Source: Cystobasidiomycetes sp. EMM_F5
Taxonomy: Eukaryota
DNA length: 64,000 nt
Direction of reading: 5' to 3'
NCBI GenBank assembly: GCA_051047955.1
Contig: JBPGPT010000003.1
Location: 744,001-808,000, forward strand
Numbering within the stretch: position 1 is the stretch's first letter; each line of letters starts with the position of its first letter. Positions 1-64,000 of the stretch are shown here, piece by piece. The position numbers and the translations under genes were made by a program. The notes beneath the pieces are model-generated. The model ran no database searches. It saw nothing but the letters and a program-made list of their open reading frames with translations, and was not told the origin of the DNA.

Positions 1-953
1 CGGTCCTCACACAGGCCGAAAAGCTCATGGCGTCTCTCGAATGCGATAATGACTACGATTCCGACCGCGATACTTCAATGGACGAAGGAGACGATTCTTA
101 CGGCAGCGACTCTAGTCTCGAAACCCCCGTGTCTTCATCCCTTCCTTCGTTGGCCGGCTCAGAGTACAAAGCATCCTCTTCATTCCCCTTTCCGCCGCCG
201 CAGATACCGATGCTATGTATCCCCAGGCCGTTGCAGCGAATATCGTCCTGCGACTTTTCTCCGAGGCCGCTTACCGATGAGGAATGTATCACCCCGGTCG
301 ACGATTGCCTCGAACGTCAACTGTCAGCGACCTGCTCGTCTGAATCCCTCACTCCCAAGGCATCCTGCTGTGCCACCTTCGATTCTGTCGACCCATTCTC
401 ACGAGATATGAAGGCAGTCGCTAGTAGCTCATCTACCATGCTGCGGTCATTCTCTGCCCCCGTCAGAACATTAATGGAGTTTCAAGGTCTGCAACAGCGA
501 TGGAATGCAGAAGCTACAGCAGCGCGAATAAGTGCAAAGGGAAAGGAACGAGATCATCGTGATAGCCTCAAGTCAACCTACCCCATTTCTCAAGCTGTGT
601 TCGGCGACGGCGTAGTTCCAGCTCGCAGATCGCACGACGATCTTACTCTCGCGAGCGAGCAAGCTTACGACGCAGACGGCAACGGCGAAAGCATCAGTGA
701 CAATTACTCTTCACGCGAGAAGTACCTCTCGCCAAACAAAAAGCACAACCGCTTCAAACGGTCTCGTTTCGCCGACGAGGGTCACAATCATCCCATTCGG
801 CCTGCCTTCCGCCAGGTCTCATCGGCTACCAACCTGCCTACTATACATGAGCCGGTATCACCGACGCACAACCAATGCGAGAGCCCCACAAAAGTTTCCA
901 AGCGCCCTGGCTTCAATCGCCATTTCACGATGCCTACATTTAGCTTTGAATAA
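1..953 (+). CDS. 3' part of a Ser-rich, probably disordered protein of unknown function (likely truncated by the window edge)
   Basis: The reading frame is open from base 3 (VLTQAEKL-MASLEC...) to TAA at 953, over 300 codons. No family motif recognised. Confidence 0.55.
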   Translation, partial: VLTQAEKLMASLECDNDYDSDRDTSMDEGDDSYGSDSSLETPVSSSLPSLAGSEYKASSSFPFPPPQIPMLCIPRPLQRISSCDFSPRPLTDEECITPVDDCLERQLSATCSSESLTPKASCCATFDSVDPFSRDMKAVASSSSTMLRSFSAPVRTLMEFQGLQQRWNAEATAARISAKGKERDHRDSLKSTYPISQAVFGDGVVPARRSHDDLTLASEQAYDADGNGESISDNYSSREKYLSPNKKHNRFKRSRFADEGHNHPIRPAFRQVSSATNLPTIHEPVSPTHNQCESPTKVSKRPGFNRHFTMPTFSFE

Positions 954-1194
954 CAGCAAAGTGCTGCCTGTAATGACGTAGCTTGACGTACTGCCTAATC
1001 ACGTAAGAAAGTATGTAATTTGGAGCCCTTGGCCCATGCGTATTCGCAAGGCGCAAACAATAAACGTTCATAGGCCGTTGTGATTGGGATTTGGAAGGGT
1101 GATGAGACAACATGCCGACAGTTATATTCAGCACAACATGATTCGTACTGTCCCAAAGACGCACGGGATGAAGTAAGGGACACCAAGACTAGCT

Positions 1195-2250
1195 CTACTT
1201 CTCCTCATATGGATATACCAATCTATCGTCTTTGCGCCTCCAAACCTTCTTCCTGTTATTGATTGCACATGTTGTGAAATCAGCTGAGGCCCACACCACT
1301 AACGCTCTGCATCGTGCTCAACCTACTTCTTCTTCGTCATGACGTGCTCGCCCCATACTTCAGCGCAGTACTTGGTCTTGAATTCCCGTATAAAGCGAGG
1401 ATCCCTGTTTGAGGAATACGTCAGACCGACGTGCGAGGTCAGCACACCGAATGTACTTACCATAGTTCACTCGCTATCCCGAGGTCTTTACAGCATCTCA
1501 GCAGGGCATTGCTTTTGCACCCTTCCGTAGCCGTCGGAATGCCAGTCTGATCAAAGTAATCTTGTTCGCCGCGAGCAACGCTGACCAGCCGACCGAGGCA
1601 GACTAGAGCATACTCCCGCGACACCACCTTGCTCGATACGTGCGTCTCACTCCGAGGCGCCAGACCCCATCCTCCAGGCCCGAATGCTCGGTTCAATATA
1701 CGACGATACTTGATTTCCGGCAGATAGAGTAGCCCATCTGTGTAATAGTCAGTGGTGTTTTGTTCTAGTCTGGGCTGTATCGCCCATACGCAAATCGTTT
1801 AAGTGGCGTAGACATACCAGGCTTCACTTCTATGTCGAGAGGATCTATGGGAGCTTGAAGCACCTGCGCAGCTTCCTTTCGGAAAGGCTCGTAACTCAGG
1901 CCATGAAAAGATCGAGACCAGTCGTGGGGTGCTCCGCCCTGAGCCTCCTGTATCCCGAGTTGACCGTCGAAAGCTGACGGTGCAGGTGTTCCCGCTGGAG
2001 CTATACTAGCGGCATCGCCGATAGGCTCACCGTCACCTATATCTTCGGATGACGAGCTCGCTGTACTTCGCGAGGTTGATATAGGCGACGCTGTGTTCCT
2101 ATAGCTTGTAGACGGTCCGCTCGGTGTAGCCGTAGATGGTGGCGACATGAGATCCCAAGCTGCTGCGGTCGAATATCTCCATTGGTGTTGTCTGACATTG
2201 CGATGCACTATGCGAGCGGCGATCGCCGTGCTTTTCCCAATGCTTTGCAT
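1195..2250 (-). CDS. MGM101: Mitochondrial genome maintenance protein Mgm101 (Rad52-like), multi-exon
   Basis: Motifs [10 protein letters not shown]...[65 protein letters not shown] and terminal WRRKDD...YEEK*. N-terminus is Arg/Ser-rich like a presequence. Start could be slightly upstream (~2301-2307). Confidence 0.92.
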
Positions 2251-2448
2251 GTTTCTTTGATCTTTATAATTTGACGCGAAGGCAAGCAACGTCCGCAACA
2301 TATACATGCTGACAAAATGCGCCAACAGATCAAGCCAACAAATTTGTGAAATGCATGCATCGTATACATGCGACATGGACAACAGTGACGGCTTCGACCA
2401 TTCGTACAGACTACCACACCCTTTCTCTCTGCACGTCCACCGTGCTAT

Positions 2449-3310
2449 CTAATCTTTCCTGAACTCAACGCGTTCCACCTTCACTTCCCCATCGATTAGC
2501 TGATATACATAGGTCACCACGTTGTTCGCCTGAAGATCCATAAGAGCAAAACTGGGCGTTGAACCGGAAATGCTGGTAGATGTCAATTTGCGAGGTTGCG
2601 AGGTGTTGGTGTTGGATTCGGTTAGCGCATCAGGCGACTGCAACGACGCATTCGTATCGGAGTTCGGAGACTTTGCTTGATTGCTTGCCAGGGAAGGGGA
2701 GTCCGATGTAAAAGCAAAAGCACCTGTGGCACTGCCTGGATTTATGAAGAATCGGCCTTCGTACTCCAGTGCTTCAAACTTGTGTGTCGACCCCGAGAGC
2801 AGAATATCAACGTCGAGCTTGCGAGCGATGGCAGAGAGTGCTTCGGTGTTTCCGAGCGGAACGACTTGATGACCATGTATCAAGCCTATCCGTAGCGGTC
2901 CATGAGTAATAATTTGGGAGGGTGGTGCGTTCGTCATCTGTAACAATTCAGCCAAGACGTTACGGAAGGAGTGCGTCGTAGTCAGTCAATTTACTTCTTG
3001 CGTTTGTTTGACACCCACCTCGTCCCAGTCGCCCTTGACTGCCCGAACATCACCATTGCATATGCTTCGCAGCCATTCAAGAGTTTCTCCGTCGCAGACG
3101 TTGCCAGTCAAGAGCACCTGCTGAATCTTGCCTGGGACCAGCAATTTCTTGAATTTGGCCGGCAAGTCGTGCGCACGTATTGGGATGTGCAGGTCGCCAA
3201 TGACCAAAACAAGGACTGAATAGCAATCCGTTTGCAATCAGTGCGTGAGCCTCGTCATAACGCATCAGGTGGATTGCATGTGCTGTTTCATTGAGCGACA
3301 ACGTACCCAT
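2449..3310 (-). CDS. VPS29: Retromer subunit Vps29
   Basis: ATG-G|intron|[86 protein letters not shown]. Confidence 0.95.
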
Positions 3311-3430
3311 GCTGATCCGGCGTGGTTCGTGGATGGAGACGAAGCGCGACCGTCATCACATGTGGATTTAATCAATTTACGAATACAACGACAACTAGTG
3401 AAATCGCAGTTAGATGAGAAAGACTCGCTA

Positions 3431-6400
3431 TCAATGCGCAGAGACTGCCGGTCTCCGCCCCGCGTGACGACTAGCTCCCGACTGATTCAAGCCTTGCTCC
3501 CTATACACATCAATGGTGGCGGCATTCGTCGTTCTTTGCGCAGTCCGCTCGCTGTGGATCGCAGATTATGTATTAGCAGTACATCATTATGAATAGTATC
3601 AGCCTCGTCGCGCACCAAATGGAAGTGCCTTCGCGGAAACGCGTCCGGAAAAGAACATTTGCGTTAGTAAACTGTGATATACCACATTAGCAAGTGTAGA
3701 CGGCGCCAACGCTTGAGACCGTACCAGGCCTTCTTTCAATGAGACCACGATGAACTGACTGCCGTGGAATCGCGTTCGGAACAGCTGGCCGATATGCTGA
3801 GTATGACTCAGATCTAGGGCTGCATCCACCTCGTCGAGGATGTACATAGGTGCCGGCTTGAATTGGAGCAGTGACATTATGAGCGACAGCGCAATGAGTG
3901 AACTGTGAATCGGATCTATCAGCCTGCAAGTCGCGGTGGAGTATTCAACGCCACTTGCCGCTGACCGCCAGACAACTCGGTTAAAGATTGCTTCCACACA
4001 GCGCCGAGCTGTACCTTTACTTCCAAACCATCCATGATGGTCGCGTTACCTTCGAGCGGTACCAATTTGGCAAAATTGCCTGGTAGCAATTCGGCGAAGA
4101 TATGCCCGAAATCATGACTGACTTTGGTATGCGTTTTTGTAAGAGCTTCGAGCTTAAACGCGTCGAGCTTAGCGATAGTGTCTTCAATCTTCTTCTTGTC
4201 CTTGACGACTTGCTCGTGATTCTTGATCAGCTCACGCTCTTGCTTCTCGACTTGGTCAATCATTACCATAACCTTGGGATTTATCTTCTTGGCTCGACCC
4301 TGCTGTCGTTGCTCAAGCTCCGAGCGCAGCGTACGAGCCTGTTCCATGTTGTGCAGAGAAAAGTCGTACTGAGTACCCGCTTTGCCGAATGATCTGCAAG
4401 AGCGCGTCAGCCCTGGCATGTGTTTCTGAACGTTTGCGTCAATACGTACGAGCTGTCATCAGTGATCCAGGTGTATTTCTGCTCCAATGCTGCGACTGTC
4501 TGCTGCATCTTTTTACTGTCGGCGGCAAGCCGCTCGGTCTCGTGAAGTAGTTTCTTTTCCTCGGCTTCAAGATTACTCAAATCCGTCTCCTTCCGCCTCT
4601 TCGCCTCATCCAGCTCGTGAAGTTCAGATGCAAAAGCAGACAGGGTCTTCATCTCCTCCTTCAGTTTGTCGTCTGTAGCATCGTGCTTCTGCTGTACTTG
4701 CTTGATAGTACCGTCTAGCGCGTGAAGGTCGGCTTTGCCTTTTTCAACAGCGTTTCTCGCGCCTCCGACGTCGTTCTCGGCACTGCTGATATCCTTGACC
4801 ATTTGCTCTGCATACTCATGTGATTAATCGTTGAATCACAGAATGCAGAAACGCTTTCGGAAAGCCGCCCGCTTACCGAGTTCGAGATCGGCCGTTTGCA
4901 CCTCCTTCTGCATGGCTTTCATCTCGGATGTATGCTTAGCAACAGCCGCCTTTCTTTTCGTGATATCGGCTCTCAGTTCTTCTAGCTTGCTTTCGCGATT
5001 ATTCTTGAACTCGTGCATCTCCTTCTCAAGACGCTGGCATTCGCTAGCGAAATCTGCCTGTGATGCCTTCGCTTTGGCGATGTCATCTTTCAACTTAACA
5101 ATTTGCTGCTTGATGTCTTCGACCTCAGCGATGATCTGTACATATGCAGGGGTATTTTAGACGAGACATCGCTCTGCGTACAGCCGAGACGTACCCGTGA
5201 GGCGCTGCTCTCTGTGACTCGCTGTTCAAGCAGCTTGACTTCGTGGTTCTTCAGGTCCAAATCTCGTTTAGCGGTTTTGTATCGCTCGACGTGCTGCTTC
5301 ATACGACTCCACTCTTCCTCTATGGCATTCAGCGTATTTTTAGCCTCCGCGAGCTGCTTTTCAATGACCTGTAATTCCTGTACTCTGATAAGCACGCCCG
5401 ATGTGCGAGGCTTGCTTCCACCGCTAAGGGTACCCGACGGATCGTAGACATCGCCATCGAGAGTGACGCTCTTTAGCCTAATGTCTTTATGAAAAGTAAC
5501 TGCTTGGGCTGCCTCCGCTGTTGGACAAATGAGGGTACCGCCAAACACGTATTCCATTGCTCGCGAAACATCGGACGAGTAGCCGACAAGACTCAATGCA
5601 AGATTGGCAGTGCCTGCAGAGACCCTGTTGGCTGTTGCCAATTTCTGCCAAAAGAATCGGTCAAGATGGCGTCAGAATGTATAGTCGTCTGACATACCTC
5701 CGCAGACGCTCTGAATGCTTGGATCTGATTGAGCGGGATCATCGTCACTCTTCGCGTCAGCTTGCCATTCTCAAGGAGTTGCGATCCGACTTTCTCGTTC
5801 TCGACAACCACCTATGTCGTACAGGATCAGCAGGGCCAGGAACCGGCATAAAATGCGGATTGACGTACGTTATACATCCTCGAACCGGCGCACACCTCGA
5901 GCGCAGTTGAGAACTTATGATTTTTGGGATCCAGCTCGATCAGCGTGGCTATCAGCCCCTTCACTTTACTCCTGTCAAAATCGCGAGTCGGAGACTGATA
6001 ATCAAAGTCAAAGCCGGCCAAGCCGCTTTTGACTTTATCTCGACGTTCCAGCAGACCCCGCATCTCCTGGCTTGCTTGTTCCCGCTGCCTTCGTATGTCA
6101 TCCTCTCTTGAGTCGTCCCAATCGAGGGTACCAAGTTCGGCTTCGAGCTTTCTTGCAGCATCTCTGGCTCGTTCAAGCTCGCCGACGAGACCGGAGTCGT
6201 CTTTGGCAGCTTGTTTTGCGCGAGGCTCTTTCTGCTTGAGCTCGCGAATGAGGTGTTCGACCCGAGCTTTAGCTTGCTCCGCATCCGCTGACGCCTGAGA
6301 TGATCTACTTTTCGCTTGTGCAATCTGTCCCATGTAGCCAGAATTGACGGACTCTGCGTCTGATGACGAAGAAGATAGGCCAGTAACGAGAGTCTGTAAC

Positions 6401-7990
6401 AGTGCTTCTGCTTGTTTGAGTGCGGCAGTGGATGTATCGCAAGTATTCTTCACGACTGCGAACTTGTCTGATGCCTTCGTACCAAGGACAGACTTCTGCT
6501 CCTTGGCAGTAGCAAGCTCTCTCACAAAAGCTACGAGGTCCAGAACCCGCTGCTCATCGTCATTGACTGTTTGTGTCTTCAGCTCGAGCTGCGTTCTGCA
6601 TTTGGCTAGCTCTTTTGCAAGTTCCTTGACTTGACTCTCTAGAGCCGCAATTTTGCCTCCCTTGGCTTCCTGTTACGCAGCTGATGGTCAGATAATGACT
6701 TCTGAAACTAGTTCAAGATTATAAACAAACCTTGTCGCGCTTTGCTGTGATATCTACAATCTCCTTTTCTATTCTCTTGATCTCCTTGTGAATACGCTCG
6801 GTGATGTTTTTGCCCTCCTTGATCAGATCATGTTTCGCTTCCACCTGCTCGGCAGCTTTCTTGTGCCTGATTTGAGCAATCAGTCTGTCATGCCTCTTTC
6901 TGACAATCTAAGAAAGCGTACTTGGAAGATAAGCTTGTCCACTCGTGGGCGACGACCAGGCGGGAGAGCCGCTCGAATTCGGATTGGGCCTTTTGATACT
7001 CTAGAAACGCGCGCTTCTCTTCCCGTAACCTGTTCAGTTTTGGCTCAATCTCCTCCTTCAGCAAAGACTGAATCTCTTCCATCTTCTTTTCCTTCTTTGC
7101 CATCGTCTTGGTAGCCTTGTCCTTCTTATCCTCAAACATGCTTGTTCCAGCCGCTTCCTCAATCATTCCGAGGATCTCGGCAGGCTTCATGTTCAATACT
7201 TTGGTAATCTTGCCTTGCATGATGAGAAAGTTGGGGTTGTTGATGTTTAGCTGAACAGATTGGAATAGATTCTGCACAGCTTGTTGGGTTGCGCGATGTC
7301 CGCAGATGAGATACTTAGAGATACCTCCCATAGCGACCTACAGTCAGACGAAAGCACTGAGCAAACAGTCGAAGCTTGTTCTGCTGGCAAATCCGCCTAC
7401 CTGTCGCGTCACCGTGACTTGCTTGTCATTCTCAAACCCAACTGGCGCCTTGTCGCGGTCCGAATTGTCAAAGACTATCGTCACAGACGCTTTGGTAATG
7501 CCAGCTTGACCGCGCTTGTAAATAAGGTCTTGCAGGTTCTGGGCGCGGACCTAGAATCATACGTGCATTAGCATGGTGAAACAGCAACCAAGCTGTAATG
7601 GCATACAGCTTGCAGATTCGTAATTCCGAGGACGAAGCATATTGCATCTAGGATGTTGGACTTGCCTGATCCATTCTGCATGTTTACAGAGGGTACAGAT
7701 ATCATCAGAACGGAGTGTCGCATGCGCCGTTGCGTGAACTGACAAGTCCGGTGCTAAAGAGAGCCATAAATTACTACTCAGTATCGCATATCGCTGTTTC
7801 CTCATCGTGTCAAGCCCACATTGCATTGAATGATTTGTCCCATCCCGAAATACTGGTCCGGACGGCTACAGGACAGTAGCAGCGTGACGATGCGTAGCTA
7901 CATTAGCCCTTTCCAGACTGCTATAATCGAGTCGGCGCGGTGCTTACGATACGACTTGAAGCCGTCTAGAATGAGTTCTTCGATTCGCAT
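3431..7990 (-). CDS. SMC2: Condensin ATPase subunit Smc2
   Basis: [14 protein letters not shown] start; spliced Walker [44 protein letters not shown]; hinge [17 protein letters not shown]; signature LSGGQR; Walker [20 protein letters not shown]. Confidence 0.97.
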
Positions 7991-8128
7991 CGTGTCACAA
8001 AAGTATGGCAGCTGTCATAAACAATGGACAGATCACAGCAGTGAGATCATGTATTGACAGTCTTGGTGCATGTCCCCGTTGAGCATTTGTCTGTCACGAG
8101 ATGGGCCATACTCGAACGTTGTTTACCG

Positions 8129-8151
8129 ACGCGTCAAGCGGCGACTCGCGT
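8129..8151. promoter_or_regulatory. Two MCB-like elements (ACGCGT and TCGCGT) about 140-160 bp upstream of SMC2
   Basis: ACGCGT at 8129-8134 and TCGCGT at 8146-8151. Such elements are typical of MBF-regulated cell-cycle genes in fungi, but the motifs are short and may be chance. Confidence 0.35.
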
Positions 8152-8368
8152 GATCGGAAGTGCACTTTGGCCGTCAAGGCCAACGCAGCAGCTCAAACAG
8201 TATTGTACTGCTCTAATGTGAAGGTCTACACTGCTTCAAAAATGTACAAGAAGTTGCTAGTGGGAGAATAGCTGAGATCGGAAACTGCGAGATCGTGTCA
8301 AGCAAACCATGTACATACACGAGTCATTCTACATCATGCAAGGAAAGGCAGAGTGCGATCTACGCTCC

Positions 8369-11685
<3,317 letters not shown>

Positions 11686-12205
11686 CTGTGCGAGTACCTA
11701 GTGGAATGGAATGGGAAATCCAGCAGTGCCAGGGAGTGAGGAGGCAGTATGGCAGACTTGTACACCGATATAGATCAGACTGTGCCATTCATGGCTGCCA
11801 TCAAAGCTGCTCGCTCTAGGATAAAGGCTGCTAATCCCCGATCGGCTTCGTGGACAGCTGCTGCTGCAAGTCCATGGTTCAGGCGCGCACCAGCTGCTGA
11901 TTTGACAACTCGGCCCTTTACACGGAGCCTTGTCCTAGTCAACTAATTCCATGTCGGTCGAGCACAAAATGGCCGATATGTTAATAGCACGTTGACAAGC
12001 TGGACTAGAGCAATAATTGCCAGAGAAGAAGCCAGAGGGAGCACTTTGCAATGGAGAGCCGGTATACTTAAGCTTGTGATAGTATGCGCTTGTCAAACCA
12101 TGTCAAGATGTTCTTGCTTGTTACGCTGATTACGGGAATCGACATGCCCATTGAGCGTGTAAACTGCCTTCGCTTAACTTTTGACACAACACATACGCAC
12201 ACAAC

Positions 12206-14034
12206 ATGGTCCAGCGCGAGCGAGAGGTTCGCAATGCGGCTCGCAGAGAGCACCTGCACCAGCAGTCCAAGAAGGACAAGCGCAAGGCAAAGCTGCAACG
12301 TCGTATGGATCTGAAAAAGGCAGAGAGGAGTGATGCGGCGGGCCAGTTGAGAGCACAGAGGCTGGCGACGAATGTTCCGAGAACGATTGAGAATACGAGG
12401 GAATGGTTGGGTGGGGAGGACGCTGTAGAAGAGCAGAGCGATGCAAATTCAGTCGACGAGGACGATGAATCCTACGACGAAAATATCGATAGTGATGTCG
12501 ACGAGCAAGCTCGGAAAGCAAAGACTGCTGCCAAAGGAAAGGGAAAGGCAGTAAATGACGACACTGCAGATACCGGTGACGCTAGGACTCGTCCAGTGCG
12601 AATCAAAAGTGGGACTGGCGAGGATGGGGATGACCTGGTACTCGACATGGCAGGGCTGGAAGATCTATTCCCTCCGTCCACAGTTGACGATGCTCTCAAC
12701 GCGGACGGAAGTATCCCACCCCCAAAACCCATACTCCTCACTACGTCTCCTCGTCCGCATAACCAAACATATTCCTTTCTGCAGGAATTTGGTAATCTTC
12801 TGGGAGGGAAAAAGTATGCTCACTTCCTGCCAAGAAAGCACGCCAGGTTTGAGCTGTCAAAAGTGTGCGGCTGGGCTGTCAAGAGAGGGTACGGCGCAAT
12901 CGTGGTTGTCGGAGAGGATCAGCACGACGAGCCGGGTATGCCACATGAGCTTCAACACATGCGACATGCTAACGGTAATCTCTGCAGCCACCATGACCAT
13001 ATCCATGCTGCCAGACGGGCCATGCGCGCACTTCCGCCTAACGTCAATCGCCTTGCACAGACAGATTACAGTAGGCACTCGTCACCCCAATCCGTACGCT
13101 CGACGCAATCACTGAACTGACTATCATCTAGGGCTCTGCAAATCCCACTTCTCACATCCCAGAACTTGTGCTTTCCAACTTTTCAACCCCACTAGGCCTG
13201 TCGACCGGTCGACTCTTGCAATCTCTCTTCCCACCTCTTCCCCAGATCATCGGTCGACAAGTAGTAGCGGTACACAATCAGCGCGACTACATCTTTTTCC
13301 GTCGATTCCGATACATGTTTGCGTTGCGCGAGACGGAGGCGTCGAGGAAAGCTGCCAGAGATCAGGGAAGGGACGAGCATCTAAGGACGAGAATGCAAGA
13401 GATTGGACCGAGGTTCACGATGAAGTTGAGGTGGATCAAGAAGGGAGCTCTGGCGGAGGGCAATAGTCGAAGAGTCGGCAATGAGGGGCTGTTCAAGGGC
13501 TTGGATTTGACTGTATCTGCATCTGGCAGCGCGGAGGATGGTGCAGTGGAGGAGGACTTGACGCAACAAGAACAGGATGACGAAGCTCAGGCACAAGCGG
13601 AAATGTTGCTGCAAACAGGCGAGATGATGGCGGCTCATCTGAATGCTTCAGCTGGGCAACTAGGCGAGGAGGTGGCCGAGTCTAACGCACCGTCCGCTGG
13701 ACAGCGTGCCACTACCGCGGTCTCCGAAGATCCCATCGCTGACAACGATGCTGCCGTCACGCAGAGAATGCATTCGAAACTTCCCGTCATTGAGCGAAAC
13801 CGACCACCTCGAACACACGACGCAGAAGGTCGAATTATGATACCTACATTCGAGCTGCCTACAGAGATACCGAGAGATGAACTGCCGCATCATCGTAAGC
13901 TCAAGAAAGGTGCGAGCGTGCTCGATAGTCTGGCTGCACACGTCGGGTACGGGAGAGGCGGCACAAAACGCAAAGCTATGGAATGGGAATGGTCACCGAG
14001 AATGAACGTCAGCAGGCGCAAGTTTGCTTTGTAA
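12206..14034 (+). CDS. RPF1: Brix-domain ribosome biogenesis protein, Rpf1-like
   Basis: [82 protein letters not shown], terminal RRKFAL*. Confidence 0.92.
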
Positions 14035-14131
14035 GGCGCAGGGCGAGGCGAACCTCCTATATCACTTTGCTATGGTGGACTTTCTCAAATAACAGGGTCA
14101 AGCGTGTGGTAATGGCTACTGCTGAACAGTA

Positions 14132-15068
14132 TCAAATCGCGCAAACGGTCAATGAGGCAATTTCGGCCAGCACTTTGTTAATTGGTGCTGTATTCGAAAT
14201 CTGACACAAAACTATTCCATTTCGAGTGCGTCTTGGATGGTCCAGTCGTCTTGTCAGCATCTTCCGTGATCACTACTTGCGATGCTATCATGGATACGTC
14301 ATTCGTCGAGAGTGTCAAGGTTGTATCCGTAAACTGCTGAACCTGGAAACATTTTGTGTTCGATGATTAGCATCGCCGGATCCCTTCATAAAATTGGCTC
14401 TTGCTACTTACTAATACACATTCCCATTTCCCTTCCTTGAGCTTACACTTGATGGCATCTACGTATGTTTAGACATCAGAGTTTCTCCGCATACTGATGG
14501 TCAGCAGAGTGACTCACTTTCATTTTCGCCTGCCACAAGCTTCTCCTTGAGCTTTTTCTCCTTGCTATCGAGCTTCACTGCATGACGAAGGGACGCTCAG
14601 CACTCGTATAGAAAATTGAAACCCCTTTCATCAATTCTGGCAGTGCGAGGGTGACAACCAGGCCTGCCAGCGCTACGCGAAGGACAGAAATCACTCACGG
14701 TCCCATAGTAGAGTCGTTGAAGATCTGCCAACGGCTTTCTCTGCACTAGCTATCAAGCCATCGTCAATGAGATCTTGCACAAGGGTAATCTTATTTAGAG
14801 CTGGCAAAGCCAAGCTTTTTGCTGACTTGAAGGCGTTTCTTAGGTTTGCAATCTGCCAGATGCTGGTAGTGATCAATTCCGTCGACTCTGCCGTAGACTT
14901 CTGGCTATTGCCTCCCCCTCGTCCGTTTTTTCTCGCCAACAGGTATGGATGTGGAGCCGGAGTCGGACCGGGAATGGCAAGCGGAGCTGCAGAACATGCC
15001 AGCATGCTGACTTCGAACACCAAGACCAGCTTGGCGATATATACGTGCACCTGTGCATGCAGTCTCAT
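14132..15068 (-). CDS. Secreted protein, array member A (unknown family)
   Basis: Hydrophobic N-terminus ending ...MLACSA-APL. Spliced via GT-AG introns to a 47-nt exon (14412-14458, NAIKCKLKEGKWECVL) and a last exon containing KWNSFVS, ending at TGA 14132. Confidence 0.7.
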
Positions 15069-15292
15069 AACTCGACTCTGTCGTCACGAGCTTGACGTAG
15101 ATTACCGTGAATCTTCATTCGGTGAGGTGTCTGCGGTGTAAATGCTGTTCGCCGGCGATGTATGATCACAGGAACCGTGATGGGACAGACTTCGCACTCG
15201 ATGCCTCAATGCACTGAGAGTACGGGCGAGATACAGGCAGGAACAGTAGGACCTTTCCACGTCTCAAATTCCGTCAACATATCTTCAATTTA

Positions 15293-16067
15293 CTATGTCG
15301 TGTTTCTAGCTAGCTTATCAGCGTCCGATTTTAAGGCGTCCCTTGCTTGTACCTGTAACGAATTAACAGGAGTTGCTGTGATCGTAATGCTGCTACCCGT
15401 TATTGATGCCGTCCCGATCTTGGATATCCATGTCTTTTTGGGTTGGGCTGCAATATTAGCCTGAGAGAATCGGGTTGATTAGCTTATTCACATCCTCTGT
15501 ATATACACCTTGTACGGACCAGTGTGCACGCCCCTATGGAGCCTGAGAGCTTGCACTCTATTATTCCTGCATTGCGCAATCAGAATTAGCCACGTACACA
15601 GCTCTGTCCGTTGTGGTACCAACCTGCCATAGTCGGGTTCGCTTTTCGAACGAAACTACCAAAGCCCTCAACCAAGTTTGACTTGTTATAAAGCAGATAA
15701 TCTATATTCGGAGCGTGTCAGCAATACAAACAGGTCGATGTACAGCACAATTCTTACTAGCAATCGTCACAGTGTTGGTTACAGATCCAGTAACTACAGG
15801 CATCGGGCTTTGCGCGACTATAAACGTATAGCCATTCTGGAGCTTGCTGACAGATATACTGGCGCTACCCAGATCGCTGAAATAGCCGAGAGAGCTCACG
15901 CCAAAGACTGCAGGGTCGGGCCGACCCCAAATGGCGACTTGGGTTGTCTTTGCAACAGAGATGGCACGATGTACATTGGGAGCAGCGGTTCGACTAGGAA
16001 AGGGTGCAGCAGTGGTGATCTGAAGGGCAGGCAGGGCTAGAAGTATCAGCGGCAATAGCATTTTCAT
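15293..16067 (-). CDS. Secreted protein, array member B (unknown family)
   Basis: Signal peptide MKMLLPLILLALPALQITTA; VAIWGRP; 47-nt exon 15520-15566 (GIIECKLSGSIGACTL); last exon ANIAAQPKK...ARNTT*. Confidence 0.75.
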
Positions 16068-16443
16068 GGTTTGAAGGGAAATTGGAGAGAGGATATACTC
16101 TGAAATGAAAAGGCTAGTAATAAACGCGGAGACTTCAGAAGGAGCACGCTGTCACGCTGCAATCATGTCTACCAGGATTGCACCGTCAGTGTCGTTGCGG
16201 CACTGGTCCTGTTGTGGCAGTGCATCACGTCACCGCAGTCAGATTCGACCGTACTGGAGCTGGACTTGCAGACTTCCGCGGTGTAACATTCTGATCTGTG
16301 AAGCGGGAGAAACAGGAGTACACTATTCATCGCGAAAAGTATTGCATAATTACCCGCCTTCAAGGCTGCTTAGATAAATGCAATACAATCAGAAGACAAG
16401 CGGGTATGCCTGAGTCATCGACTACTGGAGAGGATGATTGAGT

Positions 16444-17358
16444 TTAGCTCATTCTGGCAGGTGCCGCAGTTCGCCTCGGCAGGTCAGCAGTTGGCGCATT
16501 ACGAGCGCGCTTGGCAAGAGTCTCGTCTTGATGCTGTTGCACCTTGCGCCCGTGCAGCTTCTCGCGACCGTCTCTCAGCGATCGCTTCTCGTTCGCGCCG
16601 ACGGCAGTATCAACGAAGTTCGCCCATGCTCCAGCCTGGTCTGAACCGACATACGTTGCGATCACTGAGCTGATGGTCGCAGCTAGATCCGTCCTCTTGT
16701 CTTGTACACTACTGCCGTTCCAATCATACTGATAGTATACATGTGTCAGTAAATGCCTGGTGCGGATAGGAGAGGGAATGAGCAAAGTATTTACTAAGGT
16801 ACAGGGTGCTGACGAAGGGTCGGTGAAAGAACATTCCAGCATGTCTGCAGCGACTTCGTTTAGAGCAAAGAGGCAGCAGTACTAACGAACCCGACGCACC
16901 GAGCATTTCTTGCGGATTGCCCTCCTCGTCGACCACTGCCAAAGCTTCCCACATGTAGGTCATCGTGCCGAACGTCGCATAAACAGCGATATCTAGATTT
17001 AAGACAAGCTCGTCAATTGGGGAAGATTTCATGACTTTCGGAACGAACCTCCAAGAGAGACCGGTGCTGTTGCTTCCGCTGACAGTTTGGCAGAGCCCCA
17101 CATGAAAGCTCCTGTAAGATAGCTGTATACAAAGCCTGCTTTGTTAGCTAATTCATCGGGGTTGATGATGAATTGGCCAGCAGGTCTCCAATAGCTGATG
17201 GTCGTTACACTGGTAGTGGGGTAGGTGGTCTCTGCTGAGCTGCGCTTGTCGAGTAATTTGACTGCACGTCTCGATACGGTAGGAGTGACCGTGTCTGCAG
17301 CTACAGAGTGCAATGCCAAACCTGCAATAAGGGAAACGGCCAGGAGTACGTGAGGCAT
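16444..17358 (-). CDS. Secreted protein, array member C (unknown family), 3 introns
   Basis: Signal peptide MPHVLLAVSLIAGLALHSVAA; KR site; ISYWRPAGQFIINP; EMLG|DMLECSFTDPSSAPCTL|YDWNG; tail with KR sites. Clearly paralogous to 17879-18711. Confidence 0.85.
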
Positions 17359-17878
17359 CGTGGACGAGAAACACAGAATGAAAAGAAGTTAGCAAATCTA
17401 AGGAAGGTGAAGACAGTAAATAGACACTGGCGAGAGCGTTTGCTGCGGTGTCCATTGTTACTGTACCGTGGGTGAAAGCTGTCCTTTACGACAAAAGACA
17501 TCGGCATCCTTACGACGTCTCACCGTGAAGGAGCCGAGCGTAAGAACCGCACCGGGCCGGAACCGCATTAGTAAGTTACAATATCTGCGAGATTTTCAGC
17601 GTTATTCAGCCCGAGATTTGGACAGCCCAAGATTTGAGATTGATGTAAGCAATTCAGTTTTTTTATGCAAAATGACTCAGTCACTTAGCACGTTGTCAGG
17701 ATCAACTGGAACGGGAAAGGACAATGGGGTTGAAACCGGATAAACAATATTCGACGGATCAAAAATCAAGGAGACTTGCGAATTGCCATCAAGGCTGCCA
17801 GCAAGCAACGTGATCTGAAAGATAGTGGTGATTGTCACAATGCTGAGTGATAATCGGTGGAAGATCTACCTATTGTAT

Positions 17879-18711
17879 TCAGTGCAATCTGGCAGGTGCT
17901 GCAGTGCGCTTGGGTAGCATTGCAGAAGGCGCACTCCGAGCGCGCTTAGCAAGGGCCTCGTCTTGACGCTGCTGTACGGCGCGCCCCTTTAGCTCTTCTC
18001 TACCACCTGGAAGCGAACGCTTTGCGTTTCCACCAACGGCAGTACTGACAAAGTACGCCCAGCTGTTGCATTGACCAGCGTTGCCGCCGGTGGCAGACAC
18101 GGATGTGATGGAGGCAGAAAGAGTCGTTCGTTTGAACTGTCCATTCTCATTGCCTTGCCAATCGAACAGGGTGCATGGCGCGGTCGCAGCGTCCGTGAAT
18201 TTGCAATCAAGCATGTCTAAGCCGTTGCCTTAGTAAAGTTTCCAGAATGTAGCACTGGCAAGCCAAGCTCACCAAGCATCTCTACAGGATACCCTGACTT
18301 ATCCACTATGGCCAGGGCTTCCGTCATATAGGTTGTCTTGCCCTGTGTTTGATAAAAGACCATATCTGAGGCAAGATCTCGTAAGCTTTGTTCGCTGAGA
18401 AGACGTTTAAGGGGCTCAGCATTACCTCCTAGCAATGCAGGTGCCGTGGCATTTGCAGATAACATTGCAGTACCCCACATGATTGCAGCGGTCGTACCAC
18501 CTATTACAAACCCTGCTTTGTTCTGTAGATCATCCGGATTGATGATGAATTGTCCGGCTGGACGCCAGTAACTGATCATTGCTGCGGACGTTGCGGATGT
18601 TGTAGACGTTGTGGATGTAGCCGAGGTTACAGATCGTCGTTCTGGGCCAATCTTGGTGGCAGCCGCCAAGAGACCATAAGAAAGAAGTATGATAGGAAGC
18701 GTGCAGAGCAT
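17879..18711 (-). CDS. Secreted protein, array member D (unknown family), 2 introns
   Basis: Signal peptide MLCTLPIILLSYGLLAAA; RR site; ISYWRPAGQFIINPDDLQNKAGFV; EMLG|DMLDCKFTDAATAPCTLFDWQG; tail ...LAKRARSAP...PKRTAAPARLH*. Confidence 0.85.
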
Positions 18712-19334
18712 ACCGGACGGCCGAGTGCGGAAGGTGAAAAGAATGTAGTAACTTAAGATATGGCTGGCTCGCGTACCTGTCTCAGGCTGTTGATCTGAAG
18801 CAAGCCGTGGCTCCCTGACAATCCGTCACACTGTACGGAAACGGGGCAGGCTGTGAAAAAGCAGTGGAAGAGATCCGCAACGGTGACACAGGGCCGGCTC
18901 GGTACCACCGGGACGTCCACGGTCATTCGCATATGCTGACGAGAATCTCACAGAGTCGAATCTTCTTGTGTTATCGAGCCAGAAGTTTCGACTCGATGGT
19001 AGCGTCGGCTTTATTAGGACTGTATATGCAGTGTCAAGTGGGAGCAAGACAACGATAGCCGTGCTTGCCGACGACTGTCTCCGGAGCACCTGGTGCGATA
19101 CTGTTGGACAACTTTGAGGACAATAGCTGCAATGCCCAAGCAGACTAGTCACAGTGGTTATGTAGTGGCACAGACTGGTGGGTTCTTTAGATTGGAAGAA
19201 TGAGAGAATGAGCATCGCATGACGATGATCGGTACTCTGCAATTGCTTATAGCAATGTAACGCTGCCAATCGGATCTACGTGTGCGCACACTGAAGGATT
19301 CTATTCAGGTTCGCATGTTCAGTCTGTAAATACG

Positions 19335-20303
19335 TCAGACCGCTTCTGTTGACAGGGCCCTATTGTGCAGCTTCTGCCATGAGCCTGAAGATGTACCTAT
19401 AACAGATCCAGTTGCACTTGAAGCCACTGACATACCGGTTGCCGAAGATGTGCCTGTTGTGACAGATCCAGTTGCAGTCGATGCGATTGATGTACCCGTT
19501 GTATTTGAGCATGCAGAACTCTCTGCGCCGCCGCTTTGCTGTCCGCCTTGGACAGTTTCCACCTGTACTCGCATGACACCGGCTGCCCATTGAGCAAGAT
19601 CAGCTGGAGCTGCATCGGCCTGTTGGACTGGAATAGCAGAAGACTGTCCCGCGATTGTTGCTGAATATGTGGCCTGAGTGTCGGTGCCATCATAGTCGAC
19701 CATTATACAAAGTCCTGCAGCTACCTCGTGAGTGTTGCATGCGATGAGATCTAGTGATTCACACCGCAATCAGTAAGTAGGGACAGCAAAGCGAGATCAA
19801 AGGTCGAGCTTACCGAACAGTTCTCCCTGCTGGCCGCCAGGACCGATGATGCCGATAGCTTCTGCAGCTACATCCTGCTGCAGAACCATTACATCACCTA
19901 CGGTAGCGACCGTGTTGATGGGGTTGCCATTCTTGCCTTTGCCCTGAATCGTCATGACACGTTCGCCAGCGAGCGTAGTCGCAACGCCGCCGGTGCCAAG
20001 AACGTACCAGGTAACATCTGGCCCAATGTCGATGAAGGGTGCCACGGTGGAGTCGAAAGCTTGACGCTGCGGGCGCACCCAGCCGGTGACGAAAGATCCA
20101 GCTGTGGCCGCCTGTGTCGTACTGGCCATCACCATTTCAGAGCGGTCTAAAGACCTTAGCACATCAGTGTCGGCAGTAAATAGCAGACTAAATTACCCAC
20201 GCGCTAAACGATGGGATGCAGACGTCTTGGAGGGCAAAGGGGCAGCATTGACATATTGCCGCAGTAGGATAAAAGTGGAGAGGATGTGCGGAAGACGTGT
20301 CAT
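19335..20303 (-). CDS. Secreted protein, array member E, with Ser/Thr-rich tail
   Basis: First exon MTRLPHILSTFILLRQYVNA-APLP (ATG 20303); VTGWVRP; EAIGIIGPGGQQGELFG|DLIACNTHEVAAGLCIMVDYDG aligns with C and D. The 3' end is uncertain (possible further intron). Confidence 0.75.
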
Positions 20304-20897
20304 GTTCTGATCTGATCTATTTATCGCGGACGCGCCGTAGTGACAAGCCTTGAGTTAGTGAAAAACGCCAAAGATCCGTTCCAGACGGATGACAGTGCGG
20401 GGGCGAATGGCAGAAGCAGAGCTGCCGTGGAGTGGACTATGCAGATCGATAAGGCGAGTGAATATTGACCGAGTTAGCTTGAGCAGGCCCCATCCACGAT
20501 TCCCTGCTGACATCGACCGCATAACAGCGGGGTTTCGGGGGATAGCACCGCAGCCGTGTACAGCGGTGCTCAACATCCCGGACACGGACCGTAGACGACA
20601 ATGGCAAGACGGACGTCTGCATCGTATCGAGGGGTTGTTTCTTCGCTGTCTTGTTTGTCGTTAGGCTGTTTCGACGTTGTTGGCCAGGTCGGCTCGTCGT
20701 GTCTTGACGTTGCTGCTGCATGATGCAAACAAGCGTGTAATTAGCTAAACGAGTACTCATCCGCTCCAATCAATCAGTCGGGCTGCGCACATCGAAATAC
20801 CAAGATTCGTCAATTGCTTTATCGTACTCTGCGCACTCACTCGTTGCATCTGTCGACGACGACGACGACACCTTGCTCACTCTGGACATCCACGAGC

Positions 20898-21634
20898 ATG
20901 TCTGATCCAGTACTAGCTAAATCAGCATGGCTCAGCTCGTACATGTCGCAGCACGCCGACACGCTAGTCGCGTACGTTTTGCAGCACTTGCAAGCCAAGG
21001 CCAGCAATGGCAAAGGTCGAGGCGTCCAGGCGAGCGACATCAAGAACATCAAGATGACGCAAATATCGTCACAGAGCATGAAGATTGAGTACTCCGATGC
21101 AAGCGATGGCGGCAAGGTCAAGAATGTCGAGATTGCATTTGACCCACCGCTCGATGGCTTTGAGGAAGTACGGCCGCGACTGTTGCAGATGAAGAATGAC
21201 GCAGAAGAAGCGATTGGAATGGTCAAACGCCCTGTAATATCTACTTATCGCCTGCCAAGAGCACGAAGGACCATACCTATCGTTATCGCTATCCTCTTTT
21301 GGGTGGGATGCGCGTTGCAAGAAAACGACAATGGCTTCTTCGGCAGGATCCGCAACCTCACAGGCGGATATTCGACCGTAGAGTACACTGGCTACTTCAT
21401 GGTGAGCGAACTCGACATGACTGGATGCTGTTCCTATGCTGAAATTGTGGCCAGGTTGCGGTGCACACAGCTGAAGCAGCCTATCAATTCTTGAATTGCC
21501 TGAAATACTCTACACCATTCTTCCAAACCGTGATGTGGGTCCTAACGACTTTTCTCGTTGGATTCCCCGCTCTTTCCGAATTTCGAAACTTGGTCCGCGA
21601 GGCCAAAGTCGCCAGTGTCAGCAAAACGAAGTGA
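20898..21634 (+). CDS. DUF2470-like domain membrane protein
   Basis: YMSQHADTLVAYV...IAFDPPL.GFEEVRPRLLQMK pattern followed by hydrophobic segments; one intron (~21402-21454); second exon VAVHTAEA...GFPALSEFR...TK*. Confidence 0.7.
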
Positions 21635-21721
21635 TGAGCAGTCAGGGCTATAGACGCAGATACAATGCGAATGGATGCACAGAACCAGCCGTCTCGACAG
21701 TACAGAGCTTGCCTACGACAA

Positions 21722-23348
21722 TTATGTCAAGATGGCAAGACGCACTTCTCTGCTATTATACACTTGCGTGAGCGCCCACAGCATGGTCAAGAACGAGCAC
21801 GCTGCAATCGGCAACACAGTCTGTCGGATGACTTGACTACTCTGTAGACCCCTCGGCGGTACTAGCCGGCGATCGAATGCATATGAAGGGGATATTGGCG
21901 ATAGGAGATTGTCCTCTGGTGGATGTTGCGCAGCGTTGACGGTAGCACGTAGCCGCAGAGCATTAGCCCATTCTGCTGTGTGGGAGCTGGCACCTGAAAC
22001 GTGAAGGAAGCGGAGATTGGATGTAACCCTATCAGGATGGATTGCATATTCAGCCTGGGATGCTGCAACATCTGTACATGAGACTGACCAGATCTGCACA
22101 GTATTACTGATTGCTGATGTCAAAGCACAGACCATCCAAGCGGGAAGCTGCAAGTCTTCATTGCCAAAAAATTTGTTTACTGTAAAATGCGTAAGAGGCC
22201 AGCAGATGACTTGCAGAGAGACCTAAGCATGGCGAAGGATGAGAACGGAAGACTCGATTGAGAGCCAAATTCTCACCAGACGGATTATCGCGGCGGGTAA
22301 AGGATAGTAAACAAGCCATCGACGTGTCAGACCGCGAGCCATCGAGTGGCAGTAGTTTCCAGACAGGATTGCCCACATTGCGCTGAGAAGCCACTCAAAA
22401 CGTCGGGAAATCGCAACATCGGTCACATAGCTGCCGTTTCGGGATGTCGCCCTGTACCAATACAGGGATTGCGGTAATGGAAACACGGCTCGAAATACGC
22501 AGTATGCGGCGCCTGTGGAGGCCGGAACAAGAGATAGAAGCTGCAAGCTTACGAGCAGTACCTGCAGTACATACGGAGACAAGCTCTCCGCGTCATCAAT
22601 CGCATGAGGTGGAGATCCGGTGTCGTGATTTGCATTGTTTTCAACAGTAGGATGTTGGGTGCTTGGGAAACGCGGGGGTACCTGTGAATTGAGTCTGCTG
22701 CCTTTGTCGGCACTATTGATCACCGAGTCTGCTGCTCTGTGGCCGCTTTCCCCTCGGAATTTGTCGACGTGCGAGAGTGCATCTGCAGATATATTGCCAG
22801 GGTTCGAGACTGTCTGATTTTGTAAGGAAGGGACTTGTTCGGTCTTTGACTTTAACTTGTAGAGACGGGACGGCACCACTGTAGCATCGCTCGAGTCCGA
22901 CAGAGAACGCTCTCTGAAACGGGGACGAAGTGTGCCCATCTCTCGGAAACGGTATGAGGAATATGAGCCATTATTTGCGATGTCGTCTTCGTTCAGCTGG
23001 GGCAGAAGTATCAAGGGCTCTGCATTGCCGTCACCCTCTTCATGCTGTACCGACGAAGCTGCCCGTTGCTGTCGGTGCGACAGTCCTCTCAAGCTTGTAG
23101 CAGAAGCTGAGCGAATTGGCGCCAGATTGGCGTATTTGGGTCGGCAGTGATAGCAGCTTTCATTGACTCGTCAGCAGTCCTAGTTCTTGCATGCTACAAA
23201 CGCTTTTGCCAGTCGATTGCAGAAAGAGCCGTCCAAATTGTTCTGGACCTGACCTTGGGAAAACGAAGTCACTTGTCTTATTTGCAACCTCTGCTCTGGC
23301 GGCCCCACCTGAAGCTAACCCATTTCTACACTGCCGTATACCGTCCAT
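21722..23348 (-). CDS. EOS1: ER membrane protein Eos1 (N-glycosylation/oxidative stress family)
   Basis: LSAMWAILSG...GLTRRWLVYYPLPAAIIRL, LPAWMV, QIW|VTSNL, VLPIAACSFLTML. The 5' exon and start are uncertain. Confidence 0.75.
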
Positions 23349-23374
23349 TAGAATTAAGCCTTTCACCTCGCGTA

Positions 23375-24473
23375 ATGCAGGGCAATTCGGAGGCGAACAC
23401 ATCAACGTCAGGCCACAGCAACAAACCCAAAGTGGAGACACAAAGCCCGCTACTAGCTCTGATTCACGATCCACAACGAGCAGTGCTCATCAAGCAAGGC
23501 GCAGAAGCAGTGAGGCTTCGTGTCGCCTAATCGCAGAAGGAAATCAACTGATATGGCACCCTGAATCAAGAAAGTCTATAAAATAACGAATCTCTTTACT
23601 GCATCTCCTTCTTCGACCTCACCTCCGTACTCGTCTCCGCCTTTTCTGCTCAAACATCGCTTCCCAAAGACGTACCGTCATCGTGTGCTGGATGCGCAAT
23701 TGACCAAGTCTCGAATATCCCATGAAGCAAAATGTTTGGCGAAGTGCAAGAAAGCAGGAGTGGATGTTCCTGCCATACGTGCAGTAGACGTACAATCGGG
23801 CATACTGCTACTCGAATGGATCGACGGACCGGGAAGTGTACGCGAAGTGTTGGGAGGTTTGCCGGAAGATGGAGATGATATTGATCATCACGACGGCGAT
23901 GATGACGTATATGATGCGGATCTGGGTGATGGTATCGATGAGCTGTCACAACGACTGACTCGGTTGGGCTTGAGCAAATGTAATACCACATCCTGCATTG
24001 CGCTATGATGGCTGACACATGCTTGCAGACGCCATAATGGAATCCATTGGCAAAGCAATCGGCAGAATGCATCGAGAAAATGTCATTCATGGCGACCTGA
24101 CAACCTCAAACATGCTTCTCCGATGGCATTTGGCGGATACAGATGATAAAGCCAGCATAGTCATCATCGACTTTGGTCTGTCCTATGTCTCTGCTCTGGC
24201 GGAAGACAAGGCTGTCGATCTGTACGTTCTTGAGCGGGCGTTGGCGAGTACCCATCCGGAACCGGATGACACGCCCAAGCCACAACGCAATATAGAGCGT
24301 ATCCTCGAATCTTATGCTGCCGAGATTGGTGCGAATGATTGGGAGCGCGTTGAACGAAGGCTCAAAGATGGTGCGTTACTGCCTGTTTGCAATGTCTGTT
24401 TTCCGCCTGACATTGGATCCTGTCGCGCGTCAAAGTCAGGCTTAGGGGGCGCAAACGGAGCATGGTTGGATAG
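23375..24473 (+). CDS. BUD32: KEOPS/EKC complex atypical kinase Bud32 (TP53RK)
   Basis: LIKQGAEA, LLKHRFPKTYRH, IHGDLTTSNML, IDFGLS, EDKAVDLYVLERA, C-terminal VRLRGRKRSMVG*. Confidence 0.95.
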
Positions 24474-25290
24474 GTGCGGTTATAGACGGTTTGCGGTGCA
24501 GAGAAGTAGGTCAGTAAGCTGGGTGCCGCCCTATACATCCGAACCCCTTGCGATCGGAATTGGAGGCAGCATGCTAGCGCTGCCCGGTCAATGTTGTCTC
24601 CACCACAATCGTGATATCGAATACGGACTCCGAGCCACTCTGCGGATCCGAGCTTGCACCCACTTTGCACATTGCAGCCCAATCCGCGCACTGTCTCAGT
24701 TCGAGGCGTTACCGACAACACAGCGTCATCCGGGGTCCGTATACGGTACACCTTGAACAAAGGGCAGCCGCAATAGCAACCGAGCAGCATCTTGGCCACG
24801 CTTGAGAACCAGCTCCGTGCTCAACTGTGCTCTGTCCCGCCTCGCAGTGCCCGTCCTGCCAGCCCCACCAGCCGTTTCATTTCGGTGTCCGACAATTCTA
24901 CCTCGCAACTCCGCGCTCAGATCTCAACGACGTGAACTGCGACAGTGCTCAAGTTTAGTACTATCTGCTTGGACACACACTGCTCCACGACTGTCGAGCT
25001 TGTTGGCACTTTTTGCGCTCAGGCCGGTAACCCCTTCAGACCAACACAAGCCCTCCAGGAGCAGCAATCTTGCTCGAATATAAAATAACCAATCTTTCTC
25101 TCTTCCTGGCTTGGCTTTACTCCATCCGTTTCTTGCAAAGGGCTCGCTTGGATAGCGAGACGTCGAGAAACACCCGTTGTTGTTTACTATCACGAGAGGT
25201 ATACTTGGGCTTTGAAACGTTACTGGCCAGACATAGAGCTGATATCGTCTCAAATCCGCACCGTCAGTACATCCACTCTGATCACTCATC

Positions 25291-28200
25291 ATGGAGATCG
25301 ACAATCTTGCAGTCACTTTGGAGCGGAGGACTGGCTTTGGCAGGTAAGACTGTCGTCACTTTCGACTTCCGCCTTCTCCCAATCCCTTCTAACCACTCAA
25401 TCTTCGTCTGCTTTGTTTGTCCTGCTCTGTCAAACGTAGCCGTGGCCAGGCAATACAAGTCATGTCCAATTGCTTCAAAGTCAAGAGTATGCCAAAAGAC
25501 ATAGTCAGTCTCGAACAACCTAGACATTGAACATGTTCACTCTAATACCCGCGTTCTTCACCTCTCACACAGGTCCAAATGTATGATGTACGTACTCTGC
25601 AGTATTCCCCCGTTCGCCCAGATAGATTGACGGGCTTGCTGTCATCCTCCGCTGCCCGCTTTGCCATGTCTGGACACAGGTCTCCTTCTCCGATGATCGT
25701 GTTAAAGAGAAGCGTATCATTATCAAGTACTGTCTGGACGTCCAGAGGATTATGGGTCCCGCTGGTGCAGGGGCAGTTTACGATGGTACGTTGATCACTT
25801 TGGTCCGCTCAACGTTTCTCACCTGACGTTGCTATGGCTGCATCAGGAAACAAGATTCTTTACGTTCCAGGCGCAGTGATACCAGAAATCAACCACTCTT
25901 TATCGGAGTCGGTTGCCCGCGGCAGACCGCCACGACAAGGACAAGAGCCCACCAAGAATCTGACAATCACTGTAAGTCAGCAAGCGCGTGCTGTACACTC
26001 TCTACTACTGTCTGACTCTAACGCGTGCCTTTTCTGCAGATCAAGCATGCAAGACCGGTGGATATTGGCAAGCTGGCAGCTTTCATGGCCGGTCAAGGCG
26101 CGAACGACGAAAGGTAGGTCGTCTGTACCACCACTTTTAGGCCACGGCTGAACGAGAGGACAGTGTACAAGATGCCGTTAACGGTAGGGCAAAAATGCTT
26201 GCAGGTTTCTCCCACGTTATTCTGACTTTGACCTGATTGCTGCAGCGCTAAACATTGCATTGCGAATGGATCCATTTTCCGCACATCCTTCACGGGTAAT
26301 CTCTCTTCCTTTGTAAAGTCGTACCGAAGATGCCTGCCTGACATGCGCATAGAAACAATCTTTCTACCCCAGACCGGATCCTAAGGACACTTCCCAGTAC
26401 CGTTTACTATCGGGCGCCCTGGAAGTATGGGTAGGATACTTCCTGTCGATAAGGCCGTAAGTCATGAGCTGCTTCACCTGTTTTCCAGACGCTGACATCC
26501 TTGTTGGAAGTGGGATCGGCAATATGATCATGAATTTCGATCGCGTTGCGGGCACATTCAAGCAGGGCGGAGATCCGGTGGCAGTACTTCTCAGGCTTAC
26601 CGGCCGCAAGGATCCTCGTGATTTATATCTGGGTCGTGCGCCCGGAGACGTTCGAGTCGGCGTGCTCCGCTTCTTGAAGGGTTTGACAGTAGCATTCCGC
26701 TTTGGCCGCCCCGACGCAGTATAGTGAGTTTCTCACCGTTTGATTACCAAATAGATGGCTGACGTGGCCAAATGACAGCAAAATCCGCAAGGCGTCCAAG
26801 GAGTCTGCAGATGAATTCAAATTTGAGACTGAGCCAGGAGTACAAACCAATGTCCGGGTGAGTATATCTCTCACTCTTGCTTGTGTATGATCCGAATGCG
26901 TGCTGATGCACCTATAATGTAGGAATATATCGAGAAAAAGTACCAAATACGTTTACAACATCCGCATTTGCCCTGCGTCCAGCTGACCAAAATCGCCTGG
27001 TCAGTTGATTGTTCCCATGAGTACCTACGGTCATCTCATTGTCCCCGACAGGTATCCTCTCGAGCTAGTTCGCATACTGCCCGGGACCCAATTTTTCGGC
27101 AAGCTGAAAGCCGATCAAATTAATGAGATGTTAAAATGTAAGTGAAGCGATTGTGCCAAGCTTGGCGCAGGTCTGACAGGTCGCTAGTCACCACGTTGAG
27201 TCCGCAACATAAACTTGCGTCGCTCCGGTCCGGACTCCAGAAATTGGCCTTGCAAAATTCCTCGCCCACGTTGAACGCCTGGAATCTCAACGTCGAAGAT
27301 CATCCCATGAGAGTCGCGGCTCGCCTGCTGCCACCGCCAACTGTCACCTATGGAGGGTAAGTAGCACTGCATGTGTATGTTTGGATCTTAACGATGATTG
27401 CTTTACAGTGCGGCCGTACACATGCCACAACCCGGTGCCTGGGATGTGCGTGACAAGCGGATGACACGGCCCGCAGAGACCATCAAACAGTGGGCAGTTG
27501 TTATATTTGCAGTGAGTTGCCGTTTACCGTGTCTTCTGGCGAAGCAATTGCATGCTAATCCATCTGCCCGCCAGGAAACTCGGGAGTAAGAGGATCATGT
27601 GTCCTTGATAGCATCGCTACCACACTGACGCGTCTTTGAACCAGTTTTCCCTTGGAGGCTGCTCAACAATCCATCACCAACCTGGTCAAAGCTTGCCGTA
27701 ATTATGGCATCAATTTCATGGTCGATCGACCAACTATTACCCACGTTGGTCATCAGCTGGGCCCGGACGTCCGCAAAGCTCTCGTGGACTGCTGCAAAAA
27801 GGCTGGCTTTGGTCGCGACAATCCGCCTCAGCTAGTCGTGACTTATGTAAGTAATGAGGCACTGAGCGTCCAATCTGCCTAACCTACTTTGAATATAGGT
27901 ACGAGACAAGACGTCTCCCCAATACTCGTACATTAAGCATACCGGCGATGTGGCCCTGGGTTTTGCAACCCAAAACATGCTCATCCAGAAGATGCAGAAG
28001 GCTGGCGCGCAATATTACGCAAATGTCGCGCTCAAGATCAATGTCAAGCTCTCTGGGACCAATCAGTCTATTCAAGGCGGTCTTCCAGGTTTCCTGAAGA
28101 CGCCGACAATGGTCTTTGGCGCGGAGTGAGTCGATAACCGCAGACCTCAGCATGCATCGCTTACCACAAGCCACGCCATTGTAGTGTAACTCATCCTGCT

Positions 28201-29230
28201 CCTGGCTCTCTGCTACCCTCAATTGCCGCTGTCGTCGCATCGCACGATCAAAATGCTCTGGAATACACAACTGCGGTCCGGGTACAAAATTCGCGGGAGG
28301 AGATTATTGTGGATTTACAAGACATTGCCATGGCTCTCATCAAAAATTACAGGAAGAAAACGACTCGCGCGCCGGACCGTCTCATCTTCTATCGCGACGG
28401 TGTGTCGGAGGGACAATTTGATGAGGTTTGTAGGACAGAAGTCGCTGCTATCAAGCGTAAGTGCTTGATGTCGCGGTCGCTACTTTTTTGACTAATAAGA
28501 CTCTGCCTGACAGGTGCATGCGCTTCGTTGCCTAATTACAAGCCAACATTGACATACATTATTTGCGGCAAGCGTCACCACATTCGCCTTTTCCCAATGC
28601 AGAAAGAAGAAGGAGATAGATCTGGCAATGTAAAGGCTGGTACTATTGTGGATCGGGATATCACCCACCCGTACTACAAGGATTTCTACTTGATGTCCCA
28701 TGCCGGCCTGCTGGGCACGTCGCGCCCCACACACTACACAGTACTCTTGGACGAAGCCAAACTTGGTCCGGACCAGCTTCAGGCCACCACTTATTACCTG
28801 GCCTACCTGTATCCAAGAGCTACTCGGTCGGTGTCCATCGCTGCTCCGGCTTAGTAAGTCGCGCAAGTTTCGCCGTCTTCGCTGAATGTGACTGACGTTT
28901 TTCGATAGTTTTGCGCATCATGTAGCTGCCAGGGCTCGCGCACATGTTAACGATCATGATGATCAGAGTGAGACTAGCTCTAACTGTGCGTATTCGCGTT
29001 CAGCCTCTTGCTTCACATATCACACAGCTGACGATTGTCTTGAAACAGCTCCAGAGGCACAGGACGCAGCAAGGCAAGCCAAATTGGAGCGAGCGCAGAC
29101 GTCGCTCAATACAAGTCACGCGAGTCTGTCGGGAGTCCACGTCAATCTGACTGGGGTGAGTCGTAAATCTTCTTCACCTCTCAAAGCTTGTGACTCACAT
29201 GTCAAGCCTCAGACTATGTACTTTATGTGA
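25291..29230 (+). CDS. Argonaute (N-PAZ-MID-PIWI), many short exons, DEDH catalytic tetrad
   Basis: RTGFGS|RGQAIQVMSNCF, VYDG|NKILY, YANVALKINVKL, GA(D)VTHP, REEII, FYRDGVSEGQF, GKRHHIRLFP, DFYLMSHAGLLGTSRPTHY, RATRSVSIAAPAY|FAHHVAARA, terminal MYFM*. Confidence 0.95.
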
Positions 29231-29643
29231 CGAGGTCGCCACGACAATCTTAGCGCGTGCGAACCGGAAGACTTTTACAGTGCTGGAGTGGTTGTGTAGT
29301 TTGGAAGCCAGTAACTTAGCGAAGGACAGACTATGCTATGCATTTGGGAAGGTTGGGTGGATGGTAGACTGGTCTAACTATGTTATTGTGCAAAAAGGGC
29401 GCGTTTGAGGATTCCGAGATACGATGTTCTTATTTGCTGGCGGCGAGAGCCATTTTATGTAGCGTGCAATTAGCAAGACAGTGGCGATGGCAATGTATTG
29501 CAATACTTTGTCTCTCGTTCGGAACAAACATAGAGTCTGATAAGGGTGAAAGGGGTTGGGAGGTCACGAGGACATTAACCAACAGCATGTGTCTGGCAAC
29601 ATACTGAAAGGCTATACTGCGGTAACTATGACCATGACAAATT

Positions 29644-31481
29644 TTACACCTGTTTGATGTGAACACTCTTCGCTCTAGTCAATTGGTCGTAGCCAAAGGC
29701 AGATAACGAGACTCCTCTCCCGGACTCCTTGACGCCCGTCCAGGCTAAGGCAGGATCCAAGTAGTCACACCTGTTCATGAAGACTGTGCCGGCCTCCACG
29801 TCGGGAAGAAGTCCTTCGAACGCGTCCAGATCGTTCGTCCATATTGACGCCGTGAGGCCATACGGACTATCGTTCATCAACGATAATGCCTCATGATCAG
29901 AAGAGACCTTCATCACGCCAACGACTGGACCACTTTACAAGCGAGTATAATGAGGAATCAGCGATCTTTGCAGAACAGTAGTCTGCGAGATGCACTACTA
30001 CTAACAATGTTTCTTCCTTCATAACGCGCATGTCGTGCGTGACATCGACAAGCACCTGAGGCGCTACATAAGTCGAATCATCCTTAGCTGCTTCAGAGAA
30101 AAGTGTCGCGTCCACAAGGCCCCTAGCGCCATCAGAAACTGCGGGAAGCAGCGGTTAAGCGAGGTTGTATCTATAGAGAGGCAGAACGCACTAGCAGACT
30201 GGATCTGACCACGGATGGCGTTTGCGCTCGCATTGCTGATGACGGGACCTAGCGTTGTCTCCTTATTGCGAGGGTCTCCGAGCTTGTAAGCCTGAAACAC
30301 ATCTGCAATGAGTCCAGTACCGGACAGCGAGTGTCAACCACGCTCACAGAAACCGCCTTGACTAACTCCTCAATGAAGCTGTCGTAGACTTTGTCGTGCA
30401 CGTACACTCGCTCTACCGCGCAGCAGCTTTGACCGCTGTTGAAAAATCCGCCATCTGCAATCTCGTTTGCTGCGAAAACAGGGTCGGCATCTACAAAGAG
30501 ACATGAGAATGCAATCCACTGAATTCGGTAAAGGTAACACACCCTCTCGGACATAAGCGGGATCCTTTCCTCCAAGTTCCAGGTTTACGTTTTTGAAAGC
30601 GCCTGTCCTTGTCCCACGAGCATTCTCCTCAACTCGATAGCCATTCTTCACACTGCCGGTGAAAGATACGAAATCCACTTTTGGATGGGCCACCAACATG
30701 TCGACCTGCTCTATCGAGAGGTGGAGCGACTGGCATACTCCGTCAGGAAGTCCGGCTTTCAGCAGAAGTTGAGCCATGTTGTCAGCAGGCGAGGGTGTTT
30801 GCGGAGAGGGTTTGAGAATGACGGCATTGCCGCTCAGCAAAGCCGGCACAAGAGCATTCACCTGAATTAGGTAGGGGAACTGTTATTGATTTCTTGACTG
30901 TCAGCACAGTTGGGAGGTGCGCAAACGGCATCCCTACATTCCAGGCAGATATCAGGACGGCGACTCCCATCGGCTCTCTGCGGATCCACCTCCTGAAACC
31001 CTTCTTATCGGTCTCGGTCAGCAATACGTCTTTCAGCTTGTCCTGCGCAACCGAGACCATGTAGCGCGCTCGCTCAAGGAATCCGCTAATCTCGCCAGCC
31101 GCAAATTTGATTGGTCTTCCCATTTCCCTTGTGAGCTGTGCCGCGTACTCTTCCTTCTGCCCCTCGAACAGGTCTAGGAATTTATTGACTATCGCTATCC
31201 TGTCATCCAGCGGTACCTTGCGCTGATAGTTCGTCAGATGGAATAGCCAAGTCAGTTATATTCCATTTCACAAAGGACACTTAGCGAGCTGACCCATTGC
31301 TTCTGAGCACCGGCCGCCTTCGAGACGGCAGCATCAAGCTCCTGGTCGCTGGGAAGTTGTCGAGTCGCTACAGCCGAGCCATCTATCGGCGATATCTACG
31401 AACGGTGAAGGGATGCATAAGGGTGCATGCAGTGAAGAGTGCATGTAGGGCTTTCCATCTTACGGTTGTTTGGACAGCCAT
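29644..31481 (-). CDS. NAD(P)-dependent aldehyde dehydrogenase
   Basis: MAVQTT|ISP start; REPMGV..ISAWN; ILKPSPQTP; FTGS; LELGGKDPAY; FNSGQSCCAVERVYV; MKEET; NDSPYGLTAS; GVKESGRG. Confidence 0.93.
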
Positions 31482-31793
31482 CTTGGTCAGGTTCAGTCAA
31501 AAGTGGTCAAAAGCAAATGCATATCGATGACACTGGTGAATCAACTAATTTGCAAGGAGGAATCGACTTTGAGACTATAGGATACATGTGCCGAGCTCGA
31601 TACAGACGACTAATACCAGGCTTGTGGACTAATTACAGGTTTCCATTACTGGCGCGAAGGATGCGGCATTTCGAAATAGGAGGAGCAGATTGTATGTACG
31701 TAGTGGATCCATGCGGACGTATCAGAGAAGCCGCATGCATTGGATTCGCATGCACTGGATGCAAACCGACGGCAGAAAAGACTGACAAGCGAC

Positions 31794-34651
31794 TTAGGCA
31801 TTGCCAACACATTTCTTCGGAATAGTGAAGTCGTTTGTGCGAATGCCGCCACCCCAAGGTCTGCAAGTAGATGTAATGAGTGTAGTACATGGTTAAACAA
31901 CATTGCGCCGACTTACGTTCCACCAGTCAGAGTAGCATCCGGACCAAGCCCTCTCTTGCTGAACGCTTTCCAGATTGTGCAGTAGTTCTCACCGCCAGTG
32001 TACAGTTCGTCCGCTTTGAGAATGGCGTTGCGATGATCTTGGAAGCTGGGTCGACACTTCTGAGCCTTGAAAGCATCTACGACAAGCTGAATGGCGTAGG
32101 CGTTGCCATGGCGAGGGTAAGATCGACCAGTCTTGTCGGATGTAGCGTAGAAGGTATCAAAATTCGTCGAATTTGCAGATGGTGGGAACAGGTCTTTCAC
32201 GAATCCATGCTTTTCGATGAGCGATTCGGCCATCTCGAAGAGCATGACTGCCATGACCTCGCCAATGGCGTGTACACCCCAATATCCTGGCTGATCAAGC
32301 GTCTTGTAGGTAGATGGGTTGTGAGTCATGTTGGTCGAGTATGGGAATTTGCGAATGCCATTCTCGCGATGTGCAGCCCATTCACCCATGGTGAAGTCAC
32401 GGACATCGGCAGAAGCCATCCGGATCATGGTGGCAAAGACTGAGGGACATGCCATCGGATCAGCACATGACACAGTGACATTACTTCTGTACTCACAGTC
32501 GCCGTAGCCTTCGCCCATACCGCCTGCTTCTCCCCAGCCAAGACATCCGGAGTTCGCAGGGCCACCTGAAATGCAATACGTCAGTCGATTGTCCGTGTTT
32601 TGACTAGACAGGCCCGCCCACCTGTCAAACGAGTCGAGATGCCGTGCGCTAGAAGGCCACAGATCAGATTTGTGACGCTATACCGCCTGTGAGCTGAGCC
32701 TACCATATTCATGAATCACAATACCAGCTTCCAGATCACCATCTGCATATGGGATGTTGGTCTGTGTCGTGTAGCGAAATTAGCTTCTATGCATGCATGT
32801 GTTATTATTGGCGTACACTCCAGCTGTACATGCGCATCCTTGGTCTCTGGCCATCAGGTGGTGTGGCAAAGTTGGCATTGTTCATGCCAGAACCGTCTTG
32901 GGCCATAGCCACTACTGCATCACCTCCAAGTCCGCCTTTGCCAAAATTATGTTCCCTGAATCCCATTCTCGCTTCAGCGTGCGTAACGAGTGGCCGACAG
33001 TAGGAGCGGCTTACTGGAAATTACCGCTAGCTTCGTCGAATCCGTATCCGTGGAAAAGATCGTGAATTTCGTTACAAGTGTAGAACAGTTCGGTGATCGA
33101 GGCATTGATGTACGATGCTGGCTCGATCTGGTGACCTGTGCGGTTCGCCTTTGGTCCCCAGCCAAGCTTAAAATCGAATGATCCATGATCGCTTTGTGGA
33201 CGGTAATTTGTCTAACGCGTCCGGTCAAATCGATACTCTCCAACTTTACATGCTGTTTACTTACCTCAAATTGAGTTCCACCAGAGGGGTTATCCTGAGC
33301 AAATACATTGTTTCCACGTGTATCTTTAAACGTGGCGCCCTTGTCGAGGTCTGAACTCCAACCAGGCGCGTACAACGCCTCGTCGTCTTCGTTGTGCTTG
33401 GTGGCACTGCTTGTAGACCCATGATGACCAGAGCTGCGACCGGCACCATAAGGAACGCTATGCCAACCTACAGGCGATGCATCCTTATGTGCGGGGTTCT
33501 TCAGCAACTCGCGCTTGCCTTCCGTTGGGTCATTGACTCCCCAAGGATAGACGCGGTAGGTGTAATCAGTCGCAGGCGTAGATGGCTTCGCGGAAGCAGA
33601 GGAAGTAGGCGCATCCCTCTGCCAGTCGACGACCATGAGCGGTGTAGTGACATCCTCGGCGTTCGTATCAGCCGAGACATGAGCCTCGTACCAATTATCA
33701 TTCATCTCGTACTCGAAAGACCATACTAATGCAACTTGGTCAACGCCTTCTCGCTGGACATAAGCCAATTTAGCGGGAACACCGGATTCCGCAATTGCAC
33801 CGGGTGCGTTGTGTATAGTAATCTGAGTGACACCAGCTTCGGCATGTAGAGACTGAGATATAGTCATCTGGTCCACCAACTCATCTGTAGAGCTGAAGGA
33901 CGCGACTAGCCGTGGATCTGCGTGCAGAATAAAGTTGGCTAGTGCGACACGAGGGTCGATGGGTACGTGCTGATCCGGTGTGGCCTCGTCCGCAGACATG
34001 ACACAGGCCTTGCCGCCAAAAGAAGGTGCATTTCCAAAGACGAATTGTGAGACACTGGATGCCAATCCGCCAATCGCTCTCCTCTCGCAGGCTAGGGACG
34101 AGGTCGGAACGAAGGCCGAGTCACCAAAGCTGACGACGGCACCAGTGAGAACGTCTACATTGACATTGACCAGCGCGTCAACGATGTCTTTTCCATGCAA
34201 TGTTTGAACCTGTAATCACACGGATGCATGTGGCGGATACTATCGGTCAGCTGTTTGGGCATTACTGTATCTGGGTGAGGCGACGACTACGCACGAAGTG
34301 GGCATGGATAACGGATCCAGCAGCCGAAGAAGTGGTGGACTGCAGTCGGAACTGTTGCTTGGAATGTAGACTCTGCAGGAACGTTTCCGCGATAGCAATG
34401 CCGCGAGCGGTTGCTGCATGCTCGCCACTCTGAAGTGACGCGAGAGTCACCAAGTCTGGCGAGTTTGCGTACGAGAACTGCGAGTTGAATGCGGATATCG
34501 CGTCGCTGTCATGATTGTAGGCAGAAACGCGGCGAGCGGTGGTCCCGCCAAAGTTTAGTGAAGGCCGCCCTTGTGCATGATGCGGGTGGTGCACTGCCGA
34601 CACTCCGGCAGCAGCAGCGATGGCTCCCAGGGCTGCAAGTGAGGCTCGCAT
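31794..34651 (-). CDS. Secreted fungalysin metallopeptidase (M36)
   Basis: Signal [39 protein letters not shown]; zinc motif [38 protein letters not shown]...[11 protein letters not shown]. Confidence 0.95.
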
Positions 34652-34848
34652 GCTGGAGGAACAGGGAATGTGTAGATGTGTCCTCGTAAATGGAGCAACT
34701 CTGATATTCGAGGCTGGTAGAGTGCGCACGGAAGTCGGAGTAGCCAGAAGCCGCTTGTGCGATAGTGGCGAGCTCAAAGCTGACACGTAATCTCGGGTGA
34801 AAGAAACGCGAAGGTGAATGACAGAATACTACACAGTGATGATACTGA

Positions 34849-34912
34849 AGATACATGGATGTATCCATGATACATGGATGTATCCATGATACATGGATGT
34901 ATCCATGTATCT
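34849..34912. repeat. Three perfect tandem copies of a 19-bp quasi-palindromic unit (ATACATGGATGTATCCATG)
   Basis: Units at 34851-34869, 34870-34888 and 34889-34907. The outer ends AGATACATGGAT and ATCCATGTATCT are exact reverse complements. Confidence 0.95.
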
Positions 34913-34924
34913 CTTGACGCGTGC

Positions 34925-36820
34925 TTACGCCTTTTGCATGATTCTCCAATTTCCCTGCACATATACCTTTCCCCCATACAATGCAATAGCCGAAGCGAAA
35001 AAGAGTGCTCCGCAAAGACAAATTGAGATTGTGTAAGCATCCGGACCTTGTCTCCCGAGAGATGACCGCGAGTAATCGACCAATGCTACGGCGGCTGGAA
35101 AACACAGTGCCGACGGAAGGGCTATCGCAAGCCAGAATATCGCCAAAGCTGAACCAAGATGCTGTATACCGACTGGTACATATATCAGTCTTGTAACAAA
35201 GTCATCCAAGATTGATAGACATACCGACAGACTTTGATACCACCGGCGTAGCAGACCAGATGGTACCGCCTAGCACGCCTTGAGCTAGTGCAAATACGAC
35301 TAGCACACCGAAAGTACGAGAAGGAAGCCAGATTGCGAAACAACTCACACCAGCAAGGATAAAGACAATAATTGTGCCATTGCAACGCCCAATGGCATCC
35401 AGTAGCCACCCCGCTGCCGGCCGTCCGACAACCTGACCGGCAGCTAGGATGGATTGTAGAGCCGCACCTTGAGTCTGAGACAAGCCTAGACCATTGGTTG
35501 AATAGGTGGCGAGCGAATAAATGGCAATAAAGTAGCCCATTACTATTATAAGTATACTCAAGCTCAGCAAACATATCCGCAGAGAAAAGACTTGCCATTA
35601 CCTGACAAACAGCCCCATAGCAGCACAAAAAAGTAGCCAGGATGCCACAGAAAGTGTGCTTGGAGAGGATCCATCCTGGCACCCAGAGATTTTCTGCCTC
35701 GAGCAAATAAGATGGCGGGTATGAGGAGAATCAAGGAGACAAGACCGTTGATGACTAGAGACCATTTAATGCCTATGCTTTGAATGGCAACTCGCGTTGT
35801 ATTTGACAGAATTAAAGCACCCATACCCGAACCAGCTTGAGCAAAGCCTTGTGCGACTGAAAGTCTTTTGTTGAACCAGTGAGCTATGAGCGGCTGGCAT
35901 GGGACCATGGTCTGATAATGTTGTCTGAGCAAGAAAGCGTTCCGTGGACGTGGCCTGGCTTACCAGTCCGAGCCCAAGTCCGAAGACGACACCTTGCAGG
36001 GCCAAGAACGCGCCAAACTCGTGCGACAAGGCAGCAAGAGCTTGGCCTAGGACCATCGCGACAGTGCCTTCAGTAGCGAACTCTGAGCATCAGTAACCGC
36101 ATGAAAATACGTACGGGCTTCCACATACCGACAATCATAGGCACGCGAAAATGAAAACGTTTGGCGAGAAAGTTGGCCAATGGCGCTACTGCAAAAGCTA
36201 CTCCGCTTGAAAGTCCGCCCACGAAGGCGTAACGTAGCGGAGTGCCACCCGCAAAATAATTGTTTTCTACATAAAATGAGTTGTAGACTCCGTAGCTGTT
36301 CAAAGATAGCACAGATTATATGACACATTCAGTGGATGTGAGGACTGGACTGTGAGCAGATTTGGCTGGCTTACGTTGTGTTGACACCCCAAGTACCTGT
36401 ACACTAAAGCATCAGACAGTCAGTGCGTTTGTAAGGACAGTCTGCCTACCAGCATTGACGCCTAGGATGCACACTGCGACTACCCTAAGATTGTAAGAAG
36501 CGTTGAGCGGTGACAACAGAATTGTCAGTGTATACATCTACAGCATCGGTTGAAGACTGTATCACCATCCATATCCGCCCTTAAAGAGCAAATTACGTAT
36601 ACCAGCAGTCAGACTAATGCCGCAAAACTAGATCAAAACTCATCTCGCGTACCTCTGGATACTCTTCCTCCGCGCTTGGAGCACTGGGAGTCTGCCCGTC
36701 TGGCGATATCCTATTCGGATGGCCATGGATTTTGTCGCCAGCCCCCACCTGACTCGCATCCGAATCTACATCGGGAGCGAGAGGCAGCTTCTCCAAATTT
36801 GCAACGCGTCCATCCTGCAT
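34925..36820 (-). CDS. MFS transporter, monocarboxylate porter (MCH/MCT)-like
   Basis: EYPE|GGYGW, YGVYNSFY, QGVVFGLGLG, HWFNKRLSVAQG...GSG, GRPAAGWLLDAIGR; multiple hydrophobic helices. Confidence 0.9.
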
Positions 36821-37815
36821 AGCTATGTGCAGACAGCATTACAGACAGCGTCATCCTTTTGGCGGACTTGCGCTGGGTCGCTCCGTTTGCCGAATCATGC
36901 CGGAGGTGATCGAGAAAGTCGCTGACTGCACGTACAGCTGAATGACCCGTTCGCGTGAGTCAATTCGCGAGCTTTTCTAGCTTTCGATGGTACCATGATG
37001 CTTCTGAATGCATGCTGCGTCTGCTGACGCCCAATCGCAGCTACCCTTCTACTTGCGATACCCTACTGACGCCCCGGTGGCTGGACTGATCTTCTCGTGA
37101 AAGCAAGCGATTACACCGCAACAGCCAATATTCTCCAAAGCAGGGGCAATTAAAACGTTCTAGCGGTCATTCCGGTCGGGGATGAAACGTCTCGTGTGTA
37201 TGACGAACGCCCGAAGATTTTCACTAACAATGACGGGCCGCATGCGTAAGAAAGGATGAAAGAAGATATAAACTGATTGTGGATGTTACAGTAAAGGCGT
37301 ATTTGCCAATCTCTGAGACGACCGTACCCTTCTCTCACTTCTCGAATAACATACACGTCAGATCGCTTTTGGCCACATTGCTCCTTCCTGCCGTTAACGA
37401 CGCGTTGGACTGTCAAGCGGCGCGACTGTTTGGGTGTTTTCCTGCCCGCCGGGCCTGCGGGAATTGCCGCCAGACTGGCATTAGGTGCGGCCAAAGGGCA
37501 ACGGAGACGAGAGAGAAGCAAGTGGCAGCTAGCGATGGCTGGACAGCCCTTCACATAGCGAGCTTCTACTCCTCGCTGCATCTATTTACCTCGCTGACGT
37601 GCGCTGAAAGGGGTGCGGGTGTCATGCGGGCTAGCCTGCGGCTCACGATCAAACAGGGTCCAAAACCGACCAGCCTTGTCTTACATTTCCGCCGAGGAAA
37701 CTCCAGCCTTGTTTCTTGGTTTCCCAGAGCTCATTCAGAGACGCATCCTTGCTCAGCCCAGCTTGAATATCACCTGGTCCTCATCGGAAACCCTTCAACC
37801 TTTACGTCGCTCGTC

Positions 37816-39269
37816 ATGTCTCTCGACCCGCATATCGGCGTGGTTGTCGGCCAGTCATTCTCCAGCCTGGCGGAGCTACAGGAGTGTATCAAGTCGACCG
37901 CACGCACTCAGGGCTATGTGATGAAGCGCTACACCTCCAATGCAAACACTCTCAAAGAAACCGGCTATTGCGAAGCACGCTATCAAAAGGAGAAGAAGAA
38001 TATAACCTGCCCTGGCGGCTACCTGGCATTGAAGGATGCTGAAACTGGCATCTGGTGCGTCGTGTTGATGAAGGAGTCTAAGCAGCCCGGAGCTTCTCCA
38101 GCTGCCATACAACGTTCGCTGACCCCTGTGTTTAAAAACGCAGGACTGTTTGCACGGCCAAGGATCATTGCCCTGCCTGCACACAACACAGGAAGATTAT
38201 GCTTAGCAAGTCTGTATGTCCGCGCTACACTGCTTTTGCATCTAAGCTGGGCGAGTCGCTCATAATGTTTCCTCGCTTTACCCCTTTCTGTTTCTCGCAG
38301 ACCTCGGCCAACAGGAAGACACCCGCACCGGCAAAGTCGCGCAACGTGTTTCACGTGTCTGACGATGAGGACTTTGATGTCCAGCCTGCTAGCAAGAAAC
38401 GCTTCGCATCGTCTGTTACCCTCAAGGCTGACACCAGTGGCGTCACCAACGGAACCGATCGCGTACGCGCCAGCACCGCTGCCGATCCTCAGGACTCTGA
38501 TTATGTGCTTCCCAAGATCAAACTTCGCCTCAACTCCATAACTCCGCCACACGAGGAAGCTCCAACCTCTGCTCCAACCCCCACCATTGCCATCTTTGAC
38601 GAAGCTGGACTCGAGATCCCAGAAGCCAAGGCTGGCAGAGTTCGTAGAGCATGCGTCAGAAGTGTGAGTGCAAGCTATAATACCCTGATCACATCGCGCA
38701 AGACCAAGACCAAGACTACGACCAAAGCTCCAATCAAGCCTAAGCCTCGAGCTCCTCGAAAGTCCAGGATCCAGATCAAGTCTCCTGAACCCACATCCGT
38801 AGCGGCCTTGGCGCCCGTTGTCGCACTAGCACCGCTACGTATACGAGCAGGTACGACATCTTCCACAGCCCCTTCTCTCACGTCGGCCAGTACGCCGACT
38901 TCTGCAGGAACTCCAATCAGTGCCACTCCAAGATCGAGCTTCATGCTCAGTGAAGTGATAGGTATCCGTCGATCTAGCTTCTCCGGTACAGATCCAAAGA
39001 CTGGCGTAGACCGCGTTGGCGCCTGGCTCATCAAGAACAAAATGACAGCAGAACAGGTGGGATACGATGTCATGCACGGCTTCAATGGGGTATACTATGT
39101 AAAGCGTAAAATGGGAAGACGCGCTCAGGTCACAAGCTTGAATCCGGCCGACCACTTTCCTGAATACTTCAAGCACGATGGGACCACTTACGGCAAACGC
39201 AAGCGAGGCCACAGCGCTATGCATGAAGGCGCAAGCAAGCCAGCAACTCTTCGTCGTTCCTCCTATTGA
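37816..39269 (+). CDS. Putative nuclear protein with N-terminal FAR1/MuDR (WRKY-GCM1)-like zinc finger and basic disordered tail
   Basis: Spliced N-terminus VGQSFSSLAELQECIK...GY...YC-x12-CPGGYLA...W|TVCTAKDHCPAC, joined in frame through a second intron to the long Lys/Arg/Ser/Thr-rich ORF ending at 39269. Confidence 0.6.
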
Positions 39270-39959
39270 AGGCTCCCTCGCACAGCCTGGCTTTTGCAGC
39301 CTCGCTGTATTTGCACGACTTCGCTCACTGCCGAGACCGTCGCGTCGGCATGGTAGCCGATCTGTACCCCTGTAGAATTCACAACATTTCGACGACTCTA
39401 CTCTGTCATGTATGTCCACGCAACAGCCCTTGTCAAATCTCTTGATCCACGCGGCACGTTTCGCACAAGGCTCTCACCCTGTACCTACGTCATCGATTTA
39501 TCAACTATTGACCTTGTAGCCCTGTCTCAAACTATCTCGAACCATCTTTTCCGGTATGCGCCTCTTCTCAGGACAATCCTATCCAGTGGTCCTGCTTCGC
39601 AGTTCACTTTCTCTGTCCAGATTTTGGCAATCCCTCTTTCAAGTCTGTGCTTAGCCTATATTCGTCTCTGCCCACATGAGCGACATCCACATCTTGGCTC
39701 TGACCTGTTCTCCGACACCGAAGTCGCTTCCTGTAGCTTATAGTATAAGCTAGAGATTGTATCATCTATATCTTTTGTAGGAGACAGGTCGAATGCACTA
39801 CATCCATATTCACATCAACGGCATTCATTCTTCTTGTGCGGAGATACATTTGCTGTAGCTGACGTGTCCTTGCCCTTGCTCGTTCTGTTGCCACCCAGTC
39901 TAGACTTGTGACGCGCCAATGCCTGCGAGACTTACACATGGACTTACCCGACTCCAATA

Positions 39960-40945
39960 ATGGCAGACATTCAGCAGGCGTTCATGAGCCTTCCCCCCGT
40001 GACACGGACACTACTCGCTGGCACTGGCTTAACGACACTGCCGACGGCATTGGCCATATTGTCGCCGTACCTCATCGTCTTTGACACTGTCGGGTTGCGC
40101 AAGCTGCAGCTATGGCGGCTCGTGACTCCCTTCTTCTACGCAGGTGGGCTGACTCTTGTCGGTGTCTTACCTTTTCAATTGCTTATTTGGTACACCAACA
40201 GGCTCTGGACTGTCGGCGTTGTTCAATATATTCTTTCTGTACAGATGCTCAAATGACTTGGAAGATGGCAAGTACCAGTTCCATTATGGCACAGAGACAT
40301 TGTGCACTACGAGCTGACGTGTCGAATCTCCCCGTCAACACAGGCATTTTTAAGCATAGGACGGCGGATTATGCCTGGTCTCTAGTATGCATGGCAGGCG
40401 CAATCATCGTCAGCCGAGCATGCATGCGTGTGATACGATATTCGCTGAGTCGTGGCTGTCCACAGGCTATGAATATCCCGCTAGGCAGCCTTATATTCTT
40501 TAGAGCTTTACTGCTGGCTCTGACACACCTATGGGCACAATACTCACCCGATCAGCCGATGAACTTGTACGGCTTCGTGACGCTCCCAGCGCGGTACATT
40601 TCATTTGCCCTCATGGCGATGGACCTGCTGCAGGGCGGACCGAAAGCAGCCGTCGAGGGTTTGACTGGCATCATCAGTGCACATGTCTTTCATTACCTGT
40701 CCGAGATTTATCCTCGAGCGAATCCACAAGCTGCCAACTGGATGGCGACTCCAGCTTGGTTCAAGAGATTGTTTGCAGCTGCACGTGGAGGTGGAGGACC
40801 GCCTGGTCGTGCGGAGAGAAGCGTCGGCAGTGGTGCAACTGCATACGCACCACCGAGAAGATCGGGTACAAGTACAGCAGCAGCACCTCATAGGCCGAGT
40901 GGTGTCACTGGTCATACTTGGGGACGAGGCAATCGTCTCGACTGA
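39960..40945 (+). CDS. Derlin (Der1/Dfm1 family) ERAD membrane protein
   Basis: LPPVTRT, QLWRLVTPFFY, ADYAWSL, NLYGFVTLPARY, GIISAHVFHYL, C-terminal SHP-box-like WGRGNRL. Confidence 0.92.
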
Positions 40946-41014
40946 GTATGCACCAAGTGATGTACATCAATTTCTATTGCAATATCGAAGCCTAACCCGA
41001 ACACGCGTTTGATT

Positions 41015-42004
41015 TCATAATCCAAATAGCTTGCCAAATACGGCTACACCTTGAGCACCCAGTGCAGTTGCACACGCAACATAGTCTGCCCCAGCCGCCC
41101 TCATTCTTTCGTATCCTCCTCGATCCTCCACACCGCCCACACCCACAATCTGAATATGCCGCGTCGTTCCGTTGGCTGAGAAGAGTCGCTTCAACGTTGC
41201 AACATTCCCAAGCGCGAGCGAGTGCAAACTCGCTCCTGCCAAGCCCCCGATGCCGGTCCCGGCTTCACTGGCCAACAGAGGTCGATTCTGGCTGTCCACC
41301 ATGAGGCAGGAGCCTAGGGTATTCGTGCTCGTGACGAATTGAATGATCGAAGGGAATTGCTGTAGTGCCGATACGACTTCCTGAAAATGTTTTGCGTACG
41401 TATAAGGCGGTAACTTAAGCCCCATCGCCATTGAGGATGGCCGGTTGATACGTTGCAGTACTTCTAGATACTCGCTTAGACTCTGGCCATCATACGCTGG
41501 TGGAGGCTTTCCGGCAATGTTTGGACAGGAGAGATTGACTTCGATGTGTAGGCTTTCGTGTAGAGCATGCTCTTGTGCGAATGACATAATTTGTCCGGCG
41601 AGTTGGCCCACCTCGAGAGCAGAGCCAGTGATTGATATAACGACAGGCTTTCGCAAGCGAGGCGTATTGGGTTCAGAGGTGTCGATTCGTGCAAGTTGTA
41701 AGATCCAGTCTAGATAGATTTCAAGGCGATAAGGAGAGTAACCATATGTGTTCAAAGACGATATGGGACCTTCGCCAGACAGCTGCGACCTAGAAAAGGG
41801 TTGTACTGGGTCGCCTTTGACTGCAATGCCGGAGGAAGTGAAGAAGCCGTGTTGATGGACCGTGTCATCATGGCCGAAGCCGGTCAAAGTAGTTGTCCGA
41901 GTCGTGACGGCTCCAGTGTACGGCGAATCATATATGCTCAACAGGTCTGCATACGTGGTAGCCCATGGACATGCAGAATTCAGTATCGGCGGATCAAACA
42001 GCAT
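41015..42004 (-). CDS. Ura1-like (class 1A DHODH fold) FMN oxidoreductase, probable dihydrouracil oxidase; intronless
   Basis: ILNSACPW, GAVTTRTTT, SLNTYGYS, EVNLSCPNI, GLKLPPY, TNTLG, GGLAG, IVGVGGV. Arg replaces the Lys of the class 1A TKS motif. Confidence 0.8.
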   Translation of the reverse strand: MLFDPPILNSACPWATTYADLLSIYDSPYTGAVTTRTTTLTGFGHDDTVHQHGFFTSSGIAVKGDPVQPFSRSQLSGEGPISSLNTYGYSPYRLEIYLDWILQLARIDTSEPNTPRLRKPVVISITGSALEVGQLAGQIMSFAQEHALHESLHIEVNLSCPNIAGKPPPAYDGQSLSEYLEVLQRINRPSSMAMGLKLPPYTYAKHFQEVVSALQQFPSIIQFVTSTNTLGSCLMVDSQNRPLLASEAGTGIGGLAGASLHSLALGNVATLKRLFSANGTTRHIQIVGVGGVEDRGGYERMRAAGADYVACATALGAQGVAVFGKLFGL

Positions 42005-42886
42005 TGTGCGACAATCAGTACGCGTGTCAGGGCATGGGTCAAGGCAGACGCTGATAGGACAAAACCGAAGCTCACCACGCCATCCATCAACTCGCAGATA
42101 CAAAGACAACAACAGTGAGAGACAGAACTGCCTTCGTGTGAACAAATCATCGCGCTGGCAATGCCTCTAGGGTAATAATATGGATCCAGCCATGACCACG
42201 CATGCCAATGCCACGTAAGGTGACAATCTTTCGCCTTTTGCGCATAACCAAAAAGCGTTAGCCATAGCTTTACATACTCAAAGCGGGATCTGTCGAGAAC
42301 ATACCTATCCGCGCTGCCTTAAAAAAGAGACCCATGAAACTGGAGAGCAAGAGAAGTCAATTTCGTCAGACTCAAACCATATCTACCGGGCAAGTCTTAC
42401 CCTTCTTTGTTTCTGTCGACGAGACCTGGAGCCGTCGACCTAGCGTATGTGCATGTGCAGATTAGAAGCAGGAGGACGAGCAGAAGGGATTGAAAGTTGA
42501 ACAGCGCAGACTGAAAGCGGTATAGTCAGCAGCGTCTAGACTCGTACAGTATATCATCGTCTTACCATGGTGTATACTGCACTGCCCTATGCTGCCCTGC
42601 TTTCCGCGCTCAGGTGTTTGTCTCTTGCAATGTATTTGCAATGTATGTGCCGTGCTTCGAGCTCAAGCTCTCCCCAACTACCTTGGAGCTGCGATGTTTG
42701 CTTCCCGCCAATTTGAGCTGCAGATAATTTCTTCAGTGTCGCTGGAGCAGTAATCGGACACGACGGACGTGTTGGTCATGTGCTGGAAAGCACAAATCGA
42801 ATAAACACGGCTGAAGGTCTATAAGCAAGCTGCGGACAGGCTCGACTTATACGAATCAACACACTACTTTGTGACACATCTACACC

Positions 42887-45800
42887 ATGGTCTTTGTTAT
42901 CAAGCCGTCATTCGTCTCGCACACCGATGACAAGGGGCGACCTACATCCATATTCAGCTGCGACGTCTCCCCCGACGGACAGAGGTTAGCTACGGCTTCT
43001 TTGGATCAGAAGATCAAGATATGGAATACAAAACCAATCTTAGACGAGGATTCAGAGAATGACGAAAGTCAGAAGAAGCTGTTGAGCACCTTGAGTAGCC
43101 ACACTGGTGAGGTTGACCGCCGAGCGGGATGACTTCCACAACTCATATGCAGCCTTTCCGTAGGAGTCGTACTGTGTGTACGCTGGTCTCCGGATGGCAG
43201 ATATCTGGCAAGCGGCAGTGACGACCAGATTGTCATTATATGGGAGCGCGATGAGTGGGCCCATAAAAGACATCATGAATCGTCTGAGCGCGCTGAATTA
43301 GTGATTTCACAGATTTGCAACAGGAGGCAAAGTCTTTGGACAGACAGAAGAAAATCATGAAAAGTGGATAGCCAGCCGGCGTTTGGTTGGACACTCGAAT
43401 GGTAAGCTGCAGCATCTGCGAAGCGTGACAGCTGCACTGGACTAAAGTCTCAATCATTTACAGACGTCGGCGCCATCGCCTGGTCTCAGGACGGTTATTA
43501 CATGGCGACCGGAGGCGTAGATGGTCATATTGTCGTCTACGATGCTGAGACTTTTCGTAAGGCTATCATCATGACCGACTTCTGTATGACATATCCTAAG
43601 CAGTCTCCTGCAGAAACGATAAAAAAGATTCAGTTTCACGAGGGTATGATCAAAGGTCTAGCCTTTGATCCCGCAGGGGAATTTCTTGCTAGCCAGGTAC
43701 TTGCCTAGCCAGCTCTACCGATTATCCCAGCTCACCATTGACATCGATGCTATCCAGTCTGATGATCGTTCCGCATGCATATGGAAGACATCCGATTGGA
43801 GCCTGGCAAAGCAGATACAGGAGGTATTCACGGATTCTCCCAATACGAGCTTCTTTCGACGTCTCAACTGGTCACCGGAAGGGACCTTCCTCGCACTACC
43901 AAACACAGTCAATAACGGGGTCTTTGTGGCTACCATCACAAGACGCAACGAATGGGGTATAGGTACCTCGCTTCTTGGGCACGAGAACGTGGCCGACGTA
44001 GCAATGTTCAGCCCAAGAAGCTTTGTGAAAGACCCGGCGAAGCCAGCTACAGGCAACAACTTGTCGGCGGTTGTTGCCATCGCGGCCAGAAGCACTGTAT
44101 CGATTTGGCTGACCAGTCAGATACGGCCCATTGTCGTATTTGACAAAATTGTAGATCGAGACGTCATGGATCTGTCCTGGTATGTCGCACTCTCGCTAGC
44201 CTGAACTTATGCCATCTCAGCTGAATCGTGAATTGTAGGTCGAAAGACGGAAGCACTTTATACGCCTGCTCTTCAGATGGACACCTCGCTGTCATCCAAT
44301 TTGACGTATCGGAGCTCGGTAATGTTGCTCCGCCAGATGCAGGCAGGGCTTTCCTTCAGAGCTGGCATACCCAGCGTACGCCGCGTTTTCATAGCAATCA
44401 CGAAGGGCAGACAGCTGGCACTGTGGGAGCACCCAATATGCTTGTTGCCCGGAAAGGCGGCAAAGCTCGATCGGGCTTGACAAGAGAGTCTTCCGCCCTT
44501 CTACCTATCCCTCCACCTGGAGCTCCGCAGGACATCTCAATCGTCAATGGGCGACGCCGCATAAAACCGGCGTTTCTGGGGCTGGGCAGTATTGTACCAC
44601 AACCCTCGATGACTACCTCGGTGATGACATCGACACCTTATGCTCGGCAAAATCGTCCCGTACCTTCTTTAGAGGCCAATAATCAACAACCAAGCACTTC
44701 GCGAAACGCAGCAGTATTTCAGCCACAGCCACAAAACCTTGCACAGGCCGACATTGACATGCTGGATGCACGAATGCAGCAAGCTCCAGGCAGAGGCTCT
44801 CCGCACGTCAACTTTTTCCGAACTCCCCTTCAGGATATTGGCGTACCATCCTGGGGAACACCGCAAGATCGGCCTGTTTTGGCTGGCCAACAAGCTTCTC
44901 GCAAGCGACGTGCGGCTGAAATGGACTATGCTGATGAGAATGAACCCCTTCCTGGTTTAGGCCCGTACCGTCCATCAGGCCGGACGCTTGGCGGCGATCG
45001 GAACATCGAGCCGTACACAGGGGAAGTGGTTGAGCTGCAGCCAGCATACATACCTAAGACCCGCATAAACACGATTAATGAAAACCTTGCTTTAGCTGTG
45101 CCTGCGGTTATGGCATACCAAAGCAAGAAGTGGGATGCTGCAACAGACGAGGCGGAGAAACTGGAGTATCGTAACTATGCATCGCATACGAGTACGTGAC
45201 ATGGTGGACCAGGGCACCTGAGAACGTAATGCTGATCTACATGCGCCATTCAGAGCCTTCAGAAGTAGCTCTTATGGACGAATCCGGCAAAGTGCAGTGG
45301 CTGGACTACTTACCATCTGCCATCGTCATTGCAGCCTTCACACCCTCTTTTGCTGCTATTTCGTGTACGGATAAGACGTTACATATCTATTCTCCCACCG
45401 GGCGAAGGTGAGCTTCTTCTACATATTGCCGCAGGCTGAGTAACGCTCACGCTTTTTGGGTTGGGTAGACTGTTACCAATTCTTATCATGGACGCTCCCT
45501 GTTCGTTTTTAGATGCGTCGGCACAGTACCTCCTCGCAATCACCGCGCGTGGCTCTCTGTCAGTATGGTGAGGTCCTTTTCAAATGCTTGGCGTGCGTTT
45601 GCCTATATCGAAACTCAAGGGCGCGTTATATTTCAGGGACATTCGACAGCGGAAAGCAACCATCAAGTCCACAAACATCACTGGCCTGCTAATGCCGACG
45701 ACTGAAGCTTCGTTGTTGGCTCCTGTCATAGCTGCCGCCAAAGTCCGACCAAATGGATGGCCTGTGATCTCGCTCACAAACGGTCAAACACTGACATTCG

Positions 45801-46505
45801 ACGCGGAACTTGATAGCTGGACGCAGATTTCGAGTATATGGTGGGCGAAAGGCAGCGATTGTTGGGAATCAGCGGGCCGGGTTCGCGGCAGCACTCTGAA
45901 TGCCGGCAGAGGGGCTGTAAAACTGCTCGAAGCAGAAACGAATGATTGGCTTCAAGCCCAAAGTGGGAAGAAAGCCGCGAGTGTGATTAACCAAGCAAAT
46001 TCACACCCTACAACGAGCCATGACACAGTCGACGTCGATGTCGTAGCGGCGAGCGAGACTGAGGTCATACAGGGAGAGGAGAAGACTCAGCTCGGAGATG
46101 ACGACGACTGGAAGACGGCTTTGACGCTCGGCCATCTCGAGGCTAGGATGCATGCAGCAATTGTGCTGGACTCGCTGATGGAATACAAATCGTTCCTTGG
46201 GCAGTATGCCAAGAAGCTTGCGGAAGAAGCTTTCAGGGGCAAGGCTGAAGAGTTGTGTAAGGAGTTGCTCGGGCCGGTGTATTTGTGCGTGCATGCATAC
46301 TCCCAAATGATCGGCAATGTGCCCACCTGGCTGATGCAACGCTTCCAGAAAAACAAACCGTGCTGACCCGTGGGACTCGCATATTCTCGGAACGCACAAG
46401 CACGTATTCTTGAAAGACGTTCTAAGTATATTCAGCAAGACCAAGAACCTCAGCCGCCTGGCTACCGAAACGAGCGACCTCCTCAAGCGTATTCAATCCG
46501 ACTGA
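42887..46505 (+). CDS. HIR1: Histone chaperone Hir1/HIRA (WD40, B-domain, C-terminal Hira domain)
   Basis: [38 protein letters not shown]-domain [40 protein letters not shown]. Confidence 0.95.
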
Positions 46506-48506
46506 GTTGGAATGAATTGTTAGACTCCGAATCGCCTGTCGCAGTGTCATCATGTAGCTTGTTTGTAGCCGGCATCGATGAGAAGAGTACTGCACCATGC
46601 TGTCTGGTCCGTGATATGTCAGCATAAGCATTCCAATGCGGCTTCACTTGCGGAAGTACGGTGAAAATAAGTCGCAAGCCGTTGAGCGTATATCGAAACG
46701 ATTTGAATTGTCTGCTGCTCGAAAGGCAAGTGTGCCTCCAGTCTGCCTCTATCACGTCACCGCGGAACTGCTTGGATATCCTGCGTGTCAGGGATTATCT
46801 GTACGTATCTGACGGGGACAGTTCTGCCTGTGTATCGTGCAGGTTTGCGGTGAGCAATTTGCCTGTCGACGCTACCGGGACCCGTGAAGTTGAAACCGCA
46901 GCACAGGGTGTGCCCAGGCATCCATACAGGTTAGACAATGCACTGAACGGCTTTCCAGTATCTTCTGCGCCTTTGCGCCTCAGTCGTCCCAAAGTACTAG
47001 CTCTGGAGGACTTGACGGCCAGACCAGGTGAGCGAGATGGTCGAACGTGCAGTGCTCCATGCATCCATTATCCCCATATACTCCACCTATCTTTGTCCCA
47101 CGTCGTGATACTGCTCCGCTTTTATCGACTTTCCGCGCTCTTCTGTCCGCTTGGTCCTTCACGCGCGCGATCTTTGGCAAAGCGTCGAAAATTTTCGCGA
47201 TTCACGAATGAAACGTCAATTCTTGTCGCTGTACGCCTCGACAAAGAGTGCCAGACGCTGCAAGGCCCAGGCTTCATTCACCTGCAGATTATTGAACTTT
47301 GCATGGTGCAAGAAGCTCAACCAGCAGCCTTGAAGACTGGATTTCGGCGTTACACTTCCACGCCCCGGGAAGTTTACGCTCGACCCGTAGTAACTCGGCA
47401 TTTAAGCTACAGGCCATGATACGGCTGGGCAATCTCCCACACACGGCGAGACAAATCGCTTGGACGCCGCCATCATTGAATCCTTTTCGCTCGACGCTCA
47501 TGTACAGGAACGCGAAATCTCGAGATGGCATATAATTTGGGCGCCGACAAAGCCGTACCTTCGTGCTGAGAAATATTCGCAACATCTAGCACCAAAAAAG
47601 CGGCTGCAGTGACTAAGAATGCGACGGTTGGCGCACGTCATGCGAGAGTACTGCCATTGCTAATTGGCAAGCTCAGTCTGTATGCTCCCACACAATCTCA
47701 CCCGGTGCCTTTCCCCCTTTACTTTACACGTGATCTCTCCCGGCGTCCAAGGCCGGAATGCAAATCCTGCTTAGTCACTTCCGAATACAAAATGTTCATG
47801 TACTGTATGAGCCCTTGGCTGACGTTTCCTTGCTAAACTGGCGCGGTACAGTGTGGCCCGTCACCGCATCGCTTCTATTAGTGTGCGGTATCTAGAAATA
47901 CTGTATACCCATCCTACTACGCAATTGGAGCCACGCAGAGGTACCGCTTGAAGCGGCTCTCTATAATTTGACGACAGCTGTCAACTTTGGTCACGAAGCA
48001 ATCTCGGACTTAGCGAGACCGCCTCCACACAAGTGTAAGTGTGTTGCAGAATCTTCACCCAAAAGGGCCGAATCATCTCGCAGAGTTAGCTGTGCCCTGA
48101 CTGTTATCTGGATAGCAATACTGTACCTGCAGGCTGAAGCCGGTGTGGCGTCGCGCGCGTTTTCTGCCCTTGCGTTCACTGAGGTCAGTGCTGAAGGTCC
48201 TTGCCAGGATATTCTAGCTGAAGCGCTTTCCTGCGTTCCCTATATCCGATACATTCAATGCCGGAACTTCCAGCAGCATTAAGCCAACAAGCTTTTTCCA
48301 GGCCCGGAGGACTCGCAAAGCTCTGCATTTGATCGGGATCCATTTTGGCGTACACCCAAGCTTCAGCAGCAGTTAGCACAGGACAGAGCGGAAGGTCTTT
48401 CTTACCAAAGAGAACCTTTACAAGATCTGCTGTACGATTTACATCGCCTCTGCGACAAACTGTTTGATTATTCCGAAGGCCTGGCGCTGCGCGTAGGATC
48501 CCATGC

Positions 48507-51500
48507 ATGAAGTCTATTTCACAAACTGCAGACTCTCCACGAGCACTGCACCCTGAAAATACCGTTCAATCAGCTGTGGACTATCTCGACAAGCAAGAAG
48601 CTCATCGTGCAAGCAGTCACAGCACGCTCGTCAGTCCATATTTAGGAGACCGTGATGTCGGTCTTGACATCCGCCAGAATACCGCCTCAGTGTCAGACAA
48701 GCCCACATTATTGTCATCTGACTCTACTGAAAGCCAAGTATCTACCGAAAGCTGGATCAGTGGTGGCAGCTCACCCTCTCGAAAGCAATCAGCCGGCTCT
48801 TCTGCTTTTTCTGCGTTGACTTCACCCACTAATTCGGTGATCTCTCCAACTGTCGGTCAGCCTGAGGTATCGGACCGCAGCCAAGATGCCCATGATACCG
48901 TTGTGCAAACGCACCTAGTGAGCACGACCCATTATTAGACGTTCGGCTTGACGACTGATTAATAACGTCAATGACTTTAGAAGAGACAAGAACATGTTGC
49001 CGCCCCCGGACAGCTTCCCGACTCACCTACAGCCGGCACGACTCAGTATGGTGGAAGAGGATTGAGCACCCGAGGCCTAATCTCACAAGCCAGGCAGTCA
49101 TCGGGATTTCCATTCCCTGGCCGGCTGTCCCCCTTGGCCGAAATGCCATCAGCAGCAAGACAAGCGCAGGATCATGGCAATGACACAAACACAAACAATA
49201 CGGCAATAGTGCACGAAGCATCCATACCTGCATCGAACCTGCTGACAACATCTGCAACATCGCCGAAAAAGAGACCTGGCTCTTTAAGCGATCCATGGCA
49301 ACATCATGATGAGTTATTGGGACCTGCAAGTAATACTGGAGTAACTTTCACGGCCGCTCAGAATGCCAATCGCGCGCACCGCGGGCCCGCAACCGGCGCG
49401 CCTCTCGACACTCCGAAGAGCATGAATCTGGATAGACGTATCTCAGAACCCTCAGCAGAGTCTGGACTCGCTCAAGTGACCACGACTGAGCCACATCTTG
49501 TTGAGCCAGCACTTCCCTTCGGCCTCGCTCCGCCGTCTCGCGCACAGATGGCCTCGCTAGCCCAAGCTAATTTGTCGGTCCAGCCGCAGGCGCCTGCCGT
49601 AGCAACTTTGAGCCATCACGTAAGAACGGTCAGTCCAGTGTTCCATCCGCACGCGTCCACCAGATCGCAGTCGCCACGGTCATCGCGTGCACAGTCGTTG
49701 ACGACTATGTCAACACCGTCCTTTTCGGCCATTTCGAACGCGCAACATAACGCACTTTCGCGTCCGTTGGATAATGCTTATTTCGGTCAGTTAGCTCCCG
49801 GTTTTGTTCTGCCTGTCGGTCTTGCCGGTACTCCCGCTAGAATGGGGGCAGACCTGAGTAGTGCCATTCAGCCAACGCAGCATTCCGAGGCTTCTGCCGA
49901 TGGCTCTGAACGCTCCCGCCCCCAGGCAGGCCTTCTGGGTGGCCGCTACGATCATTTATCGCCTAGGCATCGCGCATGGACTGAAAGCAGGGCGCCGTCT
50001 CTCAATTCCGTTGACAATGTTGCCTCTGCTGCCGAGCTGCTACCTAACCGTGTTTTCAGTCCTGGCACTTCTCAACCGCCGCAAGCTTTTCAAATCAGAA
50101 AATCTGGTGGCGGGATTGCCAACATTGGCGAGTATGCGGATTCGGAGCTAGGGTATATAGCAGGTCAAGGCGAGAGCCGTCTCAGCCTTGATGGTCTGCA
50201 ACACCCGAGCGGGTATAGCTCTGCCTATACAAGTGGGCCGCCTTCCATTTCTGACACATCGACCGCGGGCAACGAGGACATTACAACAATGTCAGTTCCG
50301 AATTACCAAACACTCTCTGTTCCCTGACTGACTATGATTGATTACGCTTCCGTACCAGATTCGTTGTCGGTTTTCCTGAGGATTTTCAAGAGCGTGAATT
50401 CATAAATATGTTCACATTTGCACGAGGCTTCGAGGCAGCGACCCTTAAGATACCAGCATCGACAGCAGCGACACGCGAACGGGATGCGGCGGCAGTTGCA
50501 GCGGTCTCGGCCATCGCGGCGACCTTGCCACATCGTAGCGAACACATCAAAACCCCGGAAGGCAAGCCATCCTCAGCGCAATCAGCGTTCATACCCAACA
50601 GTGTGGACATCGTGCGATCCCAGCGAACTGACGATGGCTACGTCAACCTGCGCCATGACGTCCCAGATCATATAACGTACGACGGGCGTTCCGACCGGAT
50701 GCCAGCTAGTCAAACCGGAGAGAAACATCGGATATCGGCTGCATTGGCTAGTGCAGCTGCGCACGTTACAGCAACAGCGCAGGCAATCGGAAGTCACAGT
50801 AATCGTAAGCAAATCATTGGGTTTGCGAAATTTCGTACTCGCGAAGATGCAGTGGAAGCGCGAAATACTCTATCTGGTCGAAGAATAGACAGCGAACGAG
50901 GATCAGTGCTGAAGGCTGAGATTGCAAAGAAGAATCTTCATACCAAAAAGGGCATAGATTCAGCCTCGTCACTGTCAGCTGTTCAGGCCAACCAGTCTCC
51001 GTTTGAGTACGATCAGGCCACACATCGACTTTCGAGCCGATCATCACGGCCGACCATTGGTGTATTGGACGACTATTTGTTAGAGCGACAATCCTCTCGC
51101 GGACGCTCGTTGCTCATGGCACATTCATCACATCCCCACGGTTGGGCCATTAACAGGGAAGTGCCACTTGGCGATCTAGGGCTTTCCCTAGCAGACACAG
51201 GTCCGATCCAACACCAGAATCCGTTAGGCAGCAACTCGCATCAGCGTTTTGTAGACTCAGTAGACACCCATCTTGCTGGGCCTGTGTTGATGGCGAGGCC
51301 GCTCCGCGAGACAGGTCTTGACCTTGCTGAATCCAGCACATATTACGACGCTACGCCGATACTGGCGTCAGCATCCGCCAATACTCCAAATGAAGGACGT
51401 CCGACCGTTCGAGCCCTGCCGGAGCCAGCGACAGGCTTCGGCGCCAGCGCTTATGCTGGCAACGATGTAACCTCGAGACGTCATCCACCATCAGCGTTGC

Positions 51501-52430
51501 CCACTAATCAGCTGTACTATGCAGGATTTCAGGAGGGTGGTGAGGGCGGCCGCGACACGATCAGGCATGGCGAACCTCCAATAGGTCTGCAAGGTCTGAC
51601 CTCGTCCCCCAGCCATATGGCGCATGTAGCATCAACTGTCTCTACTCCAACAAGTACTTCCTATCCTGGTCGATATCCAAATGATCCTCGCGTATTGAGT
51701 GCAGCCGATTTAGCAGCAATTCATTCAGGAGATATGCGCTTTGCGCGAATGCAGCACAAGGGCGATGACAACATGCCGATCGCGACGCTGTATGTTGGCG
51801 GTCTTCCAGCGGTCCTGCCCCATCTTACAGGACCACTGTCGGCATCACATCTTGAGGATACCCTACGTAACATATTTTCCCGTTGTGTCGGTTTTCGCCG
51901 GCTTTCCTTTAGACACAAAAGCCAAGGGTGAGCGAGGTACTTCTGTAAACAGCCACTTCGTGGCTAACTGGCTGCCGGCGTTAGTCCAATGTGTTTCATC
52001 GAATTTGAAGATGTCCCTAGTGCTACCAAAGCTCTGCAAGAAAATTACGGGCATACGCTCGGCGGGCTCGTCAAGGGCGGAATTCGATTGGCTTACAGGT
52101 GAATGCCCTTCCATACATTTCCATGGCCGAACTGACGCCATTCGTAGTAAAAACCCGCTGGGCGTTCGCTCTTCCGCCATGACCTCCGGACCCATTTCAC
52201 CCAGCGCACTATCGCCGACCTACTTCGCAAGTGACGCTATGTATGCCGCGTACAGCTTTGACCCAAAATCGACTCCCACGATGGCTAGAAGGTCGCATGA
52301 AGAAGGTCGCGATGCGCGGCACAATGCCTCTGGCGCCGTCCTTCCTTACCAAGCTCAATTACCGTATTATGTGCCTAGACATCCGGATACTGGCAATGCT
52401 GCTGATTTCAACAGAATGCAGGGCGCATAA
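48507..52430 (+). CDS. Whi3/Scw1-like RRM RNA-binding protein with long disordered regions
   Basis: RRM1 ITT|IFVVGFPEDFQEREFINMFTFA..GFEAATLK, QIIGFAKF, VLKAEIAKKNLH; RRM2 TLYVGGLP, GFRRLSFR, PMCFIEFED, GGIRLAYSKNPLGVR. 5' exons uncertain. Confidence 0.85.
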
Positions 52431-53128
52431 AGCGTTGGAGACAACCATATACAGGCAACATCAGATATGACAGCGCCCCAAGCCAAATCTAGTCATTCCC
52501 TCTTGGTCAAGCAGTCCAAGTATGGTCGTCGCGTGTCCCTCCGACTCGCCGTCAAAAATCAATATTGCAGTTGAGTTTGCAAATTTACTTGAGAAACCGT
52601 TAGCATGAGACCGCGCTTGTCGTGGACTCGTCTCCTCCTGTGAACGCTGCGTATCCTCGAACCTGTTGTCTGAGCGGCTTCTTCTGTAAGTCTATATCTG
52701 TCTCACCACCGCAAGCTCCTGAGCTCATACGCCGTTGACATGCTGCCAGACTTCTCGGGCATGGTTCTCATGGCATTTTGCGAATTCACTTGCGCACACG
52801 CTTCGCAAATGGTTCGTGTAGTCTTCAGTTCATCCTTACAGTTATCAGGTGCATATCCAATTTCATCGAAGGCAAAGGCAAAAGCTATCCGCACATCAGC
52901 ATATTGCGCAGTAGAATGGGGTGAGGTAGTCTATCTGAACAGTCTTTGTTGCTGTAATTACTCCCGAGGTGCATAACCTAAGATAGTGCTTCATTATCTG
53001 TCAACATAGTCTTGGTCGCAGCTCAACAATGGCATCTTTCGGCACATACAAAAAGTCCGGCACAGTTCACAAAGGTCCACTGAGCGTTGCTGTCGTGGTT
53101 CCAATCCACGTCAGCCATGTCTTTTCCA

Positions 53129-54387
53129 TTAGGTTCGGCTCTTGCGATAATCAACCTCGGCGGCAACGCCGGCTTCTTCAACACTATCAACGATTTCCTG
53201 CAGAGCCTCGGCGGCTCGTGCGTGATACTCTTGCTGAGCCTTGACGAGTGCGGACAAAGCCTTTATAGGTTCAGGCTGATGACAGAATGTTGATCGTAAG
53301 CGAGTGCAGCCTGCAAGGTTGGGAAACATACATTATCTAGCATAGTCCGCATGAGATTGATGGCTTCTTCGGTCGCATTAACAAGAGTCTCTTCAGCGGC
53401 TTCGACATCCAGACGTGCTTGCTCTTGCTTCTGGCCTGCTAATGCCGTCTTGTATTTTGCCCGTGCAGCGTCCAGACTCAATCTGGCAGACTTGACGTTC
53501 TGGCGAGCTTTAGTTGCTGCAGCAATCTGGGTATTGAGGGTCGTCGACCACGGCTTCACAAAGTTATTGTTGATGGCGCTGTCTTGGGCGAGGCGTGCTT
53601 TGCCGACTTTGTCCTGCGCAACGGCGTACGTTTGCAGCACTTTGCCGAGGCGGACATCGCCTTGGCCCGAAGATGTATCAGCGACCTTGTTACCACCTGT
53701 CAGCTCGAGTGCGCCTGAGGGCATGTCGTCAGTGTCAGTCAAGCTTATCGGCCATGTCAACGTTCTTACTGTTGGCTGCGGCGCGACTGAGGGCATGCGG
53801 TAGGGTCTTCTTGTGCTCTTCGGCTTTTTGCGCTACTTCTACCTTCGGCAGATTGGTCCCTTTGGTAGCCTGTGATGCCCAGAACGTCACCGAATGAGCA
53901 GCATTGGAGCTGAATTCGCTGAGGGACTCGTTAATGTTTGTAGGGTAGTCGTATGTCTCTGTTGCGTAGACTTTGGTAATCTTGAGCAGATTATTGTGGG
54001 TTGCTTTCAGTGCATCGCATCTCCGTTCGAGTAGTTTGTACTCTGCGGAGATATGTGCGAAAAACGACAGCGCGCATGCGGACGAGGGGTAACAGTGAGC
54101 GCTCCAAAGTGAGTGGAGACTAGAAACTTGGCCACACCTTCCGGCAGTTCCGTCACAGCATCATCGTCGGCTCGGCCAATGCTCTCCTTGACGGACTGCT
54201 GCAACTCGCTGAGACCGCGGGTAAACTTGTTGGAAGTACTGCCGATATCGATACCGCTGACGGTATTGCTGAGGTTGCTGCTGAGGGACGAGAATTGGGA
54301 CGTCAGGTTCCTGCGTGATAAGAGGTCAGCGAGAAGCGGGTGCGACAGTTTCGACGAGAGAGCTCCCGCAACGCACTTCCAGGACAT
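53129..54387 (-). CDS. BAR-domain protein, Gvp36-like
   Basis: VTELPE|EYKLLERRCDAL, YDYPTNINESL, LPKT..HAL, ARLSLDAAR, VEAAEETLVNATEEAI, LVKAQQEYH. Confidence 0.82.
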
Positions 54388-54609
54388 TATGACGAGACCT
54401 CTAGTCGCGACTCAGTGATCTCCAGTGGACAGCTGCTCTTCGAACAATTGGCAGAAGTCAAGACCCGCACGCCCAGTTCTCAATCGACAAAACCCCTCGT
54501 GTCTTTCAGTTCAAGCCAATTCATCAAGGCTGAATATGCCAACATCGCTGCGCTGTGTGCTTTAACATGGTTCCACGCTCTAGACGCCCATTTTCTCCCA
54601 TCTTCTGCC

Positions 54610-55278
54610 ATGATTTCCCGCATTAGAGCAGCTTTTGCGTCATCGAGTCCTACCATACAAAAATGCTGGAAGGTTGTCGCATGGCTGCCTCTTCCTGTTG
54701 TCTATTGGCAGCACGTAGGCAGTGTCCTGGTCATCGAAGGCCGAAGCATGCAGCCAACATTCAATCCAAACTCGAGCATGATGCACGAGGATGTCGTATT
54801 GCTCAACCGCGCAGCTAGATTGATCAAAGGAGGTTATCGCATTGGTGACGTAGTAGCTTTCTGGTAGATATCCTTTTGCTTGTCATAACAGTGCTCCCGC
54901 TGACGATGCCGTGTCATTCAGGCCACCGGGATCTAATACGTCAGACTGGGTAGTCAAGCGTATCATCGCCTTAGAAGGTGACATTGTACGAACACTACCG
55001 CCATACAAGGACAAGACGGTCCAAGTCCCGCCTGGACAGTGTTGGGTGGAAGGGGACGAACCACTGCGCAGCTTGGACAGCAACACCTACGGCCCTCTAC
55101 CTATCGGGCTGATCAGTGGGAGGGTGGAGGCGATACTGTAGGTTTCTCATACCCGTAGGCTTAGTGATGAGCTTACAAAGTACTCAGGTGGCCGCACTGG
55201 CGGAGTCGATGGATGCACCGCACCGTTCCTGAACCTGCTGCAAAGCGTGTCATATATCATCGCCGCAACGTTCGCTAG
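54610..55278 (+). CDS. IMP2: Mitochondrial inner membrane peptidase subunit (S26), Imp2-like
   Basis: Catalytic Ser in EGRSMQPT and Lys in VKRIIALEG; CWVEGDE..SLDSNTYGP.PIGLISG; last exon LWP...NVR*. Confidence 0.88.
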
Positions 55279-56050
55279 GTTGAGGTTCGGCCGCAAGCAC
55301 AGGGAGCACGCTGAGCATGCTGGCTCGTGTCTCACGTGCTACAACGCTTGGTTGAACGAGGAGGACTAGCTTGAAGCATAGGAAAACGATTTGGCAAGTA
55401 ATGCATCTTGACTAATCGCTCGACATGCCTCAATGGAGGACAGCGCAAACTGTCGTGATCACGTACAAGACTGTATCCGCTAAAGGGGAGCGTTCCGAAG
55501 GCCACGCTACTTAGCTGTCGTTGCACACTAGCGGCTTGCATGCGAGTGAGAAAATTAGAGTAGCTATCAAGAGCATCAGTCAAGGCCGAGAACCTTGGAC
55601 AGACGGCAACGAGACTCACTGGCAGGGTCCGCAATCGTGTCCGCGAGCCGTTGCAACCTCATCCTCGAAGATGGCGAACGCGCCAAGTGGAATATAAGTG
55701 CTCTGCGCTAGATGCACATCGTAGATATGGTCCATGGTTAGTTGTCGTTGCTGCTGATGATGTCCAGAAGTCAAAGTAAGGATCTAGGGTTTGGCTTCGT
55801 AAAAGTCTACGTGGTAGCAGGATCTATAGGCAACATTGTGTCAAAGCGTTTTAGTCAATACAGTGACGAGCGCTTGCGGGCCGACGTTACACCGCCGCCA
55901 GTAACGACTGTCATGTGGATGACAAGCATTGCGGTCAAAGTCTTACAGAAAAGCCACGATGCTCTGAAGATCAGATTATGGAGACACGACACATCTGTTG
56001 GTTTTCAAACAAAGTGCAACTACACTGGTTCGACCGAACGAATGACAGCG

Positions 56051-56442
56051 CTAGTAGTATTGCGTATATGGGTCGTATACATATGGCCGTGCATACGGAT
56101 GGTACGCTAGCGGTGGGTCCATTGCCATTGTTACGCGAGCATCGGTAATCCCGTAATCACCGTATATTGGATCAATCACTGGCACGCTTGCGCGTGGGTA
56201 AAGATTGGCTAGATGCACACCGGCATCGAGCGAGCTCAAATACGTGGGTCCGTGAAGTCCTCCGCCATATAATGCACCGTAGCGGCTTATACTGATCAAT
56301 CATCATCAGCACTGTTGTCCAGGTCTGTGTGTATGATTTCTTACACGTTTGTACCGTAGCCGGGCCGAAATATGCCACGACGTCTAAAGAGTGGAAGTCG
56401 GCTAAAACCGCTGCCAAAGTAACGTGGACGACCTATAGGCAT
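56051..56442 (-). CDS. Small Tyr/Gly/Pro-rich protein of unknown function (2 exons)
   Basis: MPIGRPRYFGSGFSR...GYGTNV|ISRYGALYGGG...PYVYDPYTQYY*. A GT-AG intron with branch-like CTGAT joins the two ORF fragments in frame. Confidence 0.6.
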
Positions 56443-56796
56443 GGTGATTATGTTGCACTTGAATGACCGTATGTCAGAATGTCGCGCGCCGAGGGTCGGA
56501 GAATTGGAGAGAGCTAGGTAGGTGGACACAACTCCGCTGGAAACCTGCAGTGCACTAACGGCATCGCCCCTTCCATTAGCGGGACGTACGCGTTGAGCAA
56601 ATCGCGCCGCTACCGTCCCAATACAGATGGCAGGGTCAGTCAATGATGCAAAAGAAATTGCGTGCATAGCGATCGATAGCGGTATACAAGACATGTGTTA
56701 ACATTTGCTGTGCAATGCGTATCTCAGTGAAGTTTCGCTAAGCCGCATGTCATGATATATTAGTACAACAGGGGAGCAGCTGCAAATACAGTCATG

Positions 56797-57127
56797 TCAG
56801 CTAATTGTACCTGTTAGCCTGTGTGGACAGAGTGCTTACGGTAGCCCCCATAATTGTAGCCTGGCATCCAGTTTGCCATGCCTGCTGGATATCCGGACAT
56901 TGTCATTGCCATGTACGGATCAATGGCTCCCGCATACATCGGTGATACACCGTACAACGATGTTGACGCCATTTGTGCAGCCATCATTTGGTCTGCTGCC
57001 AAACGTCTGCAGAAGCTCCGAGAGACACTTAGCGTGCTGCCGTGCATGGCAAATAAACAATCCTGTACCTTCTAGTCATGTAGCTTGACATCGGCCAATT
57101 ACCGCCATACATGCCGAAGCCGAACAT
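56797..57127 (-). CDS. Small Met/Gly/Tyr-rich protein of unknown function (3 exons)
   Basis: MFGFGMYGGNWPMSSYMTRR|RLAADQMMAAQ...IDPYMAMTMSGYPAGMANWMPGYNYGGY|RTIS*. Both introns are GT-AG with CTAA branch sites; start context CAAACATG. Confidence 0.62.
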
Positions 57128-57725
57128 GTTTGACAATTGAGTGGTAATCGAATACGTTGCTCAGATTTCCTGTAGAGCTGTGAAAAAGAGAGTAGAGCCG
57201 AGATCAGCGCATTGTGCGGTCATTATGTAGTCGTCTTGTTGCGGAGATTGGCCGACTCCCTTTGGCACATCCGCGGAGTTCACACGGTGGGCAAGTGAAT
57301 GTATCTGCGATGGAAGTCTTCCGAAAGTGCGGATATGGATGGCTCTCGCTATGGTTTGCCGACACATTGTTCGACAGGTCGGTCCGGGTGGAAGTGCTCT
57401 TTTTGCCCTGAAACCTTCAAGCTTAGCATGCTGTGCGCAACGAGCATTACCACACGAGGTGTAGCTCAAGCAAAGGGTTACTGTATTTAGTTATAGGCAG
57501 GTCAACCAGGAGCACATTGCAATTGGCATATATCGCTAGTGCTTTTATTCGGCTTTGGAAGCATTGCAGGCAGGGGTTCAGCACCTGGAGAACGCTTGTG
57601 CTGTCATGAGCTTCTGACGTTGATTCTTGGAAGTCTTCAGGTATGTTAGCGTGCGGCCAGACATGATGCGAATCCCAGACTCCCGCCGGCTTTCTCTAAG
57701 CACCAAACGGAATGACGCTGCACCA

Positions 57726-60700
57726 ATGGCAGAGCCGTTTCCGCAGAAGCCACGTATCATCAGGCAGTATGGGAAGCGTGCCAATCGAAGTTTGCAGAGT
57801 CGAGCAGTAATAGAGCAGCCCCGGCCTGGCCCATCAGAAACTCCAGCAGTAGCTACCACCTTGGACATAACTCCACAAACTCCCGCGCATCGAGGTTCTG
57901 AGCACCCATCTACGCTCGACGCTGGTCGGCAGTCGAAACGGAACTATGGCTCCTCTGCCGAACGAACCGGTTCAAGTGTCAGGCGTCGGAGGCGGCGAAC
58001 TATACCGCAGGACGCAACGGATACTGAGAGTATCCACACCGACTCAGACGTCAGCGAAGGATGTGTCGTAGTGGCAGCTTCCCGCCATAGGATAGTTGAG
58101 AAGCAAGACGTGCCATCTGTAGGGACGGCTGCAAGCTATTCTCCACACGCGGCCGCACAGTCTCGGCTAGCGAAACGGCAACGGCACATATCTCAAAGCT
58201 CTGACGAAGACAGTACTGTGATAGATGCGACCGCCGCAGGTTCTGCAGCGTACGCCATCCGTACTTCATTTGAGACGCATGGAAGCGGGCACTCTGTTCC
58301 ACTGGGATTAGCATATCCAGCAAACACGGCTGGGGAAATCGACAAGACTGAAGGAGCTGCATCGTCCTGCGTCAATACTAGACGCAACAATAGTAACGCA
58401 GGAATTCGTTCAGCTGCACGGAGACCAGGCATAGTCAGCCGGATGTCAGGCAAGACTGGGATTCAGCGGAGCGACAGCGAAAGATGTAAGGAACTTCTTC
58501 TGCAATATACCACGAGACTAACGAACGCCATAGCTCTACTGTCCTCGCCTGAGCGTCCCGGCAAAGGGCTATTGCGAAGTGGCTCAGAAGGGAATCTTGG
58601 CAGTCTAAGGAACCGCAGATACCGGGCCCCGTCGGATGCTTCATCGACACCAGGTTCACCTTCTCGTCACCTTGCTGCTGCTCAGTCCGCATCAGACGTG
58701 CCATCGGTCGAAGACAGTACAGCTACGAACGTGCCTGTCGATTCTCGACCTAGTAGTGACTTTCGTTCGAGTCATCGGGCTGCCACATCGGTCGCTCCCG
58801 TCCGCATTACGTATGCTCAGTCTCGCAGCTTTCGTGTCGAAATCGATTTGGCTGCGGAACAACCTGCAGACAGCTTGAGTAAAGCTGGGTCTTTGTCGCT
58901 ACTGACGGTCAAGAACAGTTACAATGACCTTCGACAGCGTCTCAGCCTAACGCGTTACGACACTTTCGACGACGACGAAGATGAAGACGACCAAGAGGTA
59001 ATTAGCTGTACTTTATTCACCGGACGCACACTTATGCATGTAGTGTCACCAGGCATCTCAGAGTGATTTGCACACAATCAATGACCTTAGATCGGCTGGC
59101 GATAGCAAGGCTTTTGCCGATGAGATGAATTACCTCTTGGATGGCTTCGGCAAAGGTCATTCGCTGGGACTCCACAGAACGAGGTCAGTACCGAGTGAAA
59201 ATTCGCAGAGTGAAAACACGCATCAGTTTCTGATGAATACCGTGCGACAGTGCCATCGAAGTTCTAAGGAAGCTTCGCGATAATGACTTCCTGCGAAAGC
59301 TGAATACGTATGGCTATGTTGACGTAGTATACAATTGCTTTGTAGCTACAACTACGGGACAGAGCGATCGTGTAAGTGGATCTACGCACGATTGGAAGAT
59401 AATCTCTGACTTCCACCGCAGATCCTGGAGGTAGCGTTAGCAATACTTGTCGGGCGATTCTCACGAGACAAGAAAGCATCTGCGACTTTGGTGACCATGA
59501 CGCAGAATGATAGCACCTCTAGCTGTATTGAGGCGTTGGCCAAGTTGTGCTTGCGCCCGTGGAGCATACAATCTCTAAGCACTTGTGCCGATCTCGACAA
59601 GAGCGACAGACGCTCCATGAATGCATTGCAAGACGTCGCTTCAGACTGGGGAATGACTCACGACGTGTGTCTATACTACCGTGTTGTCACGGCGAGGTTG
59701 GCTAAAAAAAGTGGATGCACAGTCTTCGCTCACGCAAATAGCCATAACTGCTTTGGCCAACCTTGCTCCCATCCACATGCCCATTATTGTTCCTGATGAT
59801 GCCGAGAAGAGCACGCTTCCATATCTTACTGCAATATCTGCCGTATTGGATGGAGCCCAAATGAGCATGATTACTTCAGCCGAGATAACCAAATGCAAGA
59901 ACTGCTGTTACGCGTTGGAAGCATTGGCCACCCATTGCCAGCACCGCGGCCTTTTGCAGAATCTGGATAAGTACGCCAGCCGAATTGGACAGTCGCTTGG
60001 ACAGTGGTGGAGTATTTGCGCGACACGCTGCAATTTGATGAGCCCGGACGCGCACGATGCTGCCTCATCCCATTGTAAGTGGCGGTACCAGTGTGCATAC
60101 TCTGCCCGCTGACTGCAATGCCAGGTTTCGACCTAATGATCGCATTGATGAAAACGCTTGTGTCGCTGACAAACGTCTCCGCTGAGTACTGCCGTACTTT
60201 TCTCACTGACTCTCATGGCGTCATGTCAACACTGTTGAAGATCATCCAAAATGTGCAAGCTGCTGAACCCCAAACATACATTGAGAAGCAGTCTCACGAT
60301 CGAGACAGAAGCTCCGAAGACATGATGGGTCTGAAAAGCAACGCTGCAACATTCGACGTGCTCTGCCTGACCATCGGCTTACTGGAAAACCTCCTCGAAA
60401 ATTGCCCAGAGCACTCAGAGCATATGCACGACCCGGGTGAGTGGAACCGTTCGTGTGGAACTGCAGGCCTCCTTTTGCTCAACTACACACATCCAGATGT
60501 TGGTCTGTGCGCGAGGCAATGCGTCACGTCGTGCGAGGGCTCAGATCGTGGTACAGGCGTAGAATTATTGAGTCGAATATATCTGAGATTACATCAAGCA
60601 AACGAAGTCGTACGTCATCATTTGTATTATCCTCATATTTTCGACCTGAAGATGATGCATTCCTGCGGCTAGGTCGAGCTCCAATTTCTCGGCAAATATT

Positions 60701-60936
60701 GTGCTCTCGCCATTGTCTACGCGATTGTCGATAGTGCAACTGCGCAGACCACCGTGTGTCGACAACTCGCAAATCATCAAGCTTCCTTGAAGACCCTGGT
60801 CGAAGTCATCAATGACCTAAGCCGTATGCACCAAGACAACTCCGCCCAAGATCACGATTCTATGGCGACGACAACGCGCAATCTGGCAGAAGCTGCGGCA
60901 CGCATGGAGACTTGTGAGTGGTTGGCAGCAGTGTAG
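57726..60936 (+). CDS. WPL1: Cohesin release factor Wapl/Wpl1 (Rad61)
   Basis: N-terminal RQYGKR, long disordered region with ITYAQSRSF, then HTINDLRSAGDSKAFADEMNYLLDG and helical repeats (LVSLTN, LCLTIGLLENL). Confidence 0.8.
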
Positions 60937-61303
60937 CATGCATGCCTGACCATCTTCTTCAGTTCTATCGTAGACGAGAGACGCGAAAGGCACAAACATC
61001 ACCGAAACTCCGGTGCCATCTCTTCGTTATGATTAAAACATTATGGAGCCCGACTGTCTTCTTACTTACGGCATTACACCATCTATATTACGCTTGCCGC
61101 TGTTCTGTTCTCCCCTAAGGAACCACAACAGCAGTGAGTATTTTTGAGTGGCAAAATTAGTCGCCTTGGCAACGGTGAGCTGTTGTGGGGTGGCAGTCGC
61201 ATGGCAGCCGTGCGTCAATACGTATACCGTTATCGACCACTTACCGAGTTGAAGCGCTGCCCATCGTCTCATTCCTGCCTTTCTCCTAACTCCGCTTCGG
61301 GCC

Positions 61304-63732
61304 ATGGATCAAGCTAAAAACAAACTCACTAATCAGCTGCGCGGGCGCAAGCTGATCTTCAATGTTCTCTTCTGGTCGTTCCATTGGGGCCTCTTCGCGT
61401 ATGGATGGTGGAAGCAGGTGCGCAATCACATGGCAATGTGCCACAGTAGTCCCTTCAAAATTTGACGAAACCTAATCCGTGTATTCCACTCGTTAGTTCT
61501 CGGATGCGCGGCTTGCTGGTCTGAACACTCTGAAGTTTTCGGTGTGGTTCTCCCGTGGTGGGCTTTCCGATTACATCCTGTCCTAAACTTCGAGTTTTAT
61601 CATAAACTAATCTCTCATGCGCAACAAGGCGCCGGTCTTGTGCTCGGTGTAGATGGCTTCTTGATCTTGCTACCCGGTATGCGTAGACATCTGACCTACT
61701 TACTTTCACCACTGAGTCATCCCAAGTCTGCCGCAACCTCATTATGCTGGTCCGTCCACATCTTACCTGTGGGCAACACTTAACGAGAAAGCCTTGCGAG
61801 AGCCACAGTTGATATGACTCCGCGCATTTAGGGCTTATGCCTTTGGACGAAAATATCTGGTTTCACCGCCAAATCGCTTACTCCATTTTGCTGTTTACTA
61901 CAATTCATACCACCGCTCATTGTAAGGTGCTGTCAGCGTCGACGTTTGTCATAGAACTCATTCTTTCCCCACCAGACGTGAATTTCTACAACGTCGAAGT
62001 ACGCCAATTGCGAGTAAATACCGCACTTGGCATACACTACACGCAGCCGGGCGGTTTCACTGGTCACATCATGTTGATTATCATGGTCCTCATGTACGTC
62101 AAGTGGTTATGTCTATATCTGCGAAGCCTCACTATCAGTTACAGGTATACGACGGCGCATAGCAAGATCCGGCACCAGAACTTTGAGCTGTTCTGGTATA
62201 CTCATCATCTGGCGTGAGTCGGGCTTGATGGCCAATACTAGGTGGACCTTAGGAGACCTTCTATATACACAGATTCTTCTGGTTGCTGGGCCTGTACACG
62301 CATGCATCCGGCTGTTTCGTCCGCGGCGCCCTTCCTGGACAGCCAGTACAGTGTATAGGGTACTTCACCAACCGCTTCACGATCGTCAGCGGAGTGTTAT
62401 ACTTCCTCGAGCGACTATTGAGAGTGTACCGGGGGAGTCAGGACACCAGCATCGTTGGAGTATTGATGCATCCCAGCGGAGCGATGGAGATCCGCTTCAA
62501 AAAGCCGAGCATGAAGTACAAGTCCGGACAATGGCTGTTCATCAACGTGCCAGAAGTCTCTAAATTTGAATGGTGAATATAGATATTCTTTTGAGGGGGG
62601 ACCATTCACATTGGACATCATCGCAGGCACCCTTTTACGATTTCTAGCGCCCCTGCGGATCCGTTCATTTCGATACACGTTCGCCAAGCAGGAGACTTTA
62701 CTAAAGCCCTCGGTGAACGACTGGGCTGCACGGCAAATCTTGCATCCCAACTGACCCTGCAGGCCAAACAAGGTGTCGAGAAGAAGGACACTCGCGCTAC
62801 CTACGGTCAAGGACAATTCTCAGATGTCACAGCCCGGAACGGATCCCTGCCTAGTCTCAAAGTGGATGGGCCGTTTGGTGCGCCCGCCGAGGACGTCTTC
62901 AAGTGCGAGATTGCTGTGCTTATTGGCACCGGTATCGGTGTTACGCCTTGGGCATCGGTTTTGAAAGACATTGGGTTAGTGTTCAGCCACATGACGGCAA
63001 CGTTTCGAAGCTGATGGTCAATGCTGTGTAAGCTATCGAGCTCGTCAAGGCAAGCTTGGAGGTTTGCGTAGAGTGGAATTCATCTGGAGTACGCTTTTGA
63101 CCTCGATCTGGGCTATACCACACTAAGTTCCCGAATCCAGTCAACCGAGATAGCGGAGCTTTCGAATGGTTCGCATCGCTACTGTAAGATCCATGCGCGA
63201 GTATCAAGGCTTGCGATATTGATTTAATCATTGCAGCAAAGATCTTGAAGAGTCATTTCCTGGCGACATGCTGCGAATTAATACATACATCACGTCAAAG
63301 ATGGACGAGGATACAATGTACAACATTGCCATCAACGACGTAGGCGCTCAATATGATCCTTTGACGAATCTCCGTTCGCGTACACATTTTGGTCGACCTG
63401 ACTGGGATCATATCTTCGGTTCCATGAGAAACAGCATCGAATTGGGCGCATACCTTCCCGGAATCGAGTCGACCCTCAAGACGACAGTATCAGTATTCTA
63501 CTGTGGACCGGCCGCACTGGCAAAAGACCTCAAGGCTAAGACTCAGCAAGCAAAGTCTTCGACGGTCGACTTCAAATTTTTGTAAGTTCACCTTCGCCAG
63601 ATATTCAGCGGAGAGCGAGACCTGACCTTATAAATCTTTTCGATGTTTCAGCAAGGAGCATTGTAAGTCTGGCCATTTCGCACTTCAGCCTCTCGTACCC
63701 AGTGCCGACCTGGCTTTGTCTTCACAGTTTAG
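61304..63732 (+). CDS. NOX1: NADPH oxidase Nox1/NoxA (gp91phox homologue)
   Basis: RKLIFNVLFW.FHW.LFAYGW, PLDENIWFHRQ, HTTAH, TGHIML, FWYTHHL, W|HPFTISS, DGPFGAPAEDVF, GTGIGVTPW, THFGRPDW, VFYCGP, terminal KEHF* built from micro-exons; no EF hands. Confidence 0.95.
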
Positions 63733-64000
63733 CGTAAGTTTAGCCGGCCTGTTAGACAGCCCCGATGCGTATTCGGACACGAAAAGCGTCCTCGCTCCTC
63801 GATCTCCGAAATATCATCAGTCGTTGTTGTGACAGTCTTGCTTGCCCCCGCTCTAAGCCCATGTAATCTGCCAACCGGCGAGCCCGGCACAATTCGCCTT
63901 TGCTACACACTTTGTCCGCCAGCGAGACGGCAATTGCGCACTCCAGAATGCTGTCGTCTCGCTTGCAGCATCCACACCTCTGGGCGGACAAGGAGAATGG

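Follow-up and report, generated by a model that had tools for sequence, protein, structure and literature searches.

Smut fungi carry clustered families of secreted effector paralogues, such as the effector gene clusters of Ustilago maydis, and killer pre-pro-toxins are processed at dibasic sites. Pseudozyma flocculosa is reported to be an epiphytic biocontrol yeast with lineage-unique secreted effectors whose function has been shown (PMC6079639, PMC10210494). Like the organism studied here, it is a basidiomycete yeast that lives as an epiphyte and whose secreted proteins lack homologues elsewhere, and a microbe-microbe role on leaves is plausible for the proteins of both; the likeness is one of description, Pseudozyma flocculosa belonging to the Ustilaginomycotina and EMM_F5 to the Pucciniomycotina. 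Cystobasidiomycetes sp. EMM_F5 is a Magnolia phyllosphere yeast of the class Cystobasidiomycetes, neither smut nor rust. Its genome announcement describes a leaf-surface yeast without a sequenced sister taxon, and suggests that the genome may be the first such resource available for its family of yeasts.

The locus described here lies in the window, by which we mean the whole 64-kb stretch of EMM_F5 DNA that was analysed, and holds five genes that we call A to E. Protein products of the window are identical to NCBI entries for this strain. It resembles the Ustilago maydis clusters in its tandem small genes with predicted signal peptides and without known domains, in paralogues that have diverged past easy recognition, and in the conserved housekeeping genes on either side. 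It differs from them in that its host is a cystobasidiomycete leaf-surface yeast and not a biotrophic pathogen, that its paralogues are old and, for C and D, under purifying selection, and that one member (E) shares 53-69% identity with proteins from other organisms. Taken as a whole, the account that we regard as probable is that A to E are old paralogues arranged in tandem, all five belonging to a lineage-restricted and undescribed family of secreted pro-proteins of this phyllosphere yeast, with a role at the cell surface or in the extracellular matrix as the best guess.

The five genes are adjacent on the minus strand, between positions 14178 and 20303, and their spliced frames are complete, encoding proteins of 200-283 aa. 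Three genes have four exons: gene A (14178-15068; exons 15068-14699, 14577-14518, 14458-14412 and 14342-14178; 213 aa), gene B (15293-16067; exons 16067-15758, 15701-15624, 15566-15520 and 15460-15293; 200 aa) and gene C (16444-17358; exons 17358-17049, 16992-16900, 16844-16795 and 16728-16444; 245 aa). Gene D (17879-18711; exons 18711-18426, 18365-18273 and 18216-17879; 238 aa) is without the third intron, and gene E (19335-20303; exons 20303-20201, 20146-19814 and 19750-19335; 283 aa) ends in a Ser/Thr-rich repeat tail. These are the positions given in the initial annotation, with one correction, since gene A has its stop codon at 14178 and not at 14132. The flanks are also as that annotation had them, and neither belongs to what is a real paralogue family: on the plus strand, an RPF1-like gene with a Brix domain lies at 12185-14034 (Pfam E 1.2e-11, in the ORF 13132-14034) and a DUF2470 gene at 20745-21494 (Pfam E 4.9e-11). 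A search of the regions upstream of the five genes found no common promoter word (n=5).

Since the splice models were built by hand, it could be argued that these are merely ORFs that arose by chance, or pseudogenes in decay, whose common layout is a product of manual splicing. We consider this scarcely credible. All 13 introns are GT..AG (12 of them 54-69 nt long, intron 1 of A 121 nt), all five frames close, and the codon usage of the spliced frames is gene-like: it resembles that of conserved genes in the window and scores +0.08 to +0.18 bits per codon, where the five alternative frames score -0.36 to +0.09. The dN/dS of the C/D pair (about 0.15) points the same way, and the NCBI annotation has genes at A, C and E. 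Furthermore, other assemblies supply independent proteins that align with spliced E, C and D over their exon junctions. Relatives of E were found in three other assemblies among the sequences compared (P0014, P0018 and P0006/P0008). The alignment of E with P0014 (220 aa) has 53% identity over 192 aa and runs ungapped through the exon 2/3 junction; P0014 and P0006/P0008 read on through GE[LI]F-[DN]-[LI]IAC, which corresponds to the intron-2 junction of E, and P0018 has a 23-residue in-frame insert exactly at this junction. P0014 is also matched by C (E 5e-11), in an alignment that spans the sites of introns 2 and 3 of C, and by D (E 4e-10). By sequence comparison, then, relatives of E exist outside EMM_F5, and the gene models and their common exon-intron architecture stand.

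Within the array, C and D are 57% identical (E 4e-89), and a profile of the E subfamily matches C/D with an hhalign probability of 94% (E 1e-7). B, compared without its signal peptide, matches the family profile (hhalign P 7e-6), at a score that none of 60 shuffles reached. These sequence comparisons establish B, C, D and E as homologous, and we hold with high confidence that the family is real. A behaves differently. Its best blastp match to B-E has an E of 0.6, its match to the family profile an hhalign P of 0.22, and 8 of 60 shuffles score as high. The proposal that all five genes share one layout is not supported at the level of sequence, where neither direct comparison nor profiles gave A a significant match; the only links of A to the others are its gene structure, the spacing of its Cys pair and its place next to them.

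The gene structure is centred on a pair of cysteines. In all five genes a phase-1 intron ends exactly 11 nt upstream of the codon for the first Cys, and in three of the five (A, B and C) a phase-0 intron begins 6 nt past the codon for the second. The resulting small exons lie at 14412-14458 in A and 15520-15566 in B (both 47 nt, C-x8-C) and at 16795-16844 in C (50 nt, C-x9-C), all on the minus strand; the same segment, also C-x9-C, makes up the first 50 nt of exon 3 in D (18167-18216) and in E (19701-19750). Between the cysteines there are accordingly 8 residues in A and B, and 9 in the other three. A Trp motif stands 79-95 residues N-terminal to the first Cys in each of the five proteins, and all the motif strings originally quoted can be found in the spliced products, whether for the Trp motif, for the Cys pair or for the late Trp segment of A, C, D and E.

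In order to estimate how often such an arrangement arises by chance, we used the pattern AG, 11 nt, Cys, 8-9 sense codons, Cys, 2 codons and GT. Both strands of the 64-kb window yielded five matches, four of them within the array and one at 22915, whereas block shuffles of the window (n=200) averaged 0.57 and never exceeded 4, the test being post hoc because the pattern was taken from A-E themselves. E fits the pattern only by way of a Val codon, GTC, and D is without the third intron.

These comparisons bear on whether A belongs to the family. It might be an unrelated neighbour, or a gene that gained only the small Cys exon by exon shuffling. Such a reading would explain the lack of significant similarity to B-E, and it agrees with the fraction of helix-forming residues between the Trp motif and the Cys pair, which is 0.54 in A versus 0.27-0.43 in B-E. 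Nevertheless, we think it improbable. The intron phases of A are 1,1,0, its Cys-pair exon is 47 nt long like that of B, and its offsets of -11 nt from the first Cys and +6 nt from the second are identical; scaling the shuffle mean of 0.57 per 128 kb down to 0.9 kb of a single strand, we estimate that chance would give about 0.004 occurrences of the pattern. A also lies on the same strand and directly adjoins the array, has AAPL past the signal peptide like B and E, carries KWNSFV where C and D have AWANFV and SWAYFV, and shows coding-like codon usage. A is therefore a probable member, and the most diverged one.

As for known families, the ten exon translations gave only sub-threshold matches in Pfam (the best with 15.9 bits against a cut-off of 29.5), and P0014, P0018 and P0008 matched no Pfam family at E<=1. 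Nothing came near the curated cut-offs of NCBIfam, and the best matches among PDB sequences were not significant, with an E of 0.75 for a single protein and 0.43 for a profile. The earlier statement that the proteins contain no recognisable known domain is consistent with these searches. For the single disulfide-stabilised fold proposed in the initial annotation, AlphaFold2 modelling of the relative P0014 had very low confidence (the mean pLDDT was 39.0 when the alignment had 12 rows and 34.3 when it had 5); both of these models place Cys156 and Cys166 on adjacent strands, which is a weak structural hint.

The N-termini of all five proteins are hydrophobic, with 10-residue hydropathy maxima of 1.69-2.94. 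E has the weakest (1.69), and the hydrophobic core of A holds K and E residues. Judged by hydropathy and by inspection of the cleavage sites, these segments are candidate signal peptides, and secretion of A-E appears likely. In A, B, E and P0014 the residues immediately past the probable cleavage point are AAP[LFV]. Ser and Thr together make up 19-22% of A-E, and the Ser/Thr-rich tail of E is encoded by a 60-nt tandem repeat. The sequence features suggest the following organisation. The signal peptide would direct the protein to the secretory pathway, and a short pro-segment would be cut off after Arg, at a Kex2-type KR/RR site in C and D. The mature chain would then begin with a Thr/Ser-rich stretch, probably O-glycosylated, followed by the conserved Trp(-Arg-Pro) motif and by a core predicted to be mainly beta-strand, in which the two Cys, 8-9 residues apart, probably clamp a hairpin; a Trp-containing C-terminal segment would end the protein. 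In the initial annotation the pro-region ended in basic residues in every member. A dibasic end is present in C and D only, while in A, B and E there is a single Arg, so that dibasic sites do not delimit the mature chains throughout the array.

This organisation, a predicted signal peptide followed by a pro-segment with a basic end, recalls Kex2-processed pro-proteins and killer pre-pro-toxins, and A-E might be secreted antagonistic proteins of this kind, that is, mycocin- or killer-toxin-like pro-toxins from which a Kex2-type protease releases active chains. C and D carry 4-6 KR/RR sites (6 counted in C and 5 in D), including a conserved one that separates the Cys hairpin from the C-terminal part and others in the basic C-terminal tail, and P0018 has a basic C-terminal KKR tail as well. 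However, A, B and E contain no dibasic site, the family has neither a repeat-peptide organisation nor sequence similarity to solved toxin structures, and none of the literature entries listed was specific to mycocins of this group. We therefore rate a pro-toxin function as rather improbable.

The array had been read in the initial annotation as a cluster of rapidly diverging small secreted paralogues, in the manner of effector loci of smut and rust fungi. Neither part of that reading is supported. Between C and D, the only pair for which a codon-level alignment was feasible, dN is 0.31 and pS 0.70, so that synonymous sites are saturated; the dN/dS indicates purifying selection, and because of it the pair cannot be described as diverging rapidly. 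The conservation of E in other organisms argues likewise, and EMM_F5, as a phyllosphere isolate, is not a biotrophic plant pathogen.

Could the proteins still be effectors, with another organism as their target, be it the leaf of a plant, a fungal host, or a partner among algae or lichens? Such a reading would fit small paralogues that stand in tandem, are probably secreted and carry no known domain. In addition, secreted effectors unique to a lineage can serve epiphytic yeasts in their interactions with other fungi, as is reported for Pseudozyma flocculosa (PMC6079639, PMC10210494), and yeasts of the Microsporomycetaceae are reported as lichen associates (PMC10145395). Against this stand a source organism that is a yeast of the phyllosphere, can be cultured and is neither smut nor rust, C and D as old duplicates under purifying selection, the good conservation of E in other organisms, and the presence of only two conserved Cys per member. 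An effector function, proposed by analogy with the clusters of smuts and rusts, thus seems unlikely, if somewhat less so than a pro-toxin. In a more far-reaching version, the family would be a new fold confined to Microsporomycetaceae-like yeasts, with proteolytically matured, disulfide-clamped proteins secreted into the communities of the phyllosphere and of lichens, where they would act in antagonism or manipulate partners, each paralogue having a separate target; we regard this as a long shot. The reading that we prefer, tentatively and as a best guess, is that A-E are glycoproteins of the cell surface or extracellular matrix, with which the yeast would live on leaves beside other microbes. 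We hold it less likely that they are effectors translocated into a host, as in smuts and rusts. The family showed neither a GPI signal nor a known motif for linkage to the wall, and Pfam returned no match, so that homology lends no positive support to the surface/matrix role.

The array had been called hidden, and the public annotation justifies the term: it truncates or misses a previously undescribed family of probably secreted proteins. As biology, the family is a typical lineage-specific secreted one, with nothing so far exceptional about it. Because the NCBI models truncate or omit the genes, secretome or comparative work resting on the models recovered would miss the family entirely. The corrected models supply five candidates for the extracellular biology of a leaf-surface yeast (for instance adhesion, competition, and interaction with fungi or algae), and a seed alignment with which the family can be sought in lichen and phyllosphere metagenomes. 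D appears to be unannotated in NCBI, no product having been found for it in the gap between the consecutive locus tags of C and E. None of the three NCBI models found, those of A, C and E, contains the complete Cys pair. The product for A is a shortened model of 100 aa, and that for C is a 123-aa fragment in which intron 3 is retained and which includes the second Cys only. The product for E, of 150 aa, has intron 1 as in our model and reads through intron 2 to a stop.

Five consecutive genes (A to E) occupy positions 14178-20303 on the minus strand. Spliced by coordinates, each closes as a reading frame using GT..AG introns only, and they encode proteins of 213 (A; introns of 121, 59 and 69 nt), 200 (B; 56, 57 and 59 nt), 245 (C; 56, 55 and 66 nt), 238 (D; 60 and 56 nt) and 283 amino acids (E; 54 and 63 nt). 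The array is flanked by two plus-strand genes, a Brix-domain (RPF1-like) gene at 12185-14034 and a DUF2470 gene at 20745-21494, as the initial annotation had named them. Every motif string quoted there is found in the spliced products, and its coordinates hold throughout, with a sole correction at the stop of A, which lies at 14178 and not at 14132. In codon usage the spliced frames resemble the window's conserved genes, scoring +0.08 to +0.18 bits per codon, where the other five frames score -0.36 to +0.09. A 42-nt alternative (GTAATT..AAG) can be drawn for intron 1 of E; we prefer the 54-nt version because its length matches that of the other introns and because the NCBI model uses the same intron. 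Intron 1 of D (18366-18425, 60 nt) and intron 3 of C (16729-16794, 66 nt) are in frame and stop-free, so that a transcript retaining either would encode a protein with an insertion and not a truncated one; they are read through by ORF callers and by the NCBI model of C.

A to E are five real genes with a common architecture. All of them have a phase-1 intron exactly 11 nt upstream of the codon for the first member of a conserved Cys pair (Cys1 and Cys2), whose spacing is 8 residues in A and B and 9 in C, D and E. A phase-0 intron follows 6 nt past the Cys2 codon in A, B and C, so that the pair has its own exon there (47, 47 and 50 nt, respectively), and a further upstream phase-1 intron is common to A to D. 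The Trp motif (TSIWQI, VAIWGRP, ISYWRP, ISYWRP and VTGWVRP, from A to E) stands 79-95 residues ahead of Cys1 in all five proteins and in P0014, an E-like protein from another assembly. The pattern 'AG, 11 nt, Cys, 8-9 sense codons, Cys, 2 codons, GT' has five matches on both strands of the window, four of them in the array; over 200 shuffles the average was 0.57 and the highest count 4. The pattern was written after the genes had been seen, so these counts measure clustering and are no independent test. No 7- or 8-mer is shared by at least four of the five upstream regions and no 9-mer by at least three, and Rfam gave no match over 13500-21000.

That C and D are paralogues is plain from their 57% identity (E 4e-89). 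Between the other pairs the raw matches are weak (B-E 2e-5 with the signal peptide included, D-E 0.005, B-D 0.036, C-E 0.042), and A has none to B-E. A profile of the E subfamily with its relatives matches C/D with an hhalign probability of 94% (E 1e-7), P0014 is matched directly by C (E 5e-11) and D (E 4e-10), and B without its signal peptide matches the combined profile with P 7e-6, a score reached by 0 of 60 shuffles. At the level of sequence, these comparisons show that B to E are homologous. The same combined profile gives P 0.22 for A, with 8 of 60 shuffles scoring as high, and A differs from the other members in having many helix-forming residues in the stretch from the Trp to the Cys pair. 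What links A to the family is therefore limited to its exon-intron layout and Cys spacing, its position in the array, an 'AAPL' behind the hydrophobic N-terminus (shared with B, E and P0014) and a 'KWNSFV' at the place of 'AWANFV' in C and 'SWAYFV' in D. We regard it as a probable, very diverged member.

Comparison with proteins from other assemblies shows that E is conserved elsewhere, and the relatives found are all E-like. A word-index search with an N-half profile returned the window's own pieces and one foreign protein (P0006), whose longer cluster mate is P0008; this relative is 69% identical to E. When 1.84 billion representatives were searched exhaustively by HMMER with a C-half profile, eight proteins came up at E<=0.001, three of them the window's own pieces. 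Two others are true relatives, P0014 (a complete E-like protein of 220 aa on a 1,105-nt contig) and P0018 (133 aa). The remaining three (P0015-P0017), long and matched in several stretches, were set aside as compositional, judging from P0016, an Ala/Ser/Gly/Thr-rich repeat protein. Word-index searches found nothing with D exon 1 among longer proteins and only the window's own ORF pieces with the N-half ORF of D, and scans of JGI metagenomes with a profile and with P0014 alone found no relative.

These relatives offer independent support, as judged from the proteins, for the key splice junction of E. Spliced E and P0014 are 53% identical over 192 residues, with the exon 2/3 junction free of gaps, and P0006 and P0008 are also continuous across it. 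At exactly this junction P0018 carries an in-frame insert of 23 residues, and the residues at the two ends of the insert would fit retention of a phase-1 GT..AG intron. The alignments of C and D to P0014 extend over the sites of their own introns 2 and 3. The ORF calls of P0006 and P0008 (Logan/ENA records) both end one residue after Cys2 ('...GRCM'), where E continues; this end may be a stop, an intron or the end of a contig.

The proposal that the family holds no known domain is borne out by Pfam, NCBIfam and PDB sequences, none of which gave a match at cut-off or significance. Ten exon translations had sub-threshold Pfam matches only, P0014, P0018 and P0008 had none at E<=1, nothing came near the NCBIfam cut-offs, and the best PDB sequence matches had E 0.75 (single protein) and 0.43 (profile). 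In the ESM Atlas the C-half of D had no usable match, and exon 2 of E reached a maximum of 0.89 with viral hypothetical clusters, at low recognition; we rejected both as leads. AlphaFold2 models of P0014 had a mean pLDDT of 39.0 (12-row alignment) and 34.3 (5-row alignment); with both below 40, we therefore claim no fold. Both low-confidence models place mostly strands at residues 100-170, a helix over the late Trp segment, and Cys156 and Cys166 on neighbouring strands, a layout that may be taken as a hint only.

Synonymous sites between C and D are saturated (pS 0.70), with dN 0.31 and dN/dS of about 0.15, and their DNA similarity is restricted to the coding parts. These values suggest that the array copies are maintained by purifying selection. 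E resembles proteins of other organisms (53-69% identity) far more than it does its array neighbours, so the duplications are older than the divergence from those organisms. The paralogues had been described as rapidly diverging, but the dN/dS of C and D argues against a fast arms race, at least for this measurable pair. The prediction that the products are effectors directed at a partner organism is to be read beside this ratio and beside the clustering of probably secreted paralogues, and we consider it unlikely. The best conserved C-D DNA consists of the C-terminal basic tails and the first bases past the stop (73% over 190 nt, 16437-16626 and 17872-18061), and synonymous difference in these tails is below that of the rest of the gene (pS 0.49 vs 0.74-0.77), which could reflect gene conversion or extra constraint.

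From sequence features, the products would enter the secretory pathway, given hydrophobic N-termini with small residues before 'AAP', and would lose a pro-segment after Arg, with KR or RR present in C and D only. Such cleavage would suit processed antagonistic toxins; the dibasic sites are confined to two members, and as a prediction for the array products this appears less likely still than effectors. The mature chain would start with a Thr/Ser-rich stretch, probably O-glycosylated (19-22% Ser+Thr), followed by a putative beta-rich core with one disulfide. The tails are member-specific: that of E has a Ser/Thr repeat, and those of C and D are basic and KR-rich, as is that of P0018. Within its Ser/Thr-rich tail, which P0014 and P0018 lack, E has a tandem pair of 60-nt repeat units at 19402-19501 (80% identity over 40 aligned nt). 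An extracellular or cell-surface role in leaf life is our tentative best guess. The family encoded by the array is new and restricted to its lineage, and it belongs to a well-known type, that of clustered, probably secreted paralogues.

Cystobasidiomycetes sp. EMM_F5, the source of the window, is a yeast of the phyllosphere of Magnolia grandiflora assigned to Microsporomycetaceae, with no sister genome among 27 Cystobasidiomycetes genomes; its funannotate annotation holds 6,580 genes, with 86.4% complete BUSCOs (PMC12697161). Three ORF products of the window cluster with NCBI proteins whose sequence is identical to the window translation over the shared part. E corresponds to KAL7009523.1 (EMMF5_001154, 150 aa), which shares the 54-nt intron 1 and runs on into intron 2 until it meets a stop. 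For C there is KAL7009522.1 (EMMF5_001153, 123 aa), a C-terminal portion that keeps intron 3 and lacks the N-half and the first Cys, and P0005 (100 aa) is A, ending in intron 1. The locus tags of C and E are consecutive with D in between, so D appears to have no NCBI model; two N-half word-index searches and the exhaustive C-half profile search recovered no NCBI product for B or D. Because of these truncated or missing models the array was rightly called hidden, and because the organism is a phyllosphere yeast of the Cystobasidiomycetes (PMC12697161) its framing after smut and rust loci was not justified. The initial annotation is confirmed as an observation and in part as an interpretation, keeping the homology of B to E and the lack of a known domain and losing the smut/rust framing and the rapid divergence. 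The practical value of the array lies in corrected gene models for an under-annotated genome.

Elsewhere in the window, three long plus-strand ORFs (37234-39269, 48981-51931 and 57624-59066; 343-529 aa) match nothing in Pfam at E<=0.001. The minus strand carries an SNF1-like protein kinase gene at 8369-10773, whose product combines kinase and adenylate-sensor domains. On the same strand, about 12 kb from the array, two large ORF pieces at 31913-34215 make up a fungalysin (peptidase M36) gene, whose product is probably secreted too.
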